Positions 1 to 64,000 of a stretch of 64,000 nt of DNA are shown here, in pieces. The stretch comes from Cryomorpha ignava (lineage in GTDB: Bacteria; Bacteroidota; Bacteroidia; Flavobacteriales_F; PHOS-HE28): contig JBEBYG010000006.1 in NCBI GenBank assembly GCA_040391235.1, positions 52,602 to 116,601 of the forward strand. The letters are read 5' to 3'. The position numbers and the translations under genes are program-made. How positions within the stretch are numbered: the first letter of the stretch is position 1; the number at the start of each line of letters is the position of its first letter. A model generated the notes under the pieces. The model did no database searches, was not told the DNA's origin, and was given only the letters and a program-made list of their open reading frames with translations.

Positions 1-1580
1 TGGAGACCATCATCATCACCATTACCCAGAACATCGTCTGCAGCGGCACCCAACTGGTCAACGACTACATATTCTATATCGACCAGTATCCGCTACTGAA
101 CGTGCAAACAGCTGCTGTGAACGGGGTGTGTGGACAGAGCTATGAGATAGGGCCCACCGTGAGTGGAGGTGCCGGTTTGTATGGGTATTTATGGAGTACG
201 GGGGAAACCACCCCCACGATCAACGTCGAGGTGGATGCCACTACCACCTTCTATGTTACGGTTACCGATACTTGCAGTGTTCCTGCGGTATTGGACAGCA
301 TTACCATATTCGTTCCGGCCTATGCCCCCATGGGTGTAACAGCCAGTCCGGATACCGCCATCGCATGCCTGAACAATGCAGACATCAGCGCGATCACCAC
401 GGTGGGTGGTAATGGTAACTACACGTACGAATGGACCCAGAATGGAACCGTGGTTGGGACCAACGCCACGTTGAACGTACCGGCCAGTGATCCGCTTTGG
501 TATGTGGTAACAGCATATGACGGGTGCATGCATGCAGCCATGGACTCGGTGCTCGTGAGTACCGCCCTACTGCCGAATATCCAGATCGTCGCGTGGGATT
601 CCACTGTCTTCTGTATCGGTGATTCCGTGTTGTTGTTCCCTTTGAGTGTGACCGGTGGGAATGGGGTGTACACATACACGTGGACGAATGATGCCGGTTC
701 AGTCCTGAGCACTGCAGATACATTATTGGTAGGAGTGCCCACCGATGCGAGCTATACCTTGAACGTACATGACCAGTGCGGGTATTCCACCAACAGCCTC
801 TTCACTACCCGTTACCCGAGGTACCAGCCGTTCACGATCAAGTTGACCCCGGATAGCACGATCTGCTTGGGCGATTCGATCAGCCTATGGGCCCGGATAA
901 GCGGAGGCTCCGGTGTGCATACCATCGATTGGGAAGGTTGGGGGTGGAGCGACCCGAAGATGACCTACAGCGGAGAACAAGATGCCACGTTCACTGTGGA
1001 TGTGATCGATCGTTGCGGCGAGTTCATCAGCGCGGTCACGCACGTCACGGTGCAACATCCTGTGGCGCAGATCCTCATTTACCCGCAAGGCCAGGACGAT
1101 TGGCTGTTCCAAGCGGCCACCTATCCGTACTATGTTCCGGTAATGATCTGGGACCTAGGGGATGGTACCCGCGTAAAGGCCACCTCCATCACCCACAGTT
1201 ACTTGGACCTGGAGGATCACTGGGTATACCTGCACACGGTGAGCCAAGAAGGGTGTAGAGCAATGGATAGCCTGTTGATCAAGCCTCCAGCAACGCTCTT
1301 CTTCCCCAACGCATTCACGCCGGATGGAGATGGTGTCAATGATCTGTTCGGCCCTGTGTCTTCATCGGTCAATGAATTCCACATGCTCATTTTTGATCGC
1401 TGGGGCCACGTGGTATTCGAGTCGAATGACATCAATACCCAATGGGATGGCACCGTGACGGGCGGTGGCCTCGCTACCACGGGTGTCTACGTCTACAAGT
1501 ACCGAGCGAAGGGACACTACTACGAAGCCAACGAGAAGTACGGCCATGTTACATTGGTCCGCGGAAGTAACGGCCGATAG
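1..1580 (+). CDS. T9SS type-B (gliding-motility-associated) C-terminal-domain protein with repeated SprB/Ig-like domains. It is 5'-truncated: the ORF is open to the window start.
   Basis: The frame is open from nt 3 with no stop, so the GTG at 102 is not the true start. There are repeated ~90-aa units with a conserved Cys pair (VTVTDTCSVP, VHDQCGYST, VIDRCGEF). The C-terminus FFPNAFTPDGDGVNDLF...LIFDRWGHVVFES...WDGT...GVYVYKY...GHVTLVR matches the gliding-motility C-terminal (type B) sorting domain. Confidence 0.8.
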   Translation, partial: ETIIITITQNIVCSGTQLVNDYIFYIDQYPLLNVQTAAVNGVCGQSYEIGPTVSGGAGLYGYLWSTGETTPTINVEVDATTTFYVTVTDTCSVPAVLDSITIFVPAYAPMGVTASPDTAIACLNNADISAITTVGGNGNYTYEWTQNGTVVGTNATLNVPASDPLWYVVTAYDGCMHAAMDSVLVSTALLPNIQIVAWDSTVFCIGDSVLLFPLSVTGGNGVYTYTWTNDAGSVLSTADTLLVGVPTDASYTLNVHDQCGYSTNSLFTTRYPRYQPFTIKLTPDSTICLGDSISLWARISGGSGVHTIDWEGWGWSDPKMTYSGEQDATFTVDVIDRCGEFISAVTHVTVQHPVAQILIYPQGQDDWLFQAATYPYYVPVMIWDLGDGTRVKATSITHSYLDLEDHWVYLHTVSQEGCRAMDSLLIKPPATLFFPNAFTPDGDGVNDLFGPVSSSVNEFHMLIFDRWGHVVFESNDINTQWDGTVTGGGLATTGVYVYKYRAKGHYYEANEKYGHVTLVRGSNGR

Positions 1581-1597
1581 ACTTTAACAGAATCTAC

Positions 1598-3220
1598 ATG
1601 ATACGTCAACTATGCATTTTTCTGGCCGGTGCCGCAGTGGTACCCGCAATGGCCCAGCTGAACGTGACCACGTCCATGACGCCTGCGCAACTCGTCCAGA
1701 ACGTTCTGGTGGGTGGTGGCGTGTCCGTATCGAATGTCACCTACAACGGTGTGGCCGTTAACCTGCCGCAGGATGGCTCCGGAGCATTCACCAACGGGAA
1801 CTCAACCAACTTGGGCTTGGATGCCGGCTTGATCCTCTCATCGGGACTGGCGTCGAACATCCCTGGCCCTGCTTCCTATTTCGGTAGTGATGTGCTCAAC
1901 ACCGGCTCGGATCCCGATCTGGTGGCGATCACAACTCCAGGAAACTCCATCCAGGACAAGTCCATATTGGAATTCGATTTCGTTCCGAACGGTGATTCCC
2001 TGAAGTTCAATTATGTCTTCGGCTCCGAGGAGTATCCCACCTTCAATTGTAGTTCGAACTACAACGACGTATTCGGCTTCTTCCTGAGCGGACCCGGCAT
2101 TTCCGGCCCATACACCAACAACGCCATTAATATCGCCTTGGTGCCCGGCACGAACCTGCCGGTGGGGATCGCCAACATCCACGGAGCGGACGGCGCTGGA
2201 TGCCCTCCGGCCAACCAAGCATACTACGTCAACAACTCAAGTGGTACCACCATCTCCTTGAACGGCTTTACCACCGTGCTGCGCGCAGAAGCTGCAGTGA
2301 CGTGCGGGCAGACCTACCACATTAAGCTCGCCATCGGTGATGCCGGTGATAACAGCTATAACTCTGCGGTATTCTTGCAGGCCGGTAGCTTCCAGTCCAA
2401 CGTGCTGCCCACCTTGACCGCCAGTACGCTTCACGGTGATGGTACCGCAGCGGAAGGTTGCTTGGGAGGCAACTTCACCATCTATCGCCCGCCCGGAGCC
2501 GATAGTACCTATACCGTGGACTTCTACTTCAGCGGAACAGCCATCCCGGGTGTAGACTTCAACAATATCCCCAGCCCGGCCGTTATTCCGGCTGGCCAGG
2601 ATTCCGTGGTGCTCCCTTTCCAGGCCTTTGAGGATGGAATTGCCGAGGGCATCGAAACGGCCATCATGAACGTATATCTCGTGAATGCCTGCGGTGATAC
2701 CCTCACCAACTCTGTGATATTGGCCATCGTGGACTATCCTGAAATGGTTTTAGATAGTCCCACCCCCTTGTTGTTGCAATGCGATCAGGATTCAATACCC
2801 TTGTTTGCCAGCGTAAGCGGCGGCTTTGGACAGGTCACCATGTACTGGGGCGATTCCATTTATTCGGATCACATCTTCGTGCCAGGCATGGAGAACGGCA
2901 CGTATATCGTCTCAGCCACCGACCAGTGCCCCAAGACGGTGAGCCTGAGCATTGAGGTGGATGCCGGATGCCAGGTCATCATCCCCAACGTGATCACACC
3001 CAACAGTGATGGGCACAACGACAAGTTCGTGATCGAGGGGATCAAAGGCCGGGACAACCACGTCCAGATCTGGGATCGCTGGGGAAAGGAGGTCCTGAAC
3101 GTGAACAACTACCAGAACAACTTTGCCGCCAAGGGACTCCATGATGGAGTCTATTTCTACGTGATCCGGGTCCTGGAAAAGGAGTACACCGGACACCTGC
3201 AGATCTTGGGAAGCAAATAG
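1598..3220 (+). CDS. Secreted protein with an N-terminal choice-of-anchor-L-like domain and a T9SS type-B C-terminal sorting domain
   Basis: Signal peptide MIRQLCIFLAGAAVVPAMAQ. The N-terminal region (LVQNVLVGGGVSVSNVTYNG...GLDAGLILSSG) resembles the choice-of-anchor L domain. The C-terminus IIPNVITPNSDGHNDKFVIEG...IWDRWGKEV...GVYFYVIRV...GHLQILGSK is a type-B CTD. Confidence 0.75.
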   Translation: MIRQLCIFLAGAAVVPAMAQLNVTTSMTPAQLVQNVLVGGGVSVSNVTYNGVAVNLPQDGSGAFTNGNSTNLGLDAGLILSSGLASNIPGPASYFGSDVLNTGSDPDLVAITTPGNSIQDKSILEFDFVPNGDSLKFNYVFGSEEYPTFNCSSNYNDVFGFFLSGPGISGPYTNNAINIALVPGTNLPVGIANIHGADGAGCPPANQAYYVNNSSGTTISLNGFTTVLRAEAAVTCGQTYHIKLAIGDAGDNSYNSAVFLQAGSFQSNVLPTLTASTLHGDGTAAEGCLGGNFTIYRPPGADSTYTVDFYFSGTAIPGVDFNNIPSPAVIPAGQDSVVLPFQAFEDGIAEGIETAIMNVYLVNACGDTLTNSVILAIVDYPEMVLDSPTPLLLQCDQDSIPLFASVSGGFGQVTMYWGDSIYSDHIFVPGMENGTYIVSATDQCPKTVSLSIEVDAGCQVIIPNVITPNSDGHNDKFVIEGIKGRDNHVQIWDRWGKEVLNVNNYQNNFAAKGLHDGVYFYVIRVLEKEYTGHLQILGSK

Positions 3221-3227
3221 CCTGCGG

Positions 3228-4760
3228 TCAGCGGAGATCACTGATCAGTGAACGGCCCGTCATTTCGGCGGGCTGTTCCATTTCCAAGAGGTCCAATAAC
3301 GTTGGGGCTACATCGGCCAAAATGCCATCTCGCACTTGAACGTGCCGGTCGGTAAGTATGATCACCGGTACCGGGTTGAGGGTATGGGCCGTATTGGGCG
3401 AGCCATCCGGGTTCACCGCCTTGTCCGCATTGCCGTGGTCTGCTATCAGGATGAATGACCAGCCCTTTGCGCGACCGGCCTCCACTACCTTCTTGGCGCA
3501 GGCATCAGTGGTCTCCACCGCCTTTACGATCGCTGGGAATACCCCGGTATGACCCACCATGTCGGGATTAGCGAAGTTCAACACCATCAATTGGGTATCC
3601 TCTTCAGCGAATGCCTGCAATGCCGCCTCGGCCACAGCTGGAGCGCTCATTTCCGGTTGCAGGTCGTAGGTGGCCACTTTGGGTGATGGAATGACGTTGC
3701 GCCGCTCCCCCGGGAATGGCTCCTCCCTGCCCCCACTGAAGAAAAAGGTGACGTGCGGATATTTCTCGGTCTCTGCCAAGCGCACTTGTTTTGCTCCCGC
3801 CCGTGAGACCACCTCACCCAGCGTCATGCGCAGGTCCTCTTTCTGAAAGATCACGTCTATCCCTTTGAACGCATGGTCGTACATGGTCATGGTTACATAG
3901 TGGAGCTGCAGGGGTTGCATATCCAGATCGGGGAATGCACGTTGGGTGAGTGCCTCGGTGATCTCGCGGCAACGATCCGTGCGGAAATTGAAACAGATGA
4001 CCACATCACCTGGTCGGATATGGGACAATGCCCGTTCATCCGTTCCAATGATGGCACAGGGCTCAATGAATTCATCGGTAATGCCCTTGGCATAGCTGGA
4101 CTCTATGGCCCAACTCGCGCTGGGGGCCTTATCGCCTGTTCCCCGTACCAACAATTCGTAGGCCTTCTTGATGCGCTCCCAGCGTTTATCGCGGTCCATG
4201 GCATAATACCTCCCACAGATGGTAGCCACCCGTGCAGGGGTCCCCATGATGTCCTGCTCCAGCTTTTGCACGGATCCGAGTCCGCTTTTAGGGTCCGTAT
4301 CGCGCCCATCGGTGAAGGCGTGGATAAAGACATCCTTCAGCCCCGCCTTTTCGGCCAGCTTGCACAAGGCAACCAAATGAGCACTCTTGGCATGTACGCC
4401 GCCATCACCGATCAGGCCCATGAGGTGAAGGCGCTTGCCCGGTGTGGCCGCCACACGGAATGCCTCTTGGAGCACAGGGTTACGCTCCAGTGAACCATCG
4501 GCTATGGCTTGGTCAATACGCACCAGGTCCTGGTACACCACGCGCCCTGCACCGATGTTCAGGTGTCCCACCTCGCTATTGCCCATTTGTCCAACCGGCA
4601 GGCCCACGTTCTCCCCGTCCGTGCGCAAGCTCGCGTGAGGGGCATGTCGCAGTAATCCGTCCATGAACGGGGTTTTTGCTTGGGCAATGGCATCTGTATC
4701 ATCGCCTGCTCCAATACCCCAACCATCCAGGATGATCAGGGCGGTTTTCTTGGTGGTCAT
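3228..4760 (-). CDS. gpmI: 2,3-bisphosphoglycerate-independent phosphoglycerate mutase
   Basis: 510 aa. The N-terminus KTALIILDGWG and the full length are consistent with iPGM. Its start overlaps the upstream histidine-kinase stop by 4 nt. Confidence 0.9.
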   Translation of the reverse strand: MTTKKTALIILDGWGIGAGDDTDAIAQAKTPFMDGLLRHAPHASLRTDGENVGLPVGQMGNSEVGHLNIGAGRVVYQDLVRIDQAIADGSLERNPVLQEAFRVAATPGKRLHLMGLIGDGGVHAKSAHLVALCKLAEKAGLKDVFIHAFTDGRDTDPKSGLGSVQKLEQDIMGTPARVATICGRYYAMDRDKRWERIKKAYELLVRGTGDKAPSASWAIESSYAKGITDEFIEPCAIIGTDERALSHIRPGDVVICFNFRTDRCREITEALTQRAFPDLDMQPLQLHYVTMTMYDHAFKGIDVIFQKEDLRMTLGEVVSRAGAKQVRLAETEKYPHVTFFFSGGREEPFPGERRNVIPSPKVATYDLQPEMSAPAVAEAALQAFAEEDTQLMVLNFANPDMVGHTGVFPAIVKAVETTDACAKKVVEAGRAKGWSFILIADHGNADKAVNPDGSPNTAHTLNPVPVIILTDRHVQVRDGILADVAPTLLDLLEMEQPAEMTGRSLISDLR

Positions 4761-5716
4761 GAGTGCTGTGGGAATATAGCTGTGAAGGTAGAACCATGGG
4801 GCATTACCGCTCGGTATTCCACCCGACCGCCCAGATCCTCCATGAGTCTACGGACGATGAAAAGCCCTAAACCTGTGCCCTTCACGTTCCGGGTGGCCTC
4901 GTTACCTCCGCGATAGAATTTACCGAACATCCGCTGCCTGTCCTCCTCCGGTATACCCGGTCCGTTATCCGTTACCTGAAGAGATACGGCAGCGTCCACC
5001 ACACTAAGCTCCACCTGCACCGTGGAACCCCCGGGTGCGTATTTACAGGCATTGCCGAGGAGGTTCCCCAGAATGGAGCGGAAGGCTATTACATCTGTGT
5101 GCAGGGTCAACGCTGGTGGCAAAAGCACATCGAGTCGATGATCCCGACCATAGGAGGATCGCGCCTCCTCCAATAGTTCCCGGGTTTCCTTTACCACGTC
5201 CACGGGCACCAGGGTGGGAGAGCCAGCATGTTCCTCCAACCGGCTGGCCAAGAGGATCTGTTCGGCCAAGCCATGCAACCGCTCCACATCGGAGCGGGCA
5301 CTGCGTGCAAGCGCTTCACGCTGCAAGGGGTCGAGACCGGGCCGTTGCAGTGTTTGCAAGTGGAGCTTCAGCGCGGCAATGGGTGTGCGCAGCTCATGGC
5401 TGGTGGCCATCAGGAAATCCCTTTGCTGGCGGGCCAAGGAAAGCTCATGTCGCAGGGTGCGGAAGGTGATCCAGAGCGACAGTAAGAGCAGTATCAGAAA
5501 GACCAGTCCTTCACCCACCACCATCATCAACGTGTGCTTGGGCAGCCGGATCGGAAGGTGAGGCACTACGCCCTCTGTGATCAACTGTTGCTGTAAAGCA
5601 AAGATGTCCCGGTCCTTGCTAAGCAATAGCCACATCCACCAAGCTGATTGCAATAGGATGTACAGGACCAAGAAGCCAAAAAGGAGCACCGGGGTGCGAG
5701 GGGCAGGGCGTGCCAT
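4757..5716 (-). CDS. Two-component sensor histidine kinase (2 TM helices, HisKA, HATPase_c)
   Basis: H-box HELRTPIAALKLH. N/G boxes NLLGNACKYAP, DNGPGIPEE, GTGLGLFIV. Two N-terminal hydrophobic helices. No response regulator is adjacent. Confidence 0.85.
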   Translation of the reverse strand: MARPAPRTPVLLFGFLVLYILLQSAWWMWLLLSKDRDIFALQQQLITEGVVPHLPIRLPKHTLMMVVGEGLVFLILLLLSLWITFRTLRHELSLARQQRDFLMATSHELRTPIAALKLHLQTLQRPGLDPLQREALARSARSDVERLHGLAEQILLASRLEEHAGSPTLVPVDVVKETRELLEEARSSYGRDHRLDVLLPPALTLHTDVIAFRSILGNLLGNACKYAPGGSTVQVELSVVDAAVSLQVTDNGPGIPEEDRQRMFGKFYRGGNEATRNVKGTGLGLFIVRRLMEDLGGRVEYRAVMPHGSTFTAIFPQHS

Positions 5717-5819
5717 GGCGCAAAAGTAGAGGCTGCGGCCAATGTCCTCTTCTCCGATGTCCCCTCACCACTGCTGCGGGTAGGCCTGATCCAGCCCCGA
5801 TCTTGTGAGAGGAATTTCC

Positions 5820-5849
5820 AAGGGTATACCCAGTACTGGGTATACCCTT
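5820..5849. promoter_or_regulatory. Perfect 30-bp palindrome (candidate operator) in a divergent intergenic region
   Basis: AAGGGTATACCCAGTACTGGGTATACCCTT equals its own reverse complement. It contains two 10-bp palindromic GGGTATACCC half-sites around a palindromic AGTACT core. It lies about 40 bp upstream of the HD gene start and about 105 bp upstream of the HK start. A TAnnTTTC -7-like element (TACTTTTC) lies immediately 3' of it. Confidence 0.6.
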
Positions 5850-5887
5850 TACTTTTCGTCGCCATATCTTGCACACGGCTTCAATTG

Positions 5888-6475
5888 ATGGATCAACAAG
5901 CAGCAAAGGCCTTCATCCTTGCGGAACTGCATGTCGGCTTGCCCGGGTTGCGTACGTATCACTCGTTGGAGCACACCTTGGATGTGTATGCATCCACTAT
6001 CACCATCGCCGAACAGGAGGGTGTAAAAGGGGAGGACCTGAACTTGCTGAAAACAGCCGCCCTGTTCCACGATGCCGGCTTCCTTGTGCTACCGGACGAT
6101 CATGAAAAAGGAGGCTGCCAACTGGCGAATGAACACCTGCCGCGGTTCGGTTATACGGATGAGCAAGTGGACCGGATCTGTACCATGATCATGGCTACGA
6201 AGATCCCGCAAAAAGCCCACGATCGATTGAGCGAGGTTCTTTGCGATGCAGACCTGGACTACTTGGGTCGGGATGACTTTTTCATGGTGGGTGATCGGCT
6301 CTATGAAGAAATGAGGACCTACGGGACCTTGACCACACGGCAGGAATGGAACCTGTTGCAGGAGAAGTTCATCGCCAACCACTCGTACTATACCGCAACA
6401 TCGCGTGCCTTGCGGGAGCCCATGAAGCAGCAGCATCTCCAGTGGGTGCGTCAGTGGCTTCGCGACAATCCCTGA
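5888..6475 (+). CDS. HD-domain phosphohydrolase
   Basis: Motifs HSLEHTLDV...LFHDAGF...DADLDYLGRD match the HD superfamily metal-dependent phosphohydrolases. The ATG at 5888 is preferred over the TTG at 5885. Confidence 0.75.
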   Translation: MDQQAAKAFILAELHVGLPGLRTYHSLEHTLDVYASTITIAEQEGVKGEDLNLLKTAALFHDAGFLVLPDDHEKGGCQLANEHLPRFGYTDEQVDRICTMIMATKIPQKAHDRLSEVLCDADLDYLGRDDFFMVGDRLYEEMRTYGTLTTRQEWNLLQEKFIANHSYYTATSRALREPMKQQHLQWVRQWLRDNP

Positions 6476-6522
6476 TGAAGTCCAAAATGGGCGAAGCCCC
6501 CGGAGGTCCGGAGGCTTCGCTT

Positions 6523-6598
6523 TGGTGGTGCCTCCCAGAATCGAACTGGGGACACATGGATTTTCAATCCATTGCTCTACCAGCTGAGCTAAGGCACC
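6523..6598 (-). tRNA. tRNA-Phe (GAA)
   Basis: The reverse complement reads GGTGCCTTAGCTCAGCTGGTAGAGCAATGGATTGAAAATCCATGTGTCCCCAGTTCGATTCTGGGAGGCACCACCA. It has a cloverleaf with a GAA anticodon, a GTTCGATTC T-arm and an encoded CCA. Confidence 0.9.
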
Positions 6599-6668
6599 AA
6601 GATGTTGATCACCATCTTTGCGGGGCTGGTTCCGCGTCAAGGGGCGGCAAATATAGCTGGTTAGGTGA

Positions 6669-7430
6669 ATGAACGGGCATGACATTGTAGAACTGGTGAT
6701 CGATGTGGGGAATTCCCGCATGAAAATGGGCCTCTTTTCCCGCGGACGCCTCGTGGATCGTGGTATTGCGCCATTGAGCGATATAAGCGCTGTGGAGGAA
6801 TTTCTTTCAGGCCGTCGTCCAACTCGCGTCGCGATCGGGTCGGTTGCAAAGGCGGATGAGGGGTTCTTGCATGCCTTGGAACGGACTGCACCGGTCACAC
6901 TGATCACCGGGGCATCCCCATCTCCCCTCCGGAGTTTATACACTACGCCAAACACCTTGGGTGTGGACCGCTTGGCCAACATCGCTGGTGCTGCAGCCAT
7001 CTTTCCAAGGCGGTCCGTATTGGCCATCGATCTGGGCACATGCATCACCTATGATCTGGTGGGTGAGTTGGCTGTTCATCGTGGTGGGCTCATCTCACCG
7101 GGATTTCGCATGCGTGCCAAAGCAATGCATGCGTACAGTGCCCGTTTGCCGGATGTGGATCCTCCGGAAAATACCAGCCTGCTCGGCACGGATACGTTCA
7201 CCAGTTTGGCCGCTGGCATCCACCATGGCGCCCTCATGGAACTCAAAGGATTGATACAGGAATTCAGGCAACAACACCGTGGCTTGGCCGTTGTGCTCAC
7301 CGGTGGTGATGCAATTCGGGCGGTCAGGGCGCTGAAAAGCGGCATCTTTGTGCACCCTACGCTGACACTTATCGGCCTCCATGCAATTTTGCACCATGAA
7401 CCGGACCGCAGTCCTGCTGTTGCTCACTAA
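6669..7430 (+). CDS. coaX: Type III pantothenate kinase
   Basis: Motifs LVIDVGNSRMK, GVDRLAN, AIDLGTCITYD, GTDT. About 250 aa. Confidence 0.85.
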   Translation: MNGHDIVELVIDVGNSRMKMGLFSRGRLVDRGIAPLSDISAVEEFLSGRRPTRVAIGSVAKADEGFLHALERTAPVTLITGASPSPLRSLYTTPNTLGVDRLANIAGAAAIFPRRSVLAIDLGTCITYDLVGELAVHRGGLISPGFRMRAKAMHAYSARLPDVDPPENTSLLGTDTFTSLAAGIHHGALMELKGLIQEFRQQHRGLAVVLTGGDAIRAVRALKSGIFVHPTLTLIGLHAILHHEPDRSPAVAH

Positions 7431-8733
7431 CCTCGGCTTAGCCACGGCTTTCGCCCAAAGCGCAGGGAATTCGCCCTACAGCGCCTATGGATTTGGGGAT
7501 CTGGTGTATACCGGCCAAGTATCCCAGACGCTGATGGGAGGGACCGGCTTGGCCATTTCCGAGCCCTATAGCGTGATCATGGGGAATCCTGCCAGCTATG
7601 CTTCCATGGCCAGGCCCGTATTCGAGACAGGGGTTGCCTTGCGCTCCACCCGCAGCACTTCATCCTTGTCCAGCAGTACGCAGAAGGATGCGAATTTCCT
7701 GGGTTTCAGCATCGGCGTGCCATTTGCCAATGGCAAATGGGGATTAGCCTTGGGACTCACCCCGTTCAGCGAAGTGGAATATTCCACCACGCGCAGTTCC
7801 GCTTTCGATGGCGGAACGGTGAAGTATGACTACTCAGGTAGCGGTGGACTGGACAGGGCCTTCTTTGGTCTTGGGCGTACACTTTACTCCCAACGCTTGG
7901 ATTCCGTGGGCAACACCGGAACACGCATCACCTTGGGAGCCGATTTCAACTTCATCTTCGGAAGCATTGAGCAAACGCGAGCTGCGATCTATACCCAATC
8001 GGACGGGTTCAGCAACACGAAGGCCTTCTCTGCTCTTGTCCTGCGCGCCCCCACAGCGGACGCCAGTGTAATGTGGCAGGGCGATCTTACTCGCAAGAAG
8101 CACCGGGATGATAACAATTGGCGCTGGTCCATGGGGGCATCCGTTGGTTTGCCGACAGGCTTCAATGCCAAGTACTCCAACTTGGTCACGAGCTATATCA
8201 CTAATTCGGACATTGATAATGTGCGCGATACCATCTCTGATCAACGCAGTGTAAGGGGAAGGGTCGAGATCCCTGTGTCATTTGGCCTCGGTCTGGGTGT
8301 ACAGAATGCACATTGGGCATTTACCGCGGAGGTGCAGCAACGCGACTGGAGCGCGGTGAGTATCGACGTGCCCGGATATTCCTTGCCCGCGCCTTTGCGC
8401 AGTTCCATTACTTACGCTGCGGGCGCCAGGTACCGGCCGGGCACTGAAGGAGGCGTATTCCATAGGGCGGTCTATCGTGCAGGGCTGCGCTATGTGGAAA
8501 GCCCCCAAGAGGTACGTGGTATGGGCTTGAACAGCAGCATCGCTACTGCAGGGATCTCCTTCCCGCTCAATGCCATGCAGACAAACAGCTGGCTGCACAT
8601 TGGCGGAGAGTTCGGCCAGCGTGGATCCACGGAGAAGGGATTGGTCGAAGAGCGGTTCGTTACCCTTTGGCTCGGCGTGGCATTCACCCCATGGCGCGGG
8701 GAACGATGGTTCACGCCACCCAAGATCCAATGA
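7396..8733 (+). CDS. Outer-membrane beta-barrel protein. The N-terminus suggests a FadL/PorV-like fold, but the family is uncertain.
   Basis: Signal peptide MNRTAVLLLLTNLGLATAFAQ. The N-terminal motif SPYSAYGFGD...MGGTGLAIS...NPAS is reminiscent of FadL/OmpP1-type barrels. It is Gly/Ser/Thr/Tyr-rich with alternating amphipathic strands and a C-terminal aromatic. The start at 7396 (M6) is preferred. It overlaps the coaX 3' end. Confidence 0.6.
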   Translation: MNRTAVLLLLTNLGLATAFAQSAGNSPYSAYGFGDLVYTGQVSQTLMGGTGLAISEPYSVIMGNPASYASMARPVFETGVALRSTRSTSSLSSSTQKDANFLGFSIGVPFANGKWGLALGLTPFSEVEYSTTRSSAFDGGTVKYDYSGSGGLDRAFFGLGRTLYSQRLDSVGNTGTRITLGADFNFIFGSIEQTRAAIYTQSDGFSNTKAFSALVLRAPTADASVMWQGDLTRKKHRDDNNWRWSMGASVGLPTGFNAKYSNLVTSYITNSDIDNVRDTISDQRSVRGRVEIPVSFGLGLGVQNAHWAFTAEVQQRDWSAVSIDVPGYSLPAPLRSSITYAAGARYRPGTEGGVFHRAVYRAGLRYVESPQEVRGMGLNSSIATAGISFPLNAMQTNSWLHIGGEFGQRGSTEKGLVEERFVTLWLGVAFTPWRGERWFTPPKIQ

Positions 8734-9302
8734 CCTTTTTGAAGGGAGTGTGGATCTTCGGCGTTGCTTGCCTGTTGCTGGCCTGCAAGAATGACCTGGA
8801 TCGCGTGGCCGCTATCGAGGTACCTGCCAATAGCGCGGACCGGATCACCACCCAAGCCGAATATCTGTATTCAGACAGTGGTCTCGTTCGGAACCGAATT
8901 CGCGCGGGTACCATCTCGGAATTCAATGGAACGTCGCCGCGTAGAGAGTTGAGTGATGGAGTGGAGCTCACTTTCTTCAGCCCTGATGGCCATGCGGGTA
9001 GCCAATTGACAGCGCGACGGGGGGAGATGGATCAGGAGGGGAACCGAATGACCGTGGAGGAGCAGGTGGTATTCGTAAATGCCAATGGGGAGAAGCTCGA
9101 GACCGAACAATTGACCTGGAACCAGGACAGCAACAGGGTATTTACCGATCGCCCAGTGAAGATCACCCGGGCCCGCGACATCATTTACGGCCAAGGTCTG
9201 GATGCGGCGCAGGATTTCAGCAGCTACACCATACGTCGCATCACGGGAACGCTTTTCATTGATCGGAGCGATACCTTGGCACCAGAGAACCACGACCGTT
9301 GA
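8730..9302 (+). CDS. lptC: LPS export periplasmic protein LptC
   Basis: N-terminal anchor MTFLKGVWIFGVACLLLAC. The LptC-like beta-jellyroll segment is YLYSDSGLVRNRIRAGTISEF...LTWNQDSNRVFTDRPVKITR...IYGQGL. An ATGA overlap with the upstream stop is the basis for moving the start to 8730. Confidence 0.7.
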   Translation: MTFLKGVWIFGVACLLLACKNDLDRVAAIEVPANSADRITTQAEYLYSDSGLVRNRIRAGTISEFNGTSPRRELSDGVELTFFSPDGHAGSQLTARRGEMDQEGNRMTVEEQVVFVNANGEKLETEQLTWNQDSNRVFTDRPVKITRARDIIYGQGLDAAQDFSSYTIRRITGTLFIDRSDTLAPENHDR

Positions 9303-9529
9303 TGGAGAAAGTCGCACGTATCATGGAATTGTTCTGGCTGGCCTTGGCAGTGTTGACTGCGGCTTGGTCAGCCTACATATTGTATGTTCATGGTTGGGCC
9401 GCCGGCAAGGTCTGGCTGCTCTTCCCTGCGGTGTGTGCCGCCATGTGGGGCTACCGACGCTTCATGCGCGGCAAGGTGGCGCAATGGGCCGAACGTGAAC
9501 GAATTGAACGGGAAGCGAATGGACGGTGA
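9299..9529 (+). CDS. Small membrane protein of unknown function (2 TM)
   Basis: 76-aa ORF with two hydrophobic helices. It overlaps the lptC stop by 4 nt, which suggests co-translation. Confidence 0.4.
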   Translation: MMEKVARIMELFWLALAVLTAAWSAYILYVHGWAAGKVWLLFPAVCAAMWGYRRFMRGKVAQWAERERIEREANGR

Positions 9530-9571
9530 TCCGAGACGCTACTCGAAGACTGACCTGCATCGAACCGAGCG

Positions 9572-10879
9572 ATGATGGATACGGCGGATGTGATCCTTCT
9601 GCTTGTTGCCATCCTTACTTCAGCTATTTGCTCAGGTCTGGAGATCGCTCTCGTTAGCAGCAATAAACTCTACATCGAGCTTCAACGGAAGCAGGGTGCT
9701 ATCTGGGCCAAGGTCGTCGCCTCGCTCCTGAAGAAGCCGGCACGCGTGATCAGTGCATTGCTGGTAGGGAATACCATCGCCTTGGTGGCCTATGGTATCC
9801 TGATGGCCCAGTTGCTGGAGCCAGGACTTCGCCTGTTATACCCGAGCGAGGGCTTCATACTGGTGATGCAAACGGTGTTGAGCACCTTGCTGATCCTGGT
9901 GGTGAGTGAGTTCCTTCCCAAGGCCCTCTTCCGCATCGATCCCAATGGTGTGCTCAGCGTATTCGCGCTGCCGTTGGGCTTCATCTATGGCGTGCTCTGG
10001 TTGCCAACCGTCCTGCTCACTACCATCAGTGAGGGCATTCTGCGGCTCTTCGGCGTGAAACCCAATATGGGTAAGGCCGGCTTCGGGCGCATCGATCTCG
10101 ACGCCTTCCTTCAAGAGGTCAGTGAAGCCACCTCGTCCGATAAGGAAGTGGAGGCCGAGGTGGAGTACTTCCGCAACACCTTGGAATTGAGCAATACCAA
10201 GGTCCGTGACCTGATGGTGCCCCGTGCGGATATTGAGGCCATGGACGTGGAGGAGCCCATCGCGGAACTGAGTAAACGACTTCTTAGCACCGGCCTCACC
10301 AAGATCCTCATCCACAAGGAAGGCATCGATAACATCATCGGCTATGTACACAGTTATGAGATGTTCAAGCGGCCGCGCAGCATTCGGGCCATCCTACGCC
10401 CGGTGAACTTCATTCCAGGGACCATGCCCGCCGACGAAGTTTTGCGGCTCTTCACAAAACAGCGGACACACATCGCCGTAGTGGTGGATGAGTTCGGCGG
10501 TACTGCAGGAATGCTCACCATTGAAGATGTGGTGGAAACCATCGTGGGTGATATTGAGGATGAGCACGATGACGAGGATAGCGTAGAGGAGCGGATCAGT
10601 CCCACGGAATTTTTGTTCAGCGCACGGGTGGAGGTGGAGTACTTGGTGGAGGAGTACGGCTTGAACATGGAAGAGAGCGAGGAGTACGACACCTTGGCGG
10701 GCTACATCATGCACCGCACTGGCACCGTGCCGGAACCGGGAGAGATCGTGGACGATGGACCCTTCCGCTTTACCGTTACCAACGTGTCACACGGTCGGGT
10801 GGATCTGGTGAACGTGGTCGTGAAGGATGTGGAAGATGGCTTTGTGGGCGGTGCACCGCCGAAGGTGCAAGCAGATTAG
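9572..10879 (+). CDS. CNNM/CorC-HlyC family membrane protein (DUF21 + tandem CBS + CorC_HlyC). This is the family of gliding-motility protein GldE.
   Basis: Four N-terminal TM helices (DUF21), then CBS-pair motifs and a C-terminal CorC/HlyC transporter-associated domain (DGPFRFTVTNVSHGRVDLVNVV). Confidence 0.8.
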   Translation: MMDTADVILLLVAILTSAICSGLEIALVSSNKLYIELQRKQGAIWAKVVASLLKKPARVISALLVGNTIALVAYGILMAQLLEPGLRLLYPSEGFILVMQTVLSTLLILVVSEFLPKALFRIDPNGVLSVFALPLGFIYGVLWLPTVLLTTISEGILRLFGVKPNMGKAGFGRIDLDAFLQEVSEATSSDKEVEAEVEYFRNTLELSNTKVRDLMVPRADIEAMDVEEPIAELSKRLLSTGLTKILIHKEGIDNIIGYVHSYEMFKRPRSIRAILRPVNFIPGTMPADEVLRLFTKQRTHIAVVVDEFGGTAGMLTIEDVVETIVGDIEDEHDDEDSVEERISPTEFLFSARVEVEYLVEEYGLNMEESEEYDTLAGYIMHRTGTVPEPGEIVDDGPFRFTVTNVSHGRVDLVNVVVKDVEDGFVGGAPPKVQAD

Positions 10880-11010
10880 GGTGATCGCCTGGAAGCCTTT
10901 TTGGATCGGCCCAACAGGGTGTGTTCCACCCCTTATTCGAGCTTTCCTGTCATATGCGCACGTTGAACCGGTCACCCGCCTATATTTGCCACCCTTTTAA
11001 GATCAAGTAG

Positions 11011-13107
11011 ATGGCAGTTATTGGAAAGATCCGTGAACGTGGAACCCTCTTGGGCATTATCGTTGGCGGTGCGCTCGTATTGTTCGTGGTGGGTGATTTC
11101 ATCGGAAATCGCTCCGGTGGGCAGGATCGGAATGTGGGCAGTATTGCCGGCACGGAGATCAGCATGCAGGAGTTCTCCAACCGGGTGGATCAGCAGATCG
11201 AGCTCTACCGGCAGAACGGCACCACGGTGGACAACCAACTGCAGGAGCAAGTGCGCAACGGCGTGTGGAATGATATGCTCCGTGAGCGCACGCTGAGCGT
11301 GGAGGCCGCGGAAGCCGGCTTCGGTACTACCATCAGCCGCGAGGAGTATGACGATATCCGCTTCGGAAAAAACATATTGCCCGATTTCCGCAACAACCAG
11401 AACTTCATCGATCCGCAGACGGGACAGGTGAGCCAAGAGCAGCTGCGCAGGTATTTCAAATACGTGCAGGAGGAGAACTTCCCGTTGATGGAAATGCAAC
11501 GACGCACCTTCGTGCCGCAGCGCATACAGGCCAAATACAACGACCTGGTGAAGAAGAGCTGCTTCGTGAACAGTGCCCAGGTCCAGAACGAATGGGCGAC
11601 AAAGAACATCAAGGCCGATTTCCAATTCGTGGCACAGCGCCTGGAAACCGAACCCGATAGCCTCTACCCGGTGAGCGACACCGAACTCCGCCGCTATTTC
11701 GACTCCCATAAGAACGAACGCAAATACCGCCAGACCGAATCGCGCAGCTTTGCATACGTCCAGTTCAAGGCGATTCCTTCACAGGAAGACGTCCAGAATG
11801 CGCGCGAGGACATGATGACGCTGAAAGCGGACTTCGAGGCGGCAAGAACACCCAAGGCTGACAGTTCGTTGGTGATGGCCTATGCCGAAACGAAATCAGC
11901 AGCACCCACGGCCTATGAGCCCGGTACAGCTGACCATCTGAACGATTCCCTGATCCTGAACGCCGATACAGGCTCCGTGGTAGGACCTTTCCGCGCTGGT
12001 GGCGCATGGAAGCTGGTGAAGGTGACGGAACTGGCCGACGTGGCTGAGGCGCGCGTGCGGCACATCCTGCTGACCACACAAGGCAAGAGCCCGGAGGAGG
12101 AGCAGGTCATCAAGCAGCGTGCGGACAGCATCCTGAACGTGGTGAAGCGTGACCGCAGCAAATTCGAGGCGATGGTGACGAAATACTCCGACGACCCCGG
12201 AAGCAAGAGCACCGGCGGTGTTTACGAATGGTTCGACAAGAATCGCATGGTTCCTGAATTTACCAAGGCCAGCTTCAACGAGAAGGTCGGAAGCATCACC
12301 GTTGTGAAGACGGACTATGGCTTCCACATCGTGGAGGTATTGGGGCAGCGCACACGTAAGGAGCGCAGGGTGCTTACCATCGATCGCAAGATCGCTCCGG
12401 TGCAAGCCATGAAGGCCGCTTGGAGGGACGCGAACGAGTTCTCACTGAACCACGCCGATACGGCATCTTTCCGCAAAGGGGCTGAAGAAGCTGGACTGGC
12501 CTACGTGCCGGTTGAAGAGCTTCGCCCAGACCAACGCTTCGTACCCGGTCTCCAAGATGCGGATGAGGTAGCCCGTTGGGTGAACCGTGCCGATGCAGGT
12601 GCCAAGAGCAGCGAACCATTGACCAGCGGCGATAGCTACGTGGTCTGCTCGCTGATCAACATCCGGGAGGAAGGTGTACCCAAGCTGAACGATGTGCGCG
12701 AGAAATTCACCAAGGAAGTGCGCAACGAGATGAAGGCCGATGCGATCGCTGCCAAGATGAAGGACAAGTCCGATCTACAGGCATTGGCGCAGGAGTTGGG
12801 CACCTCTGTCCAGAACTCGGGCAATATGGCATTCAGCGCAAACACCCTGCCTGGCGGATATAGCGATGTAAAAGTGATCGGAAGCATTTTCGGCTTGGAG
12901 AACGGTGCCACCAGCGCTCCGTTGAAAGGAGATCAAGCCGTGTATGTAGCCCACATGAATACATTAACCCCTGCCGGGGAAATGCCGGAAGGAGCCGAGG
13001 ATGTGAAGCAACTGACCGATCGTGTGCGTAGCCGCGCAACAGGCCAGGCTTTCAATGCCTTGAAGGAAGCAGCCAACGTGACGGACCACCGCTCGAGGTT
13101 CTTCTGA
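11011..13107 (+). CDS. Periplasmic chaperone / peptidyl-prolyl cis-trans isomerase, PpiD/SurA-like
   Basis: N-terminal TM anchor followed by a SurA-N-like region. An internal parvulin rotamase segment reads ARVRHILLTT...GFHIVEV. 698 aa. Confidence 0.75.
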   Translation: MAVIGKIRERGTLLGIIVGGALVLFVVGDFIGNRSGGQDRNVGSIAGTEISMQEFSNRVDQQIELYRQNGTTVDNQLQEQVRNGVWNDMLRERTLSVEAAEAGFGTTISREEYDDIRFGKNILPDFRNNQNFIDPQTGQVSQEQLRRYFKYVQEENFPLMEMQRRTFVPQRIQAKYNDLVKKSCFVNSAQVQNEWATKNIKADFQFVAQRLETEPDSLYPVSDTELRRYFDSHKNERKYRQTESRSFAYVQFKAIPSQEDVQNAREDMMTLKADFEAARTPKADSSLVMAYAETKSAAPTAYEPGTADHLNDSLILNADTGSVVGPFRAGGAWKLVKVTELADVAEARVRHILLTTQGKSPEEEQVIKQRADSILNVVKRDRSKFEAMVTKYSDDPGSKSTGGVYEWFDKNRMVPEFTKASFNEKVGSITVVKTDYGFHIVEVLGQRTRKERRVLTIDRKIAPVQAMKAAWRDANEFSLNHADTASFRKGAEEAGLAYVPVEELRPDQRFVPGLQDADEVARWVNRADAGAKSSEPLTSGDSYVVCSLINIREEGVPKLNDVREKFTKEVRNEMKADAIAAKMKDKSDLQALAQELGTSVQNSGNMAFSANTLPGGYSDVKVIGSIFGLENGATSAPLKGDQAVYVAHMNTLTPAGEMPEGAEDVKQLTDRVRSRATGQAFNALKEAANVTDHRSRFF

Positions 13108-13126
13108 TAACAGATCGATACCAATG

Positions 13127-13154
13127 CGAAGGGGGGCGAAAGCCCCCCTTTTTG
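13127..13154 (+). terminator. Rho-independent terminator of the ppiD-like gene
   Basis: GGGGGGC-GAAA-GCCCCCC stem-loop followed by TTTTT, 20 nt after the stop. Confidence 0.8.
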
Positions 13155-13496
13155 CATGCATGCCAATTCGTAATGTGGAAGCCACGGATGACCCTGAGTG
13201 GCCGATAGACATATGGCTTATGAAGCCTAACAAGTATCGTTAGGGTGGGGGTCATGGAAACAGTGATCCGTGGATCCGGGAACAATGAGGTGCGCTTGGC
13301 CATGGATGCGCCTTCCACCTGCAGAGGCCGAGCCACACTCCCAATAAAGCTCGTTCGTCAAACGTCTATTTGAAAGGATGTGGTGGGCAAGGCTTGTCAT
13401 GCGGACCGGTCTCCGTGGGTTGTGTCCCCCACCCGGGCCGAGGCACACTTGGAGTTATTATGACGACCGTGAAACAAGCATCAGCAGATCAGGATA

Positions 13497-14816
13497 TCAG
13501 CGCAACTGCCCCAGTCGTTCCGCATCCAATCGGACGAGGATCGCCAGCAGAACGGTGAAGCCGATCAGCGAACTGCCGCCATAACTGAAGAAGGGCAACG
13601 GGATCCCGATCACCGGCGCCAAGCCGATGGCCATGCCCACATTGATCATCAGGTGCAGGAAGAAGATACTGGCCACGCAATATGCATAGATCCTCGTGAA
13701 CCGGGATCGTTGTCGATCGCTGATCTGGATACAGCGCAGGATGAGCGCACCAAAGATCAACACCACCAAGGTGGTGCCCACAAAGCCCCATTCCTCGCCC
13801 ACGGTACAGAAGATGAAGTCGGTGCTCTGCATCGGCACATACTTGTACTTGGTGAAGGTGCCTTCCAAATAGCCTTTGCCCAAGAGCCCGCCACTACCGA
13901 TCGCAGTCTTGGATTGCTCCACGTTATACCCATAGCCGCGGGGGTCATATTCCAAGCCCAGTAGCACACGGATACGTGTTTGCTGGTGTATGGGCATGTT
14001 GTCGATCAAGTGATCCACGCTGCTGATGAATGCAGCAGAACCCACCAGACCGAAAAGCAGGTAGGCATAGATCCGTTTCCGACGGTGCTTCAGAACGAAC
14101 TTGCGCACAAAGAGAAACGCCAAGAAGGTGAACACAGCGATCAGGAAAACGAGGAAATACTGACCGTGGACCTCGGTGTCCGTGAATGGAATGGCATAGA
14201 TGGTCTCCTTCATGATCAAGGAAAGCACCACAAGGATGGCCGCCATAATGGCGAGCAGCAAGATGTTCCCCGAAAGCCCTTCACGGTAGAGAACCAATAC
14301 AAAGGCACCACTGACCAAGGCCGTGCCGGTATCCGGCTGTAACATGATCAGCGCCACGGGGAATAGGATCAGCACGGCAGAGATCACCCGGGAGCGGACC
14401 TCCTTCAACGTTTTCAGGCCGCTCAAGTATTTCGAAAGTGCCAAAGCGGTAGCGAACTTGCTGAATTCCGCAGGTTGTATCCCGAAACCGCCCACGCCGA
14501 ACCAAGCCTTGGCGCCATTCACCTCACGACCCACCAAGAGCACCAGTATCAGCAGCAGCAGTACAAAGCCATATACGGGGTAGGCCAAGTCGCGGATGAA
14601 CTCGCCACGTACCAACAACATGCCAGCACCGATCAACAGCGAGACGCAGATCCAAACGCTTTGGGCACCGTATTCCCGGCCGCGATCAAAGAGGTTGGCG
14701 TGGTCGGGGTCGTAGGCGGCGCTATAGATGTTCGCCCAGCCCATGGCCATCAGCAGCAGGTACATGATCACCAGCGGCTTGTCGATATTGCGCGCGATGT
14801 TCTCCCTGCTGGTCAT
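13497..14816 (-). CDS. rodA: Rod-shape-determining protein RodA (SEDS family)
   Basis: Typical FtsW/RodA/SpoVE multi-TM sequence. The start is set at the internal MTSREN (ATG overlapping the mrdA stop, ATGA). The upstream 49 codons of the ORF track belong to the mrdA 3' end read in another frame. Confidence 0.85.
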   Translation of the reverse strand: MTSRENIARNIDKPLVIMYLLLMAMGWANIYSAAYDPDHANLFDRGREYGAQSVWICVSLLIGAGMLLVRGEFIRDLAYPVYGFVLLLLILVLLVGREVNGAKAWFGVGGFGIQPAEFSKFATALALSKYLSGLKTLKEVRSRVISAVLILFPVALIMLQPDTGTALVSGAFVLVLYREGLSGNILLLAIMAAILVVLSLIMKETIYAIPFTDTEVHGQYFLVFLIAVFTFLAFLFVRKFVLKHRRKRIYAYLLFGLVGSAAFISSVDHLIDNMPIHQQTRIRVLLGLEYDPRGYGYNVEQSKTAIGSGGLLGKGYLEGTFTKYKYVPMQSTDFIFCTVGEEWGFVGTTLVVLIFGALILRCIQISDRQRSRFTRIYAYCVASIFFLHLMINVGMAIGLAPVIGIPLPFFSYGGSSLIGFTVLLAILVRLDAERLGQLR

Positions 14817-16660
14817 TGCTTGCGCCGTTTGCTCACGAACTTCTTGAAGTTGCCCTCGGTAGCGATCAGGTTCGCATCGAGCATGCGCTTCATCACATCC
14901 GGCCGTGTGATGGTATCGGTCAGGTATTGCTCCATGCAGAGGCTGGCGATGGGAGCGGCCCATGTACCACCAAAACCGGAGTTCTCCACGTAGACCGCGA
15001 TGGCGATCTTCGGGTCATCCATGGGTGCGAAGGCAATGAATACCGCATGGTCCTTACCGTGCGGGTTCTGTGCAGTGCCCGTTTTGCCACACACGGTAAT
15101 GCCCGGTATGCGCGCCGAGCGTGCCGTGCCACCCGCTTCGTTCACCACCTTACGCATCCCTTCCACGATGGGCGGGAACCACTGATCGTCCACAAGTGTT
15201 TGGTGCCGTACGATCCTGGGGTTCAGGCTGTCCGGATGGCCGATCGCTCGCACCAAATGCGGGTCGTAGTAGTATCCCCTATTGGCAAAGATCGCCGCCA
15301 GGTTGGCCATTTGCATAGGAACCACGAGCACTTCACCTTGGCCGATGCTCAAGGAATAGATGTTGCTGAAAGCCCATGCCTTGTCCCCATACATGCGGTT
15401 GTAGTACTTGGTCCCGGGGATACTTCCCCCCTTCACGGATGGAAGATCCAAGGCCAACGGGTGGCCGAAGCCGAAGCTCTCCATGTAGGTCTTCCATTCA
15501 TCCAGCCCCAGCGCGGCATCCTGAAAACGGTTGGGCACCTTGCCCTGCTCCACCTCTCGCTTGAAGACCTGATAGAAGTAGGGATTGCAGGACATCTGCA
15601 CCGCTTGCTCCACGTTCTGACAATTCGGGTGGTTGTGGCAGCCTACCAAGGCCTTGTTACAAGGGAACCCGGTGTTCAAGTTGATCACTCCCTCCTGAAG
15701 GGCAATGGCCGCTTGGGCTAATTTGAAGATCGATCCCGGCGGATACTGTGCCTGCAGGGCCCGGTCGAAGAGCGGGGTCAGCGAGTCCTGCTGGAGTTTC
15801 CGGTAGTTGGCACTGCGTACCCGGCCTACCAAGAGTTCGGGGTCATACCCGGGCGAGCTGACCAAAGCCAGCACTTCCCCGGTGCGGGGGTCCAATGCAA
15901 CGATGCTGCCCTTCTTGTTGCGCATCAGCTGCTCGCCCAACTTCTGCATAGGCAGGTCGATGCTGGTATACAGGTTCTTTCCTGCATGCGCGAGTGTGTC
16001 GAAGCGGCCTTCCTTGAAGGGACCTTGCACGTTGTTGTGCACGTCCACTACCACGTATTTCACGCCACGTTTGCCGCGTAGGTCCTTCTCATAGAAGCTC
16101 TCCAAACCACCTACCCCGATCACGTCACCCGACTTGTAGTAGGGGTCCTGTTCCACCTTCCGCGCATTCACCTCGCTCAGATAGCCGAGCATGTGGGCCC
16201 CTACATGTGGGGGGTAGGTGCGAAGGGTGCGGCTTTGCCCATAAAAACCGGGGTATTTATAAAGATGCACCGAGATGGCGGCATACTGCTCAGAGGTGAT
16301 CTGCCGCTCGAATTCGCTGGGCTTCCAAACGGAATAGTCACGGGCCTTGCGCAACCGTTCCCGCACTTGTTCCAACGGCACATTCAACAGCGTGGACAAT
16401 CCCAAGGTATCCAAGCCCTTCACCTCACGGGGCACCACCATGATGTCGTAGACCGGTGTGTTCGCCACCAGCAATTCGCCGTGGCGGTCATAGATGAGGC
16501 CGCGGGAGGGGAATACGGTAACCTTGCGTTCGCTGATATCAGCGGCGCGCGCGGTCCAGCTGGTGTCCACCACTTGGATCCAGAAGAGCCTGAAGATGAA
16601 GATGATGCAGATGAAGATCACCGCAGCGATCAGCACGTATTTGCGCTCGTCGAAATTCAT
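14813..16660 (-). CDS. mrdA: Penicillin-binding protein 2 (peptidoglycan transpeptidase)
   Basis: N-terminal TM, a PBP dimerisation domain, and transpeptidase motifs (SIVALDPRTGEVLALVSSPGYDP; SxxK/SxN/KTG context). 615 aa. Confidence 0.9.
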   Translation of the reverse strand: MNFDERKYVLIAAVIFICIIFIFRLFWIQVVDTSWTARAADISERKVTVFPSRGLIYDRHGELLVANTPVYDIMVVPREVKGLDTLGLSTLLNVPLEQVRERLRKARDYSVWKPSEFERQITSEQYAAISVHLYKYPGFYGQSRTLRTYPPHVGAHMLGYLSEVNARKVEQDPYYKSGDVIGVGGLESFYEKDLRGKRGVKYVVVDVHNNVQGPFKEGRFDTLAHAGKNLYTSIDLPMQKLGEQLMRNKKGSIVALDPRTGEVLALVSSPGYDPELLVGRVRSANYRKLQQDSLTPLFDRALQAQYPPGSIFKLAQAAIALQEGVINLNTGFPCNKALVGCHNHPNCQNVEQAVQMSCNPYFYQVFKREVEQGKVPNRFQDAALGLDEWKTYMESFGFGHPLALDLPSVKGGSIPGTKYYNRMYGDKAWAFSNIYSLSIGQGEVLVVPMQMANLAAIFANRGYYYDPHLVRAIGHPDSLNPRIVRHQTLVDDQWFPPIVEGMRKVVNEAGGTARSARIPGITVCGKTGTAQNPHGKDHAVFIAFAPMDDPKIAIAVYVENSGFGGTWAAPIASLCMEQYLTDTITRPDVMKRMLDANLIATEGNFKKFVSKRRKQ

Positions 16661-17178
16661 CGCGACCGGATCTCGCGCGAGCTGAGCGCTTGTGCCAGCA
16701 GGCAGAGGACAAGTGTGGCGGCGGCACTCATAAGAGCACGCAGGAAGGTGGAGAGGAAGTCATCGAACCGGTACACTTCAACGAAGAAAAGCCAGAGATG
16801 GTGTATCACCACCAGGACGCCGGCAAAGGTCATGTACCAAGTGAGGCCCATGTGCTGGACAATGGGTCGCTTGTCATAATCGTATCCATCCCGCGGGGCC
16901 AGGATCCGGAGCATCCAAATGCGGGCATACGCCATCACCACACAGGCGCTCGCATGCATGCCGGGAGTGCTGCTGAAGTAGTCCATTGTGATGCCCAGTA
17001 CAAAGCCCAGGACCAAGGTTGCCCAAGGCGGCGTGTCGAAGGGTAAGGAGATAATGAAAAGCACATAGAGATAGGGCACCACCCAACCATGCGCCAGGTC
17101 CAAATGGTCCAGTACCAATGCCTGAAGTAGCACCAGTAGGATGAAGGAGACGATATGTTTCCTGACAGTGGTGATCAT
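16657..17178 (-). CDS. mreD: Rod-shape-determining protein MreD
   Basis: 173-aa polytopic membrane protein between mreC and mrdA, with 4-nt overlaps on both sides. Confidence 0.8.
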   Translation of the reverse strand: MITTVRKHIVSFILLVLLQALVLDHLDLAHGWVVPYLYVLFIISLPFDTPPWATLVLGFVLGITMDYFSSTPGMHASACVVMAYARIWMLRILAPRDGYDYDKRPIVQHMGLTWYMTFAGVLVVIHHLWLFFVEVYRFDDFLSTFLRALMSAAATLVLCLLAQALSSREIRSR

Positions 17179-18002
17179 GGCAGGGGAGCCTTCGCTTGAA
17201 GGGAATCGCGTTCGGACTTCAATAGGTCGATCACCACATGCACATAGGCCGTGCGGGTAAGATCCTCACTCAGGTGGATATGGATGTCGTGGAAGTTGCT
17301 TCCCGGGTCATCGTTCACCTCCACGACGGTGCCCACCATTATACCCGGAGGGAAAATGCCATCGCTGCCTCGGGTGACCACCGTGTCGCCCACCACTATG
17401 GGTACGTGGTTGGCCACATCGATCATGGAGGCTGTGCGGGGATCGTCCGATTCCCAGCTGAGCAATCCGTAATGCCCGGTACGCTTCAACTGTATACTGG
17501 TGCGGAATTCGTTGCCGAGCACACTGGTCACCAACGCGAAGTGCGGGCTCACATCACGAACGATCCCCACCAGCCCGTTCATGCCTATCACCCCCATGTC
17601 AGGCTCGATCCCCGCAAGGGACCCGCTGCCCAAGGTGATGTAGTTCCGCTCCTTGTGCGTGGTGCTATTGATCGTTTGGGCGGTGATGAACATGTAATGC
17701 TGGGCCTGCGCGCTGTCGTTCATCACGTGCACACTATCCGTATGACCTGGCACATTGTGCAGCTGGTCACGCTCCGCGGCCAGGGCCTGTGCCAGTTGGC
17801 GGTTCACCTCACGCAGATCGGCGTATTCAGTCACCTCGTGGCGCCAGCTGTATATCTGGCCGATCACGGCATTGCTGCTGCTGATCGCCTGGGCACGCTG
17901 GTGCATGTTCCCATTGATCAGCAATGAGATGGAAAGCCCCATCAGGGCAAGAAATAGCAAGTTGTTGCGCTGTCGGAAGAGGAAGCGAAAGAGGTCGCGC
18001 AT
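17175..18002 (-). CDS. mreC: Rod-shape-determining protein MreC
   Basis: N-terminal TM, a coiled-coil region, then a beta-rich domain. It lies between mreB and mreD. Confidence 0.85.
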   Translation of the reverse strand: MRDLFRFLFRQRNNLLFLALMGLSISLLINGNMHQRAQAISSSNAVIGQIYSWRHEVTEYADLREVNRQLAQALAAERDQLHNVPGHTDSVHVMNDSAQAQHYMFITAQTINSTTHKERNYITLGSGSLAGIEPDMGVIGMNGLVGIVRDVSPHFALVTSVLGNEFRTSIQLKRTGHYGLLSWESDDPRTASMIDVANHVPIVVGDTVVTRGSDGIFPPGIMVGTVVEVNDDPGSNFHDIHIHLSEDLTRTAYVHVVIDLLKSERDSLQAKAPLP

Positions 18003-18022
18003 GGTGTGTCACCCCCTTGCCC

Positions 18023-19051
18023 CTATTCCCGCATGAGGAACTGGAACCTGTCGATGTTGCGCAACGCGATACCCGTGCCGCGTGCCACGGCCCGCAAGGG
18101 ATCTTCGCTCACATGCACAGGAAGTTTGGTCTTAATGCTGATGCGCTTGTCCAATCCACGTAGGAGCGCTCCACCACCAGCGAGGTAGATACCTGTGCGA
18201 TAGATGTCGGCGCTGAGTTCCGGCGGGGTGCTTTCAAGGGCACTGAGAATGGCCTCCTCGATCTTGCTGATCGACTTGTCCAGGGCTTGTGCGATCTCCG
18301 AATAGGTCACGGTGATCTCTTTGGGAATGCCCGTCATCAGGTCACGGCCGCGCACCGCATAGTCGGGTGGGGGTTCTTCCAACTCCACCAAGGCGCTGCC
18401 CACTTCGATCTTGATCTGCTCCGCGGTGCGCTCACCCACGAGGATGTTGTGCTGGCGTCGCATGTACTCCTCGATATCGTTGGTGAATTCATCACCAGCA
18501 ACACGGATGTTCTTATCGCATACAATTCCTCCAAGGGCGATCACCGCGATCTCCGAGGTACCTCCTCCGATATCGATGATCATGTTGCCCATCGGCTCTT
18601 CCACGTCGATACCGATACCGATCGCAGCGGCCATGGGCTCGTGGATCAGGTAGACTTCCTTGGCGCCTGCATGTTCCGCGCTGTCCTTTACCGCACGCTT
18701 TTCCACCTCGGTGATGCCGCTCGGAATGCAGATCACCATGCGAATGTTGGGCGTGAAGAGTTGCCGACCGGGGTTGATCATCTTGATCATTCCCTTGATC
18801 ATCTCCTCTGCCGCTTGGAAATCAGCGATCACGCCATCCTTTAAGGGACGAACGGTCTTGATGTTCTCGTGCGTTTTTCCATGCATCTGCATGGCTTGCC
18901 TGCCGATGGCGATCACCTTGCCCGTGGTGCGATCCTTGGCAACGATGCTCGGCTCATCCACCACCACTTTGTCGTTGTGGATGATCAATGTGTTTGCCGT
19001 ACCGAGGTCGATCGCTATCTCCTGGGTGAAAAAATTGCTGAACCAGCCCAT
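18023..19051 (-). CDS. mreB: Rod-shape-determining protein MreB (actin homolog)
   Basis: IAIDLGTANTLI start and actin-fold phosphate and adenosine motifs. 342 aa. Confidence 0.95.
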   Translation of the reverse strand: MGWFSNFFTQEIAIDLGTANTLIIHNDKVVVDEPSIVAKDRTTGKVIAIGRQAMQMHGKTHENIKTVRPLKDGVIADFQAAEEMIKGMIKMINPGRQLFTPNIRMVICIPSGITEVEKRAVKDSAEHAGAKEVYLIHEPMAAAIGIGIDVEEPMGNMIIDIGGGTSEIAVIALGGIVCDKNIRVAGDEFTNDIEEYMRRQHNILVGERTAEQIKIEVGSALVELEEPPPDYAVRGRDLMTGIPKEITVTYSEIAQALDKSISKIEEAILSALESTPPELSADIYRTGIYLAGGGALLRGLDKRISIKTKLPVHVSEDPLRAVARGTGIALRNIDRFQFLMRE

Positions 19052-19059
19052 GATGGGAG

Positions 19060-20604
19060 TTAGTGTTTGAAGTGTCTGTTACCGGTGATGCACATGGCGA
19101 TGCCGCGCTCGTTGCAAGCGTCGATGCTTTCCCGGTCGCGGATGCTGCCGCCGGGTTGTACGATGGCTGTGATCCCTGCGTTCGCTGCTATCCCCACACA
19201 GTCCGGGAAGGGAAAGAATGCGTCGCTGGCCATCACGGCTCCGTGTAGGTCGAAATTGAACTTGCCTGCCTTGGCAATGGCCTGTTCCAAGGCATCCACC
19301 CGGCTGGTCTGCCCGGTGCCGCTGCCCAATAATTGCAGGTTCTTTGCCAAGATGATGGCGTTGCTTTTGGTGTGCTTTACCAGGATGTTGGCGAATTCCA
19401 GGTCCTGCAGCAGCTTGGCGGAAGGACTCGTTTGGGTCACCGAGCGCATGTCTTCCACGCGGTCCGTTATCCGGTCCGGAAGCTGCGATAGGATGCCGTT
19501 GAGTGCAGACCTGAATTTGCGCGGCGGTGGAGTGCTCTGCTTCCGCTTCAGTATGATGCGGTTCTTTTTCTTGCTGAGGATCTCCAAGGCTTCTGGCTCA
19601 TAGTCCGGTGCGCAGATGATCTCGAAGAAAAGGCCATCGATGGCGGCAGCGGTGCTGGCATCAATGGGGGCGGAGGTGATCAGCACACCGCCAAAGGCGC
19701 TCACCGGGTCACCGGCCAAGGCCGCGTCCCATGCTTCGTGCAAGCTGGGCCGGATGGCTGCCCCGCAAGCATTGTTGTGCTTGAGGATGGCAAATGGCAC
19801 ACCTTCCAGCAGGGCCAGATCGTCTATCAGCAGCACCGCCGCATCCAGATCGAGCAGGTTGTTGTAGCTGAGGCTTTTCCCGTTCAAGCGATCGAACAGG
19901 CCGTCCAGGTCGCCGATAAAGCTCGCCGGTTGGTGCGGATTTTCGCCGTAGCGCAGTGGGTGGATCGGCTGGGTGCCAAGTGCCGGACGCTCGGAGGCCA
20001 AGGGCTCGTAGCCGCTGAACCAGCCATGGATGGCGCGGTCGTAATGGGCGCTTTCGGCAAAACCGTAGGTGGCGAACACCCTGCGCTGGGCCAAGGTGGT
20101 GGTGCCCGCCTGTTCGGTGAGGATCCGCAAGGCTTCGGCGTAATGGCGTTGTGCCGGCACGATCACTACGTCGTTGAAATTCTTTGACGCAGCGCGGATC
20201 AAGGAGATGCCACCGATATCGATCTTCTCGATGATCTCCTGTTCGCTTCCCCCAGCGGATACGGTGTCCTCGAATGGATACAGGTCCACGATCACCATAT
20301 CGATGGGCGAGATGGCGTGTTCCTTCATCTGGGCCACATCGCTTTCGAGGCGGCGGCGTCCCAGTATGCCACCGAAGATCTTGGGATGGAGGGTTTTTAC
20401 TCGGCCGCCGAGAATGCTCGGGAAGGAAGTGAGGTCCTCTACGGGTACCACCGGAATGTCCAGACCCTCAATGAAAGTACGCGTTCCCCCAGTGCTGTAG
20501 AGGGTTACGTCCAAGCGGTGCAGTTCGCGTACGATCGGTTCCAGACCGTCCTTGTCAAATACAGAGATCAACGCACTCTCAATGCGCTTCGTGTTTTCCG
20601 CCAT
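19060..20604 (-). CDS. purH: Bifunctional AICAR formyltransferase / IMP cyclohydrolase
   Basis: MGS-like N-terminal domain (ALISVFDKDGL...LYSTGGT) and AICARFT domain. 514 aa. Confidence 0.9.
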   Translation of the reverse strand: MAENTKRIESALISVFDKDGLEPIVRELHRLDVTLYSTGGTRTFIEGLDIPVVPVEDLTSFPSILGGRVKTLHPKIFGGILGRRRLESDVAQMKEHAISPIDMVIVDLYPFEDTVSAGGSEQEIIEKIDIGGISLIRAASKNFNDVVIVPAQRHYAEALRILTEQAGTTTLAQRRVFATYGFAESAHYDRAIHGWFSGYEPLASERPALGTQPIHPLRYGENPHQPASFIGDLDGLFDRLNGKSLSYNNLLDLDAAVLLIDDLALLEGVPFAILKHNNACGAAIRPSLHEAWDAALAGDPVSAFGGVLITSAPIDASTAAAIDGLFFEIICAPDYEPEALEILSKKKNRIILKRKQSTPPPRKFRSALNGILSQLPDRITDRVEDMRSVTQTSPSAKLLQDLEFANILVKHTKSNAIILAKNLQLLGSGTGQTSRVDALEQAIAKAGKFNFDLHGAVMASDAFFPFPDCVGIAANAGITAIVQPGGSIRDRESIDACNERGIAMCITGNRHFKH

Positions 20605-20781
20605 ACCGGGCTTGGGTTGCGCAAGTTTACCAGTCCCCGGTGAAAGAAAACACTGGTCTCCGCACGGCTTTTCAGCCCGGTTACCAACAGTTTACTTTCC
20701 ACTTCCACGGATCCGGCCTTCTGCAACCAGAAAGTTCAGTGGACTAGGACGCGGATCCCGGCCCCTTATTGCCCTGCCGGA

Positions 20782-21462
20782 TCAGAATCGGAAACCCACG
20801 CCCAGCAAGACGTTCATGGTGCCCGTAGCGCTGTTGAGCGTGTTGAAGGTGACCTCGCCATTGGGGTCTACCGCGATCGATGTGGGATCCACGTAGTTGG
20901 TCTTGCCACTATAGAAGCGCTCTACCCGGGCCTCCATGTAGCCCGCACCGCCCAAGGTCACCATCAGGCCAGCTGCCCAACCGGTGCTTAGGACGAAGTC
21001 GTTCGCGTTGCGCTCCTTTCTCAGCGGATCGTCCAAACCGTCCACCGTCAATTTGCTCTGCGTGGTGAATTGCCGAACCCCGGCCAAGCCCTCGAGGTAG
21101 GGGCGGACCCTGCTTTTTGATGGGCTGAGGCGCAGGAGGGCGTGGTAGTTGAACACCTTGGCCTTCACGGCCAGTCGGCCCTCTGTGGCCAGTAGGTTGG
21201 GATCCGTCACCGGCACAGTGCTCACATCCTTGCCCATTTCACCATACCCGAAGGCCGCGCCGAACTGGAGCGGGATTCTTCCGGAAGGGAAGGTCAAGTG
21301 CCCGCCGAAGGTGAACATCTCCTTTCCCCAAGTATCAGCGTATTCGCCCATGGGAATGCTCACGCCGATGGTTCCGCCGAGGTTGCCGTCGTAGCCATTT
21401 TGTTGGGCCGTTGCAAAAGGGGCGATCAGGAGTGCCGTAAGAAGGAGGGTGATGGTACGCAT
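20782..21462 (-). CDS. Small outer-membrane beta-barrel protein (OMP_b-brl / porin-family)
   Basis: The internal start MRTITLLLTALLIAPFATAQ gives a clean signal peptide. The body has Gly/Tyr-rich amphipathic strands and a C-terminal ...LLGVGFRF. The upstream 73 codons of the ORF lack support. Confidence 0.7.
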   Translation of the reverse strand: MRTITLLLTALLIAPFATAQQNGYDGNLGGTIGVSIPMGEYADTWGKEMFTFGGHLTFPSGRIPLQFGAAFGYGEMGKDVSTVPVTDPNLLATEGRLAVKAKVFNYHALLRLSPSKSRVRPYLEGLAGVRQFTTQSKLTVDGLDDPLRKERNANDFVLSTGWAAGLMVTLGGAGYMEARVERFYSGKTNYVDPTSIAVDPNGEVTFNTLNSATGTMNVLLGVGFRF

Positions 21463-21523
21463 GGTGGTATGCTTTGGTGGGCCGGTTGCGGATCCCGTGC
21501 CGAAGTTCGCATCTTCGCGCCAG

Positions 21524-21970
21524 ATGGAGCTTTTCACGGGTTGGGCCGATGCTGGATTGCCTGCGCTTTTCCTGGCCTGCTTCCTCGCGGCCACGGTGCT
21601 TCCGTTCAGTTCTGAGGCGCTGTTGTTGGCCATGGCGTTGGGTCCTTGGGGGACGATGCCGCTCCTGCTCACGGCCAGCATCGGGAATACATTGGGAGGG
21701 ATGACGAATTACGGGATCGGGCGTTGGCTACCGGAAGGAAAGCTCATGCGCTGGTTCCGAATAAAACCGGAGAAGGCGGAGCGTTGGCGTGGGTTGGTGC
21801 AACGCTATGGCGTGTGGACCGCATTGCTCTGTTGGCTGCCGGTGGTCGGCGATCCCATCGCGATCGCACTGGGCCTGTTCCGGACCTCGGCTTGGCCGGT
21901 GCTGGTACTGATGTTCATTGGAAAGGCAGCACGCTACGCGGTTTTGATCGCGGCCGTCCGCGTGTGGTGA
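21524..21970 (+). CDS. YqaA-family (DedA/VTT-like) inner-membrane protein
   Basis: Strong similarity to E. coli YqaA in the segments LPFSSEALLLAM...GNTLGGMTNYGIGR...RYGVWTALLCWLPVVGDPIAIALG...KAARYAV. The start is at the internal MELFTG. Confidence 0.75.
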   Translation: MELFTGWADAGLPALFLACFLAATVLPFSSEALLLAMALGPWGTMPLLLTASIGNTLGGMTNYGIGRWLPEGKLMRWFRIKPEKAERWRGLVQRYGVWTALLCWLPVVGDPIAIALGLFRTSAWPVLVLMFIGKAARYAVLIAAVRVW

Positions 21971-22114
21971 AGAAAGTGGCCGGTCCGATCGCTCGTCTGG
22001 ACCCATCGGGGTGAAAGCACGGTTTTCATCAAACATCGGCATCCCTTGGCTGAAATGCGGAAGGCCGCCGCGTGGTTCACGCGACGGCCTTCCAGTACAT
22101 AGGGTTCTATACGA

Positions 22115-23506
22115 TCAGTAGGGCGTGTTCTGTGGATCCCAGTTGCACCAGCCTTGCGTCCAATCCTCCGTGCCGAAGGCTCCCAGGAAGTTCACCTGCT
22201 GGAAGAAGCCATCCGTCAATGCCGGGTTGGAGAAGGCCGCGCCGCTGAGCAAGGGAGAACCACCGTTCGGAAGAAGATCAGGTGCATTCAGGGAGAAGGG
22301 TGTGTTCAGACCAAGTTCGCTGATGTTGGCTAACACACTATTGCCCCAACCGGAAGTATTGAACCAAGCGGATGCATCGAACGTGCTTCCGGAAGCTACG
22401 GCCAGCGGGGTGCTACATCCTGCGATGATCGAGGTGCGGAATTGCAGGTCGTTACTCGTTGCAGCGCCTTCGGTGAGGCTGCCATCAAGGAGCAATCCTG
22501 TAGGATATCCGGCCAGCACGGTGTTAAAGGCGTTCAGGCGGCTGTTGCGACGAATGTGTGCTGCACGCTTGAATTGTCCGTTCATGCTTCCCGTTACGGT
22601 GCCGGGCCCAAGGATGCTGACATTGCTGAAGACCGGCCGGGTCAGGGGTGAGGCTGAAGATCCACTGGCATCGTTATCGCTTTCGAAACCATTGCTACCG
22701 CTCTGGTCCGCGATGTTCGGATCGCGCAAGGCGAGCGCGAACTGCACCTTCCCGCGATAGCCGTTGTCGGTATCGAAATCATCGTCCCAACCGCGGAATG
22801 CCACGATGTGCTTCAGGTTCACCGCACCGCCGAACATCTCGTAGCTATCGTCACCACTATAGCTCACCTGGATATGGTCCAAGGTGGTGCCGCTTCCGAC
22901 CGCGCCGAGGGTAAGGCCATTGATCTCTTGGTCAGGCTGAAAGGCTATGCCCGGGAACTCGATCCGGACGTAGCGCATGGTCCCGCTGTTGTCCGCGTCG
23001 TTGGGGTTGCTTCCGCCCCCATAGTAGGCATCCGGGCCTCCTTCGATACGTGCTTCTCCGCCGGGCTGGTTGTTGCCTGCGCGACCGCAAATGATCAGCC
23101 CGCCCCAATCTCCGTAATCACGGCTACCGGCAGGCTGGTTGCTGGTGAACACAATGGGCTGGCTGGCGCTTCCCACGGCATTGATCTTCGCTCCGCGCTT
23201 AATGATCAACGTACCCTTGCTGTTCTTGTCCCCTTTGATGATGGTGCCGGGCTCAATGGTGAGCGTTGCACCGTCCTCCACGTACACGAAGCTCTGGAGC
23301 AACCACTGCTTGTCGCTGCTGAAAGTGAAGTTGGCGGCTGTGCTGCCTTCCACCTTGTTCGTGTTGTTGCCCATATCCGTGATGGTAAAGCTGGATGTGG
23401 TCTCCGGTAGGGGAGCCAATTCTTCCTTGTCCTTTTTGCACGCGGTCAGTGCGAGCAATGTGCCACCCGCGAGTGCGAGGAGGTGTGTCCTGTTCAAGAT
23501 CTTCAT
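22115..23506 (-). CDS. Lipoprotein of unknown function encoded downstream of a TonB-dependent receptor
   Basis: Signal peptide with a lipobox-like LALTAC. Gly/Asn/Ser/Thr-rich beta-type sequence. The ATG at 23506 is preferred over the GTG at 23533. Confidence 0.65.
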   Translation of the reverse strand: MKILNRTHLLALAGGTLLALTACKKDKEELAPLPETTSSFTITDMGNNTNKVEGSTAANFTFSSDKQWLLQSFVYVEDGATLTIEPGTIIKGDKNSKGTLIIKRGAKINAVGSASQPIVFTSNQPAGSRDYGDWGGLIICGRAGNNQPGGEARIEGGPDAYYGGGSNPNDADNSGTMRYVRIEFPGIAFQPDQEINGLTLGAVGSGTTLDHIQVSYSGDDSYEMFGGAVNLKHIVAFRGWDDDFDTDNGYRGKVQFALALRDPNIADQSGSNGFESDNDASGSSASPLTRPVFSNVSILGPGTVTGSMNGQFKRAAHIRRNSRLNAFNTVLAGYPTGLLLDGSLTEGAATSNDLQFRTSIIAGCSTPLAVASGSTFDASAWFNTSGWGNSVLANISELGLNTPFSLNAPDLLPNGGSPLLSGAAFSNPALTDGFFQQVNFLGAFGTEDWTQGWCNWDPQNTPY

Positions 23507-23732
23507 GTGTCCTTTTGTTGTTGCTTTTTTCACGCTACAAAAGGACGGGCGGTAGTTTGCGTGGATATGAAGGCGATCTTATGTGATCGTTGAATGGAGT
23601 GAACGTTGCGTTAAGCCTGCGTGCGGAGGTATAGTGGAAGGAGTCGGCCGCCGTTCTGCCCATCGGCCGAAACGGCTTTCGGAAGTGTAACGCCATGGAC
23701 CTTAATTCGGGATGGTTACTTCCTGAAGCACT

Positions 23733-23758
23733 GAAGGCCGTGTGTGAACACGGCCTTC
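23733..23758 (-). terminator. Strong intercistronic hairpin between the TonB-dependent receptor and lipoprotein genes. It may be an attenuator or partial terminator.
   Basis: Perfect 11-bp stem GAAGGCCGTGT / ACACGGCCTTC with a 4-nt loop, about 65 nt downstream of the receptor stop. On the minus (transcribed) strand no clean U-tract follows it. Confidence 0.5.
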
Positions 23759-23823
23759 GGTCTTGTGGCTTATCGGATTGAGCTGGAGCCGGCCTGCTCT
23801 CACAACGAAGTTCTATACCACCT

Positions 23824-26637
23824 TCAAAAGCTGTAGCTCACACCACCGCTGAAGTACGCACCCTGCCGATAGCTCATGATCAATTCATCGGAGCCGCCGA
23901 TCCGCCCGTCCTCATTGCTGTCCTGCTTCAGCAAGGTCCGTGCTTCCAATAAGTTGTGGATGCCCAACTTGATCTCGAAGTGCTCCCCCAAGGCCTTGCT
24001 TAATGTTGCATCCAGCATGCCTATGGGCATTTCATAGATGTCCGGTGTGCCGAAGCTGCCCACGGCATAGAGGCGCTTTCCGAAGGTGTTGTAGACGATG
24101 TTGTATTGGAGCTTGCTTTCCGTATGGGCATAGTAGAGACCGGCGTTCAGCACATACGGACTTTGCCCCATCATGGGTCGCTCGTTCTGCTGACCCACGG
24201 CCTCCTTTCCCAATGTTACCGTGCTATGGATCACTGAGGCGTTCAGCAATACACCCCACCGGGAGAGGTAACCGGATTTGAAGATCCCTTTCAATGAACG
24301 GCGCACTTCCACTTCAGCACCCAGGCTCTCCGCGCTTTCGGCATTCTTGTAGGTGAAATTCCGCGTTCCGCCCGAGCCCGCTCCAGGAACGAAGAACATT
24401 TCGATGGGGTCGATGAATGCTTTTCGGAACACGCCCACGCTCATCACTTCGCTGGTGCCCGGGTAGAATTCCATCCGAGCATCCATGTTCTGGATCGTTG
24501 CGGTGCGCAATGCGGGGTTGCCGTAGAGCACGTTGTTGAAGCTGAAATCATAGAACGCGAAGGGTGCGAGTTCCCGGAACTCCGGACGATTTACGGTAGC
24601 GCTCCAAGCCATTCGCACCAATGAACGTTCCCCCAACTTGTAGGATGCGTTGATCGATGGCAGCACGCTGGTCAATTTCCGGTCGACCACCACAGGAACC
24701 CCACCGTACGTTGCACTCGTTAGTTGTTGCCGGTTGTTCTCCAATCGCACGCCACCACTGATGGAGATGCGTTCGGCATAGCTGAGGGTGGTGCCGAGGT
24801 AGCCAACAAGCAAACTGTTGGCTGCTGTGTAGTTATCGCTCGGGTTGGTGCCTTCCACAAGCTGGAAGCCCGTAGTTGAATTGATGTTCCCTTCCGAAAA
24901 GACCTGGTCCAAGGGAAGCTGGGTGAGGCTGTTATTGAACTGACCGCTGTTCGCTTTCTTGAATGACATCCAGCGAGCGGCGAACTCCCGTTCCTTCTGT
25001 TCCGCCAGAATACCGGTGCGCACGCTGGCACTGAAGGTGGCCTGCTCTTTCGTTAGGCGATGCGTCGCGTCCACTTTTCCAGTGGCGGTACCCTCCTTCA
25101 CCGTACTGAAGAAGCGGCCGGCATCCAAGGTGGAAGCGGAGGGTGCGATCACTACTTGAAAGGAGGACTCGGTATCTCCGATGGCACGCGCGCTGCGCAC
25201 CCTGCGAAAGTCCGGTTCCTTGCCGTTCGCGATCCCAAGCCCCAGGGTCCATTCGATCGCTGTTCGGTCATTGGCCAACTGGTGCCGCCCGATCAGCTGG
25301 CCGCTGTAGAGCGTCCGTTCCCTGTATCGGAATGAGAAATTGCGCACATCGTTGCCTTCCTCCAGGTTCTGTCCGGTGCGTAAAGTGGTCTGGTTCTCGC
25401 CCAGTTGATTGAACAGGTTCCGGAATTCGATCTTGGTGCGGGTACCGATGAAGGCCGTCCAGTTGTGCATTACGCCCAAACGCACGTTGTGGCCGTATTC
25501 GAGGTCGTTGTAGCGGTAGATGGTATCGCTGCGTTGTGCCTCGGGATCGTATGAGTTGTAGTTGTAGTTCTTCACCGCCTTGCTCGCGTAGGTGTTGGAC
25601 CAGTTCACCAAGGTGGTGTTTCCGTACGTGTTCTTACCGTTTTTGCGTCCGAGGCGGTAAGCGAGCATCAGGCCAAACCTTTGGTCCGGTGTTGCCACGC
25701 TGGATGAAGCTGTCCAGGTATTGGGCATTTCACGACCGAGTGCCGTCAACTGTGCCGGGTCTGTTACCGAATTGAGATGTGCCGGGAATGATGATGGAAG
25801 ACTACGTGATCCGTCATCCAGGCCGAGCAGGTCCGTGGTGCTTTGCTGGCCTTGTTCGAACGTGCGGAAGGTGGTTCCATCTTGGATCCCTGCACCGAGC
25901 GATACCTTCACCTCATTTCTTTCAGGAACTCCGGCTGTAGTGATGTTCACTACGCCACCAGCGAATTCACCGGGAAGTTCCGGTGAACCTGTCTTGTACA
26001 CCATGATGCGGTCCAGCCCGCCGCTGGGGAGCAGGTCGAAGCTGAAGGAGCGTTTGTCCGGCTCCATGCTCGGAGCGGCGACGCCATTCAGCAAGACCAT
26101 GTTGTAGCGGTCGGCCAAGCCACGGATCATGATGAAACGGTCGTTTACCAAAGTGATGCCCGGTATACGTTTCACCACATCGGCGGCCGTGCGATCTTGG
26201 CCCTTGGCGATCTGTTCGCGTCCCACGCCATTGGCCACCTGTTCGCTCTGGCGCACGGCCATCATCACGGCTGCTTCCGAGTCCACCTTGCGCTCGCGCA
26301 CCACCTCCAACGCTTGCATGGTTTGTCCACCTTCTTCAAACTGTAGCTCAACACGCACGGTTTTACCCGCGAGAACGATCACCTCTTGTTCCACATTGGA
26401 TAGGCCGACCAAACTGGCTACAACCAGATGGGTGCCAGCCGGAGCAGGTAGGCTGAAGGAGCCTTCCACGTCCGTGCTCACAGTGGCTGAGGTGCCTTTG
26501 ATCGCTACGTTGGCAAAGGGTTGGGGCTGAAGTGTGCCGCCCTCCATAGCCACCACGGTGCCGGTTATTGTGCCATTCTGGGCGATCGAGAACAGGCTTA
26601 GATGCAGGAAAAGGAGTAAAAGGGAAATGTGTCTCAT
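23824..26637 (-). CDS. TonB-dependent outer-membrane receptor with an N-terminal carboxypeptidase-regulatory-like domain
   Basis: Signal peptide MRHISLLLLFLHLSLFSIAQ. CarbopepD_reg-like NGTITGTVV...VSTDVEGSFSL. Plug region with a TonB-box-like stretch. Barrel ending in an aromatic (YSF). The start is at M13 of the ORF. Confidence 0.85.
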   Translation of the reverse strand: MRHISLLLLFLHLSLFSIAQNGTITGTVVAMEGGTLQPQPFANVAIKGTSATVSTDVEGSFSLPAPAGTHLVVASLVGLSNVEQEVIVLAGKTVRVELQFEEGGQTMQALEVVRERKVDSEAAVMMAVRQSEQVANGVGREQIAKGQDRTAADVVKRIPGITLVNDRFIMIRGLADRYNMVLLNGVAAPSMEPDKRSFSFDLLPSGGLDRIMVYKTGSPELPGEFAGGVVNITTAGVPERNEVKVSLGAGIQDGTTFRTFEQGQQSTTDLLGLDDGSRSLPSSFPAHLNSVTDPAQLTALGREMPNTWTASSSVATPDQRFGLMLAYRLGRKNGKNTYGNTTLVNWSNTYASKAVKNYNYNSYDPEAQRSDTIYRYNDLEYGHNVRLGVMHNWTAFIGTRTKIEFRNLFNQLGENQTTLRTGQNLEEGNDVRNFSFRYRERTLYSGQLIGRHQLANDRTAIEWTLGLGIANGKEPDFRRVRSARAIGDTESSFQVVIAPSASTLDAGRFFSTVKEGTATGKVDATHRLTKEQATFSASVRTGILAEQKEREFAARWMSFKKANSGQFNNSLTQLPLDQVFSEGNINSTTGFQLVEGTNPSDNYTAANSLLVGYLGTTLSYAERISISGGVRLENNRQQLTSATYGGVPVVVDRKLTSVLPSINASYKLGERSLVRMAWSATVNRPEFRELAPFAFYDFSFNNVLYGNPALRTATIQNMDARMEFYPGTSEVMSVGVFRKAFIDPIEMFFVPGAGSGGTRNFTYKNAESAESLGAEVEVRRSLKGIFKSGYLSRWGVLLNASVIHSTVTLGKEAVGQQNERPMMGQSPYVLNAGLYYAHTESKLQYNIVYNTFGKRLYAVGSFGTPDIYEMPIGMLDATLSKALGEHFEIKLGIHNLLEARTLLKQDSNEDGRIGGSDELIMSYRQGAYFSGGVSYSF

Positions 26638-26730
26638 TGCGGTCGATCGGGAGATTGGTCCGTCACGCCGCAAAAGTCCCTGCCCACCCTTTCGCCAGTT
26701 TTGGCTGGGGGTTATCCTTACATTACTATT

Positions 26731-27513
26731 TCAGGCCCCGGGTTTACGATCCCGAAACGTCTTGCCCTTGATCGGCTGGTTCAGGAACCACCATTCCGGC
26801 AGATGCGCTCCTTTGCCTCTTTGCTGCTGCCACATGTTCACCAACTGATCCTGTAGCACGGCGGTAGCCTCTTCCACATTATCCACCACATGCACAAAGC
26901 CCAGCTCCTTGGCGCCGATGGTGCCTTCGGTGATCATTAGATCAAGCTGTTGCAGTACCGGCCCCCAATACTCCTTGCCATATAGAATGATGGGAAAGCC
27001 TTTCACTTTGCCGGTCTGGATCAAGGTGACCGTCTCGAACAGCTCATCCATGGTACCCGCACCGCCCGGCATCACCACGAAACAGATGCTGTATTTCAGC
27101 AACAGCACCTTGCGCACGAAGAAGTGGTCGAAGGTGAGATCCACATCGAGGTAGGGGTTGGCATATTGCTCGTGGGGCAGCACGATGTTGCATCCCACGC
27201 TGGTGGCGCCCACATCGCGTGCACCGCGGTTGGCGGCCTCCATGACACCCGGTCCGCCGCCCGTCATGATGGTAAAGCCCACGCGCCCCACCCGGCGTGC
27301 CAGTGAGCGAGTGGCTTCGTAGTACTGATGGTCTTCGCTGAAGCGCGCACTACCGAAGAACGTGACGCAGGGTCCTACAAAATGCAACTTCCGGAAGCCA
27401 TAGAAGAACTGCTGCGCGATCGTGAACAGCGTTTTGAATTCCTTCCATCGCGAACGAGGGCCACTTAAGAAGCTGAGGTCGATGTGGGAACGATTCGAGG
27501 AGGGCGTTGACAT
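26731..27513 (-). CDS. LOG-family protein (cytokinin riboside 5'-monophosphate phosphoribohydrolase-like, TIGR00730 family)
   Basis: Motifs GGGPGVMEAANRGA and PGGAGTMDELFE. Confidence 0.8.
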   Translation of the reverse strand: MSTPSSNRSHIDLSFLSGPRSRWKEFKTLFTIAQQFFYGFRKLHFVGPCVTFFGSARFSEDHQYYEATRSLARRVGRVGFTIMTGGGPGVMEAANRGARDVGATSVGCNIVLPHEQYANPYLDVDLTFDHFFVRKVLLLKYSICFVVMPGGAGTMDELFETVTLIQTGKVKGFPIILYGKEYWGPVLQQLDLMITEGTIGAKELGFVHVVDNVEEATAVLQDQLVNMWQQQRGKGAHLPEWWFLNQPIKGKTFRDRKPGA

Positions 27514-27610
27514 GGTGCGAAGTTATCGACGTGGTTATGGCAAAATCAGGCGAAACGGTGATCGCTTCAACAATGGCGAACTAATAGCACGCTTATGACC
27601 TGCGTTCAGG

Positions 27611-27630
27611 AGCTAACAACTCAGTTAGCT
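27611..27630. promoter_or_regulatory. 7-bp inverted repeat 30 bp upstream of the first T9SS-cargo paralog
   Basis: AGCTAAC-aactca-GTTAGCT. Confidence 0.3.
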
Positions 27631-27659
27631 TTGAAGGTGGCAATTCCTATTCTATCCGA

Positions 27660-29198
27660 ATGAGGTCATCATTTCAATTTTTCTTGGCCTTGTGCTCGAT
27701 CACCATGTTCGGTGCTGCGCAAGCACAAACCATCTTCGGCAAGGAATATCCTGTCGGTTACAACAACATTAGCTGGGTGCGCGGGATCGGCATTCACACC
27801 GGTGGGGTTATGGTGAGCGCACGTCCCACGGAGAGTACAACAAACACCTTCGCAAGCTCGATCCTCACAACGAATGAAGTGGGTGATGTGGTGAGTTTGT
27901 TCCGTTATGAGCATGGCCTTTCCGATCTGATCACATGCATGGAACGCCTGTCGAACGGGGATGTCATCGTGGGGTCTTCTTCAGGTCAACATTTCGGAGG
28001 TATCGGTTCCTTTGATATGATGGTAAAGAGGCTGGGGCCGGACGGGAGTGTGATCTGGGCAAAGGCATTGGGGGCGGCCATGGGGAGTACGATCCTGTAC
28101 GATATGGTTGAGCCGGTGCCCGGAGCGCTCATCGGGATCGCTTCGTTAGAAGATTCCTCCGGCGCAGGTTACCCGTTGGTGTTCCGCCTGGATGATACTG
28201 GTGGCATCGTTTGGTCCCACAGGCTTCTTTCCACTGGGGCAGCCATGCGGTGCATGGCCATCACGGCGGACCAAGCCGGGGGCGTGGTCGTTTCCGGCCG
28301 CTATGCGGATACCTCGAATGGTATGAAGATGCTAACGATCCGAATGGACCTGAATGGGGGAGTGGATTGGGCGCACTGGTACGGGAGTACTGGATTTATC
28401 GAGGTGCGGGAGGTATTGAATGATCCGAACGGCGGCTTGGCCATTGTGGGGGACTTGGGCAATACCGGTGGTGGTGGTGTGATCCGCACGGATGCATCAG
28501 GGACCCCATATTCCATGTTCCTTTGGGGTTGGGAGATCGAGGCAGGCCATTGTTTCGCCGACCGCTCGCTCCTATTGGTCACGCAGGTGCCGGGAGGAAA
28601 TACTGGCTTCGCCCGCATCGATACCAGCAATGTGATCCAATGGTCCGCCTTGCTGGAGGCCACCTCGTGGGGAGCGCTTGTGCCCCTCTATGGAAGCTCG
28701 CGCTTTGCCTATGTATCTTCCAAGATGTTCAGCGACGTCACGATCACCACCTTGACGGACCAGCTCGATGCCTGCGACGGTGATACCCTGTCCACCTCTG
28801 TGGTGCCGACATGGGAGCTCCATGGATCTGCCGTGGTAACGACCGCTCCGCTATCCTTGCTCACACAGGATATCCCTATCACGCTCGTGCCATTGAATAC
28901 AAGCATGGTGGTGCAATGCACGGAATACGTAGGTGTGGCGGAGAACGAAGCGCCCGAAGTACAGCCAATGAAATGTGGTTTTGCAATGGGGGATCATGTG
29001 CTCTCGATCACCGGCCTTGACCGAGATCGCTTGCCTGTTGTGGTGAGCGATGTGATGGGGCGCCGATGGTCTGTTGGTAAAGCTGTACGCGCTGGTGATG
29101 GGGCGGTTCAGTTGACACTGCCAAGCACGCTGACTCCGGGGTATTACATCGCCTCGGCTGGGGCGAAGGCATGCACCTTCGTGATCGCTGCGTGGTAG
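27660..29198 (+). CDS. Secreted repeat (beta-propeller-like) protein with a T9SS type-A C-terminal sorting domain, paralog A
   Basis: Signal peptide. Roughly 50-aa repeats of the form GG(V/L)xx(V/S)G...RxDxxGxxxW(A/S)xxxG (delta-60/propeller-like). The C-terminus ...LTLPSTLTPGYYIASAGAKACTFVIAAW fits the type-A CTD. Confidence 0.75.
   Translation: MRSSFQFFLALCSITMFGAAQAQTIFGKEYPVGYNNISWVRGIGIHTGGVMVSARPTESTTNTFASSILTTNEVGDVVSLFRYEHGLSDLITCMERLSNGDVIVGSSSGQHFGGIGSFDMMVKRLGPDGSVIWAKALGAAMGSTILYDMVEPVPGALIGIASLEDSSGAGYPLVFRLDDTGGIVWSHRLLSTGAAMRCMAITADQAGGVVVSGRYADTSNGMKMLTIRMDLNGGVDWAHWYGSTGFIEVREVLNDPNGGLAIVGDLGNTGGGGVIRTDASGTPYSMFLWGWEIEAGHCFADRSLLLVTQVPGGNTGFARIDTSNVIQWSALLEATSWGALVPLYGSSRFAYVSSKMFSDVTITTLTDQLDACDGDTLSTSVVPTWELHGSAVVTTAPLSLLTQDIPITLVPLNTSMVVQCTEYVGVAENEAPEVQPMKCGFAMGDHVLSITGLDRDRLPVVVSDVMGRRWSVGKAVRAGDGAVQLTLPSTLTPGYYIASAGAKACTFVIAAW
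28887..29198 (+). repeat. Direct repeat copy 1: a ~310-bp 3' segment shared by the tandem paralogs at over 90% nucleotide identity
   Basis: Aligns to 30598–30909. An internal ~100-bp stretch (GATCATGTGCTCTCGATCACCGGCCTTGACCGAGATCGCTTGCCTGTTGTGGTGAGCGATGTGATGGGGCGCCGATGG) is identical. Confidence 0.8.
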
Positions 29199-29352
29199 CT
29201 CAGAAGTTTGGGCAAGAAGTGTAGTGAGGCTTTCAGAAGGGATCCGCTGAAGTGGCTCCGAAGTCGTTTGTGCCCAATGGCCGCAGGCATTTTCAGGCCA
29301 CCATGCCATAGCTTTGGTCAAACCACCGAACACAGGTAGTTGAAGCCATCGG

Positions 29353-30909
29353 ATGAAAGCACATCTACACCATCTCGTATTGGCGCTGTTGGCGATCATC
29401 ATTGGCAGCCCCTGTCAAGCGCAAAACATTTTCGGTAAGGAGTATCCGGTGGGACTCAACAGCGTCACTTGGGTGCGCGGTGTCGGTCTGTCTACTGGCG
29501 GTTTGATGGTGAGCGCACGCCCTACCGAAGCCACGGCGAACACCCTCGCAAGCTCGATCCTGACAACGGATGAGGTAGGTAATGTGGTGAGCTTCTCCCG
29601 ATATGAACATGGATATTCGGATATGATCACCTGCATGGAACGGATGTCGAACGAGGATATCATCGTGGGTTCAGCTTCCAGGGATCATTTCGTGCCGGAC
29701 ACTGATATGTTGATCAAAAGACTGGACCCCGAAGGAAATGTGGTCTGGTGCAAGGCCATGCGTCCGTTTGGTTCCCCTTGCAGCCTTTTTGATGTTGTGG
29801 AACCGATTCCCGGCGTCCTGATCGGCCTGGGTTATGTGGAGAATGGAATGGGTCAGCCATTGGTTTTCCGTTTCGATGATATGGGGAACGTGGCTTGGTC
29901 CCGCCAACTTGTTCCAACAGGAGGTCGGATGAAATGCTCAAGCATCGCTGCAGACCCGGCCGGTGGCGTGATCGTTTCTGGCGGTTATGTAGATACACTG
30001 AACGACTCCAAGATGGTGGCGGTCCATGTGGACATGAATGGGAATGTCGATTGGGCACACTGGTATGGGACCGGGAATTACAGTGAGGGCGAGGCTACGC
30101 TGATTGATCCGAACGGGGGATTGGCCATAGTAGGTCGGTTGGGGATCACAGGAGGGAACTCCGGAGGCTTGCACTATTCTGGTGGAGTCGTACGTACGAA
30201 TGCATCGGGGGTCCCTTATTCCATGCTCCGTTGGGGATCGGAGGTGAAAGCTGGTCATGGCTTTACCGATGGGTCGCTCTTGATCTACTCAGCGGTACCC
30301 AGTGGAAGTATTGAGTTCATCCGAATGGATACTTTGAACACGATCCAGTGGTCCTTGTTGCTTGAGGCCACGTCCTGGGGCGAAGTGGTTCCTCTTTACG
30401 GAAGTTCGCGTTTCGCCTATGCGTCATCAAAATTGGTCAGTGATATCACCATCACCACGTTGACCGAACAGCTGCAGGCATGTGATGGAAATGCACTGAC
30501 CAACTCCCCGGTAGCGTCTACATGGGAAAGCCACGCACCACTATCGGTTACAGCGGTCCCCATGCCTTTGAATAGCGTGGATGTGCCCATCACCGTCGTG
30601 CCGTTGAACACGAGCATGGTGGTGCAGTGCACGGAGTACGTAGGTGTAGCGGAGAATGAAGCGCCCGAAGTACAGCCAATGAAATGTGGTTTTGCCATAG
30701 CGGATCATGTGCTCTCGATCACCGGCCTTGACCGAGATCGCTTGCCTGTTGTGGTGAGCGATGTGATGGGGCGCCGATGGCCTGTTGGTCAAGCTGTACG
30801 CGCTGGTGATGGGGCCGTTCAGTTGACACTGCCAAGCACGCTGACTCCGGGGTGTTACATCGCCTCGGCGGGGGGTAAGGCGTGCACTTTCGTGATCCAT
30901 ACGTGGTAG
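29353..30909 (+). CDS. Secreted repeat (beta-propeller-like) protein with a T9SS type-A C-terminal sorting domain, paralog B
   Basis: About 60% identical to paralog A over the body. It is nearly identical over the last ~100 aa, including the CTD. Confidence 0.75.
   Translation: MKAHLHHLVLALLAIIIGSPCQAQNIFGKEYPVGLNSVTWVRGVGLSTGGLMVSARPTEATANTLASSILTTDEVGNVVSFSRYEHGYSDMITCMERMSNEDIIVGSASRDHFVPDTDMLIKRLDPEGNVVWCKAMRPFGSPCSLFDVVEPIPGVLIGLGYVENGMGQPLVFRFDDMGNVAWSRQLVPTGGRMKCSSIAADPAGGVIVSGGYVDTLNDSKMVAVHVDMNGNVDWAHWYGTGNYSEGEATLIDPNGGLAIVGRLGITGGNSGGLHYSGGVVRTNASGVPYSMLRWGSEVKAGHGFTDGSLLIYSAVPSGSIEFIRMDTLNTIQWSLLLEATSWGEVVPLYGSSRFAYASSKLVSDITITTLTEQLQACDGNALTNSPVASTWESHAPLSVTAVPMPLNSVDVPITVVPLNTSMVVQCTEYVGVAENEAPEVQPMKCGFAIADHVLSITGLDRDRLPVVVSDVMGRRWPVGQAVRAGDGAVQLTLPSTLTPGCYIASAGGKACTFVIHTW
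30598..30909 (+). repeat. Direct repeat copy 2 (3' end of paralog B)
   Basis: See copy 1. Confidence 0.8.
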
Positions 30910-30961
30910 CTTGGGGACCATTGCACATTCACCGTAGCGCAGTGTGTTCACCCTTGCACGA

Positions 30962-32263
30962 TCAAGGGGATGCCTCCACCTGAAAGGACGTCGGTCTCCA
31001 TTTTTCCAACAACCGATCCAACGTGATCGCCGCATAGAGGATCACTACCGGCATTATCGGAACCGTGTAGCGCAGGCGTGCCACCACGGCCATGTAGGTC
31101 AAGCACAGGATGACGACGCTCAGCACCAGCGGCCAGCCACGTCGCGGGGCATACCGCAGGCCGACCAGCGCGAGCAGGAGAAGCATGGCTTGTTCCGCCG
31201 CCATCAGATAGTCCATGAGGCCGATCGGTTTTCCGTAGGCGGAGTAAACTCCCCAATTGAACCAAAGTGGAAGGAAGCGGTAGGCGCTCAATAGAAGGTA
31301 AGTGCCCTTGTGTGCCTTGATGATCGCCATGCCCTCCTCCTTGTAGATGCGATCCACTTGGGCCTCATTCTCATGTCCGGTCAACTCGGGATGCCGGGCC
31401 AGTGCTGCGTAGGCCACCGGTCGCGCTTCATCCTCGTTGATGTAGCGATACGGATCGTTGCTCGCCACTTGATGGCTGTGCCGGAGTATGTTGTAGCCGG
31501 TCAAAGTGGACCCCACGACCACTTGGTGGAAGACACGCTCGTTGCGGACGAGCCAAGGCAGCATGGTCACGAACCAGGCCATGGCGAAAACGGCTGCGGG
31601 ACGCACCAAATTGAATGACCGAGCACCGGTCTTCCACGAATGCCAGAGCGCAGCAAGGCCAAGCGGCAAAGCGGTGGCGAGAAGTGCGGAACGGGAAAGC
31701 ACGGCAATGGCCATGAAGAAGCCGGCCAACGCCCACTGCTTCGTGCTACCGGTGCGCCAAGCCCGCAAGTAGTAAAATGACCCGAGCGTTACTGTCAGTG
31801 TGGCCACCAGATCCCCGGCGATCTCCGGCAATACAAGTAATGCGGGGAGATACAGCACCCAAAGAGCGGCAGCGATCAGTGCTGCTTGCTCACCGGCCAT
31901 TTCTCGGACCAGTCGATGGATCATCAGGATGATCAGGAGCTGCAAAAGGAGCTGGACCATGCCCGCGGACCAGAGTGAACCATGAAGCGCTGCAACCAAG
32001 GCGAAGAGATACACCGGTACCGGTTCACGCATAGCGGTAGCATCATTACCTGGACCGCAGAAAGGGAAATAGATCGGGAGGCACTCCACGAAACCCTGCC
32101 CATCAGCCACGTTCAAGATCGCGGGCCACCAAGTATCAGTCTGGTCGTCCACTATGGAAGGAGGGCTGCTGAACAAGCGCGCCAGTCCTAGCACAACGCC
32201 AAGGGATAAGATCAACCACAGAAGCCGAGGCCTGCGTGATACAGAACTGGGAATGGAGACCAT
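30962..32263 (-). CDS. Glycosyltransferase family 39 (ArnT/PMT-like) polytopic membrane protein
   Basis: More than 10 TM helices. N-terminal loop motif and overall ArnT-like topology. 433 aa. Confidence 0.65.
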   Translation of the reverse strand: MVSIPSSVSRRPRLLWLILSLGVVLGLARLFSSPPSIVDDQTDTWWPAILNVADGQGFVECLPIYFPFCGPGNDATAMREPVPVYLFALVAALHGSLWSAGMVQLLLQLLIILMIHRLVREMAGEQAALIAAALWVLYLPALLVLPEIAGDLVATLTVTLGSFYYLRAWRTGSTKQWALAGFFMAIAVLSRSALLATALPLGLAALWHSWKTGARSFNLVRPAAVFAMAWFVTMLPWLVRNERVFHQVVVGSTLTGYNILRHSHQVASNDPYRYINEDEARPVAYAALARHPELTGHENEAQVDRIYKEEGMAIIKAHKGTYLLLSAYRFLPLWFNWGVYSAYGKPIGLMDYLMAAEQAMLLLLALVGLRYAPRRGWPLVLSVVILCLTYMAVVARLRYTVPIMPVVILYAAITLDRLLEKWRPTSFQVEASP

Positions 32264-32438
32264 GGTGGTGGATCGGAGGTGTTAACAAGGAACAATGTAG
32301 CTCTATGCACATGCGGAAAGGAACTGTCTGCCGTTGCCGTAAATATTTTTCTGAAAGGCGATCCACCGCCCCGGAGCATCGAAGGTTCGACGACCACCCA
32401 TGACCAAGAGGACCATTCGCCTGCGCTGAGCTCCGCCA

Positions 32439-33080
32439 TCAATTCCTGTCCCGAACCAACAAATTCCGTTGCTCGAAGACCGATGCAGTCGTTCGATCCT
32501 TCAAAAGGTCGATCAATAGAAAAACAGCTGCATTGAGTAAAATGCCCAACGGTATGCCGGTCCAGAGGTCCATGGTAGTTGGCACCACCGTGGAGCGGAT
32601 CAAGTGGATGAAGTAGATCACACAAGGCAAGAAACAGAACCAGCTGGTGAGCATGCCGGCATTGCGAAATGTTCTTCCCTTGATGTTGAACAGGAAGGTG
32701 TGCGCGATGATGTTTCCCGCAGAGACCATCATTGTAGCGATACCGAGCCAGATGGCGCGCTCACCCAAAAGGGCGGCGAGAAGATAGAAGAGCCAGCCCA
32801 TGCCGACATTGACGATCAGGGCGCTGTTGCTGTTCAAAGGATAACGGTCCGGCATGCTGCTTTTGAACATCACGGAATTGAGCATGCCCGGGAAGGTGCC
32901 TACGATCCGGTATTCCTCCAACTGGTGGAAGAACAAGGACACCAAGCTGAGCCACATGAGCATTCCGTAGGGCGAGAGCGTTTCCCTGAAGAAGAAGACA
33001 AAGGCCAAGGTGAAGAGGGAGAGGATCCCTCCGAGATCGTACCAGTGTTTCCTCAGTAGGTCCATTGCGCTGTGATCCAC
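32439..33080 (-). CDS. HXXEE-domain membrane protein
   Basis: HQLEE motif within a multi-TM 213-aa protein. Confidence 0.7.
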   Translation of the reverse strand: MDHSAMDLLRKHWYDLGGILSLFTLAFVFFFRETLSPYGMLMWLSLVSLFFHQLEEYRIVGTFPGMLNSVMFKSSMPDRYPLNSNSALIVNVGMGWLFYLLAALLGERAIWLGIATMMVSAGNIIAHTFLFNIKGRTFRNAGMLTSWFCFLPCVIYFIHLIRSTVVPTTMDLWTGIPLGILLNAAVFLLIDLLKDRTTASVFEQRNLLVRDRN

Positions 33081-33174
33081 GCCCGGGAATGATCCCGAAC
33101 GACCAGTACTTGCTGTTAGGCAGAAAGGTAGGTTGATCGATCAAGGTCTGACTGGGGATGGCCTTGCAAAAAAC

Positions 33175-36100
33175 TCACGCCGCCACCGCCAACACCCCCT
33201 CCAGCGCTTCCTTCGCTTGTTTCATGTTCTTCACATCACTCACCGAAAGCCGCAAGGTGCCGGCCTTCTCATACACCTTGAACCTGCGCGGATGCTGTTG
33301 CACTGCACGCAGGATCGCCGTGAAGGTCTCGCTTCCGAAGAAGGGGTGTTTCTGATCGGCGATGAAGGTGCCGATGAGCTTGCCCTGCTTCAGTTTCATC
33401 TTCTCCAGGCCTAAGCGCTCGCCGCTCCAGCGCAGGCGGATCGCCTCCATCAGTTCCTGCACTTGGTCCGGGATGGGGCCGAAGCGGTCCGCGACGGATG
33501 CCCCGAATCTTTCCAGCTCCGCGGCGTCCTTCAAGTTGTCCAACTCACGATAGAGCGCGAGGCGTTCGGCGGTCTCGCTCACGTAGTCGCTGGGGATCAT
33601 CATGCGCAGATCCGTCTCCAGGATGCAGTCATCGGCGCGGTAGCGCGTGGCACCGCGTGCGAGTTGGCGGTCCTCGAAGAGTTCCTTGAAGTGTTCGTCC
33701 TTCAATTCGCGCACGGCTTCCTCCAGGATCTTGTGGTAGGTCTCGAAGCCGATGTCGTTCACGAAACCACTTTGTTCCGCGCCGAGCAAGTCTCCGGCAC
33801 CGCGGATGTCGAGGTCCTTCATGGCGATGTGGATGCCGCTTCCGAGATCGCTGAATTGCTCAATGGCCTGCAGGCGTTTTCGGGATAGGTCCGGCAAGAG
33901 GTGCGGACTGGGTGCGAGGAGATAGGCGAATGCTTTCTTGTTGCTGCGCCCCACGCGGCCGCGCAATTGGTGAAGGTCGCTGAGGCCGAAGTTCTGTGCC
34001 TCGTTCACGATGATGGTGTTGGCGTTCGGGATGTCGAGGCCGTTCTCCACGATGGTGGTGCAGACGAGCACGTCGCTCTCTCCCTCGATAAAGTCCATCA
34101 TCACGGATTCGAGCTTGTGGCCTTCCAGCTGGCCATGGCCCACGCCCACGCGCGCACCGGGCACCAGTTTGCGGATCATGTCCGCCACGAACTCGATGTT
34201 CTTCACTTTGTCATTGATGAAGTAGACCTGTCCGCCGCGCGAGAGTTCGTACTCCATCGCGTCCTTGATCACCACCTCGTCGTAAGGCAGCACGTTGGTC
34301 TGCACGGGATAGCGGTTCGGCGGCGGCGTGCTGATGATGCTGAGGTCGCGCGCGCCCATGAGGCTGAACTGCAACGTGCGCGGGATCGGTGTGGCGGTGA
34401 GCGTGAGCGTGTCCACCGTGGCGCGGATGGTCTTCAACTTGTCCTTCACGTTCACGCCGAACTTCTGCTCCTCGTCGATGATCAACAGGCCGAGGTCCTT
34501 GTACTTCACGTCCTTGCTCACTAAGCGGTGCGTGCCGATGAGGATGTCGATCTTTCCTTCCTTGACATCGGCGAGGATCTGTTTTTGGTCGGCCGCGCTG
34601 CGGAAGCGATTGATGTAGTCCACGCGCACCGGTAGTCCTTTCATACGTTCCGAGAAACTCTTCCAATGCTGGAGCGCGAGGATGGTGGTGGGTACGAGCA
34701 CCGCCACTTGCTTGCTGTCGCATACCGCCTTGAAAGCTGCGCGGATCGCGACCTCGGTCTTGCCGAAACCGACGTCGCCACAGACGAGCCGGTCCATCGG
34801 TACGGGTTTCTCCATGTCCCGCTTTACATCGGCGGTGGCCTTCTCCTGGTCGGGCGTGTCCTCATAGATGAAGCTGGCCTCGAGTTCCATTTGGAGATAA
34901 TTGTCCGGCAGAAAAGCGAAGCCCGGCTTGCTCTTGCGTTGCGCGTAAAGCTTGATCAGGTCGAAGGCAAGTGCCTTCACTTTGGCCTTGGTCTTCTCCT
35001 TCAGGTTCTTCCATGCCGGGCTGCCGAGCTTGCTGATGTTCGGTGCCGCGCCACTTTCCTCGCCGCTGAATTTGCTCACGCGGTGCAGGCTGTGGATGCC
35101 GACATAGAGGATGTCGTTGTCCCGGTACTTCAGGCGGATCGCCTCCTGCATCTGCCCGCCCGCATCGATGGTCTCGAGGCCGCTGAAGATGCCGATGCCA
35201 TGGTCGATGTGTACCACGAGGTCGCCGGGTTTCAGCTGCGTCAGCTCCTTCAGCGTGAGCGCCTGCGAGTTTTTTCGGAATCCTTCCTTCAGCCGGAAAC
35301 GATGGTAACGCTCGAATATCTGGTGGTCGGTGTAGAGCGCGAGTTTCAGCTCGCCGTCGATGAAGCCTTCGTGCAGGTCCAACACCAAGGGCGTGAAGGA
35401 CACCTCGTGCTCCATGTCGCGGAAGATGGAGTAGAGCCGTTCAGTCTGCTTCGCGCCGTTGCACGCGATCAGGTTCTTGAAGCCTGCGTTCTGCTTGTTG
35501 TGCAGGTCGCCGCTGAGGATCTTGAAGTCTTTGGCGAAGGGGGGTTGAGGCTTTTGGCTGAAGTCGATATGGGCCTCGTTGTCAGTTGCCAGTTGTAGGT
35601 TGTCCGGCGTTCTCCGACCGGCTTCCGCCAACCGCCCTGCCACTCCCCAAAACACTTTCCGGAATCCCAACAGTCCCTTTACCAACTCACTATCACTCGC
35701 CAAAAGTTCCTCCGGTTTGGCATGCTTTGATTTCTCCGGAGTCCGCGCATAGACGTCGCTCAACAACTGCAAGGACTTTGCCGCTGTGTCGCTGATCGCT
35801 TTCGGGTCGCTGAGCCAGATCACCGCATCGGCAGGGAGTTGTGCGAAGAAGGTCTGTTGCTCTGCTGCATCCTCATCCTGCAGGTCAGGGACGATGACCG
35901 CTTCGGCGAGGCGCTCCACGCTGAGCTGGTCTTGTGGATCGAAGCGGCGCACGCTCTCCACGGAATCGCCATAAAGCTCGATGCGGTAGGGCTTGTCATT
36001 GCCGTAGCTGAAGATGTCCACGATGCCGCCGCGGATGCTGAATTGCCCTGGCTCGTAAACGAATTCAACTCGCTCAAAGCCGGTCTCGTGCAGCCATTCT

Positions 36101-36609
36101 TCCAAGGTGTCGATCGGCAGTTCCTCGCCCCGCTTGATGGCGAGCGTGTTCTTCTGCATCTTTTCCTTCCCCACTACCAGCGGGACCAAAGCCTCCGGGT
36201 AGGTGACGATGGTGAGCTGCGAAGCATCCTGTGCTTTCTGAAGGGTCATCAGCGTTTCCAGCACTTCCGTGCGGGTTACGCGGTCGCCGTCCTGGTGTCC
36301 TTCTGGATCGTAAGGAGAACGCGAAGGGGCGGGGAAGAACAACATGGCGTTCTTCCGGGAATCCTTTTGATCCTTCGGTTGCAATGCCTCCAGATCGTTC
36401 ATGAAGTACGCCGCCTCCTCCTTGTCGCCGAGGATGAACACATGCGTGCCGCCGCGCTTCTCCCGGATGGCATTGGCGGCAAGCGATCGACCGCTGCCCA
36501 CCAAGCCGCTCACGCGGATGCGCGCATTCGGTGCCGACAGTGCCTCCGCAGCTTGCTTGCTGCGTGGGTCGTTGGCGAAAAGGGAGAGGAGGTCGGAGAG
36601 TGAGGTCAT
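33175..36609 (-). CDS. mfd: Transcription-repair coupling factor Mfd
   Basis: UvrB-homology N-terminus, an RNAP-interaction domain, the superfamily-2 helicase motifs (GDVGFGKTEVA, DEEQKFG) and a TRCF C-terminal domain. The start is set at MTSLSD (ATGA overlap with the upstream gene). The ORF's first 8 codons are not supported. Confidence 0.9.
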   Translation of the reverse strand: MTSLSDLLSLFANDPRSKQAAEALSAPNARIRVSGLVGSGRSLAANAIREKRGGTHVFILGDKEEAAYFMNDLEALQPKDQKDSRKNAMLFFPAPSRSPYDPEGHQDGDRVTRTEVLETLMTLQKAQDASQLTIVTYPEALVPLVVGKEKMQKNTLAIKRGEELPIDTLEEWLHETGFERVEFVYEPGQFSIRGGIVDIFSYGNDKPYRIELYGDSVESVRRFDPQDQLSVERLAEAVIVPDLQDEDAAEQQTFFAQLPADAVIWLSDPKAISDTAAKSLQLLSDVYARTPEKSKHAKPEELLASDSELVKGLLGFRKVFWGVAGRLAEAGRRTPDNLQLATDNEAHIDFSQKPQPPFAKDFKILSGDLHNKQNAGFKNLIACNGAKQTERLYSIFRDMEHEVSFTPLVLDLHEGFIDGELKLALYTDHQIFERYHRFRLKEGFRKNSQALTLKELTQLKPGDLVVHIDHGIGIFSGLETIDAGGQMQEAIRLKYRDNDILYVGIHSLHRVSKFSGEESGAAPNISKLGSPAWKNLKEKTKAKVKALAFDLIKLYAQRKSKPGFAFLPDNYLQMELEASFIYEDTPDQEKATADVKRDMEKPVPMDRLVCGDVGFGKTEVAIRAAFKAVCDSKQVAVLVPTTILALQHWKSFSERMKGLPVRVDYINRFRSAADQKQILADVKEGKIDILIGTHRLVSKDVKYKDLGLLIIDEEQKFGVNVKDKLKTIRATVDTLTLTATPIPRTLQFSLMGARDLSIISTPPPNRYPVQTNVLPYDEVVIKDAMEYELSRGGQVYFINDKVKNIEFVADMIRKLVPGARVGVGHGQLEGHKLESVMMDFIEGESDVLVCTTIVENGLDIPNANTIIVNEAQNFGLSDLHQLRGRVGRSNKKAFAYLLAPSPHLLPDLSRKRLQAIEQFSDLGSGIHIAMKDLDIRGAGDLLGAEQSGFVNDIGFETYHKILEEAVRELKDEHFKELFEDRQLARGATRYRADDCILETDLRMMIPSDYVSETAERLALYRELDNLKDAAELERFGASVADRFGPIPDQVQELMEAIRLRWSGERLGLEKMKLKQGKLIGTFIADQKHPFFGSETFTAILRAVQQHPRRFKVYEKAGTLRLSVSDVKNMKQAKEALEGVLAVAA

Positions 36610-37304
36610 TCCTTGGTGAAGAAGTGATGCCAATTGAGTTCGCGATCGACGGTGAAGAATAGCTGGCGCCCCTTCAATACGAATGGCTGCGAGAAGTCCG
36701 CGTATTTAAACCTGGAATCTTCGTTTGTCCGCGAGTTTGGGTCTATGTGTAAGTGGAGCGTGTCTCCCGAAGTGGACCAGTGTCCATTTGAGTATGTGCC
36801 TCGTGTACATTGATTGAACGAGTAGTCATAGATGCCGTTCCTTTGAAGGACCAGATGAGCGCTGTTGTCCGCGGAATAGCTTCCAATCCAACGTTCGTTC
36901 AATGCCCGGAGAGAGTCCAGACTTATGCGAATGGTGGTATCATTCAGTAGAGTGCACCAGTCGTTTGTTTCCTTGACAGCATCGGAGTTCATTCGAAAAG
37001 TGCGGATAGCCCCATCCTTGAATTTGACTTTGATGATTGATCGAGGTAAGAACTTCCTTAGTTCCTCTTTTCCCGAATTGTTCCATGCGCGAACAAAACG
37101 ATGAAGCATTGGTTGAGAAAGGGGCAGTGAATCGAAGGACATCGCCCGTTGATCCGTCGTGGAATAAAGCAAGATCCCGCTTTCGACCTGAGCAGGGTCG
37201 ATTGCTACTGGACTAAACGCTGCATTAGGCGTCCGGCATCCTTCTGTCCCCAAGAACAGAACTAGGCAAGTGATGTAGAGAATGCTGAATTGGTTCGAAC
37301 CCAT
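36606..37304 (-). CDS. Putative lipoprotein / secreted protein of unknown function, lower GC. Its stop overlaps the mfd start.
   Basis: Signal peptide MGSNQFSILYITCLVLFLGTEGC. No family recognised. GC is about 48% against about 60% in neighbouring genes. Confidence 0.55.
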   Translation of the reverse strand: MGSNQFSILYITCLVLFLGTEGCRTPNAAFSPVAIDPAQVESGILLYSTTDQRAMSFDSLPLSQPMLHRFVRAWNNSGKEELRKFLPRSIIKVKFKDGAIRTFRMNSDAVKETNDWCTLLNDTTIRISLDSLRALNERWIGSYSADNSAHLVLQRNGIYDYSFNQCTRGTYSNGHWSTSGDTLHLHIDPNSRTNEDSRFKYADFSQPFVLKGRQLFFTVDRELNWHHFFTKE

Positions 37305-37389
37305 GAACGCCTAAATGCCCGAAACCCGATACCGGCAATTCCGGGCATCGGGTTCGAGAAGGTGCAAAGGTAACTTGTGGTTTCGTCCC

Positions 37390-37935
37390 TCACTTCTCCT
37401 CCAGCCCCCGCGCCAACTCCATCATCTTCAGCGCTGTATTCCAATTCCGCGCGGTGTTCACCACGCCGATGGCTTGATCGAATTTGGCCGCGAACTTGGA
37501 GGTGCCGAAGCCATGCGGCGTGCGGAGGTACGCCACGTCATTCACGATGATCAAGCCTTCGCCATCCACGGCAACTGCGCGTATCGCTTCTACGGCTTCA
37601 GGCTTTGGAGTAGCGGCCAGAAGCGCAGCATGCAGATGCTTTCCTTCGGTGACTTCCGGAAACGGGTTGTTGTCGATCACTGCCTGCCATTCCGCGGCGG
37701 TGGGAGCGAAGATGGCCTTGTCGAAACCGAAGTGTTTCTTGCACAGCTTGGCCACTTGGGCGATGGTCTTCTCACGCGAAAGCGTGCTGCGCACCAACGC
37801 ATTGCCGCTGTTGATGTAGGTGGTGGCATGGGTGAAGCCCACCGTGGTCAATGCTTCGCGGAGCGGCGCCACGGGCAATTTCGTTGCACCGCCCACACCG
37901 CGGAAGAGGAGGAGGTAGGTAACGGGCTTTGCCAT
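37390..37935 (-). CDS. DUF1697-domain protein
   Basis: The N-terminus YLLLFRGVGGATKLPVAPLREAL and the ~180-aa length match DUF1697. Confidence 0.75.
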   Translation of the reverse strand: MAKPVTYLLLFRGVGGATKLPVAPLREALTTVGFTHATTYINSGNALVRSTLSREKTIAQVAKLCKKHFGFDKAIFAPTAAEWQAVIDNNPFPEVTEGKHLHAALLAATPKPEAVEAIRAVAVDGEGLIIVNDVAYLRTPHGFGTSKFAAKFDQAIGVVNTARNWNTALKMMELARGLEEK

Positions 37936-37970
37936 TTGAGTTGAGCGGTATCCGTTTCCGAAGGACGTGC

Positions 37971-38801
37971 TTACCTATATCGAAAGGTGTCGTAATTCAA
38001 AACTGCCCCCTCTCTTCTCCGCGATTGATTGGTTACCAGTCCGCGGTCATCATAGCCATATGTAATTTCGGAAGAGAACACCGTCTGTGGAAGTCCATTT
38101 CCTAGAAATACTGTTCTTATCGATTGGAGCTGATCGCCGTCATATGAGAATGTTCTAGTTATAGTCGGCACAGGGCATGGGTCAGTAAATTTGTATTCAA
38201 TCTCGAATTGTATTCTGGCGAGTGTGTCCAAATATTGTTCTTTCCTGTATTCAGGGGTGCCATCATAATAGCTAGTGGTTGATTTCGTTTTCGGAAGCCC
38301 TGTTGGATAGGATATGATAGAGTCTGCCCTGTACCACCATGACTGATGTGGATTGTGAAGCCTGCCTACTACAGCATGCTCATCTAGGTATGAATAGACG
38401 TGCAGTAGGGTGTCCGTGTCCTTTGTGTTGGTAAGCCTCTCTTCGATCAGGTTTCCGGCGCTGCTGTAGAAGTACTCGGTTAATGCGGTGTCGAGCTTAC
38501 TGGAAATCATGTTCCAGGTCCCAATTTGCATTCGACTCAATAGTCGATTATCTGCATAGGTCCATGTTGTCGCTGAATAAGTTGAGTCATCGACCGTAGG
38601 AAGGTATTCCTGATGGCTTATGCGACCTTCAGGATCAATTCGCCATACTTCAGCACTTTCCATAAAAGTAGAATCGTGAAAGGCCGATCGCACTTCAGTT
38701 ATTCTATGCTTTTTGTAAAGCTCACGTTGATCGATGTATTCAAATTGGGCCAATGATGTTAATGCCCGGAAGACCAACATTATGAACAGAGCTATTCTCA
38801 T
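37971..38801 (-). CDS. Secreted protein with YD/RHS-repeat-like motifs, low GC (~43%)
   Basis: Signal peptide MRIALFIMLVFRALTSLAQ. The motifs TYGYDDRGLVTN, FSYDGDQLQSIRT, YYDGTPEY and TWTYADNRLLS resemble YD-repeat consensus (YDxxGRL[IT]). Confidence 0.55.
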   Translation of the reverse strand: MRIALFIMLVFRALTSLAQFEYIDQRELYKKHRITEVRSAFHDSTFMESAEVWRIDPEGRISHQEYLPTVDDSTYSATTWTYADNRLLSRMQIGTWNMISSKLDTALTEYFYSSAGNLIEERLTNTKDTDTLLHVYSYLDEHAVVGRLHNPHQSWWYRADSIISYPTGLPKTKSTTSYYDGTPEYRKEQYLDTLARIQFEIEYKFTDPCPVPTITRTFSYDGDQLQSIRTVFLGNGLPQTVFSSEITYGYDDRGLVTNQSRRREGAVLNYDTFRYR

Positions 38802-38832
38802 TGGGACAATGCAATCATTAGTGGCTAACGCT

Positions 38833-39246
38833 CTATAGTTGTTGAACCTGTTCCAAGAACTTCTGCTCGATGCGATACCCTTCGTCGCGGTATTTGAACA
38901 GTCCGCTTGCGCCTTTTTTGAAACGGAGCCTCTTCGACCAGATTGCGAAGAGGAGTAGAGGACAGTAGCCGTCGTAAGAGATACTGCCCTCGTCTGCCAT
39001 CACTTCGAACACGATTAGTGCGCCACCGGTGGTTTCCTTGTAGTAGGTGTCGTGGTTGGGGCGCTCGATCAACTTGAAGACAATTGTTTCACCCGTATTA
39101 AAGCTGCTCAGCCGCAGCTTGCCTTTTTCGAAAGCTGCGGTGGAGAAGCCTTGCGCGCTGAACCAGCGTGCTATTGCCGAACGCTGTTGAGTAGCTGGTC
39201 GAGAGGATGTGGTGAATTGGATCCGAGGCATGGTCGCAGATGCCAA
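38833..39246 (-). CDS. Hypothetical protein of unknown function
   Basis: 137-aa ORF with no signal peptide, located between the YD-like gene and the BNR T9SS gene. Only ORF-level support. Confidence 0.4.
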   Translation of the reverse strand: MASATMPRIQFTTSSRPATQQRSAIARWFSAQGFSTAAFEKGKLRLSSFNTGETIVFKLIERPNHDTYYKETTGGALIVFEVMADEGSISYDGYCPLLLFAIWSKRLRFKKGASGLFKYRDEGYRIEQKFLEQVQQL

Positions 39247-39268
39247 GGTAAGATCACTTCGGGTCGAA

Positions 39269-41509
39269 CTAATCCTTCACCAAACGCAGCGTCTCCACTT
39301 TGTTCGTCGTGGCGATTTGCACAAGGTAGACTCCGGACTTCAGGCCAGATATATCCAAGATGTTGCTGGTGCCGGAAAGCACTTCCTGCCGCACAATGCG
39401 TCCTTGCACATCGGTGAGCGTGAGCGTGGCAGGTGCATTGTCCAAGCGTTCGATGTGGACCCTTTCACTTACCGGATTGGGGACCAAGCGCGTGGTTCCG
39501 CTTTCCATGGAAGCTATGCCGGTATGGATCACTTGGAAGGGTGCGGAAGTGGCCGAAACACAACCCAGCGCATCGGTTACGACTACGGTGTAAGCCCCTT
39601 CTTCCGTGGCTTCGATGCAGGGTGTGTTGCCTACCGGAAGCGGATCGCCATTGTGATACCACTGCGCGTTCCCGGTGGTGTTCGTGCAGAGTGTTTCGCC
39701 GCTGGAGGTGATGAGCGGGATGGCCGCGATGCTCGGGCAGGCCACACGAGCGCGGTAGATGTCTCCCCAGCGGCCCACGGCGATGATGACGCCATCCACG
39801 ATGGTGGCATCGCCGATCTGTGCGTTGACAATATTCGGTAGGATGGGGCTCCAGTTGATGCCGCCATCGGTGCTGCGTTCGGTCTGCCCGCCGGAGCTTA
39901 CGGCGTAGCCCGTGTCGGGGTCGGTGAAGAAGATGCTTCGGGTGCTTAGTGATGTGCCGCCCATTTGGATCCAGGTGTCGCCGCCGTCGATGGTGCGGTA
40001 GATCCGAGTCCAGCCCAGGCTATCGTTGAGGAAGAAGATGGTGTGGCCACCGCTGGTGCCGGTCATTGCCTGCCAGGTAAGCCCGCCGTCCATGGTGCGG
40101 TAGTCGTCGCCGTATTCGCCAACGGCATAGCCCTGTTGGTTGTTGACGAACCAGAGGTCGCTGATGGTGATGTTGCCTACATCGAGGACGCGTGTCCAGG
40201 TGGCACCGGCGTTGGTGCTGCGGTAGATGCCGCCGTACACCGCGCCGCCGCCCACGAGGTAGGTGTTGGCATCCAAGGTCCATGTGCAGCGGATGGCCAC
40301 GGTGGGGCCGTTGGCGTTGTTGCGTGTGGCGAAGCCGTCGGTGGTGCGGGCGAAGGCGCCGTTGCTTCCGCCCAAGCATCCGTCGCCGCTCGCGATAAGA
40401 TGTACGCCCAGGCCGCCGTTTCCGGCGTTTACCCATGTGCGCCCCCCGTCGGTGGTGCGCAACAGGCCGTTTTCAAAGCCACCGGCGGTCAGGCTGCCCA
40501 CGGCCACGCCGACCAGGTCATTCTGGAAAGACACTTTGTTGAGCACGGTGTGGTAGGTGCCCATGCGCAGTAGTTGCCACGTCGCGCCAAAGTCCACGGT
40601 GCCATAGATGCGGCCATCGGTACCGGTGAAGCCCACGCCTTCCGGGCTCAGCGTAATGCTCTGGTGCAGGGTGGTGCCTGTGCCTACCGTCTGTGCTGCC
40701 CATGTGGCCCCGGCATCGGTGCTGCGCAGGATGCTTCCACCGTTGCCGGCGGCGAGCATCACGTTCCCTTGCTTGGTGAGCCCGAGCAAGGTTTGCGTGA
40801 CGCCGGAGCTGACCGGCACCCACGTGTCACCGCCATCCGCTGTGCGCAGGATGTTGCCGCTGTTGCCCACCACCACGCCGGTGAGCGCATCGCTGAAGTG
40901 GAGCATACGCGAGCCGATCGGTACCGCCGCCGCAGTGGGCTGCCAAGTGAGGCCACCATCGTTGCTGCGGATCACGCCCACGCCGTATGCACAGGCATAG
41001 GCAATATCCGCCGAGGGCATGGAAAGTTCGGTGATGGAGTAGCTGCTGCCGATGCCACTAGTGGTAAGTGTCCAGCTGTCGCCACCATCGGTGCTACGGT
41101 AGATGCGGCCGGCATCGGTGCCGATAAGCCCCAGGGTATTGTTGGCGAACGCGACGCTGCGCAACGTGCCGTACGCACCCGTGCTGGTGGTGTAGTTCTC
41201 GAAGCCGTCCGTGCTGCGGTAGATACTTCCACTTCCGCCCACCACGATGCCGCGCTGTTCATCCCACATGTGCAGCGCATTCGGCGTGTTCACCGAGAGC
41301 TGGTTCATGCGTTCCCATGTGTGGCCACCATCGCGGGTGCGCAGGATCGCGGGTACGGCATTGTTGTCCAGCGCATAGCCAAGGGTGGCGTTCATCATCT
41401 GCACAGCGGGGAATTTGCTGCGCGACTTGATGGCCGTGGTGAGCTCCCATTGCTGGGCGTGAATAGCGGTAAATGAGGCGAAGAGCGCGAGGGTAAGGGC
41501 TTTTTTCAT
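39269..41509 (-). CDS. T9SS type-A sorting-domain protein with multiple BNR/Ycf48-like repeats (beta-propeller)
   Basis: Signal peptide. More than 10 copies of xRSTDGGxTW-type motifs. The C-terminus LVPNPVSERVHIE...LSGTSNILDISGLKSGVYLVQIATTNKVETLRLVKD is a canonical type-A CTD. Confidence 0.85.
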   Translation of the reverse strand: MKKALTLALFASFTAIHAQQWELTTAIKSRSKFPAVQMMNATLGYALDNNAVPAILRTRDGGHTWERMNQLSVNTPNALHMWDEQRGIVVGGSGSIYRSTDGFENYTTSTGAYGTLRSVAFANNTLGLIGTDAGRIYRSTDGGDSWTLTTSGIGSSYSITELSMPSADIAYACAYGVGVIRSNDGGLTWQPTAAAVPIGSRMLHFSDALTGVVVGNSGNILRTADGGDTWVPVSSGVTQTLLGLTKQGNVMLAAGNGGSILRSTDAGATWAAQTVGTGTTLHQSITLSPEGVGFTGTDGRIYGTVDFGATWQLLRMGTYHTVLNKVSFQNDLVGVAVGSLTAGGFENGLLRTTDGGRTWVNAGNGGLGVHLIASGDGCLGGSNGAFARTTDGFATRNNANGPTVAIRCTWTLDANTYLVGGGAVYGGIYRSTNAGATWTRVLDVGNITISDLWFVNNQQGYAVGEYGDDYRTMDGGLTWQAMTGTSGGHTIFFLNDSLGWTRIYRTIDGGDTWIQMGGTSLSTRSIFFTDPDTGYAVSSGGQTERSTDGGINWSPILPNIVNAQIGDATIVDGVIIAVGRWGDIYRARVACPSIAAIPLITSSGETLCTNTTGNAQWYHNGDPLPVGNTPCIEATEEGAYTVVVTDALGCVSATSAPFQVIHTGIASMESGTTRLVPNPVSERVHIERLDNAPATLTLTDVQGRIVRQEVLSGTSNILDISGLKSGVYLVQIATTNKVETLRLVKD

Positions 41510-41608
41510 GCAGATGCCAAAGATGGTTCGAAGCGCGGTACAGCTATGTAGGGGAAAGGTTCATCGCGATCTTCGGGCCAGAACGAAGCACGGGTAGCTT
41601 CGCACCAG

Positions 41609-42043
41609 ATGTTACGTGCACTCTCACTCCTCTTCCTCGGGTTGTTCGTCTCGTTGGGCATTTGCTGTGCACAATCCCACCGCATCGACAGCCTCCACGT
41701 GTTCAAGAAGCTGCCGCCAGGGAAGTACACTTCGGCTACCGCGAACGCGATGGCTTGGAAGCTGGAACGCGAGCATGCACCCTACACCGTGGTGAAAGGG
41801 CAACAGATGAACACCGCTGGAGAAGCCTTCAAAAGCTATGCACCTACTCGACACATTTTCCGAGAGCTACCGGGCTTGCAGCATTTGGCCATGGGCTGGT
41901 CCGGTGGAAGGCCCTTTACGCTCGGCGTGGCGGATGACCTGGACCTGGTGATCAACTTCACGGCACGGACCGAGTACCGGATTTCCGGGATGACGGACCG
42001 CATTCGGGTGCGGGCATTGATCGCGCGGATGATGGTGGAGTAG
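41609..42043 (+). CDS. Hypothetical secreted protein
   Basis: Signal peptide MLRALSLLFLGLFVSLGICCAQ. No family recognised. Confidence 0.4.
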   Translation: MLRALSLLFLGLFVSLGICCAQSHRIDSLHVFKKLPPGKYTSATANAMAWKLEREHAPYTVVKGQQMNTAGEAFKSYAPTRHIFRELPGLQHLAMGWSGGRPFTLGVADDLDLVINFTARTEYRISGMTDRIRVRALIARMMVE

Positions 42044-42103
42044 GGGTTTGGCGCTGCAAGCTCGGCGCATTGGCCCAGAGCCTTCGCTCAGGCTTTTCAT
42101 CAA

Positions 42104-42156
42104 GAATTGAAAAGCGGATCGAGCTTTTATACTTTCTGTCGAATTAATTGAAAAGC
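42104..42156. promoter_or_regulatory. Two direct 12-bp near-repeats (GAATTGAAAAGC / TAATTGAAAAGC) spaced 41 bp apart, upstream of the tonB-like gene
   Basis: Read directly from the sequence. A TAnnTTTC-like -7 element (TACTTTCT) lies between them. Confidence 0.35.
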
Positions 42157-42226
42157 CTTCCCAAGTGCCGCCGTTCGAGGCTGTAACCACGGTGGGACTC
42201 ACGACCTACACGCCTACCTTGCCACC

Positions 42227-42673
42227 ATGCGCTTGCCCATCCTTCCCATGGCCTGCCTGCTTTCCATAGCGGCCCTTGCACAAGAAGTGCCCGATCATAT
42301 TGAGCCGGACACCGAGGTGCCGTTCGAAGCGCTCCCACCCGATACGCTCAGCACATTCACTTCAGTGGAACGGAACGCAGAGTTCCCCGGTGGCTTTTCG
42401 GCCATGATCGCCTATCTGGGGAAGCACATCCAGTACCCGGCTCAGGAGGTAGAGGACCGCATCGAAGGCAAGGTCGTCCTGCAGTTCGTGGTGCGGCGCG
42501 ATGGCTCGGTGGATGATGTCCAAGTATTGCGCGGAGTGCCGGGTGGTAGAGGCTTGGAGCGTGAAGCCGTCCGCGTGGTGAAGACCATGCCCCTTTGGGC
42601 ACCGGCAATGAATAACGGCGTGGCGGTGAACTCATGGGTTACCGTGCCGGTCATGTTCAAGCTGACGAAGTAG
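42227..42673 (+). CDS. TonB-family energy-transducer protein (short form with C-terminal TonB domain)
   Basis: N-terminal hydrophobic anchor. The C-terminus EGKVVLQFVVRRDGSVDDVQVLRGVPGG...EAVRVVKTMPLWAPA...VPVMFKL matches the TonB C-terminal domain. Confidence 0.7.
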   Translation: MRLPILPMACLLSIAALAQEVPDHIEPDTEVPFEALPPDTLSTFTSVERNAEFPGGFSAMIAYLGKHIQYPAQEVEDRIEGKVVLQFVVRRDGSVDDVQVLRGVPGGRGLEREAVRVVKTMPLWAPAMNNGVAVNSWVTVPVMFKLTK

Positions 42674-42780
42674 GCGGAAGGTGGAGCGCTGTTCCTAAGG
42701 AAGCGAGGGCTTCTTGGATCGGGCTATGGCGCTATAAGCGCCTATCTCGCCCGCATCGCGGTGCAAGCGCTGGCGGCACA

Positions 42781-43752
42781 TCACCCCTTCATCACCTCTT
42801 CCACCATCGCCGAGCTGCCGATGAACAAGGGGCAACGCTGGTGCAGTTCCGTGGGCTGAAGGTCCAGGATCCGGGTGGCGCCGTCGGTCGCGCTGCCGCC
42901 GGCTTGCTCGATGATCATGGCCAAGGGGTTGGCTTCGTAGAGCAGACGCAGTTTTCCGTTCGGCTTTTCGGTGGTGCCGGGGTACATGTAGATGCCGCCC
43001 TTCAGCAGGTTGCGGTGGAAATCCGCCACGAGGCTGCCGATATAGCGCGCGCTCATCTTCTTCCTTTTGCAGCCATCGATGTAGTTGCGCACCTTCTCCG
43101 GGAACTGGAAGTAGTTGCCTTCGTTCACGGAGTAGATGCTGCCGTTCTGTGGCACCTGCATGTTCGGATGGCTCAGGCAGAACACGCCGATGCTGGGATC
43201 CAGCGTGAAACCGTTGACGCCGTTGCCCGTGGTGTATACGAGCATGGTGCTGCTGCCATAGACCACATAGCCCGCCGCCACTTGCTGGTTGCCGGGTTGC
43301 AGGAAATCGTCCAACGTCACTTTCTCCGGGTCCAACCGACGGTAGATGGAGAAGATGGTGCCGATGGAAACGTTCACGTCGATGTTGCTGGAGCCATCAA
43401 GCGGGTCCATGGCCACCACGTATTTACCGTCCAACGAAGCGGGGTTATCGAAGACGATGTGTTCATCCTCTTCTTCGCTTGCCACGGCGCAAACAGCACC
43501 CTGATTGCGCATCGCGTTGATGAAGTGATTGTTGGCATAGACATCCAGCTTCTGCTGTTGCTCGCCTTGGATGTTGTGCGCGTTGGCTTCGCCGAGGATC
43601 TCGGTCACCAAGCCGGCCTTGTTCACTTCCCGGTTCACCAGCTTGGCGGCCAAGCGGATGGAGGTGAGCAATTGCGAGAGGTCGCCCGTGGCGAAAGGGA
43701 AATCCTTTTCGCGTTCGATAATGAATTCCGAGAGGGTGGTGATGTTGGCCAT
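42781..43752 (-). CDS. fbp: Fructose-1,6-bisphosphatase class 1
   Basis: Motifs [23 protein letters not shown] and GYVVYGSST. The start is at the internal MANITT. Confidence 0.9.
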
Positions 43753-43838
43753 TTCGATCAGATGATCAGATGATTTGATGATCGGATGATGATCATCTTC
43801 AGCACTGATCCGTTGCAAATATCGGCTGTGCGCGATCT

Positions 43839-44327
43839 TTGGGCACCATGGAGATCACGATCCGCAAGGCGGAAGCCCGCGATGTGCCGCAAATGCTGGC
43901 GTTGGTGAAGGAGCTCGCAGTTTTCGAGAAGGAGCCGGAAGCGGTGACAGTTACCGAGGAACACATGCGCGATGCGGGCTTCGGGCCGGATCCGGTCTGG
44001 TGGGGATGGGTGGCTGAAGGATCAGACAAGGGCATTGTTGGCATCGCGATGTGCTACGAGCGCTATTCCACTTGGCGTGGACGTGCGGGTTATTTGGAGG
44101 ATATCGTGGTGACGGAGCAGGCACGCGGCCATGGCATTGGTGAACGCTTGTTCAAGGCCTGTGCTGCGGAAGCGGTGAAGCGGGATTACCACCACATGAC
44201 CTGGCAGGTGCTGGATTGGAACGAAGGTGCCATCCGTTTCTACAAACGTTTGGGCGCCGAGTTGGACCCGCAATGGGTGAACGGTCGCTTGGACAAGGCG
44301 CAGCTCAGTAAACTCGCAGCGCAATGA
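43839..44327 (+). CDS. GNAT-family N-acetyltransferase
   Basis: Acetyl-CoA binding motif [12 protein letters not shown]. 162 aa. Confidence 0.75.
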
Positions 44328-45577
44328 AGGTCTTCAAATTCGGTGGTGCCAGTGTGAAGGACGCGGCGGGCGTGCGCAATGTGGCGGAAGTGGTGAAGCG
44401 CTACGGACTGGACGACCTGGTGATCGTGGTGAGCGCGATGGGCAAGACCACCAACGCGCTGGAGGCGATCACATGGGCATGGCTGGATGGACGCCCGACC
44501 GAGCGCATGGTGGAGGACCTGAAGCAACAACATCAAGCGGTATTGCAGGAGATAGCGCCCGAAGATGCGGCTGCAAGAAAAAAACTCGAAGAGCAATTCG
44601 AAGCGCTGGAAGCAATCCTTCAGGAACGCCCGACTTCCGGGATTGACTTCCACTACGACCAAGTGGTGTGCTTCGGTGAGTTGTGGAGCAGTACGATCGT
44701 ACATGCCCACCTGAATGCGGTGGGCATCACCACCGCATGGAGGGATGCCCGCACCGTGGTCCGTACCGATGCGCGCCATCGCGGAGCTCGCGTGGACTGG
44801 GAAGCTTCCACCCAAGGGGCCGAAGCGTTCCTGGCGGAAATGAAGGGTGTGCCCGTGCGCGTGATCACCCAAGGCTTTATCGCCGGGGCGAAGGATAACA
44901 CCACCACTACGCTCGGACGGGAAGGATCGGATTTCAGTGCGGCCATTTTCGCCTACCTGCTCGATGCTGAGAGCGTGACCATCTGGAAGGATGTGGCCGG
45001 TATGTTCAATGCGGATCCCAACCGCTTTCCGGACACCATCTTGTTGGAGCGGATCAGCTACCGCGAAGCCATCGAACTCAGCTACTTCGGCGCGAGTGTG
45101 ATCCACCCTCGCACACTGCAACCATTGCAGCGCAAGAACATTCCGCTATATGTGCGCTCCTTCCTGGATGCGGATGCCCCGGGCAGTACCATCAGCGAGG
45201 CTACCGATCGCGACACGCTCATTCCTTCCTTTATAGTGAATCCGATGCAGTTGCTGATCAGCATCACCCCGCGTGATCTCAGCTTCATTGTGGAGGAGAA
45301 CCTCAGCGGCATCTTCAAGTGTTTCGCCGATCGGCAAGTACGCATCGAACTGATGCAGAACAGTGCCTTGGCATTCACTGTCGCCGTTGATGATTCGCCC
45401 CGCGCCCGACAGCTGATCGAGGAACTCCGCGTGGATTATGAAGTGCGCCACAACGAGGGCTGCGAGTTGATCACGGTGCGGCATTTCGATGAAGCCACGC
45501 TGAAGCGCCTGCTGAATGGTAAGGAGCCACTGATCGAACAGCGCTCCCGCACCACCGCGCGCTTCGTGGTGAAATAG
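44324..45577 (+). CDS. Aspartate kinase
   Basis: [10 protein letters not shown] start, an amino-acid kinase fold and C-terminal ACT domains. 417 aa. Confidence 0.85.
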   Translation: MKVFKFGGASVKDAAGVRNVAEVVKRYGLDDLVIVVSAMGKTTNALEAITWAWLDGRPTERMVEDLKQQHQAVLQEIAPEDAAARKKLEEQFEALEAILQERPTSGIDFHYDQVVCFGELWSSTIVHAHLNAVGITTAWRDARTVVRTDARHRGARVDWEASTQGAEAFLAEMKGVPVRVITQGFIAGAKDNTTTTLGREGSDFSAAIFAYLLDAESVTIWKDVAGMFNADPNRFPDTILLERISYREAIELSYFGASVIHPRTLQPLQRKNIPLYVRSFLDADAPGSTISEATDRDTLIPSFIVNPMQLLISITPRDLSFIVEENLSGIFKCFADRQVRIELMQNSALAFTVAVDDSPRARQLIEELRVDYEVRHNEGCELITVRHFDEATLKRLLNGKEPLIEQRSRTTARFVVK

Positions 45578-45632
45578 CTTTACAAGACCGTGCTGAGAAG
45601 GCCAAAGATCCCGCTCGCAATAGATTCGCCCC

Positions 45633-46685
45633 ATGACCCGATCGTCTCTCCGACATTTCCTCAACGGTTTGGTAGTGCTGCTCTTCCTGGGCAGTTCCAT
45701 CCCGCTTTCTGCGCAAGCGGGAATGAGTGCGGCGGACAGCCTGAAGGCGGAGATCCTTCAACAGCGCACCACCTTGACATTGGCCGATAGTGTGGGTGAT
45801 CTGCATGCAGCATTCGAGGCCCGCATGCGGTTAGTACCCTTGGTGCGCAGAACGGAAAGTGTCACACTTCTCAAGCAAGCTGCCACCATCGCCGATAGCC
45901 TGGACCGCCCGGATCTCGGAGCCATGGCACATCGCCTGCTCGCCAAGAGCTATGCCAGTGTTGGAAACACTGCCGCTGCCTATGCGGAAACGATCGTGGT
46001 GGATTCGTTGGACCGCCATCGTGAAATGCGGGAGATGGAGCGATCGAACGATCAGCATGCCCGCGTGCTGGACCAGCTGATCGCGGCGCAGGATAGTTCC
46101 ACACAGGCTGGACTGGATCGCGAGCGGAGATTGGCGGTAGCACTGGTGCAGGTGCAAAGCGATGCGCGCAGTTGGATGTGGGTCGCATTGGTCGCTATTG
46201 GGCTTTGCCTCGCGGTGGTGCTCGGGTTGTTCTATCGGATGGGGCGCACCAGCCGGAAGCTGCGCGCCACCATCGAGGGGTTGAGGAAAGAGCTCGACGC
46301 GCTGAAAAGCGCCGGGAATCGGCGTAAGAGTACCGAACCGCGGAGCGATGTGGCTCGGCCCAGCCCCGAAAGCAGGCTTGTAGTCCCCACGCCAACCCCG
46401 GTCCACGATGCCATGAAACCCGTGGCGGAGGGCATGTTCCGTAAAGGAGCACCGGAACGCTTGGCAACCCTGAGGCAGGCGCGTGAGCTCGGGGATAATG
46501 ACAAGATCCTACGCGTAGTAACCACCCTAAAGCCTTTGTTGGTCAGCTTCGATGAAGCACGCTTCTCTCCGCTGTTTGAAAGATTGAAGGCAGCCGGTGC
46601 ACCAAGCAACGCCCAGCAATGGACCGCCGACCTCGATGCATTGGAGGTCGGGGTGCAGGAATTGCTCCGTGCCAAGGATCAGTGA
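45633..46685 (+). CDS. Hypothetical bitopic membrane protein (signal peptide, periplasmic helical domain, 1 TM, cytoplasmic coiled-coil/Pro-rich tail)
   Basis: Signal peptide. Central TM WMWVALVAIGLCLAVVLGLFY. Coiled-coil KLRATIEGLRKELDALK. No catalytic or DNA-binding motif recognised. Confidence 0.5.
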   Translation: MTRSSLRHFLNGLVVLLFLGSSIPLSAQAGMSAADSLKAEILQQRTTLTLADSVGDLHAAFEARMRLVPLVRRTESVTLLKQAATIADSLDRPDLGAMAHRLLAKSYASVGNTAAAYAETIVVDSLDRHREMREMERSNDQHARVLDQLIAAQDSSTQAGLDRERRLAVALVQVQSDARSWMWVALVAIGLCLAVVLGLFYRMGRTSRKLRATIEGLRKELDALKSAGNRRKSTEPRSDVARPSPESRLVVPTPTPVHDAMKPVAEGMFRKGAPERLATLRQARELGDNDKILRVVTTLKPLLVSFDEARFSPLFERLKAAGAPSNAQQWTADLDALEVGVQELLRAKDQ

Positions 46686-47527
46686 CGTTGTGCGAGCAGC
46701 GCCATCGCGGCCTTTGGTCGGTCGGTGATCAGGCCAGCTACGCGCAGTTCCAACATGCGTTGCATATCGGCCTCCTCATTCACGGTCCACACCAAGAGTC
46801 CGATCCCAAGGCCTTGTAGGGCGGCGGCCAGTTGTGCGTTGGCCAGCGAGAATGCAGTGCTATAGTAGTCCGGAGTGAAGGTCAATCGATCCAGGTTGAT
46901 CTCCCAGCCATCCGCATTGTCCACCAATAAGGCCAGCGGGATCCGGGGCGCGATCAGATGCATGGTCTCCAGAATGGCGGTGTCGAAACTTTGGATGATG
47001 CAGTGCTCCGCGATGCCCAAGGCGATCACCTCTTGGACCACCCGTTCTGCGAAGCGCGCCGGAGCCGGTTGATAGCTGCCATAGAGCGCTGGTTCGCTCT
47101 TTACTTCAATATTGAACCCAGGAGTTGGGATAGCGGAATCCTTGGCGAAACCCCTCACGGCTTGCACCATTTCCGCAAGCGTTGGTTTGGGCGCGGAAGG
47201 GATGCCCTTCGAAACCTCGTTGCTCCCGGCAGGGAAGCATCCATAGCGCTGCACCTCAGCCAGCGGTAGTTGGAAGATGTTGATCGCCCGGCCTTCCACC
47301 TCACTGATCGCACGCCCTTCCGGATCGCGGCAGATGAGAGGGTCTATCCAGGGCTCGTGGCTCACCAGCACTTGGTCATCACCGGTGATCACCACGTCCA
47401 TTTCCAGCCAATGACAACCGGTGGCGGTGGCGCGCAGAAAGGCCGGTATGGTGTTCGCCGGAACGGCATCGGCGCAGCCGCGGTGGCCGTGGACCTGGGT
47501 GGAATGGATCATTATCGTGTCGGCCAA
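46679..47527 (-). CDS. Glycerophosphodiester phosphodiesterase family protein
   Basis: Motifs HGHRG...EMDV...SHEPW match the GDPD fold. Confidence 0.75.
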   Translation of the reverse strand: MADTIMIHSTQVHGHRGCADAVPANTIPAFLRATATGCHWLEMDVVITGDDQVLVSHEPWIDPLICRDPEGRAISEVEGRAINIFQLPLAEVQRYGCFPAGSNEVSKGIPSAPKPTLAEMVQAVRGFAKDSAIPTPGFNIEVKSEPALYGSYQPAPARFAERVVQEVIALGIAEHCIIQSFDTAILETMHLIAPRIPLALLVDNADGWEINLDRLTFTPDYYSTAFSLANAQLAAALQGLGIGLLVWTVNEEADMQRMLELRVAGLITDRPKAAMALLAQRH

Positions 47528-47633
47528 GGTAGAGTAGTCAGGGTTCCATTTAGGTCTCCCGCCATTTGAGGCACGCTCGTGTCCTCAGGATCCCCTTCGG
47601 GAGATCACTGAGGGAACTAGTTCCATTAAGGTA

Positions 47634-48602
47634 TCACGCAGTGGACCTTGATGCCCCGGAGGTAGCAGGGTAGTCGTTCAGGATCTTGTCCGCCAGCACA
47701 TTGGCCAACTTGAAATAGCTCTCCGTGGTGATACCGGCCACATGTGGACTGAGCAGTACCTGTTCATTCGCAAAGAGACGCTGGGCCACCTCGTCCGCCT
47801 GCGCCGTGTTCAGGCCCACCAAGGAGCGCTCTTCGAATTCAAGCACATCCAAGCAAGCACCTCGCACTTTTCCGGCATCGATGGCATCCAGCAGCGCTAC
47901 GGTATCCACCAAGGGACCGCGTGCGGTGTTGACGAACCAAACCGGTTTTTCGCAACGCGCAAAGAACTCCGCGTTCGCATAGTGATCGGTTTCGTCGGTC
48001 AGCGGAAGGTGGAGGCTGATCACATCGCTGCGATCCATTAGTTCCTCCAAGGAAACCGGTTCCACTTGCGAATTTCCGAATCCTTCACGGTACTTGTCAT
48101 GGGCCAACACCTTCACATTAAAGCCAAGCAGGCGCTGTGCGAACGCGGTGCCCATTTGCCCGAAGCCGATGATGCCCACGGTGCCTCCACTCAGTTCGCT
48201 CCCGGAATTTCCCTTGCGGTCCCAGATGCCTTTGCGCACCTCGCGATCGGCCTTGGGCAGCTTGTTCATCAATGCCAACAACATCCCCAGCGCATGTTCA
48301 CCCACGGCATCGCGGTTGCCTTCCGGGGAGCTATAGAGGCGAATACCCCGCTTGGCGCATGCAGCACGATCGATGTTCTCCATACCGGCGCCACAGCGAG
48401 CAACGAAGCGCAGCTTCGGTGCATGCTTCATCAATTCGGCATCCACCATCACGCGGCTGCGCACGATCAAACCTTCGGAATCGTGCAGTTGTGCGAGCAA
48501 TTCATCTCCCGTGTAGTCACTGAGGTCCTCGCAGGTGTGGCCAGCAACGGTGAGCCGCGTGCTGAGCACCGCGTGTACGCTATCGATAAAGTTGATCTTC
48601 AT
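47634..48602 (-). CDS. D-isomer-specific 2-hydroxyacid dehydrogenase family protein (PGDH-like)
   Basis: NAD-binding GIIGFGQMGTAFAQRL and a catalytic R...E...H arrangement. Confidence 0.8.
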   Translation of the reverse strand: MKINFIDSVHAVLSTRLTVAGHTCEDLSDYTGDELLAQLHDSEGLIVRSRVMVDAELMKHAPKLRFVARCGAGMENIDRAACAKRGIRLYSSPEGNRDAVGEHALGMLLALMNKLPKADREVRKGIWDRKGNSGSELSGGTVGIIGFGQMGTAFAQRLLGFNVKVLAHDKYREGFGNSQVEPVSLEELMDRSDVISLHLPLTDETDHYANAEFFARCEKPVWFVNTARGPLVDTVALLDAIDAGKVRGACLDVLEFEERSLVGLNTAQADEVAQRLFANEQVLLSPHVAGITTESYFKLANVLADKILNDYPATSGASRSTA

Positions 48603-49993
48603 GCCAGGATCTGCCGTAGGAATAGCGAGGCGATGCTGAAGTAGATCACCAAGCCGGTAACGTCCACCATGGTGGCCACGAACGGTGCCGAAGAGGTGGC
48701 GGGATCGAACCCGACGCGTTTCAACAACAAGGGGAAGAGCGAGCCGATCAGGTTACCCCACACCACCACACCCACCAAGGACAAGGCAACGATGAAGCCG
48801 ACCAAGAGCCAGTGTGGTCCATACAGGTTCGTGAACTGGCTCCAGACTGCAACGCGCGCAAAGCCGATGATGGCCAAGGTGACACCGAGAATAAGGCCCA
48901 CGCTGGCTTCGCGACGGAAGATGCGCCACCATTCCTTTACAGTGATATCGCCCAGTGCCAATGCTCGAATGATGAGGGTGCTGGCCTGCGAGCCGGTGTT
49001 ACCTCCACTGGAAATGATCAGGGGAACGAAGAGCGCGAGCACCACCGCCTGCTCGATCTCATCCACGAAAAAGCCCATCGCCGTGGCCGTGAAGCTTTCG
49101 CCGATGAACAGCACGATCAACCAGCCGGAGCGCTTCTTCACCATGTCCCACAGGGTGCTATGGCTGTAGGAATATTCCAACGCTTCCATACCGGCCATGC
49201 GATGCGCATCCACGGTCTCCTCTTCGCGGATGGCGTCCACCACGTCGTCAATGGTGATCCGGCCCAGCAAGCGTCCGCGATCGTCCACCACCGGTAGGAT
49301 CACCAGGTCATACTTCTCCATGATCCGGCTCACTTCCTCCACGTGCTCCTGGGCATGCACGCTGATCACGTCGCGCTCGTAAACATCCTTCACCGGGGTG
49401 CGAAGGGAAGTGGTGACCAAGGCTTTCAGCGGAATGGAACCCACCAGCCGATCATAGTCATCCACTACCAGGATAACATAGATGTCATCCATCAAATCGG
49501 CGTGCTCACGCAGCTCGCGCACGCAATCCAGCATGCTCTTATCCTCCTTCACCTTCACCAACTCCTTGGCCATAAGGCCACCGGCGGTGTTCTCGTCGTA
49601 CGTGAGGAGTTCATTGATCTCGTTGCGTTGCTCAAGGTCCTCAATGTTCGCCAGTACTTCATCCCGGACTTCTTCCGAAAGCTCGGCCAGCATGTCCGCC
49701 GCATCGTCCGAATCGATGTGCTCGATCAGCTCCTCCGCGATCTCCTTCCCGGTGTAGTTGCCAAGCAGGTCATCGCGCCGGTCCTCCGGAACTTCCAGCA
49801 CAACTTCCGCCGCCAGCTGGGGTTCCAGTCGCTCGAAGAGGTATTGCGCTTCTTTCAGGTTCAGTTGGTCCAGCACTTCGGCGATGTCCGCAGGGTGCAG
49901 GTCGTTCACCGCCGCCAAGAGTTCCTCGTCGCGCTGTTGGGCCACGTGTTCCTGGATCCGTTCCAGGTTCGCTTTGCTGAGGGTGAAGGTCAT
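48599..49993 (-). CDS. mgtE: Magnesium transporter MgtE
   Basis: N-terminal MgtE_N, tandem CBS domains and a C-terminal 5-TM MgtE domain. 464 aa. Confidence 0.9.
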   Translation of the reverse strand: MTFTLSKANLERIQEHVAQQRDEELLAAVNDLHPADIAEVLDQLNLKEAQYLFERLEPQLAAEVVLEVPEDRRDDLLGNYTGKEIAEELIEHIDSDDAADMLAELSEEVRDEVLANIEDLEQRNEINELLTYDENTAGGLMAKELVKVKEDKSMLDCVRELREHADLMDDIYVILVVDDYDRLVGSIPLKALVTTSLRTPVKDVYERDVISVHAQEHVEEVSRIMEKYDLVILPVVDDRGRLLGRITIDDVVDAIREEETVDAHRMAGMEALEYSYSHSTLWDMVKKRSGWLIVLFIGESFTATAMGFFVDEIEQAVVLALFVPLIISSGGNTGSQASTLIIRALALGDITVKEWWRIFRREASVGLILGVTLAIIGFARVAVWSQFTNLYGPHWLLVGFIVALSLVGVVVWGNLIGSLFPLLLKRVGFDPATSSAPFVATMVDVTGLVIYFSIASLFLRQILA

Positions 49994-50090
49994 GGTTGCC
50001 GGGGTTCAGATGCCGGTTGAAGGTCGCGAAACTACTGGAATGAGGAACAAGCTACATATTGCCCCGAGCCTTGCAGGGGCATCCGGCCTC

Positions 50091-50894
50091 TCAACAGTCC
50101 GGAGCGGCCGGTTGTTCAGGAGGTACGCACTGGAGCGCCAAGTTGATGAAGTCTTCCACGGAAAGCTGTTCCGCGCGTTTCCGCGCATACTCCGGCGGCA
50201 CTCCGGCGCTCAATGGCAGAAAGCTTTTCAGGGCATTGTGCAATGTCTTCCGGCGCTGCCCGAATGCAGCCTTCACCAAGCGACGCAGCAAACGCTCATC
50301 GCAAGGCAACTCCATCCGTTCGTTGCGCTGCATGCGGATCACCGCGCTGCGCACCTTGGGCGGTGGGATGAATGAGTCCGGTTCCACAATGAACAACAAC
50401 TCCAGATCATACCAGAGTTGCGTCAGTACGCTCGTGATCCCATAGGTGCGGCTTCCGGGGCCGGCACAGAGGCGATCGGCCACTTCCTTTTGGAACATGC
50501 CCACCAGCTCCGGCACCATGTCCCGGTTCTCAAGCACCTTGAAGATGATCTGCGTGCTGATGTTGTAAGGGAAATTCCCGATCACGGCCAAGGGTCCTTG
50601 GCTGACACGGGAGAGCTCCATGTGCAAGAGGTCACCTTGCACGACGCGTAGCTCGGGCCACTTTTCACGCAGGTGTTCCACGGATTCGTGATCCAGCTCA
50701 ATGCATGTGAGCTCGATATCGCTGCGGTCCTTTAGATGGATGGTCAACGCACCGGTGCCAGGCCCGACTTCCAGCACATCGCGATAACCACCATGGTGGG
50801 TGAGCCCTTCGGCGATGCGAAGCGCGATCTCCTCATCCTTCAGGAAATGCTGACCGAGGTGCTTTTTCGCACGGACTTGCATCATCCGCATCAA
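50091..50894 (-). CDS. rsmA: 16S rRNA (adenine1518/1519-N6)-dimethyltransferase RsmA/KsgA
   Basis: LGQHFL motif and SAM-binding EVGPGTGALT. Confidence 0.9.
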   Translation of the reverse strand: MMRMMQVRAKKHLGQHFLKDEEIALRIAEGLTHHGGYRDVLEVGPGTGALTIHLKDRSDIELTCIELDHESVEHLREKWPELRVVQGDLLHMELSRVSQGPLAVIGNFPYNISTQIIFKVLENRDMVPELVGMFQKEVADRLCAGPGSRTYGITSVLTQLWYDLELLFIVEPDSFIPPPKVRSAVIRMQRNERMELPCDERLLRRLVKAAFGQRRKTLHNALKSFLPLSAGVPPEYARKRAEQLSVEDFINLALQCVPPEQPAAPDC

Positions 50895-51199
50895 GCGTTG
50901 TGGAGCACTTCCAGTAGGGTGCGGAATGCGAGTGCCTTGCCGCCGTAGTACTTCTCGGATTCAGCCATCAGCCGTTTCGCATGCTCATCGCGGTAGCGCT
51001 CGTAGGCCTCCATGTTCGCACAGGTGTATTGAATGGCGTAGGTCACTCCTGAATCTTCTTCGCTCAGCACGCGGCAGAGGCGGGCGTTCAGGAACAGGCC
51101 GGTCGCCATCACTTCCGGCAAGTGTGTGTTGCGCATCCAAGCGAGCCACATCTCGTGTACTTCGGTGTCCACGCTCACGGTGACGTTGTATATGATCAT
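50891..51199 (-). CDS. DUF4286-family protein
   Basis: MIIYNVTVSVDTEVHEMWLAWMRNTHLPEVMATGLF matches the DUF4286 N-terminus. Confidence 0.75.
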   Translation of the reverse strand: MIIYNVTVSVDTEVHEMWLAWMRNTHLPEVMATGLFLNARLCRVLSEEDSGVTYAIQYTCANMEAYERYRDEHAKRLMAESEKYYGGKALAFRTLLEVLHNA

Positions 51200-53079
51200 G
51201 GGGTAGGGCCGAGAAGGAATTGTTGTTCGGGCGTGCTCAGGTTGTCGTGGTCGCCGCGCAGGCGGCGGTATCGCTCGCGGGCAGTGGCCACGTAGATGCT
51301 GCCGCTCTGTTCGAAGAGCAGTTTCTCATACCACTTTTTTGCCTGCTCCTTGTCGTTCAGGTCGTTCTCATAGAGCTGGCCCAGATCGAACATGGCATTG
51401 TCCACCAGGATGTCGTTGGGGTAGAGCTCCACCACTTTCTCAAGGTATCCGGCGGCCTCGGTGAACTGATGGCGGGCAAGCGCGATGCGGTAGCGTGCGT
51501 AGAGCACATCGTCGCCCAAGCTGGCCTGTGGGAAACGGGCATTGAGGGTATCCAGCACTACGAGGGCACTATCGTAACGGTGCTGGAAGGTGAGCAATTG
51601 AGCCTTTGCGAACAGGCTGAGCGATTCGCTCACCGTATCCACACCGAGATTGTCCGTGATCAGCAGCGACAGCTCCATGGCATCGTTCGCGATCAACTTG
51701 CTGGTGCTGGCCTTCAGTACATCCAGTTGCGCCCGGGCCCAGAGGAAGTCGCCGGAGTAGAAGCTCACTTTGACATTCCGCAAGCGTGCCTCATGGCCCA
51801 AAATGTCCTGCTTGAAGTCGAGGTCCACTTGAGAGTACAGCAGGGAAGCATCCCAGATATCGCCTTCCAACACTTGGATGTCCCCGAGCTCGAGTTTCAA
51901 CTGGCCTTGCTCTTTGCGACCAAGTCCCGGTATGTTGAGGGCCTCTTGCAGCAGAGCCACGGCTGCTGGCGTATTGTTGAGGTAGTAAGCGTTCAGTTGC
52001 GCCAGTCCACTCACGAGCCTGACGTTGGCCGGTGTGCGACCCAGTTCGCTCAGCGTGGCCTCATACTGCTGCCGCAGCTGCACCAATTGCTCTTGCGGCG
52101 GGTTGCTCTGGCTGCGTACCTGGGCATCCAAGGACGTGACCAATCCGATGCGGGCGGCGCCATACCACGGCGAATTGCCTCCCAGGGCGACCACGTATTC
52201 ATAGCATTTGGTGGCCGTGCTCCAATCCTTGTTGTTCACCGCCATATCGCCCAAGGCCATCAGTCGCTGACCGCCTTCATTGAAGCGCTTGTCCATGGCA
52301 CGGCTTTGTACAAAGGCACTGTTGAGGTCCTTCCGTTGGATGTACACCCAAATGAGCATCTCTTGGAAGAGCGTGTTGTCCGGCTGCTTCTGGATGCGGC
52401 GCAAGAGCTCGGTACGGAGGATGTCCGAGCGCGTATCAGTGCTGGTGAAATCGATGAAGCGCCCCAATCCGTTCTGCACGGCCTGCATGTAGCTCGGGTT
52501 GCCCTGCAAGAGGTCCATGTAGTCGCTCACCATTCCGGGTACATCGCCTTTGGCGGCGCGCAGGCTGGCCGTTTCGTAGAAGAAGTCGGCGTCGCTCTTC
52601 AGCAATTTCCGGCCGCGCTCATAGGCCAGTAGCGCGTAGTCGAGTTCATTGTACTTGGTGAAGGCATTGGCGAGGTTGCGGATGGAACCCTGCTCCGGCT
52701 TCATGCTTTTCAACGCCTTGTCGAACTGTTGATCAGCCTTGGTCGTGTCGCCCTGGAGCTTCAGCACCATACCTATATCCACGAGGTAGCGCGGGTCGCC
52801 ACCTTGCTTGCGCATCTGCTCCTTGGCCAGTTTTTCCGCATCACTGTATTGCGCCGCTCCGGTATAAGCTTTCAGTAATTGCTCGTAATACAGGTTGTTG
52901 GGCTGTTGCTTATACAGCTGCTCGTAGTAGAGTATGGCCTTGGAGAATTCCCCTTGGCGCATGTACTCCGCTGCGAGCTGCTCGTCGGTGCCCGGCTGTG
53001 CCCACGCACCCTGCGTAGCTGCGCAGGCCAGCAGGATCAAGAGGAAGCGGAAGAAAGGAGAGAGGATCCGTATGGTCAT
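51196..53079 (-). CDS. Tetratricopeptide-repeat protein (secreted)
   Basis: Signal peptide and multiple TPR-like helical hairpins. 627 aa. Confidence 0.75.
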   Translation of the reverse strand: MTIRILSPFFRFLLILLACAATQGAWAQPGTDEQLAAEYMRQGEFSKAILYYEQLYKQQPNNLYYEQLLKAYTGAAQYSDAEKLAKEQMRKQGGDPRYLVDIGMVLKLQGDTTKADQQFDKALKSMKPEQGSIRNLANAFTKYNELDYALLAYERGRKLLKSDADFFYETASLRAAKGDVPGMVSDYMDLLQGNPSYMQAVQNGLGRFIDFTSTDTRSDILRTELLRRIQKQPDNTLFQEMLIWVYIQRKDLNSAFVQSRAMDKRFNEGGQRLMALGDMAVNNKDWSTATKCYEYVVALGGNSPWYGAARIGLVTSLDAQVRSQSNPPQEQLVQLRQQYEATLSELGRTPANVRLVSGLAQLNAYYLNNTPAAVALLQEALNIPGLGRKEQGQLKLELGDIQVLEGDIWDASLLYSQVDLDFKQDILGHEARLRNVKVSFYSGDFLWARAQLDVLKASTSKLIANDAMELSLLITDNLGVDTVSESLSLFAKAQLLTFQHRYDSALVVLDTLNARFPQASLGDDVLYARYRIALARHQFTEAAGYLEKVVELYPNDILVDNAMFDLGQLYENDLNDKEQAKKWYEKLLFEQSGSIYVATARERYRRLRGDHDNLSTPEQQFLLGPTP

Positions 53080-53618
53080 TGGCGAAGCAGGGAATCGATC
53101 GAGGCACGGTAGCCCGCGCGGTCACGGATGAGCACTTGGGTGATGGCCGCCACCGTGTCCAGGTCTTGGCGAAGCGCGTTGTTCCAACGTTGCTCCATCT
53201 CCAACGCTTCCTGTCGCTTGTTCTTGCTCAGTAGGCCTTGCTCCAGATCGTGGCGCAGGTTCCGCAGGCGGAACAGGGTGCTGTCCAAACGGGCGCGTTC
53301 AACGTGGCGTGCGGATAGAAGACCCGGTAGACGTTCTGCCATGGCCCGGTGGTAATTGCCCAATACCTCCGCCTCATGCGGGAGCAAGGTGTCCCGGAAG
53401 CGTTGTTCGATACCGGGGCGCTCCGCCTCGAACAGCGAACACATGTGCCGGAGGGCAGTGGTGTCCAAGCTGTTCAGTTCGATGCGCATGCTTTCGGTCT
53501 GTTGGATCATTTGTTCCACCGTGGCCATATCAGCGGGGTTCGCCGGCCGGGAGCATGCGGAGAGCAAGCTGCCCGATGCCAACGCCAGAAGGACCGCCAC
53601 CGGTATGGCCCGTGTCAT
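53076..53618 (-). CDS. Hypothetical lipoprotein
   Basis: Signal peptide with LSAC lipobox. Helical and charged. It sits between serS and the TPR gene with 4-nt overlaps. Confidence 0.5.
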   Translation of the reverse strand: MTRAIPVAVLLALASGSLLSACSRPANPADMATVEQMIQQTESMRIELNSLDTTALRHMCSLFEAERPGIEQRFRDTLLPHEAEVLGNYHRAMAERLPGLLSARHVERARLDSTLFRLRNLRHDLEQGLLSKNKRQEALEMEQRWNNALRQDLDTVAAITQVLIRDRAGYRASIDSLLRQ

Positions 53619-54892
53619 TTTTTCACGATCAGGTCGAAGCCGGTGTAAGGTCGAAGCGCGGGCGGAATGCGAATGCCTTCCTGCGTTTGGTTGTTCTCCA
53701 GCAGGGCCGCTACGATGCGGGCCAAAGCCAGCGCACTGCCGTTCAAGGTATGGGCCAAGCGTGGCTTCTTGTCCTCACCGCGGTAGCGCAGCTTCAACCG
53801 GTTGCTCTGGTAGGTCTCGAAGTTGCTGATGGAGCTCACTTCCAGCCAGCGCTTCTGCGCACCGGCATACACCTCCATGTCGTAGGTGATCGCACTTGTG
53901 AAGCCCATGTCGCCACCGCAAAGCAGCAGTTGACGGTAGGGGAGTTCCAGCGCTTCGAGCAGCCCTTTCACGTGGTTGACCATCTCCTCCAAGGCGGCAT
54001 CGCTGTTCTCCGGCGTTTCCACCCGCACGATCTCCACCTTGTCGAACTGGTGTACGCGGTTCAGCCCCCGTACATCCTTGCCGTAGCTGCCCGCCTCACG
54101 ACGGAAGCAGGGCGTATGGCCCACGCGCTTCACAGGAAGTTCGTCGGCATCGAGGATCTCGTTCCGAAAGAGGTTTGTGATGGGCACCTCGGCCGTGGGG
54201 ATCAGGTACAGATCATCCGCAGTGGCGTGGTACATTTGGCCTTCCTTGTCGGGCAATTGCCCAGTGGCGTAGGCTGAATCGGCGTTCACCATCAAAGGCG
54301 GCATCACCTCCACATAGCCTGCCTCGATGGCGCGGTCCAGGAAGAAGGCGATCAGCGCCCGTTGGAGTTTCGCGCCTTGGCCGGTGTAAACGGGGAAGCC
54401 AGCACCCGTCAGCTTCACACCTTGTTCCAGGCTGAAGAGGTTGTAATCTTCGCCAAGGTCCCAATGCGGCTTGGCGCTTTCGGGAAGTTCCGGCAGGTCG
54501 CCATGCTGCATCACGGTCACGTTCTCCTCCGGTGTTTTGCCTGCGGGAACACGGTCCTGTGGCACGTTCGGGATGTTGCAGAGGTGATCGTGCAAGGCAC
54601 GTTCAGCTCCGGTCAATTCATCCTTCAATGCGGTGATCCGATCCTTCAGCTCAGCGGTCCGTTGCTTGGCGTCCTCGGCCTCGTCCTTCTTACCGGCCTT
54701 CATCAGTTCACCGATGGTACGGCTCTGGTCGTTCATCTCGGCGAGCTTCGCATCCAGTACGTTCTGCGTGCTCCGGCGATGCTCGTCCAGCTCGGCGGCC
54801 TTGGAGAGCAATGCATCGGCATCGAGGTTGCGTTTGGCCAAGCGGGTGCGGGCTTCTTCGGGTTTGCTGCGCAGGTAGGCGGTTTCCAGCAT
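53615..54892 (-). CDS. serS: Serine--tRNA ligase
   Basis: N-terminal coiled-coil tRNA-binding arm plus a class-II catalytic core. 425 aa. Confidence 0.9.
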   Translation of the reverse strand: MLETAYLRSKPEEARTRLAKRNLDADALLSKAAELDEHRRSTQNVLDAKLAEMNDQSRTIGELMKAGKKDEAEDAKQRTAELKDRITALKDELTGAERALHDHLCNIPNVPQDRVPAGKTPEENVTVMQHGDLPELPESAKPHWDLGEDYNLFSLEQGVKLTGAGFPVYTGQGAKLQRALIAFFLDRAIEAGYVEVMPPLMVNADSAYATGQLPDKEGQMYHATADDLYLIPTAEVPITNLFRNEILDADELPVKRVGHTPCFRREAGSYGKDVRGLNRVHQFDKVEIVRVETPENSDAALEEMVNHVKGLLEALELPYRQLLLCGGDMGFTSAITYDMEVYAGAQKRWLEVSSISNFETYQSNRLKLRYRGEDKKPRLAHTLNGSALALARIVAALLENNQTQEGIRIPPALRPYTGFDLIVKK

Positions 54893-55039
54893 AGGGAATG
54901 GTTTCTTATAGGAACGCGCGAAGGTAAGGATGGGTGGTGGTGGGCGCTTTATGGTCTAATTGTCGCATCCGGAAGGTGGTTCTGGAGGCAGTAAGCGCCC
55001 TAAGTCCAGCCCTTACCTTTGCGTGCTCCTTTGCACACC

Positions 55040-55459
55040 ATGCCAGTAGTTCACATCACTCGTCGCGAGCGCTTCAGTGCCGCGCATAGGCTCGGTCGCC
55101 CCGAATGGAGCATCGAGAAGAATTTCGCCACGTTCGGAAAGTGTTCCAACCCGAATTGGCACGGCCACAACTACGAGCTGTGGGTAACGGTGAAGGGAGA
55201 AACCGAGCCGGAGACCGGCTTTGTGATCGACCTCTCCGCGTTGAGCCGCATCATGCACGAGCACGTGATCGATCTGGTGGATCACAAGAACCTGGATCTG
55301 GATGTGCCCTTCATGAAAGGTGTGGGCAGCACCACTGAGAACCTGGCCGTGGGTATCTGGAAGCAGCTGGAAGGGCCCATCGCGAAGATCGGCGGCTCCT
55401 TGCAGCGGGTGAAGATCTCGGAAACGGAGAACAACAGCGTTGAATATTTCGGTGAATAG
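55040..55459 (+). CDS. queD: 6-carboxy-5,6,7,8-tetrahydropterin synthase / 6-pyruvoyl-tetrahydropterin synthase family
   Basis: Motifs [24 protein letters not shown]. The ATG at 55040 is preferred over the TTG at 55019. Confidence 0.8.
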
Positions 55460-55461
55460 CC

Positions 55462-56145
55462 ATGGCGAAAACCACAGGAAAGAAGGGGGCCAACACCGCG
55501 AAGTCAGGGCGGGCGACCAATGGTACCAGCCCCATTGAGAAGGTCAAACGCTACCAGCGCGTCGATCAGTTCGAGCCGGAACGTGTGGAGCGCATCAGTG
55601 CACACTACGGGGATATCCTGAAGGCGATCGGAGAGGACCCGAAGCGCGAGGGACTGCTGCGTACGCCGGAGCGTGTGGCCAAAAGCCTGCAATACCTCAC
55701 CCAAGGCTACGATCTGGATCCCGCTGCTATCCTGCGCAAGGCCCTCTTCAAGGAGGCCTACAGCCAGATGGTGGTGGTGAAGGACATCGAGGTGTACAGC
55801 CTCTGCGAGCACCATATGTTGCCCTTTTTCGGAAAAGCGCACGTGGCCTACGTTCCGAACGGCCAGATCACCGGGCTCAGCAAGATCCCGCGGGTGGTGG
55901 ATGCCTTTGCGCGCCGCCTCCAAGTGCAGGAGCGCCTCACGAACGAGATCCGCGACTGTATCCAGGACACCTTGCAGCCATTGGGCGTTGCCGTGGTGAT
56001 CGAGGCGTCCCACCTTTGCATGCAGATGCGCGGCATCCAAAAGCAGAACAGCGTTACTACAACTTCCGCCTTTACTGGCATTTTTCTTGATGACCACCGC
56101 ACGCGCGAGGAGTTCATCAAGCTGATCTCCGCGAAGCTCCACTGA
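55462..56145 (+). CDS. folE: GTP cyclohydrolase I
   Basis: Motifs [22 protein letters not shown] and HLCMQMRG. Confidence 0.9.
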
Positions 56146-56165
56146 TCCCAACCCCAAACAGAACC

Positions 56166-56912
56166 ATGTTCCGCAGTTCCCTTTCCACCCTTACGTCCGA
56201 CCAGCAGACGCATCCCGGCTTCGTTGCGAACCCGGATGAAGTGCGTGCATTCCTCGCGAAGGTCTTCACGTACATGACCATGGCTCTCGTCATCAGTGGC
56301 GGAGTGGCCTACTGGTTCGGCCACGATCTGAGCCTGATCTCCCGCTTGATCAACGTCCAGACCGGGGGTATGACCATCCTCGGTTGGGTGGTGATGCTGG
56401 CGCCTTTGGCCTTGGTCTTCGTCATGAGCGGTATGATCAATCGCCTGAGTGGAAGTATGCTTTTGACGGTCTTTATTGCCTATTCGGCACTAACGGGCGC
56501 CAGTTTGTCATTCATTTTCTTGGCCTACACGGCTACCTCCATCGCTACGGTGTTCTTCGTCACAGCTGCGGTATTCGGCCTTATGGCGGTGGCAGGTTAC
56601 ACCACCAAAACGGACCTCACCAAGCTCGGAAGCATCCTCTTCATCGGCCTCATCGGCATCGTGATCGCCATGGTGGTGAACATGTTCATGAAGAGTGATA
56701 CCATGGGCTACGTGATCAGCGTGATCAGCGTGATCATCTTCACCGGCCTTACCGCATACGACATGCAGCGCCTGAAGAACCTCGGCGGCACCATGATCAG
56801 CGGTACGGAGGTCGCTCAGAAAATGGCCCTGATGGGTGCATTGAGCCTGTACCTCGATTTCCTCAACCTCTTCCTTTCCCTATTGCGCCTGTTCGGAGAC
56901 CGGAGGAGCTAA
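56166..56912 (+). CDS. Bax-inhibitor-1/YccA-family membrane protein
   Basis: 7-TM profile with a BI-1-like C-terminal segment. Confidence 0.75.
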   Translation: MFRSSLSTLTSDQQTHPGFVANPDEVRAFLAKVFTYMTMALVISGGVAYWFGHDLSLISRLINVQTGGMTILGWVVMLAPLALVFVMSGMINRLSGSMLLTVFIAYSALTGASLSFIFLAYTATSIATVFFVTAAVFGLMAVAGYTTKTDLTKLGSILFIGLIGIVIAMVVNMFMKSDTMGYVISVISVIIFTGLTAYDMQRLKNLGGTMISGTEVAQKMALMGALSLYLDFLNLFLSLLRLFGDRRS

Positions 56913-57025
56913 GACATTGGGGGCCATTTCAAATGCGCTGGCTGGATTCATTCGGCTGGCTGTGGTTGAATCCGCGTTAGGTCCGCCGTGAGCGGCTCCT
57001 ATCTTTGAAGATCTTACACCATTGC

Positions 57026-57901
57026 ATGAAAGCATACGTTTTCCCCGGCCAAGGCAGCCAATTTCCCGGTATGGGCAAGGAACTCTATGAGTCCGATGCC
57101 AATGCCCGCGTCTTCTTTGAGCACGCCAACAACATCCTCGGTTTCAACATTACCGATGTAATGTTCGACGGCACTGAGGAAGACCTGAAGCAGACCAACG
57201 TCACGCAACCTGCGATCTTCCTGCACAGCGTGATCCGGGCGAAAACCATGGGCGATGCCTTCCAGCCGGACATGGTGGCGGGGCATTCCCTCGGGGAATT
57301 CAGCGCGCTGGTTGCGGCTGGAGCGATGGAATTTACCGATGGGTTGAAGCTGGTGGCCGCTCGTGCCAATGCCATGCAGAAGGCGTGCGAGGCCCAACCC
57401 GGTACCATGGCTGCCATTCTGGGAATGGAGGATGAAAAGGTCGAAGAGATCTGCGCATCCATTCCTGGCATCGTGGTGCCTGCCAACTACAACTGCCCCG
57501 GTCAGCTGGTGATCAGCGGAACGCTTGAAGCGGTGAATGCCGCCTGCGAAGCCCTGAAGGCCGCTGGTGCGAAACGTGCTTTGCTACTTCCTGTGGGTGG
57601 TGCCTTCCACAGCCCACTGATGGAGCCTGCACGCGCCGAACTGGCCACGGCCATTGCGTTTACACCCATCGTGGATCCGCGCTGTCCCATCTATCAGAAC
57701 GTGGATGCGACCGGCCGCAAGGATCCTGCACGCATCAAGGCCAACCTCATTGCGCAACTCACCGCTCCTGTGCGCTGGACGCAGATCATGAACAACATGC
57801 TCGCTGATGGCGCAAGCAACATCGTGGAGTGTGGCCCCGGCAAGGTGTTGCAAGGCTTGTTCAAGAAGGTGAACAAGGAAGTGGAGACGAGCGCGGCCTG
57901 A
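57026..57901 (+). CDS. fabD: Malonyl-CoA:ACP transacylase
   Basis: Motifs FVFPGQGSQ and GHSLGEFSALV. The ATG at 57026 is preferred over the TTG at 57005. Confidence 0.9.
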   Translation: MKAYVFPGQGSQFPGMGKELYESDANARVFFEHANNILGFNITDVMFDGTEEDLKQTNVTQPAIFLHSVIRAKTMGDAFQPDMVAGHSLGEFSALVAAGAMEFTDGLKLVAARANAMQKACEAQPGTMAAILGMEDEKVEEICASIPGIVVPANYNCPGQLVISGTLEAVNAACEALKAAGAKRALLLPVGGAFHSPLMEPARAELATAIAFTPIVDPRCPIYQNVDATGRKDPARIKANLIAQLTAPVRWTQIMNNMLADGASNIVECGPGKVLQGLFKKVNKEVETSAA

Positions 57902-57925
57902 CCTCCGGCGGAGGTATAGAGAGGC

Positions 57926-58675
57926 CTACAACGTCGGATTCAACAGCTTCCCGTTGTCGATCAGCTTGTGTAGATAGGGCTCCGTGCGCGCTGCTTGGAT
58001 CGCTTCAATGTGCTTCATGCTGTGGCAATCGCTGCCCACCAGATCATACCAGCCCTTGTCGATGATCTTTTCCGCAGCCTTCTTTACCGCAGGTCCATAG
58101 GCACCTGCCAACGCGATCATGTTCAGCTGGAAGAGCACGCTGCGGTCCTTCAGCTTCTCCATCATGCTCATGTCCGTGTGCCAGAACTGGTAACGCTCAG
58201 GATGGGCCAGCACCGGGCGGAAACCTTGGGTCTGCATCTCGAACACGATGCTCAGTAATACCGCCGGCTCGCTGATGAACGGGAGCTCGAAAAGCACCAT
58301 GTCCGTGCCGAAGGTGAGCAGCTGTTGTGCGGCGATCTTCTCCTGCAACGCGTGGTCCAAGTAGTATTCCGCAGCGGCATCCACAGCGATCGAAAGACCT
58401 TCCTCCTGCACGGCACGACGTACTTTTTCCAAGCCACCCAGGATCACCTCCGGCGGATTCTTGTAGCCATCCGCCATGCTGTGCGGGGTGGTTATCACCT
58501 TCTCGTAGCCCAGATCATGCATCGCACGGAGCAATTCCATGCTGGCCTCAATGGTGGGGGCACCATCGTCGATACCGGGGATGAAGTGCGAGTGCACATC
58601 ACATTTCAGCACGCTCAGGTCCGCCGGTGGCATGGCCTGCCGCCCTTTACCAAAGATGTTGCCCAAGATGCCCAT
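57926..58675 (-). CDS. CpsB/YwqE-family PHP-domain protein-tyrosine phosphatase (capsule/EPS regulation)
   Basis: DVHSHFIPGIDDGAPT plus later His/Asp metal ligands (HPERY, DCHS). The start is at the internal MGILGN, 1 nt overlapping the rfbB stop. Confidence 0.7.
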   Translation of the reverse strand: MGILGNIFGKGRQAMPPADLSVLKCDVHSHFIPGIDDGAPTIEASMELLRAMHDLGYEKVITTPHSMADGYKNPPEVILGGLEKVRRAVQEEGLSIAVDAAAEYYLDHALQEKIAAQQLLTFGTDMVLFELPFISEPAVLLSIVFEMQTQGFRPVLAHPERYQFWHTDMSMMEKLKDRSVLFQLNMIALAGAYGPAVKKAAEKIIDKGWYDLVGSDCHSMKHIEAIQAARTEPYLHKLIDNGKLLNPTL

Positions 58676-59733
58676 TACCGTTTGGTGTACTGCTCGTCGT
58701 AGTATTCGCGGTAGGCGCCAGAAGTGACGTCCCGCAACCACTGGTCATTCGCAAGGTACCAATCCACGGTCTGTTCCAAGCCTTGTTCGAAGGTGATGCT
58801 CGGCTTCCAACCCAGCTCGCGGTCGATCTTGGCGGCATCGATCGCATAGCGCAGATCGTGCCCGGCACGGTCCGTCACGTACGTGATCTGTTTGGCGCTT
58901 TCACCTTCGGCGCGACCCAGTTTTTTGTCCATGATGGAGCATAACACGTGGACCAGGTCAATGTTCTTCCACTCGTTGTGCCCGCCGATGTTGTAGGTCT
59001 CGCTATTCTTCCCTTCGTGGAACACCACATCGATGGCGCGCGCATGGTCCTCCACCCACAGCCAATCACGCACGTTCTCGCCTTTTCCATACACGGGCAA
59101 GGGCTTGCCTTCGCGCAGGTTGTGGATCATCAGCGGGATCAACTTCTCGGGGAATTGATGGCTACCGTAGTTGTTGCTGCAGTTACTGATCACGAAGGGC
59201 AGCTTGTACGTGTTCCCGTATGCGCGAACGAAGTGGTCGCTGGACGCCTTGCTGGCACTGTAAGGGCTTTGCGGATCGTAGTGTGTTTCCTCGGTGAAAA
59301 AGCCGCCATCATGCAAGGAACCATAGACCTCGTCGGTGCTTACATGGTAGAAACGCTTTCCTTCAAACTTCCCTTTCCAAGCTTCCTTGGCCACGTTCAA
59401 CAGGTTCACGGTACCGATCACGTTGGTCTGGACGAAGGCCATCGGGTCGCTGATGCTGCGGTCCACGTGGCTTTCCGCGGCCAAATGGATCACGCTATCG
59501 AAGGCATGCTCGGCAAATAGCTTTTGAATGACATCCGCATCGCAGATGTCCGCCTTGATGAAGCTGTAGTTGGGGGCGTGCTCCACATCGCGCAGGTTAT
59601 CCAAGTTCCCTGCATAGGTGAGCGCATCGAGGTTCACGATGCGATAATGTGGGTACTTGTTCACGAACAACCGGATCAGATGGCTGCCGATAAAGCCGGC
59701 GCCGCCGGTGATGAGGATCGTTCTGGGCTGCAT
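58675..59733 (-). CDS. rfbB: dTDP-glucose 4,6-dehydratase
   Basis: Motifs ILITGGAGFIGS and YSASKASSD. The start is at the internal MQPRT. The upstream 41 codons are unsupported. Confidence 0.85.
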   Translation of the reverse strand: MQPRTILITGGAGFIGSHLIRLFVNKYPHYRIVNLDALTYAGNLDNLRDVEHAPNYSFIKADICDADVIQKLFAEHAFDSVIHLAAESHVDRSISDPMAFVQTNVIGTVNLLNVAKEAWKGKFEGKRFYHVSTDEVYGSLHDGGFFTEETHYDPQSPYSASKASSDHFVRAYGNTYKLPFVISNCSNNYGSHQFPEKLIPLMIHNLREGKPLPVYGKGENVRDWLWVEDHARAIDVVFHEGKNSETYNIGGHNEWKNIDLVHVLCSIMDKKLGRAEGESAKQITYVTDRAGHDLRYAIDAAKIDRELGWKPSITFEQGLEQTVDWYLANDQWLRDVTSGAYREYYDEQYTKR

Positions 59734-59859
59734 GTTGTCCTTGGGTGATCGTTCTGGCTTGGGTCGGCTGTCCGCTTCCTCCGGAGCACGGAAAACGAAT
59801 GTGCGTTCATTCGGCCGTTGCTTGTCATCCTGCGGAACAGGAGCCTCCATGGCCATGGC

Positions 59860-61158
59860 TCAAAGGCTCCAGTAGTTCAGGTCCTTGACGCTCTTCCGGT
59901 AGGTGCCCTTTAGATCCACTAAGATACCCGTCGGCTTCAGCTGGCCACGGAACCATTGTTCATCGTAGTCGGCATATTCCGCATGGTTCACAGCTACGAT
60001 GATGGCATCATATGGACCGTTGAACGTGGGGGCGAGCTCATATCCGTATTCTTCCTTCACATGGTCGCTGTCCGCGTGTGGGTCGCTCACATCCACGTGT
60101 ACACTGAAGCTCTTCAGCTCCTTCACCACATCGGCCACCTTGCTGTTGCGGATGTCGCTCACGTTCTCCTTGAAGGTGGCACCCATAACAAGCACGCGGG
60201 CGTCCGTAGGGTTGGTGCCTGTGGCGATGATCTTCTTCACCGTTTGCTTGGCCACATAGCCGCCCATGCTATCGTTCACGAAGCGGCCGCTGTCGATGAT
60301 CTGTGCGTGGTAGCCCAGTTCCTTCGCCTTGAAGACGAGGTAGTAGGGATCCACGCCGATGCAGTGCCCACCTACCAGGCCGGGCTGGAATTTGAGGAAA
60401 TTCCACTTCGTTCCTGCAGCCTCCAGTACATCGAAGGTGTTGATGCCCATCCGGTTGAAAATGATGGACAGCTCGTTGGTGAGCGCGATGTTGACGTCGC
60501 GCTGGGTGTTCTCGATGATCTTGGCGGCCTCGGCCACCTTGATGCTGGAGGCCCGATGTACACCGGCATCCACCACCATTTCGTACACTTTGGCAACGGT
60601 CTCCGCGCTCTCCGCATCGCAACCACTGGTCACCTTCACAATGCTCTGCAACGTGTGCACCTTGTCTCCTGGATTGATGCGCTCCGGGGAATAGCCCACC
60701 TTGAAATCAGAGATATAACTAAGCCCGCTCAGTTCCTCCAGAACCGGTACGCAATCCTCTTCCGTACAGCCGGGATATACCGTGCTTTCGAACACGACAT
60801 GGTCGCCCTTCTTCAGCACTTTGCCCACTGTGCGCGTGGCTGATAGGAGCGGGGTGAGATCCGGAATGTTCTGCTGGTCTATCGGCGTGGGCACGGCCAC
60901 AATGAAGAATTCCACGTCCTTCAGGTCCTCGATATCAGCGGTGAAGTAGATGTCGGCGCCCTCGAACGCTTCCTTCGATAGCTCCTCGCTGGGGTCCTCG
61001 CCCCGGCGCATCATCTCCACGCGTTTGGCATTGATATCGAAGCCTACCACCTTGATCTTCCGTGCGAACGCCAAGGCGATGGGCAAGCCCACATAGCCCA
61101 GCCCGATCACGGCCATCTTGGCCTCCTTACGCTTCAGTCGCTCATACAGGTCGCTCAT
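59860..61158 (-). CDS. Nucleotide-sugar dehydrogenase (UDP-GlcNAc/UDP-ManNAc 6-dehydrogenase, WbpA/TviB/WecC-like)
   Basis: AVIGLGYVGLP Rossmann motif and catalytic GGHCIGVDPYY. The start is at M9 of the ORF. M23 (61116) is the alternative. Confidence 0.8.
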   Translation of the reverse strand: MSDLYERLKRKEAKMAVIGLGYVGLPIALAFARKIKVVGFDINAKRVEMMRRGEDPSEELSKEAFEGADIYFTADIEDLKDVEFFIVAVPTPIDQQNIPDLTPLLSATRTVGKVLKKGDHVVFESTVYPGCTEEDCVPVLEELSGLSYISDFKVGYSPERINPGDKVHTLQSIVKVTSGCDAESAETVAKVYEMVVDAGVHRASSIKVAEAAKIIENTQRDVNIALTNELSIIFNRMGINTFDVLEAAGTKWNFLKFQPGLVGGHCIGVDPYYLVFKAKELGYHAQIIDSGRFVNDSMGGYVAKQTVKKIIATGTNPTDARVLVMGATFKENVSDIRNSKVADVVKELKSFSVHVDVSDPHADSDHVKEEYGYELAPTFNGPYDAIIVAVNHAEYADYDEQWFRGQLKPTGILVDLKGTYRKSVKDLNYWSL

Positions 61159-62176
61159 CCCTCTTCTGGTAAATACGTTCAATGATGTCGATCACCTTCA
61201 TGCCTTCAAGGGCATTGGTGGTCATGGATTTTCGGGTCTTCAAAGTGTCCACCACGTTCTCAATGATGTAGTGGTGATTGCTTGCGCTGCCTTTGTAGGC
61301 ACCGTAGTCGTTGGCTGGATTGGTGGGTGCAAGCACGGGCATGGTGTAATCCTGCACATGGCACACTTCCACTTGGTCCATGTATTGGCCACCTACCTTG
61401 ATGCTGCCCTTGCTGCCGATCACGGTGATGCTGCTCTCGAGATTCTTGTCCCACACGCTGGTGGAATAATTCAGGCAACCCAAGCCACCGTTCAGGAAAC
61501 GGAAGCTCACCAAGCCACTGTCCTCAAAGGTGGTGAGGTCCTTGTGGTTGAAATCGGCGAAGCGTCCTTGGATGTCGGTGATGTCGCCGAAGAGCCAGTA
61601 CATGATGTCCACAAAGTGGCTGAACTGGGTGAAGAGCGTACCTCCATCCAGATCGGCGGTGCCTTTCCAGCCATCCTTCTTGTAGTAGCGCTCATCGCGG
61701 TTCCAGTAGCAGTTCACCTGCACCAGAAAGATGTCACCGAGGCGCTTTTCCTCCACCATTTCCTTCATCCATTCGCTGGGGGGACTGTAGCGGTTCTGCA
61801 TCACACCGAACACATGCCGGTGCTTCTGGAGGGCCTTGGAGAGCACGGCTTCGCAACTGGCCTTGGTGAGACCCATTGGCTTCTCGCACACCACGTGCTT
61901 GCCATGGTCGAGCGCGAGGAGGCTCAAGGACGCATGGAGTCCGTTCGGCGTACAGATGTTCACCACATCAATATCCGGCACCGCTTCCAACATGGCCGCA
62001 GCGTCGGTGAAGTAGGGCACATCAAAGGCATCGAGTCCGAGGGCTTCCTTGGGCTTGATGTCGCACAGCGCCACCAGCTGGCTTTCCGGATTGCGCGAGA
62101 TCATTTCCGCATGCCGTTTGCCGATGTGGCCACAACCCACCACGGCGAATTTTATCTTCTTCTCTTCGGAGCTCAT
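61142..62176 (-). CDS. Gfo/Idh/MocA-family oxidoreductase (WbpB-like UDP-sugar 3-dehydrogenase)
   Basis: KFAVVGCGHIGKRH N-terminal Rossmann motif. 344 aa. Confidence 0.75.
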   Translation of the reverse strand: MSSEEKKIKFAVVGCGHIGKRHAEMISRNPESQLVALCDIKPKEALGLDAFDVPYFTDAAAMLEAVPDIDVVNICTPNGLHASLSLLALDHGKHVVCEKPMGLTKASCEAVLSKALQKHRHVFGVMQNRYSPPSEWMKEMVEEKRLGDIFLVQVNCYWNRDERYYKKDGWKGTADLDGGTLFTQFSHFVDIMYWLFGDITDIQGRFADFNHKDLTTFEDSGLVSFRFLNGGLGCLNYSTSVWDKNLESSITVIGSKGSIKVGGQYMDQVEVCHVQDYTMPVLAPTNPANDYGAYKGSASNHHYIIENVVDTLKTRKSMTTNALEGMKVIDIIERIYQKRDERPV

Positions 62177-62745
62177 GAGCTTCTTCGGACTAGATCGTCT
62201 TTCAGGGTGTAGCGTTGGCCACTTTCCGGGCAGCTGGCCTCGCCGTTCGCATCGAAATTCAACTTGTGACCATGCTCGCTCATCCAGCCCGTGCGGCGAG
62301 CGGGGTTTCCCATCACCAAAGCGTGATCAGGAACCTCCTTGGTCACCACGGCACCAGCGGCGATAAAGGCGTAGCGACCGATGTCGTGCCCGCAAACGAT
62401 GGTGGCATTGGCACCGATGGTTGCGCCTTTCTTCACCAAGGTGCGCAGGTACTCCCCGCGCCGATTCACCGCGCTGCGCGGATTGATCACGTTGGTGAAC
62501 ACGCAGGAAGGCCCGAGGAATACATCGTCCTCGCACTCCACACCGGTATAGATGCTCACGTTGTTCTGCACCTTCACGTTATCGCCCAGTTTTACATCCG
62601 GGCTCACCACCACGTTCTGCCCGAGGTTGCAACCCTTGCCGATCACGGCACCGGGCATGATATGGCTGAAGTGCCAGATACGCGTGCCCGCACCGATTGT
62701 GCAGCCTTCGTCGATAACGGCGGTAGGGTGGGCGGTGTATTCCAT
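62173..62745 (-). CDS. Hexapeptide-repeat N-acetyltransferase (WbpD-like)
   Basis: Left-handed beta-helix hexapeptide repeats ([LIV]G..xx[LIV]) throughout. 4-nt overlap with the upstream oxidoreductase gene. Confidence 0.75.
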   Translation of the reverse strand: MEYTAHPTAVIDEGCTIGAGTRIWHFSHIMPGAVIGKGCNLGQNVVVSPDVKLGDNVKVQNNVSIYTGVECEDDVFLGPSCVFTNVINPRSAVNRRGEYLRTLVKKGATIGANATIVCGHDIGRYAFIAAGAVVTKEVPDHALVMGNPARRTGWMSEHGHKLNFDANGEASCPESGQRYTLKDDLVRRSS

Positions 62746-62944
62746 GGAGGGAGTGATGGCAGGAGCTCGGCCTGCCGAACAGAGCGGCTTTAAGGGCTGC
62801 GAAGGTATCTCAGAGCGTGGGGAACCAACAAGCGTTGAGTATCCGATGACCAGGTTCCTATCTTAGCCATATTGCTTGGCAGGAAGAATGGCACTGGTCA
62901 AGCACAATTGCTATGATCATTCAGGAGCATAAAAACGTTTGGTA

Positions 62945-64000
62945 ATGATAAAACTACGATTACTTGGTTTCCTCGTCTCAAGCCTTTTTGTGGTAACACT
63001 TGTTGATGCACAACAGGTCAATTTGGGCTTGTACGAAACAGCCGTTCCGGATTCCTTTGAGGTGCGTGCATTCTCTACAGGTGCTGACATTGAAGGATTC
63101 ATCAGCTCACTGACGCTTTCCATCCGCTGGGAAAGTGCGGCCGGCGGGGTGATGAGTGCCACCGATATCGAGGATGCCTGCGCCGGCAGCCCGATTCTAA
63201 GCACGGGCGGTGTACACGATCTGTTGGGCTGGCGTTACGCAACCCTCAATGTGTTCCAGTTACGCCCGCTCGGAGAGGATTGCGGGATCACCTCGTCCGG
63301 TACGGTATTGTTCGGCTTCCGCATCCGGGAGCTGGGAGGTTGCCGTAATGTGCTACTTGTTGGGAACGCCTTCACCGGCCTGAACAACTTGGATTATTAC
63401 CTGTCCGTGAACGGGTTTGATGTGACCGGAGAGATCCTAACCGCTCCGATCTCATCCGGGGACTGCCCGCCCTGTGAACCACCGGTGATCACGGATGCAG
63501 GCGCGGGCCCGGTGCCTTATTGCGGCTTCGGCGTAAACCTCTGGGTGGAGGCTTCGGGCACCTTGCCGGATCTGTCCTGGTACCGCCCCAATGGTTCGCT
63601 ATTGTCTTGGCAACCGCAGGTGTACTCACCTACAGGTCCGGCGGGCCTGTACACAGTGGTGGCTTCCAACGCCTGCGGTGCGGATACGGCGCAGGTGGAA
63701 GCGCTGGTGGATACCGGCCTCTGCGTACCTCCCGCAATCGACAGCGTATGGTTCCATCCTGGTGTTGGCGGTGGGCAGGGCGCTTTTCCACGCATACAGT
63801 TGTATGCATCGGCAACGGGGAACTGCCTCAGCTATATGTGGACGATGCCCTGGGGCGAGGTACTGCCGATGAACCCGGAAATAGGGTTGACCGTGGGTAA
63901 TCCCACCGAAGGAAACTATACGCTGGTGACCTCCAACGCCTGCGGAAGTGATACGCTGGTGCTCTTCGTGGAACCACCGGATCCTTGCGTAGGACCGGTG
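62945..64000 (+). CDS. Secreted protein with SprB/Ig-like Cys-pair repeats (adhesin-like), 3'-truncated at the window end. It is not in the ORF track because it has no stop within the window.
   Basis: ATG at 62945 preceded by an in-frame TAA. Signal peptide MIKLRLLGFLVSSLFVVTLVDAQ. The frame is open to nt 64000. Repeats VVASNACGADTAQV and VTSNACGSDTLVL resemble those in the gene at 1–1580. Confidence 0.65.
   Translation, partial: MIKLRLLGFLVSSLFVVTLVDAQQVNLGLYETAVPDSFEVRAFSTGADIEGFISSLTLSIRWESAAGGVMSATDIEDACAGSPILSTGGVHDLLGWRYATLNVFQLRPLGEDCGITSSGTVLFGFRIRELGGCRNVLLVGNAFTGLNNLDYYLSVNGFDVTGEILTAPISSGDCPPCEPPVITDAGAGPVPYCGFGVNLWVEASGTLPDLSWYRPNGSLLSWQPQVYSPTGPAGLYTVVASNACGADTAQVEALVDTGLCVPPAIDSVWFHPGVGGGQGAFPRIQLYASATGNCLSYMWTMPWGEVLPMNPEIGLTVGNPTEGNYTLVTSNACGSDTLVLFVEPPDPCVGPV

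Follow-up and report, generated by a model that had tools for sequence, protein, structure and literature searches.

What does a perfect 30-bp palindrome do between two divergent genes of an uncultured Flavobacteriales lineage, and which of the two promoters, if either, does it serve? The element lies in a 64,000-nucleotide stretch of DNA (hereafter the window), which has a G+C content of about 56% and encodes CHU_C type IX secretion proteins. These proteins, with the source names of homologues, place the organism among the Flavobacteriales (Bacteroidota). The genes around the element are as follows.

3228–4760, minus strand: gpmI, in an operon with the histidine kinase gene
4757–5716, minus strand: PhoR-like HisKA/HATPase histidine kinase gene (Pfam), a neighbour of the element
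5888–6475, plus strand: HD-domain phosphohydrolase gene (195 aa; Pfam HD), the predicted regulated gene
6523–6598, minus strand: tRNA-Phe (GAA), convergent with the HD gene and lying between it and coaX

The kinase and gpmI genes overlap by 4 bp, and the kinase and HD genes are separated by a 171-bp spacer. The original prediction placed the palindrome in a divergent control region about 105 bp from the kinase start; this annotation is right, with the palindrome beginning 104 bp from the kinase ATG. Downstream of tRNA-Phe the gene order is coaX, a BamG-like gene, lptC and others. The convergent orientation of tRNA-Phe, which recurs in the same arrangement at the related loci L119, L124 and L179, makes the HD gene a single-gene transcription unit. 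The wider synteny of gpmI–kinase, divergent HD gene and coaX is kept in every relative examined. The HD protein itself has 4,738 homologues, most of them named as Flavobacteriales metagenome-assembled genome (MAG) proteins, and shows a weak match to the YpgQ-like 5dqv.

The palindrome can be divided into the following parts, none of which has a strand.

5820–5849: 30-bp perfect palindrome, AAGGGTATACCCAGTACTGGGTATACCCTT, identical in L086 and L087
5827–5842: conserved 16-bp core, TACCCAGTACTGGGTA (TACCCA-N4-TGGGTA), with half-sites invariant across lineages; a putative dimer recognition site
5820–5826: left outer arm, AAGGGTA, lineage-specific
5843–5849: right outer arm, TACCCTT, lineage-specific, placed at roughly −34 to −28 by the HD promoter prediction

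The sequence is the exact reverse complement of itself over all 30 bp and, as first described, contains two exact GGGTATACCC blocks of 10 bp (5822–5831 and 5838–5847) flanking an AGTACT centre. An alternative parsing yields four heptamers and a 2-bp centre (AAGGGTA, TACCCAG, TA, CTGGGTA, TACCCTT). No other perfect palindrome in the window is as long, the runner-up reaching 18 bp. Those of 30 bp or more have an expectation of 8e-5 in the window, and in 200 first-order Markov simulations the maximum length reached was 22 bp, bearing out the earlier judgement that a chance occurrence is very unlikely. The whole kinase–HD spacer recurs base for base in L086 and L087, two independent Logan assemblies from other samples, ERR11554255 and SRR23622334, so the palindrome is not an assembly artefact. 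It is real and non-random. No second copy occurs in the 64-kb window with up to three mismatches allowed. We rejected a REP/MITE-like repeat or mobile element, because the palindrome is single copy in the window and found nowhere else in the clade loci, and a replication origin or dif site, for which the cumulative GC skew offers no more than a shallow effect of gene orientation. Against an origin or dif site there is also the fact that most orthologues have merely a 50–70-bp spacer at the position of the palindrome.

Orthologous loci were gathered by exact-protein look-ups together with one metagenome scan, in which 80 of 529 metagenomic HD loci were retrieved, and the DNA upstream of the HD gene was then compared in an alignment covering 41 orthologous loci. 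The sites found are listed here, with the identity of each HD protein to that of the window.

Window: ATACCCAGTACTGGGTAT
L088 (95%): GTACCCACTACTGGGTAT
L089/L090 (80%): ATACCCAATAGTGGGTAA
L093 (76%): ATACCCAGTGGTGGGTAC
L124 (58%), 18-bp core: ATACCCAGTAGTGGGTAT
L119 (57%): CTACCCACAAAGGGGTAT

The ten half-site letters TACCC...GGGTA are invariant across all of these loci. The 6-bp spacer between the half-sites always begins with A and has four variable central bases, and there are six distinct sequences. The core of L124 is identical to that of the window at 17 of 18 positions, differing in a single spacer base, and the remainder of its kinase–HD spacer cannot be aligned to that of the window. 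The motif thus precedes the HD genes of at least four lineages whose proteins are 57–95% identical. By comparison of these sequences, the conserved unit is the inner inverted repeat TACCC-N6-GGGTA and not the pair of 10-bp GGGTATACCC blocks, which had been proposed as the half-sites. The outer arms occur only in the window and L088 and are absent from L089, L093, L124 and L119. Conservation in close relatives, which the original prediction had named as a check, therefore gave a divided result, with the 30-bp form absent or degenerate and the 16-bp core retained.

Comparison of the window with L088 resolves the element further. The left outer arm of L088 differs at three of seven positions and the right outer arm is identical, and all four differences within the palindrome fall in the left arm. 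From the palindrome centre to the HD ATG the two loci are identical at 53 of 53 nucleotides, as against 533 of 588 in the HD coding sequence, 80 of 104 in the upstream spacer and 11 of 15 in the left arm. It follows that purifying selection acts on the core and the promoter-proximal arm, and that the perfection of the 30-bp form is lineage-specific.

A neighbour-joining tree of HD proteins recovers the window clade as monophyletic; its members carry the site, except where it has decayed: L091 keeps the right half only, and L094 and L174 have CACCC-N5-GGGTA. L124 and L119 are isolated site-bearing tips amid site-less lineages. Most orthologues (54–62% identity) lack the site, and their kinase–HD spacer is only 50–70 bp long. 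Absence from most orthologues, and decay in some close relatives, indicate that the site is dispensable. When up to one mismatch is allowed, TACCCA-N4-TGGGTA is found in 522 kb of clade DNA only at the HD-upstream position and in one coding-region match, which is probably due to chance. The regulon that a motif search had been expected to define did not materialize, as neither the window nor the 522 kb of related DNA yielded further members.

The position of the palindrome was considered relative to the following promoter elements.

5865–5872, plus strand: predicted HD −7 box, TATCTTGC (TAnnTTGY type), conserved in almost all orthologues, with a predicted transcription start at about 5877
5850–5857, plus strand: alternative −7-like box, TACTTTTC, read from the sequence as a weaker candidate
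5721–5728, minus strand: −7 box of the kinase promoter, TACTTTTG, abutting the ATG at 5716

A box of the form TA(T/C)(C/A)TTG(C/G), or more loosely TAnnTTG(C/G/T), lies 10–20 nt before the HD ATG in almost all of the 41 loci, and a TAnnTTGY variant of the flavobacterial −7 box, at −12 to −5, has been described for Flavobacterium psychrophilum (PMC9723704). Relative to the predicted HD start, the palindrome would extend from about −57 to −28 and its core from −50 to −35, with the centre at −42.5. It had originally been placed over both the −33 and the −7 elements of the HD gene. Our alignment supports only the first part of that placement, since the palindrome is predicted to overlap the −33 region, but the conserved TATCTTGC box lies 15 bp downstream of it. 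The alternative box TACTTTTC is kept only by clade members with at least 78% identity; were it used as the −7 box, the palindrome would span −42 to −13.

Throughout the window clade, exactly 22 nt separate the end of the right half-site from the −7 box. The corresponding gap is 28–30 nt in L124, L119 and L112/L125; in L124 and L119 the site is about 6–7 bp further from the −7 box than in the window clade, is centred at about −49 and does not overlap the −33 region. The distance from the site to the kinase varies from about 120 to 250 bp among relatives, and the palindrome centre lies about 118 bp upstream of the kinase start. Most orthologues have CAAAGGTAG beside the kinase ATG, equivalent to the kinase box of the window, and because this box abuts the ATG the kinase mRNA is predicted to be leaderless. 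The distance to the HD box being fixed within the window clade, and that to the kinase variable, the site belongs to the HD promoter only. No TTG or TTTG −33 element is visible at 5840–5850, and the −7 box is equally good in site-less and site-bearing orthologues.

A palindrome of this kind might act as DNA or as RNA. We consider it very improbable that the element is a plus-strand terminator or attenuator, in which a 13-bp stem with a GUAC loop would be followed by UUUACUUUU. A simple terminator scan does flag the palindrome (13-pair stem, 4-nt loop, tail TACTTTTCGT), which has the GC-rich hairpin and T run of an intrinsic terminator (tail TTTACTTTT); the hairpin also appears in the minimum-free-energy fold of the spacer, and L089 and L093 have a 6-bp version followed by a T-rich stretch. 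It is not, however, at the 3′ end of a gene: the upstream gene is divergent, with a −7 box that points away, so that the hairpin has no co-directional gene or promoter upstream, and the conserved HD −7 box is downstream, which puts the hairpin outside the predicted HD mRNA. L124 has no T tail after the hairpin. Over the six distinct sequences the five inner pairs of the 13-bp stem never vary and the outer pairs break elsewhere, with no compensatory changes; covariation in the stem does not rise above the level of shuffled controls (78 of 500 shuffles attain it). A search of positions 5600–6000 against Rfam returned only chance-level matches (E of at least 4, far below gathering scores). Invariant half-sites around a variable spacer, without covariation, point to a protein site rather than an RNA hairpin.

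Could the element instead have no present function? The core would then be the relic left by duplication of the kinase start and its −7 region (CAT-GCCA-CAAAGGTA), and the 30-bp symmetry a by-product of template switching at replication, so-called 'quasipalindrome correction'. In short-spacer orthologues CAAAGGTA(G), which is the kinase −7 box read on the plus strand, lies 23–27 nt upstream of the HD −7 box, at the position of GGGTA in the window clade. The 71–74% clade retains only AAGGTAT there, and L119 (TACCCACAAAGGGGTA) and L112/L125 (TACCCACTAGGGGTG) look intermediate. The confinement of the window–L088 differences to the left arm fits one-sided correction or one-sided decay. A relic nevertheless leaves unexplained why TACCC stands exactly 6 bp upstream of GGGTA in at least three separate lineages (about 1 in 1000 each), and why the L124 core keeps its 17/18 identity at 58% protein identity; template switching accounts for the outer arms but not for conservation of the core. 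We therefore regard loss of function as improbable, while retaining part of the history that it offers. The right half-site may descend from an ancestral back-to-back promoter, and its conservation could be partly inherited, as it sits where short-spacer orthologues have the kinase box CAAAGGTA. The outer arms could have arisen from selection for extra binding or from quasipalindrome correction.

The explanation that we prefer, to which we give about an even chance, is that the palindrome is an operator for a symmetric transcription factor encoded elsewhere, and that this factor controls only the HD-hydrolase promoter and represses it. A dimer would recognize the inverted half-sites TACCCA and TGGGTA (5827–5842), whose centres are one helical turn apart. 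Outward extension to 30 bp adds one inverted TACCC/GGGTA element on each side, which could seat a second pair of subunits. Protein bound over the −33 region would most likely block RNA polymerase and so cause repression.

The sign of regulation is the most closely contested part of this explanation. A repressor operator, as first proposed, is plausible, but a centre at −42.5 fits a class-II-type activator equally well. Activation would involve a NarL/LuxR-type or CRP/FNR-type dimer on the 16-bp core, recruiting polymerase in the class-II manner, and we regard it as a serious possibility, if distinctly less probable than repression. The RNA and no-function readings jointly take only a small share. 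The core, read as TACCCAG-TA-CTGGGTA, has a 7-2-7 arrangement in which the outer 5 bp of each half are the same as in the NarL site TACCCCTAAAGGGGTA, with 30.5 bp between its centre and the −7 box, to be compared with the 32 bp documented for NarL activation. The lack of a visible good −33 element at 5840–5850 favours activation, as does the placement of the site in L124 and L119 entirely upstream of −40, which is commoner for activators. More circumstantially, two Flavobacteriaceae genomes (L031 and L070) have a double CAGGGTATACCCTG palindrome beside an operon for a TPR-HisKA_3 kinase and a REC-GerE regulator, and the 72% relative L176 also has a TPR-HisKA_3 kinase. Other features are awkward for an activator. 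The shift in centre of 6–7 bp between lineages (about −42.5 against about −49) would put a face-specific contact out of helical phase, an occupied right outer arm, which reaches −28, would clash with polymerase, and position 7 of the heptamer is G, departing from the NarL consensus. Neither GerE nor REC genes occur in the window or clade loci, and the adjacent kinase is of the HisKA rather than the HisKA_3 class. The equal quality of the −7 box without the site suggests that the promoter is self-sufficient and not dependent on an activator, which favours repression, as does the ease with which the site has been lost in evolution. The position of the site at about −49 in L124 and L119, where it no longer overlaps −33, speaks against simple occlusion. 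On balance the sequence slightly favours repression over activation.

Whichever its sign, the regulator would act in trans, because there is no regulator gene nearby. The original prediction had found no adjacent transcription-factor gene, and a Pfam scan of the 60 open reading frames in the window agrees with it. Queries with REC, GerE and CsoR by tblastn gave no matches to the window, and neither GerE nor REC genes were found across the 64-kb window plus 522 kb of clade loci. The search of the 10-kb flanks of two relatives, L176 and L182, and of every other clade locus found no regulator gene either. The notion of a trans-acting operator thus holds up, with a conserved core tied to the HD promoter. 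One suggested binder, the partner response regulator of the orphan kinase, does not fare as well. Partner regulators of PhoR-like HisKA kinases usually bind direct repeats, so the partner of this kinase is not favoured as the protein that would recognize an inverted repeat.

A further candidate is a repressor of the CsoR/RcnR family, a four-helix-bundle tetramer that senses metals or reactive species, which would repress the HD gene from this operator; we consider this unlikely. Operators of the family share the ATACCC...GGGTAT flavour of the window, and two tetramers per operator would suit a long palindrome. When 185,579 species genomes were scanned for GGGTATACCC-N0-16-GGGTATACCC, 85 loci came back, the source genome not being among them. 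Most of the 85 are unrelated repeat families or other operators, but they include two useful kinds of comparator: CsoR operators, which have N5, and an N16 palindrome from Flavobacteriaceae that adjoins a two-component system of the LuxR type. The GGGTATACCC-N5-GGGTATACCC palindromes in L002, L075 and L032 are directly upstream of PF02583 genes, with a P-type ATPase gene next in two of the three, and so mark the 10-bp blocks as genuine CsoR operator arms. Against a CsoR-type protein at the HD promoter, the known and newly seen CsoR operators have the form TAC-X9-GTA (15 bp), whereas the window, L088, L089, L093, L124 and L119 have TAC-X10-GTA (16 bp), with C/G tracts of only C3/G3 in the window and relatives. 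There is no PF02583 gene in the window or in the relatives' loci, and the target is an HD hydrolase rather than an efflux or detoxification gene. Literature searches on GGGTATACCC, TACCCAGT/ACTGGGTA and Bacteroidetes LuxR-type sites returned nothing relevant.

If the operator reading is right, TACCCA-N4-TGGGTA provides a concrete cis-element for poorly studied uncultured Flavobacteriales, in which hardly any transcription-factor motifs are known, and a regulatory handle on a widespread HD hydrolase that is always back to back with a gpmI-linked kinase. A more far-reaching version is that the site is the target of an unrecognized regulator in a family-level uncultured Flavobacteriales clade, either a response regulator of the NarL/LuxR type, encoded away from the universally syntenic orphan kinase next to the site and acting as its partner, or a CsoR-family paralogue shifted to a 16-bp site. 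This is unlikely; if true, it would mean that a conserved HD phosphohydrolase is switched by a signalling circuit of its own. Most likely the element is otherwise an ordinary operator that would leave the general picture unchanged and open no long-standing question.

Among known systems, several offer partial likenesses to the site. Long operators can be bound by a pair of dimers, as in the IR1 site of the TetR-family protein QacR. The window palindrome, at about 28–30 bp, is long enough for two dimers and overlaps the promoter in the same way. Unlike in the QacR type, only the inner 16 bp are conserved, so that binding by a pair of dimers, if it takes place, would be lineage-specific, and there is no TetR-family gene nearby, whereas TetR-type regulators usually adjoin their targets. 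Class-II sites for CRP are 5-6-5 inverted repeats with the half-site TGTGA, centred near −41.5. The window core shares the 5-6-5 geometry and has a predicted centre at about −42.5, close to the class-II position given as CC(−41.5), but the half-site is TACCC rather than TGTGA, L124 and L119 have the centre at about −49 instead, and no cNMP/Crp-type gene was identified in the window or clade loci.

The operators of CsoR, RcnR and CstR are closer in their letters. The Streptomyces CsoR consensus is ATATACCCCTNAGGGGTATAT, in which a TAC/GTA inverted repeat is required and extra external GTA/TAC elements are sometimes present, and each operator takes two tetramers; the CstR operator is ATATACCCTTATGGGGTATAT. 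The window shares with these operators the ATACCC...GGGTAT repeat, the TAC/GTA ends, the GGGTATACCC blocks and a promoter-overlapping position, which fits repression. It differs from them in having X10 in place of X9, shorter C/G tracts, and neither an adjacent csoR-type gene nor a metal target.

The closest geometric likeness is to the sites of NarL and NarP from Escherichia coli, which are bound by dimers with a GerE helix-turn-helix of the LuxR/FixJ type. The NarL heptamer consensus is TACYYMT; the core heptamer matches it at six of seven positions (TACCCA), with G in place of T at position 7. The high-affinity 7-2-7 site for NarL is TACCCCTAAAGGGGTA, and a documented heptamer example is TACCCCT; positions 1–5 of the core heptamer are identical to both. 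For NarL activation a single 7-2-7 site is enough when it lies 32 bp upstream of a −10 element, with its centre at −44.5; the NarL sites of napF and yeaR lie at −40 to −49 and −38 to −47, and a NarL site that overlaps the start can repress. Unlike the NarL systems, the site here belongs to a Bacteroidota host with −33/−7 promoters and serves an HD hydrolase rather than a respiratory gene, and no NarL-family gene was found in the window or clade loci. In both systems the site is nonetheless made of two inverted heptamers exactly 2 bp apart, 16 bp in total, a spacing that is the same in L088, L089, L093, L124 and L119, and the extra heptamers flanking the 7-2-7 pair of the window recall the multi-heptamer regions bound by NarL. 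By these analogies the regulator would be CsoR-like in the flavour of its site and NarL/LuxR-like in geometry, and the geometry speaks for a NarL/LuxR-type dimer with a helix-turn-helix.

Conserved DNA flanks both the palindrome, the 30-bp inverted repeat that is the putative operator of the HD-domain phosphohydrolase (HD) gene, and the HD −7 box. These and other features of the window are:

2047–2064: 18-bp perfect palindrome inside the CHU_C-domain gene (1598–3220), the second-longest perfect one in the window
5714–5728, minus strand: ATG of the divergent histidine kinase gene together with its −7 box, TACTTTTG, which is only 4–5 nt away
5807–5819: GAGAGGAATTTCC, adjoining the left edge of the palindrome
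5873–5887: ACACGGC(T), immediately 3′ of the HD −7 box
6523–6598, minus strand: tRNA-Phe(GAA), between HD and coaX and convergent with HD

The ACACGGC(T) motif is kept in the clade at at least 71% identity, where it also takes the forms ACnCGG and ACTCAGG. With the HD −7 box it makes up a 53-nt block in which the window and L088, the locus with the closest HD relative, are 100% identical; this block is more conserved than the coding sequence. The sequence at 5807–5819, which contains a small palindrome (GGAATTTCC / GGAAATTCC), is conserved in L088 as GAGAGGAATTTTC and is absent from relatives more distant than this. The length of the 18-bp palindrome lies inside the range of random simulations.

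The short distance between the kinase −7 box and the ATG predicts that the kinase mRNA is leaderless, and this closeness is kept across dozens of orthologues. The box reads TACCTTTG in most relatives, and is at the equivalent position in most of the L097–L127 loci. Such mRNAs are reportedly uncommon in Flavobacterium, at about 5% (PMC9723704).

In most orthologues, the short-spacer loci L097–L127, the kinase and HD −7 boxes stand back to back only 23–27 nt apart, some 70 nt before the HD ATG. At this spacing the two divergent promoters, as predicted from their boxes, must overlap, and they probably compete for polymerase. In the window clade, unlike these orthologues, the two boxes are more than 100 bp apart.

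Downstream of HD, the convergent tRNA-Phe(GAA) is kept between HD and coaX even in distant relatives (L119 3678–3751, L124 2124–2197 and L179 2347–2420), so HD and coaX do not form a single operon.

Some loci recovered by scanning a genome collection for the 10-bp blocks of the palindrome appear to belong to repeat families. GGGTATACCC(C/G)GGGTATACCC occurs on nine contigs of a single WOR-3 MAG, DSBX01 (L014, L019, L022, L025, L046, L053, L064, L066 and L067), with conserved flanks (GAGACGGTTGGG... and ...CCTCGTCGGCCG), indicating a dispersed repeat family with no relation to the window element. GGGTATACCC pairs at 12-bp spacing, in some cases arranged in tandem (L024), are spread over numerous contigs in two gut MAGs from the Bacteroidaceae (JBGVOS01: L013, L020, L024, L030, L036 and L041; JAFWXS01: L027, L029 and L054), and look like another repeat family or an often-used site.

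Other comparator palindromes lie near regulator or receptor genes:

L070 6757–6802 and L031 5115–5158 (two Flavobacteriaceae genomes): near-perfect 46-bp palindrome TCTCAGGGTATACCCTGAAT...ATTCAGGGTATACCCTGAGA
L056 1771–1796 (Fibrella arboris): GGGTATACCCGAAATAGGGTATACCC, in AT-rich intergenic DNA, 34 bp ahead of a gene for a SusC-like TonB-dependent receptor
L002 5733–5757, L075 3685–3709 and L032 4275–4299 (one Oscillospiraceae, one Lachnospiraceae and one Actinomycetota MAG): GGGTATACCC-N5-GGGTATACCC, immediately upstream of PF02583 (CsoR-family) genes

The 46-bp palindrome is flanked by a nucleoside hydrolase gene and, on the other side, by an operon whose products are a small membrane protein, a TPR-HisKA_3 kinase and a regulator of REC-GerE type. 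This LuxR-type regulator is a candidate to bind the palindrome. The Fibrella arboris element matches the window element in its 26-bp architecture and its 6-bp spacing, and may be the site of a related regulator in the Cytophagales. The GGGTATACCC-N5-GGGTATACCC palindromes, next to which a copper-type P-type ATPase gene follows at two of the three loci, resemble classic CsoR operators that have extended arms.

Follow-up and report, generated by a model that had tools for sequence, protein, structure and literature searches.

A mosaic B gene in a tandem pair of predicted beta-propeller paralogs of Cryomorpha ignava, with an A-type linker and C-terminal domain

The window analysed here, a 64,000-nt stretch of Cryomorpha ignava DNA, carries two tandem paralogous genes, A and B, of which the second is a mosaic with a B-type body and an A-type tail. 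The most convincing explanation, and a likely one, is that recombination at a conserved junction gave B the linker and C-terminal domain of an A-type gene, probably in two layers of different age, with gene A as the donor of the shared tail. The two genes (W_A and W_B) were compared with loci L001 to L012 from related Flavobacteriales MAGs, in which the suffixes _A and _B denote the orthologs of genes A and B; the window and all of the relatives' sequences come from metagenome assemblies. In the assembly collection that was looked up, no exact match to protein A was on record, and none of 127 pattern matches in metagenome contigs encoded a relative. The features discussed below are collected in Table 1.

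Table 1. Coordinates of the two paralogs, their segments and neighbouring features within the window
Feature	Position	Strand	Basis or remark
Gene A, 512 aa: signal peptide, beta-propeller, small beta unit, linker, C-terminal Ig-like domain	27660..29198	+	ORF
Gene B, 518 aa: mosaic paralog, B-type body and A-type tail	29353..30909	+	ORF; segment identities, max-chi2
Predicted Sec signal peptide of A (MRSSFQFFLALCSITMFGAAQA, then Q), Gln at +1	27660..27725	+	Read from the sequence
Predicted beta-propeller body of A, residues ~26-366, 28 strands as 7 blades of ~48 aa	27735..28757	+	Model, pLDDT mostly 80-95
Conserved junction in A, encoding VPLNTSMVVQC	28887..28919	+	Conserved in A and B lineages; putative recombination hotspot where the folded body ends
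Same junction in B, native B sequence; putative 5' crossover at its 3' edge	30598..30630	+	Identical to L002_B
Donor tract in A: linker and most of the C-terminal domain	28920..29159	+	11 differences over 240 nt to W_B; dS 0.104
Recent, putatively converted tract in B, A-type	30631..30870	+	Window lineage only; W_A-like sites 114/120
Older A-type layer in B: last ~12 codons, stop, 8 nt downstream	30871..30917	+	Common to L008_B
C-terminal seven-strand Ig-like domain of A, residues 434-512	28959..29195	+	
C-terminal Ig-like domain of B, residues 440-518, A-type origin	30670..30906	+	91% aa identity to A tail
7-bp inverted repeat, 30 nt before the ATG of A	27611-27617 / 27624-27630		Intact only in the window and L008
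TAGCTTTG box (TAnnTTTG) upstream of A	27626..27633	+	Overlaps right arm of the inverted repeat
Identical TAGCTTTG box upstream of B	29309..29316	+	In a spacer block invariant across lineages
PMT_2 / GT39-type glycosyltransferase gene, convergent with B	30962..32263	-	Pfam PF13231, E 7e-13

Results

The initial annotation of this DNA had described two genes with divergent bodies and near-identical 3' ends, and the alignments agree. The bodies of A and B are 66% identical in nucleotides and 62% in amino acids (dS 1.49, dN 0.275 in a codon alignment), whereas the last ~280-310 nt are 93% and 91% identical, with a dS of 0.10-0.14 that is more than 10-fold lower than in the body. Over codon columns 431-524 the tail has a dS of 0.14 and a dN of 0.045, and dS falls to about 0.03 in the core of the tail (columns 441-500). 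The similarity is seen equally as a direct repeat, 28868-29167 and 30579-30878, that is 93% identical, and as a blastn match of 91.9% over 333 nt that ends 2 nt beyond the stop codon. The share of third codon positions that differ is 52% in the body and 11% in the tail (Fisher p = 3e-14). When the variable sites were shuffled in 20,000 replicates, the longest identical run reached at most 44 nt and the fewest differences in any 276-nt window were 48, against observed values of 79 nt and 15; the stretch of ~100 bp that had been reported as identical to the base is thus shorter than claimed. By the Nei-Gojobori count, 22 differences separate the last 102 codons (~306 nt), 13 of them synonymous and 9 non-synonymous.

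Comparison with the orthologous loci shows that divergent tails are the native state of the pair. The A and B tails of L002 and L003 are only 54% identical in nucleotides and 40-43% in amino acids, and the dS between paralogs rises from 1.61 in the body to 3.4 in the tail within L002, and from 1.18 to 1.99 within L003. A single copy is present in the outgroups L006, L007, L011 and L012. The A bodies of L002, L004, L005 and L008 are 86-97% identical in nucleotides to that of W_A.

Against this background the two parts of W_B have different closest relatives, its body being 96% identical to L002_B and 66% to W_A, and its tail 93% identical to W_A and 54% to L002_B. The gene is B-type through the codons for ...VPLNTSMVVQC (nt 30630) and A-type beyond, and the max-chi2 statistic of 392.6 (permutation p<1e-4) places the break between codon columns 429 and 431. 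Among 527 informative sites, 386 of the 407 to the left of the break are B-like and 114 of the 120 to the right are A-like. The first 54 columns of the tail alignment hold no difference from L002_B, compared with 11 from W_A. The start of the shared segment had been placed at 28887 and 30598, but the exchanged tract begins at 28920 and 30631; the first ~33-50 nt of the earlier segment are similar because every lineage has kept VPLNTSMVVQC in A and B alike. Exact identity between A and B at the junction extends over only ~14 nt, and the junction marks the start of a linker predicted to be disordered (residues 416-433, pLDDT<50).

The A-type sequence of W_B is itself not uniform. W_B and W_A differ at 7 of the last 39 nt and at 5 of the 144 immediately upstream, and the post-stop sites CTTGGGGA are common to W_B and L008_B. 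It is at this terminal segment that the homology of B to relatives other than L008 stops, and the segment ends 8 nt past the stop codon, beside DNA without homology to what follows B in the other relatives. L008, which stems from a different run, is collinear with the window at 94% and also has an A-type 3' end on B beside a PMT_2 gene. Its B gene is B-type through ...LSITGLD and A-type thereafter, so that the switch lies ~95 nt further 3' than in W_B; in the first ~95 nt of what is the converted tract of W_B, L008_B shows 2 differences from L002_B in 96 nt. The 5' side of the tract in W_B falls in the conserved junction, and the other end of the recent portion lies inside the older A-type sequence.

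Eight variants at alignment columns 195-289 are private to W_A and W_B, and none is private to L008_A and L008_B, which indicates an exchange within the window's own genome. Two features expected of gene conversion are present: a bounded tract with discordant phylogeny, lowered dS and a retained donor, and derived variants restricted to the two paralogs of one genome. A transfer in the opposite direction, from B to A and out of the older layer, might have produced the tail variants specific to the window, but this was rejected, W_A being no closer to L008_B (25 of 144 sites different) than L008_A is (21 of 144). The dS of the tract is about 0.10, against 0.12-0.25 between the window genome and L002, so the exchange was not very recent. 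The proposal of gene conversion or a 3' module swap limited to the linker and the C-terminal sorting-type domain therefore finds support in dS and in the orthologs, but neither the notion of concerted evolution across the family, given the L002 and L003 tails, nor that of a very recent event holds.

At columns 55-125 of the tail alignment, 4-5 states of W_B match L002_A or L005_A and not W_A and L008_A. Because of these mixed sites the donor may not have been exactly the present-day W_A, or A itself may have been overwritten later. W_A and L008_A are identical over columns 55-150, differ at 1 of 54 positions over columns 1-54, and are 13% different beyond. The order of events is uncertain, as the relationships of the window, L008, L002 and L005 are themselves mosaic.

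Independent mosaics, joined where W_B is or close by, are seen in two other lineages. The only copy in L001 is a fusion of an A body and a B tail, whose break at columns 432-434 (p<1e-4) is 2-3 codons from that of W_B, and L008_B is the second. The W_B and L001 breakpoints are located at the 3' end of the junction or at most 2-3 codons from it. At least three independent mosaics fall within ~100 nt of the junction, two of them at the junction itself. The window's other tandem pair of T9SS genes (102-1580 and 1598-3220) was checked for tail exchange and none was seen.

Downstream of W_B, the PMT_2 gene sits in the slot that is taken by a 304-aa gene in L001-L003. The two proteins have no similarity to one another, the DNA downstream of W_B is unrelated to the B flank of L001-L003, and the composition around the PMT_2 gene shows no anomaly that would mark foreign DNA.

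The body is modelled as a seven-bladed beta-propeller (AlphaFold pLDDT 78 for A as a whole), with predicted blades inside the ~45-60-aa range of such repeats. A Foldseek search of the A body against the PDB gave propellers for all of its top matches, the best being CylK (7roo, E 4e-9, TM 0.54). Profile searches of the family were less telling, with a match to SBBP (PF06739) on B only at 15.7 bits against a cut-off of 20.5, matches to Lepto_SBBP_lipo at 21-27 bits against a cut-off of 400, and none to any delta-60 model; of the delta-60 or beta-propeller repeats proposed initially, the propeller is thus upheld by the model, and the HMMs add sub-threshold SBBP matches only. At the other end of the protein, the sequence shows a hydrophobic N-terminus with AQA followed by Q. 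All family members have A22 and Q23, and Gln at +1 fits the Bacteroidetes 'Q-rule' (PMC5837995).

The tail had been called a T9SS type-A sorting domain, and it is probably a divergent type-A-like CTD, an assignment made from its fold and position and from a profile link that is transitive. The curated Pfam and NCBIfam models for T9SS CTDs gave no match with full proteins at E<=1 or with isolated tails at E<=10; PF18962 and TIGR04183 matched none of 12 family members, and the type-B models (PF13585 and TIGR04131) matched neither the A/B proteins nor their tails. The curated models did recover the positive controls, namely the window protein at 39269-41509(-) for type A (PF18962, E 1.9e-10) and those at 102-1580 and 1598-3220 for type B. 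In the model, the tail is a seven-strand Ig-like beta-sandwich at the extreme C-terminus, behind a linker and within the ~70-100 aa of such domains, and a seven-strand Ig-like sandwich is also the fold of the type-A CTD (PMC10202324). A profile of the family tail, searched against 1.84e9 representatives, matched P0122 (E 3.6e-4), to which Pfam assigns Por_Secre_tail with 28.0 bits (cut-off 27); hhalign gave 96% probability for this pair, which was picked after the search, and 0.7%, in the right register, for the window's own type-A CTD. The C-terminal domain of P0123, a protein with a BNR/sortilin-type propeller, matches the whole tail profile (E 8.9e-4; hhalign 97.5%). Against PDB sequences the profile found chance matches only, and there is no further copy of the domain elsewhere in the 64-kb window.

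The type-A CTD has conserved motifs D and E, with a Lys in the last ~13 residues (PMC10202324). Two motifs of the family tail, D-x-x-G-R (SDVMGRR) and P-G-x-Y, vary little or not at all and line up with CTD motifs. A-type tails have Lys503, B-type tails have Gln in its place, and the outgroups lack it; three cysteines are invariant. The C-terminal domain of B is 43% identical in amino acids to the native B-type tail of P0004, the protein of L002_B. The predicted Sec signal peptide and the PF18962 and CHU_C cargo encoded in the window are what would be expected of a cargo protein in a T9SS host.

Discussion

The course of events that best fits these findings would start from a single ancestral gene, encoding a Sec-exported beta-propeller with a C-terminal Ig-like sorting-type domain, that was duplicated in tandem in a clade of the Flavobacteriales, after which copies A and B would have diverged, the tail quickest. 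In the lineage of the window, homologous recombination, presumably gene conversion of the RecA type, would then have swapped the native linker and C-terminal domain of B for A-type sequence. The 5' crossover would lie in the ...SMVVQC codons, the one island towards the 3' end that is well conserved, and as this is the border between folded body and disordered linker the hybrid protein would keep its domains intact. An older layer, common to the sister L008 and linked to PMT_2 in place of the 304-aa gene, would have replaced the 3' end of B through the stop and a few bases, and a later A-B exchange of about 240 nt (30631-30870) inside the window genome would account for the near identity of the tails. 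Since the A-type 3' end of B abuts DNA that is non-homologous to the B flank of the relatives, the older layer is not textbook conversion with homology on both sides, and another lineage may have contributed it along with the PMT_2 segment.

This last point is taken further by a one-step import, a serious competitor to which we give somewhat less than an even chance, in which the A-type C-terminal domain arrived on B together with PMT_2 from a related lineage having an A-type gene beside PMT_2, with crossovers inside the tail and in HXXEE/Mfd, so that the first event needs no A-B exchange within a genome. It would explain why the synteny break adjoins the stop codon of B exactly, with PMT_2 in the place of the 304-aa gene in the window and L008 alone, and it suits the presence of PMT_2 at the locus in the more distant L009 and L010. 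It also fits the A-type part of L008_B, which is ~13% different from every sampled A tail, that of its own genome included, carries L003/L004-like states (RGSMP), shares no private site with L008_A, and is followed after the stop by ~45 nt of A-type flank (18 of 58 positions different from the L004_A flank, 38 of 53 from the B flank). However, an A-type gene adjoins PMT_2 in none of the fetched loci, and the import leaves both the eight variants private to W_A and W_B and the window-specific A-type extension, 95 nt further 5' than in L008, unaccounted for, so that a second exchange, within the genome, would be needed even then.

The two-layer recombination has otherwise to be set against explanations that dispense with it. 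Strong purifying selection on a secretion signal could in principle keep two tails alike, and the tail is indeed coding and constrained, with an omega of 0.23-0.39 between orthologs and several residues invariant across the A/B family. This reading is refuted by the contrast in synonymous and third-position divergence between tail and body, and by the tails of the same two genes in L002 and L003; as native A and B tails are 40-43% identical in amino acids and in every orthologous pair compared the tail evolves faster and is less conserved than any other part, constraint on the protein cannot account for 91% identity. A conserved nucleotide element in the 3' ends, be it structured RNA, antisense gene or regulatory site, is scarcely credible. 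Long antisense ORFs do run over both tails (28851-29402 and 30541-31035, minus strand), but they were rejected as genes, their frames holding stop codons in L003_A, L004_A and all B-type tails; Rfam gives nothing at E<=1, terminator-like signals do not exceed the shuffled expectation, the sequence is absent altogether from the B orthologs, and the substitutions follow the sense reading frame. Repeats can mislead assemblers, and with metagenome-derived sequences the fusion of a B body to a copy of the A tail has to be considered, yet such an artefact is very improbable: the differences at 22 sites mean that one sequence was not used twice, the ~14 nt shared exactly at the junction are far below assembler k-mers, which are typically much longer, and the independent assembly L008 also has the A-type 3' end on B beside PMT_2.

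As gene conversion between tandem paralogs, the case is clear-cut but unremarkable, one more instance of a familiar process. It has in common with gene conversion and unequal crossing-over in other bacteria the discordance between segments, the collapse of dS in a bounded tract, the retained donor, the breakpoints in a local island of high identity and, in L001, a deletion/fusion product such as unequal crossing-over yields. It differs in that the tract is limited to one structural module, the linker and C-terminal domain, and in that, at the stop codon, the older layer runs into non-homologous DNA instead of flanking homology. Among T9SS-type cargo, the closest parallel is the combinatorial modularity of the adhesin domains in rgpA, kgp and hagA of Porphyromonas gingivalis, where the groupings of catalytic and C-terminal parts are incongruent and gene conversion has been invoked (PMC5266723). 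There too C-terminal modules are reshuffled by homologous recombination, but the units are large adhesin modules (CADs, DUF2436 domains) with a conserved CTD (IPR026444) at the C-terminus, in a host-associated pathogen, whereas here only a linker and a terminal domain of ~80 aa, one that escapes the curated CTD models, would have moved between two small beta-propeller proteins of environmental Flavobacteriales.

The tail resembles the type-A CTD (PF18962 / TIGR04183) in its C-terminal position, its ~80 aa, its modelled fold, the N-terminal signal peptide, the Bacteroidota host with recognised T9SS cargo nearby, the D-x-x-G-R and G-x-Y positions that align with a genuine CTD, and the profile match to a PF18962-positive sequence. 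It departs from that domain in the lack of a curated HMM match in 12 members, in the three invariant cysteines, and in the Lys near the C-terminus that matters in motif E, which A-type tails keep and B-type tails replace by Gln. The locus is a well-resolved natural experiment in modularity, in which one propeller body is combined with either of two ~40%-identical tails, joined at the domain border, and perhaps, in L008, with a chimeric one. If the tail serves as a T9SS signal, the exchange suggests that cargo proteins can trade such signals in nature and that there is a one-step route to a changed cargo fate. The Pfam and NCBIfam T9SS models also miss this C-terminal domain family, which matters for counts of T9SS cargo in environmental Flavobacteriales.

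A bolder and on present showing unlikely extension is that the VPLNTSMVVQC junction and the disordered linker form a recurrent joint for swaps of C-terminal sorting domains between cargo, that the two tail types (A ...K-A-C-T-F-V-I-x-x-W; B ...Q-S-C-T-F-L-V-S-x-R) stand for different fates after secretion, and that the tail is a CTD subclass missed by T9SS models. Were this true, the tail type might decide, for instance, whether a protein is released or attached to the surface, or which shuttle protein it uses, and a swap would re-target the protein.

Other Features of the Genes

The bodies recall the SBBP and delta-60 propellers (PF06739, PF17164, TIGR02608) in their ~48-aa repeats, modelled seven blades and weak SBBP matches, and differ from them in that all body matches are far under the curated cut-offs; P0009, the most distant sequence homolog, bears the label of a delta-60 repeat protein in its source. 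Upstream of the genes, the inverted repeat that had been noted for A exists as described; its right arm overlaps a conserved TAnnTTTG box that B also has, and the repeat looks incidental. The box is a putative -7-type promoter element of the Bacteroidota.

Body and tail of the two genes

Genes A and B lie on the same strand, 154 nt apart, in a window of 57% G+C. Their upstream neighbors are genes for a TonB-dependent receptor and a LOG-family protein; on the downstream side lie those for a PMT_2 glycosyltransferase, an HXXEE protein and Mfd. Both products begin with a predicted hydrophobic signal peptide that ends AQA/Q. An AlphaFold model of A built on the family alignment (overall pLDDT 78) has 28 strands in residues 26-366, forming seven four-stranded blades of ~48 aa each. 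In it, residues 380-415 form a small beta unit, 416-433 a disordered linker (pLDDT<50) and 434-512 a C-terminal beta domain. The model matched propellers only in a Foldseek search of the PDB (best CylK, E 4e-9, TM 0.54). The initial annotation had proposed delta-60/beta-propeller repeats, and the predicted blades favor a propeller, but the Pfam and NCBIfam matches in the bodies were SBBP-type and all sub-threshold.

Coordinates of the features discussed (window positions unless a locus is named)
Feature	Position	Strand	Remark
Gene A	27660-29198	+	512 aa ORF
Gene B	29353-30909	+	518 aa ORF
A/B direct repeat	28868-29167 / 30579-30878		93% identity
Break in window B	30630/30631		between codon columns 429 and 431
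Proposed younger exchange	about 30631-30870
A-B spacer	29199-29352		especially ~29262-29320
Box upstream of B	29309		TAGCTTTG
B-Mfd slot	30910-33174		hypervariable
SprB-repeat pair	102-1580 and 1598-3220		CHU_C type-B CTDs
ORF beside TonB-dependent receptor	22115-23533	-	472 aa
B ortholog of L008, split	4154-5134, 5131-5709 (L008)		192-aa and 326-aa calls
Transposase_mut (IS256-like) gene	11280-12527 (L008)		corresponding window site ~23798
LOG-PMT_2 spacer	1396-1649 (L009)		254 nt

The early impression of divergent bodies with near-identical 3' ends held: A and B are 66% identical in nucleotides and 62% in amino acids over the body, against 93% and 91% over the tail. The proposed comparison of synonymous divergence gave unequal values, dS being 1.49 in the body and 0.14 in the tail (about 0.03 in its core), while dN was 0.275 and 0.045, and third positions differed at 52% and 11% (Fisher p 3e-14). 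The stretch described as identical over ~100 bp is in fact 79 nt long; neither this longest identical run nor the sparsest 276-nt window, with 15 differences, was matched in 20,000 permutations. The tail similarity ends 2 nt past the stop codon, and no A/B repeat was found in the upstream region or the spacer.

Native tails in relatives and the break in window B

Only eight close homologs were found among 5.8 billion clusters; the loci compared were the contigs of these eight, two loci from Flavobacteriales MAGs and a further one reached via the PMT_2 neighbor. Copy number at orthologous loci, a check proposed at the outset, could be read directly: L002, L003, L004, L005 and L008 carry the tandem A-B pair, as does the window, L001 has one gene, and the outgroups L006, L007, L011 and L012 (39-44% aa identity) have a single syntenic copy. 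L009 (GCA_039915245.1), a Flavobacteriales MAG with ~70% nucleotide identity to the window at the LOG/PMT_2 stretch, lacks the propeller family, and LOG directly abuts PMT_2.

In L002 and L003, the relatives with both tails visible, the tail of A (A-type) and that of B (B-type) are only 54-57% identical in nucleotides and 40-43% in amino acids, which is below the bodies. Outgroup tails are 29-35% identical to either type; since the A- and B-type tails are closer to each other, both types are native and derive from the duplication. In every orthologous pair the body evolves more slowly than the tail.

Window B is plainly a mosaic of a B-type body and an A-type tail, with a body 96% identical to B of L002 and a tail 54% identical to it and 93% to window A. 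To the left of the break 386 of 407 informative sites are B-like, and to its right 114 of 120 are A-like (527 sites in all; permutation p<1e-4). With relatives keeping divergent tails and B switching type at this point, the gene conversion or 3' module swap first suggested is supported. Over the 33-50 nt immediately 5' of the break, A and B are alike in all lineages because the conserved motif VPLNTSMVVQC is encoded there, and window B equals B of L002; this stretch is the homology used by recombination, outside the converted tract.

Proposed layered exchanges and alternative explanations

The single gene of L001 joins an A-type body (86-89% nt) to a B-type tail (86% to B of L002), and its break (codon columns 432-434) is 2-3 codons away from that of the window; it is the fusion/deletion product expected of unequal A x B crossing-over. 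L008, 94% collinear with the window and likewise followed by PMT_2, has a B gene that keeps B-type sequence across the linker and the first strand (...KLTCGQVGAERMLSITGLD; it differs from B of L002 at 2 of 96 sites). Beyond this the gene is A-type as far as the stop, and the next ~45 nt resemble the A-type downstream flank. Its A-type part differs by ~13% from each sampled A tail and has no private variants in common with A of L008. Window A and B share eight variants absent from all other A-type tails (alignment columns 195-289). Window B and B of L008 have their last codons in common, as well as the 8 nt directly behind the stop, and the last 39 nt of window B differ from window A at 7 sites, against 5 in the preceding 144 nt.

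The simplest reading of the B tail is two layers: an older one, seen in the window and L008, that would have placed an A-type 3' end on B, and a younger exchange of A with B inside this genome. The conversion had been called recent; the tract dS is 0.10, compared with 0.12-0.25 between window and L002, so "recent" is only relative. The older layer may instead have been imported together with PMT_2 from another lineage, with one crossover within the tail. Directly 3' of the B stop stands PMT_2 in the window and L008 and an unrelated 304-aa gene in L001-L003, so the older layer ends in non-homologous DNA, and homology to L001-L003 resumes only at HXXEE or Mfd. Import accounts for this layer at least as well as within-genome conversion, but it leaves the private variants of window A and B unexplained, and no donor was found among the fetched loci. 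PMT_2 also stands at the corresponding position in L009 and L010, which are more distant; in L013 and L014 it is found at another genomic site.

Purifying selection on the tails is ruled out by the dS collapse and the divergent tails of relatives. An assembly chimera was rejected, as the tails differ at 22 sites over the last 102 codons, the common junction is only ~14 nt exactly identical, and L008 supports the join independently. An embedded RNA (no Rfam match) and an embedded antisense gene (antisense frames closed in relatives) were likewise discarded.

Gene conversion or unequal crossing-over between tandem paralogs is an ordinary process, and the nearest thematic precedent is the reshuffling of C-terminal modules by recombination in P. 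gingivalis T9SS cargo genes (PMC5266723). What stands out here is that the breakpoints are resolved to base level, that they recur in three lineages at the edge of a domain, and that the terminal domain is missed by current CTD models.

Several smaller irregularities were recorded. Window A and A of L008 (window 28586-29185) show 3 differences over 450 nt and then 24 over the following 150; so sharp a switch inside the C-terminal domain implies another exchange or a donor allele outside the sample. At several positions in 28920-28990, the state of window B is that of A of L002, not of window A. A single nucleotide missing from a run of G (reverse complement ~8601-8607) splits B of L008, which reflects a pseudogene or else a fault in the assembly. 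The B-Mfd slot holds PMT_2 and HXXEE in the window and L008, the 304-aa gene with HXXEE in L002 and alone in L001, a 291-aa gene and RhuM in L003, and a PCMD-like 462-aa gene in L007.

Identity of the swapped tail

The exchanged module comprises the linker and, at the extreme C-terminus, a predicted seven-strand Ig-like domain (tail-only model, pLDDT 76). The initial annotation had called it a T9SS type-A sorting domain. Curated T9SS CTD models gave no match to the full proteins, isolated tails or 12 family members, while the same scans detected one type-A CTD and two of type B at other places in the window. A profile of the family terminal domain, searched against 1.84 billion representatives, matched P0122 (E 3.6e-4), a fragment in which Pfam calls Por_Secre_tail barely over the cut-off. 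It also matched P0123 (E 8.9e-4), an unrelated propeller of the BNR type, in its C-terminal domain. The hhalign probabilities for the two are 96% and 97.5%, with the motifs in register as expected. Type-A CTDs have a seven-strand Ig-like fold and motifs A-E, and CTDs beyond types A and B exist, namely type C (PMC10202324). The tail is thus quite probably a divergent type-A-like T9SS signal, albeit one that curated models miss.

Cysteines C372, C420, C439 and C505 of A are invariant across the family. Cys420 is the last residue of the junction motif, and Cys439 and Cys505 sit in the first and last strands of the swapped domain, so a possible disulfide would move with the module. To our knowledge, conserved cysteines are unusual in type-A CTDs. 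In the second tandem T9SS cargo pair, with SprB repeats, no 3' homogenization was found; its CTDs are only ~27% identical in amino acids, without nucleotide similarity.

Upstream elements and neighboring genes

The 7-bp inverted repeat noticed upstream of A is real, but only the window and L008 have it intact, and it is probably incidental. Its right arm overlaps a TAGCTTTG box, kept in all lineages as TAG[C/A]TTTG (TAnnTTTG), and an identical box precedes B. We take these boxes to be promoter elements, so A and B are probably each under their own putative promoter. The A-B spacer is better conserved across lineages than the adjoining coding tails, and a ~50-nt block whose 3' end is the box does not vary among the window, L002-L005 and L008, which suggests a putative regulatory element for B that is more than a bare promoter.

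In L008, the Transposase_mut gene lies between the TonB-dependent receptor and a beta-helix gene; the window is without it. The 472-aa ORF of the window had no Pfam match at E<=0.001, and its counterparts in L008, L009 and L011 carry a PF28492 (Beta_helix_4) annotation.

Follow-up and report, generated by a model that had tools for sequence, protein, structure and literature searches.

Proteins with RHS/YD repeats (PF05593; TIGR01643; e.g. PDB 8h8a) consist of tandem hairpin-sized units with Y-x-Y-D/N-x-x-G-x-L motifs. The shell-forming Rhs/Tc proteins are larger than 1000 aa, and RHS/YD polymorphic toxins combine a large shell with a C-terminal toxin and an adjacent immunity gene. A second family with YD-like features is DUF4595 (PF15283), which comprises small Bacteroides lipoproteins with a 'porin-like fold', and co-occurs with RHS_repeat annotations (PMC6079546); a function in T6SS immunity has been suggested for it (PMC11854122). 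Described systems also exist for overlapping genes. In bacteria, ATGA overlaps lead to tight termination-reinitiation coupling (PMC6728339), and the products of coupled genes are often subunits of a single complex (PMC10666635). Bacteroidota do not use Shine-Dalgarno-based initiation, and their promoters carry the -7 motif TAnnTTTG (PMC6847099).

We analysed a stretch of 64 kb (the window) with a mean GC content of 0.572. A sequence-only reading had described a low-GC islet of small secreted proteins between mfd and a BNR gene. The four ORFs of this region were confirmed in position, all on the minus strand, and all ORFs between mfd and the BNR gene were accounted for (Table 1). The mfd, DUF1697 and BNR genes have GC contents of 0.595-0.622, and hence the DUF1697 gene is of normal composition, as had been stated. 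In contrast to these neighbours, with GC3 values of 0.74-0.80, the 232-aa gene (GC 0.486, GC3 0.558) and the 276-aa gene (GC 0.443, GC3 0.448) are compositional outliers distinguishable from the background. The only runs below 50% GC in the 64 kb, in 600-bp windows, are at 36551-37400 and 37801-39300. Among 53 greedily chosen ORFs, the GC3 of the 276-aa gene was the lowest (z = -3.0) and that of the 232-aa gene had z = -1.6. The third gene described as clearly low in GC, the 137-aa ORF, is just mildly low (0.524-0.527; GC3 0.63).

Table 1. Features of the locus, with positions in the window.
Feature	Position	Strand	Basis and remarks
mfd (transcription-repair coupling factor)	33175..36609	minus	ORF; start codon ATG 36609-36607; relatives 73-93% identical
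ATGA stop/start overlap, lipoprotein gene/mfd	36606..36609	minus	Read from sequence
232-aa predicted lipoprotein gene	36606..37304	minus	GC 0.486, GC3 0.558; C-terminal half weakly lipocalin-like
Conserved leader stem-loop	37318..37358	minus	Alignments with relatives; precedes lipoprotein gene
Putative promoter box TACCTTTG	37365..37372	minus	Matches Bacteroidota -7 motif TAnnTTTG (pattern search)
DUF1697 gene	37390..37935	minus	PF08002, E 2.7e-27; normal GC, conserved backbone
Inserted segment with 276-aa gene	37936..38832	minus	orf132 stop to DUF1697 start; junction alignments, ORF maps
276-aa secreted repeat protein gene	37971..38801	minus	Signal peptide, predicted ...SLA|Q cleavage; GC 0.443, GC3 0.448
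orf132	38833..39231	minus	132 aa from ATG 39231; the 137-aa ORF was counted from TTG 39246
BNR/Sortilin-repeat protein with C-terminal T9SS sorting domain	39269..41509	minus	Pfam and NCBIfam; backbone neighbour, syntenic in L013 and L089

The low-GC 'islet' is not a toxin system; it consists of two genes for predicted exported proteins, which are unrelated and each have a history of their own. The order BNR/T9SS gene, orf132, DUF1697, promoter/leader and mfd would form the conserved backbone, in which these two genes appear to be interleaved. The 232-aa and 276-aa proteins are not related to each other. A T9SS sorting domain (PF18962 / TIGR04183) was not found in the 232-, 276- and 132-aa proteins with Pfam and NCBIfam, and is present only in the 746-aa BNR neighbour. 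If an islet gene is defined by deviant composition together with absence from the same site in close relatives, the 276-aa gene is such a gene; the lipoprotein gene, although deviant in composition, is not, because deep relatives carry it at the corresponding site. Hence, the single islet dissolves into two single-gene units, one on each side of DUF1697, and the three genes have no common history.

The 276-aa gene lies between orf132 and DUF1697. L013 and L001 lack it, and there the two flanking genes are only 9 and 3 bp apart, respectively. Among the ORF maps of the close relatives compared (L081, L013 and L001), it occurs at the same site in L081 only. The DUF1697 dS to the window identifies L081 as the closest relative (0.33, versus 0.61 for L013 and 0.82 for L002). 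The gene would thus have been gained horizontally at a later time, by an ancestor common to the window and L081, and have dropped into the tiny orf132-DUF1697 spacer. The idea of an acquired insertion therefore holds for the lineage-specific 276-aa gene; it does not hold as a recent event for the lipoprotein gene, which sits at the same mfd junction in deeply diverged lineages. A search around the low-GC genes found no direct or inverted flanking repeats of note, in agreement with the sequence-only reading. Hallmarks of mobility were not seen, in that meaningful flanking repeats are missing and the inserted genes have no phage-family match.

Homologues of the 276-aa gene reside on contigs with a GC content of 31-36%, or in an islet of 26% GC within a host of ~41-45% GC. 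The fraction of FYMINK residues is 0.35-0.49 in the relatives versus 0.25 in the window protein, indicating AT-rich composition in the relatives. Since genes of this family are AT-richer than their hosts elsewhere too, the low GC may in part come with the gene family instead of marking a donor. The 276-aa gene lacks its own promoter motif, and is therefore probably transcribed by read-through from upstream.

The 276-aa protein has no Pfam or NCBIfam family. Comparison with 1.84 billion representative proteins gave 19 relatives, with lengths of 194-301 aa (mostly 264-301 aa). Judging from these matches, the protein is part of a rare Bacteroidota family that has no name; the other members are found in low-GC genomes or low-GC islets. 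One family member is named 'YD repeat-containing protein' by JGI. Gln19 is among only two invariant residues of the family, in agreement with the Q-rule described for Bacteroidetes substrates of signal peptidase I (PMC5837995). The product would be exported by Sec and signal peptidase I, with a mature form starting with Gln and about eight YD-like beta-hairpin repeats. The YD-like motifs that had been pointed out are present as written and reflect true internal repeats: when residues 45-160 of the family alignment were compared with residues 175-276 by hhalign, the match had a probability of 96% (E 2.1e-9). Tandem hairpin-sized YD repeats are apparent from the motifs WRIDPEGRI, YFYSSAGNL, FSYDGDQL and YGYDDRGL. 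The AlphaFold model is of low confidence (pLDDT 32), and its secondary structure consists entirely of beta hairpins.

Whether this makes it a YD-repeat protein depends on the level of comparison. Neither the window protein nor an orthologue 72% identical to it matched any Pfam model at E <= 10 or any NCBIfam model at E <= 1, and the label fails for the window protein itself. A faint resemblance persists at the level of the family, as PF05593 matches 4 of the 21 family members, of which only the best (P0016, 24.7 bits versus a cut-off of 22) exceeds the gathering score. Furthermore, TIGR01643 matches three of the 21 members (best E 0.0088), and the only PDB profile match of the family is an Rhs protein (E 0.069). 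DUF4595 matches a single member of the 21 (E 0.025; 15 bits versus a cut-off of 34.2) and does not match the window protein.

The protein shares the tandem hairpin-sized units and their motifs with RHS/YD proteins, but it is much shorter, with about 8 units in 276 aa. It also differs from Rhs proteins in having an N-terminal Sec signal peptide and no C-terminal toxin, Rhs core/plug regions, PAAR/VgrG or T6SS context. Hence, the arrangement of shell, toxin and immunity gene that characterises the polymorphic toxins is not found here. DUF4595 proteins are likewise small exported Bacteroidota proteins (~200-280 aa) with YD-like hairpins, but the 276-aa protein has a signal-peptidase-I type signal and no lipobox.

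These results bear on the proposal that the locus is one domesticated, acquired islet, with a short toxin-like YD-repeat protein and the lipoprotein and 137-aa ORF as its cognate partners. The proposal draws on the outlying composition of both low-GC genes, the YD-like motifs and internal repeats, the family members that match the RHS_repeat and YD_repeat_2x models, and the one DUF4595-matching member, given the suggested immunity role of DUF4595. We nevertheless consider it very improbable. Neither a toxin domain nor a match in PADLOC or PHROGs was found, the repeats of the 276-aa protein reach the C-terminus, and the link to polymorphic toxins falls away. Moreover, the two low-GC proteins are unrelated and orf132 lacks a signal peptide. 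Synteny largely refutes a single toxin islet: orf132 accompanies DUF1697 where the 276-aa gene is missing (L013, L001), the lipoprotein gene accompanies mfd in the absence of either, and members of the 276-aa family found at other loci have unrelated genes beside them. The suggestion that the neighbouring small proteins are binding or immunity partners is contradicted by the same observations. Most likely, the 276-aa protein is a periplasmic or outer-membrane-associated binding or scaffold protein with a curved beta-sheet, and not a toxin.

The gene calls in L084-L087 also give orf132 a length of 132 aa. It is 70% identical to the copy in L013 and 51% to that in L001, lies directly upstream of DUF1697 in every case compared, and has no Pfam, NCBIfam, PADLOC or PHROGs match. 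DUF1697 adjoins orf132 in L013, L001 and L081, and mfd in L013 and L002. On this pattern, orf132 is a conserved, predicted non-secreted companion of DUF1697. The description of a low-GC, secreted protein does not fit the 137-aa ORF, because its GC deviation is mild, it lacks a signal peptide and it is a conserved backbone gene.

The 232-aa protein has no Pfam or NCBIfam family assignment. Lipocalin_4 (PF13648) matches six of the seven members of its family (best E 0.0075), all below the gathering score; the window protein reaches 15 bits (E 0.049), where the cut-off is 22.4. It weakly resembles Lipocalin_4 lipoproteins in its C-terminal part (~residues 154-191) and in an N-terminus that looks like a lipoprotein signal, but differs in an N-terminal domain without known relative and in its fixed place before mfd, which is not a property of that family. 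The putative lipobox read from the alignment is canonical in L083 (...ALLGAC|GS), reads ...IGGGC|Q in clade B and is degenerate in the window (...FLGTEGC|R). The AlphaFold model is of low confidence (pLDDT 42; <40 for the lipocalin-like domain).

Could both low-GC ORFs be non-functional, either remnants in decay or reading frames open by chance in AT-rich spacer DNA? Their missing family assignments, few homologues and poor structure predictions would fit, but we give this explanation almost no credence, and the selection signal refutes it. The dN/dS was 0.27 for the 276-aa gene (versus L081) and 0.16 for the lipoprotein gene (versus L083, with dS saturated at 2.4). Orthologues are full-length and of the same length (276/276 aa; 231-232 aa for the lipoprotein), signal peptides are conserved, the lipoprotein C-terminus FFTKE is invariant, and the 19 remote relatives of the 276-aa protein match it in size.

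The lipoprotein gene was found next to mfd in five other Flavobacteriales loci (L083, L088, L089, L090 and L091), with a near-identical junction but different upstream neighbours in each. Comparison of mfd loci thus separates the two genes: the 276-aa gene is lineage-specific, while the lipoprotein gene recurs in deeply diverged lineages. It is missing in L013 and L002, the nearest relatives, and in L001. Copies from different lineages share 49-57% identity and those of clade B 78-88%, which parallels the Mfd N-terminal tree with 60-68% between and 70-89% within clades. In all six lineages its GC3 (0.56-0.63) is below that of mfd (0.75-0.87). Because this recurs although synonymous sites are saturated, the lower GC3 is best read as a stable property of the gene and not as a sign of recent transfer.

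In L013 and L002, the leader found ahead of the window's lipoprotein gene lies immediately 5' of mfd. RNAalifold predicts 16 pairs in its stem-loop, two with compensatory changes, and the single-sequence fold has z = -3.0; no match was found in Rfam. The TACCTTTG box, 61 nt upstream of the lipoprotein ATG, reads TAGCTTTG, TAGCTTCG or TAACTTTG in relatives, and we infer that it is a promoter from its agreement with the -7 motif. The leader and ATG that open mfd in L013 and L002 open the lipoprotein gene in the window and L083, where mfd resumes at ...GGAATGACC. In every lipoprotein-bearing lineage Mfd starts with MTSL(S/P)DLL, versus MNLTTL in L002 and MSLTSL in L013; clade-B lipoproteins start with MNLHQ or MNLQE. 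The MNL- and MSL- N-termini of Mfd in L002 and L013 match a fusion of the opening codons of the lipoprotein gene to codon 2 of mfd. The Mfd of L001 starts with MTNTAS... and has no MNL scar.

Taken alone, these junctions are compatible with insertion or deletion of the lipoprotein gene. One possibility is a recent insertion at the mfd start in the window lineage, by homologous recombination from a distant carrier, with L013 and L002 ancestral and uninterrupted. The junctions fit insertion after mfd codon 3 equally well, and the lower GC of the gene and its absence from the two nearest relatives and L001 point the same way. We consider such an insertion unlikely, however, since all sampled copies are equally far from that of the window (49-57%), this distance follows the divergence of Mfd, and GC3 is low in every lineage even though dS is saturated. 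Moreover, the window leader and Mfd N-terminus are of clade-A type (91% identical to L013), and therefore recombination tracts would need to end exactly at the borders of the lipoprotein gene. The alternative is that lipoprotein gene and mfd form an old two-gene unit, which existed before at least three deep lineages diverged, and that a clean deletion removed the lipoprotein gene from L013 and L002; this loss may have occurred once or twice. The direction of the event rests on a tree of ~200 Mfd residues from nine lineages. The explanation as a whole, an old lipoprotein-mfd unit and a later gain of the 276-aa gene, is in our judgement probably correct.

The ATGA overlap between the lipoprotein gene and mfd, already recognised from the sequence, is real: the TGA of the lipoprotein gene overlaps an ATG that homologues identify as the conserved mfd start. 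The 'caccaaggaATGAcctc' junction recurs in L083, L088, L089, L090 and L091. The pair thus resembles described termination-reinitiation pairs (PMC6728339, PMC10666635) in being co-directional, with an exact ATGA overlap that is strongly conserved in six lineages including the window. It differs from the coupled pairs of PMC10666635 in joining an exported lipoprotein to a cytoplasmic DNA translocase. Because of these separate locations, a physical complex of lipoprotein and Mfd is implausible. As the lipoprotein gene takes the start codon after the mfd leader and ends in the ATGA overlap, mfd is left without an initiation region of its own. Ribosomes that end the lipoprotein ORF would restart at the overlapping AUG, and mfd is most likely translated by such termination-reinitiation from the lipoprotein ORF.

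Four ORFs, all on the minus strand and with the coordinates given by the sequence-only reading, lie between mfd and the BNR/T9SS gene. That reading described a single islet with three low-GC genes. Across the whole 64 kb, 600-bp windows revealed only two runs below 50% GC, which coincided with the 232-aa lipoprotein gene and the 276-aa gene. These two genes also stood out in GC3, and the GC3 of the 276-aa gene was the lowest among 53 greedily chosen ORFs (z = -3.0). The low GC of the third gene, the 137-aa ORF, was only weakly apparent; gene callers begin it with the ATG at 39231, so that it has 132 aa (orf132). Low GC3 was also seen in a 379-aa ORF antisense to the fructose-1,6-bisphosphatase (FBPase) gene, a GC-rich gene of which it is, almost certainly, just a spurious shadow.

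Features of the mfd-BNR region and of the loci compared with it (positions without a prefix refer to the window)
Feature	Location	Strand	GC	GC3	Remarks
mfd	33175-36609	-	0.595	0.80	
Lipoprotein stop/mfd start overlap	36606-36609				ATGA
232-aa lipoprotein ORF	36606-37304	-	0.486	0.558	
Leader stem-loop	37318-37358				
Promoter-like box	37365-37372	-			
Box/stem-loop leader	37318-37372; L013:9895-9967; L002:9926-9997; L083:108-177; L088:5932-6003; L091:623-694	- (window)			
DUF1697 gene	37390-37935	-	0.597	0.74	PF08002, E = 2.7e-27
276-aa ORF	37971-38801	-	0.443	0.448	
137-aa ORF	38833-39246	-	0.527	0.63	
orf132 + DUF1697	38833-39231 + 37390-37935; L013:8925-9878; L001:5959-6939	- (window)			
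BNR/T9SS gene	39269-41509	-	0.622	0.78	
FBPase gene	42781-43752	-			
379-aa ORF	42634-43773	+		0.547	
GNAT-FBPase-BNR/T9SS block	39269-44327; L013:4546-8874; L089:1839-5681				L089 distant
Toxin-like gene tail	L083:3-92				
Split mfd	L089:6450-9626				GCA_016721685.1, JADKHP010000026.1
276-aa family neighbourhood	L093:7233-10755				GCA_021738505.1, JAIPBW010000030.1
276-aa family islet	L095:2611-4968		26%	0.17-0.22	GCA_002840935.1, PHDH01000015.1; host genes ~40-45% GC

Close relatives were gathered by scanning species-representative genomes with Mfd, and all of these were Flavobacteriales MAGs. The Mfd proteins of loci L002, L013 and L001 were 93%, 89% and 73% identical to that of the window, respectively. 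In L013 the gene order is BNR/T9SS, orf132, DUF1697, mfd, without the 276-aa and lipoprotein genes. In L002 DUF1697 lies immediately 5' of mfd, and in L001 3 bp separate orf132 from DUF1697. By synteny with these loci, both low-GC genes break junctions that are otherwise tight, and the proposed single islet resolves into two separate units. Lineage-specific insertion, which the comparison of mfd loci was meant to reveal, applies to the 276-aa gene, whereas the lipoprotein gene also adjoins mfd in five other relatives (L083 and L088-L091). A block of a GNAT acetyltransferase gene, the FBPase gene, small genes and the BNR/T9SS gene is syntenic in the window and L013 and also in L089, which is distant. 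The surroundings of mfd are a stable backbone in which small genes are gained and lost.

The overlap of the lipoprotein stop with the mfd start, already noticed by the sequence-only reading, was read as ATGA. The homologue in L083 came from the first search, and a profile search added those on contigs L088, L089, L090 and L091 (53-57% identity). In all five the gene ends in an identical 'caccaaggaATGAcctc' overlap with mfd, and the gene 5' of it differs each time (Rce1-like, BNR/T9SS, DUF7793, a 125-aa ORF and a toxin-like gene tail). The last of these, in L083, ends ...KVYLLTIYDKSDQASLSAKGFQALVDSVG and resembles, as judged by eye, the tail of a RelE/ParE-type toxin. In L089 mfd falls into numerous short ORFs (UvrB_inter, CarD_TRCF_RID and TRCF fragments), and the lipoprotein gene lacks its 5' end; a frameshift-rich assembly is a likelier cause than real pseudogenes.

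In a tree of Mfd N-termini, the window grouped with L013 and L002 (85-91% identity), while L088-L091 formed a second clade, 70-89% identical among themselves and 60-68% to the window. The lipoproteins showed a parallel pattern, with 49-57% identity across lineages and 78-88% among the second-clade copies. Because these identities mirror the Mfd tree, they fit vertical co-inheritance of the lipoprotein gene with mfd. In all six lineages the GC3 of the lipoprotein gene (0.56-0.63) was lower than that of mfd (0.75-0.87), and between the window and L083 its dS was 2.4, which is saturated, at a dN/dS of 0.16. Since GC3 is still low despite saturated synonymous sites, the gene is probably old though foreign-looking, and its low GC is a lasting feature of the gene that does not point to recent transfer. 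The lipoprotein-type N-terminus is canonical in L083 (LLGAC) and degenerate in the window, and Lipocalin_4 matched the C-terminal region below threshold in six of the seven family members.

The leader and ATG that open mfd in L013 (ATG AGC TTG ACC...) and L002 (ATG AAT TTG ACC...) open the lipoprotein gene in the window (ATG GGT TCG AAC...), where the mfd frame picks up again at ...AAG GAATG ACC TCA.... Mfd starts with MNLTTL in L002 and MSLTSL in L013, and with MTSL wherever it lies 3' of the lipoprotein gene; the second-clade lipoproteins start with MNLHQ or MNLQE. In the simplest reading, the lipoprotein-mfd unit would be the ancestral state, and in L013 and L002 a deletion would have removed the lipoprotein gene and fused its opening codons to codon 2 of mfd. 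Judged from the junction sequences alone, an insertion would fit equally well. The direction from ancestral unit to deletion rests on the phylogenetic distribution; outgroup Mfd N-termini were too variable to polarise gain versus loss.

Upstream of the lipoprotein ATG, TACCTTTG matches TAnnTTTG, the -7 promoter motif of Bacteroidota. It is followed by a stem-loop that is kept in all relatives, whatever gene lies upstream. RNAalifold predicted 16 pairs, two with compensatory changes, and the single-sequence fold had z = -3.0. Every relative has the same succession of TAnnTTTG box, ~40-nt stem-loop and CAUUUU in front of either the lipoprotein-mfd unit or mfd by itself. This leader could serve mfd as an attenuator or other regulatory element in the 5'-UTR. 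Rfam gave no match in 36400-39500. A promoter/terminator scan found no sigma-70 type promoter, a consensus unsuited to Bacteroidota, and one terminator-like site, on the plus strand within orf132 and hence on the wrong strand. Translation in Bacteroidota does not rely on Shine-Dalgarno initiation (PMC6847099), and ATGA overlaps support termination-reinitiation coupling (PMC6728339). Together with the leader, these points suggest that lipoprotein and mfd share one transcript and that Mfd synthesis may depend on translation of the lipoprotein ORF.

The 276-aa gene has a different history. A word-indexed search with its protein returned only itself and one orthologue (72% identical), which lies on L081 at the same site, between the orf132 tail and DUF1697. 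L081 is also the closest relative by DUF1697 dS (0.33, versus 0.61 for L013 and 0.82 for L002). Run exhaustively against 1.84 billion representatives, phmmer recovered 19 relatives, of 264-301 aa except for one truncated member, and a metagenome scan with five close sequences returned a single locus (L092). Named members are hypothetical proteins from Bacteroidales or Bacteroidetes MAGs, one of which carries the JGI label 'YD repeat-containing protein'. The family signal peptide ends ...AQ, and Q19 is one of just two invariant residues, which fits the Q-rule described for signal-peptidase-I substrates in Bacteroidetes (PMC5837995).

Other family members have an AT-rich amino-acid composition (FYMINK fraction 0.35-0.49, versus 0.25 in the window copy). 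Homologues reside on contigs with 31-36% GC or, in a host of ~41-45% GC, within an islet of three genes at 26% GC. This islet, in L095, makes the family look foreign in other hosts too. In L093 a family member adjoins RhuM, two ORF6N-domain genes and a type III restriction-modification methylase, surroundings that resemble variable or mobile DNA. Neighbours vary from locus to locus; a conserved upstream partner was considered, and the upstream proteins of L093 and L095 proved unrelated. The gene was probably gained in the common ancestor of the window and L081 from a low-GC Bacteroidota gene pool, with partial amelioration since. Its insertion site is the 3-9 bp orf132-DUF1697 spacer, and it lacks its own promoter motif. 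Around both low-GC genes, a search for flanking repeats or target-site duplications yielded only short chance matches, as the lack of flanking repeats noted earlier had implied. The dN/dS of 0.27 indicates that the 276-aa gene is functional.

The proposed YD-repeat nature of this protein was borne out in its internal repeats: the N-terminal half of the family aligned to the C-terminal half with Prob 96% and E = 2.1e-9. It was not borne out by profile matches of the window protein, as neither it nor its orthologue matched Pfam, even at E <= 10, or NCBIfam. Within the family, PF05593 matched 4 of 21 members (P0016, one such member, at 24.7 bits against a cut-off of 22) and TIGR01643 matched 3 of 21 (best E 0.0088); against the PDB, the family profile found one entry, the Rhs-family protein 8h8a (E = 0.069). 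By the repeats and these weak matches, the protein resembles a short run of YD-like hairpins; it failed the membership test as an RHS protein. Nor does it have any of the traits that make toxins of Rhs proteins: it is small, has no toxin domain and is not accompanied by a partner gene. PADLOC and PHROGs gave no credible match to known defence or phage families, and paralogy of the two low-GC proteins was rejected (hhalign Prob 0.1%). These results speak against the suggested set of toxin, binding or immunity partners, and the region is not a toxin/immunity islet. AlphaFold models from two-sequence alignments had low confidence (pLDDT 32 for the 276-aa protein and 42 for the lipoprotein), so the fold search was uninformative; Foldseek of the lipoprotein model against the PDB gave nothing at E <= 0.001 and TM-scores <0.2.

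The remaining two genes form a conserved pair, given their adjacency in L013 and L001. The unannotated orf132 product, a 132-aa cytoplasmic protein without a signal peptide, was 70% and 51% identical to the L013 and L001 copies, and has the conserved core GYCPLLLFGIW...FKYRDEG. In relatives orf132 always lies 3-9 bp 5' of DUF1697. The pairing suggests a two-gene functional unit.

Overall, the region appears to combine an old lipoprotein gene, putatively coupled to mfd and cleanly deleted in sister lineages, with a horizontally gained, rare mini-YD-like secreted protein and the conserved orf132-DUF1697 pair. A more far-reaching proposal, which we consider improbable, is that the lipoprotein ORF is a long obligatory leader ORF for mfd, and, separately, that the 276-aa family is a new stand-alone class of mini-YD beta-sheet proteins that are exported and act in binding or immunity. 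The lipoprotein ORF would then have captured the promoter, leader hairpin and start codon of mfd, and synthesis of a repair factor would hinge on translating a Sec-targeted, low-GC3 ORF. If so, Mfd dosage or location would be linked to envelope protein synthesis, and the lipoprotein gene would be removable only by near-exact deletion, as in L013 and L002.

Judged by low GC alone, the region would have been miscalled as one recent foreign islet, possibly a toxin/immunity system; the comparative loci told the two low-GC genes apart as one old gene and one genuine acquisition. Present understanding of Mfd or Rhs biology is unchanged by these results, and their value lies in an evolutionary vignette and an unnamed protein family. 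The mfd case would be a clean natural example of a gene capturing the initiation region of a housekeeping gene, with the same gene apparently re-excised in sister lineages, leaving a scar of two to three codons in Mfd. Short exported Bacteroidota proteins with YD-like repeats make up the 276-aa family, which is small and unnamed and may merit a family definition and a structure.
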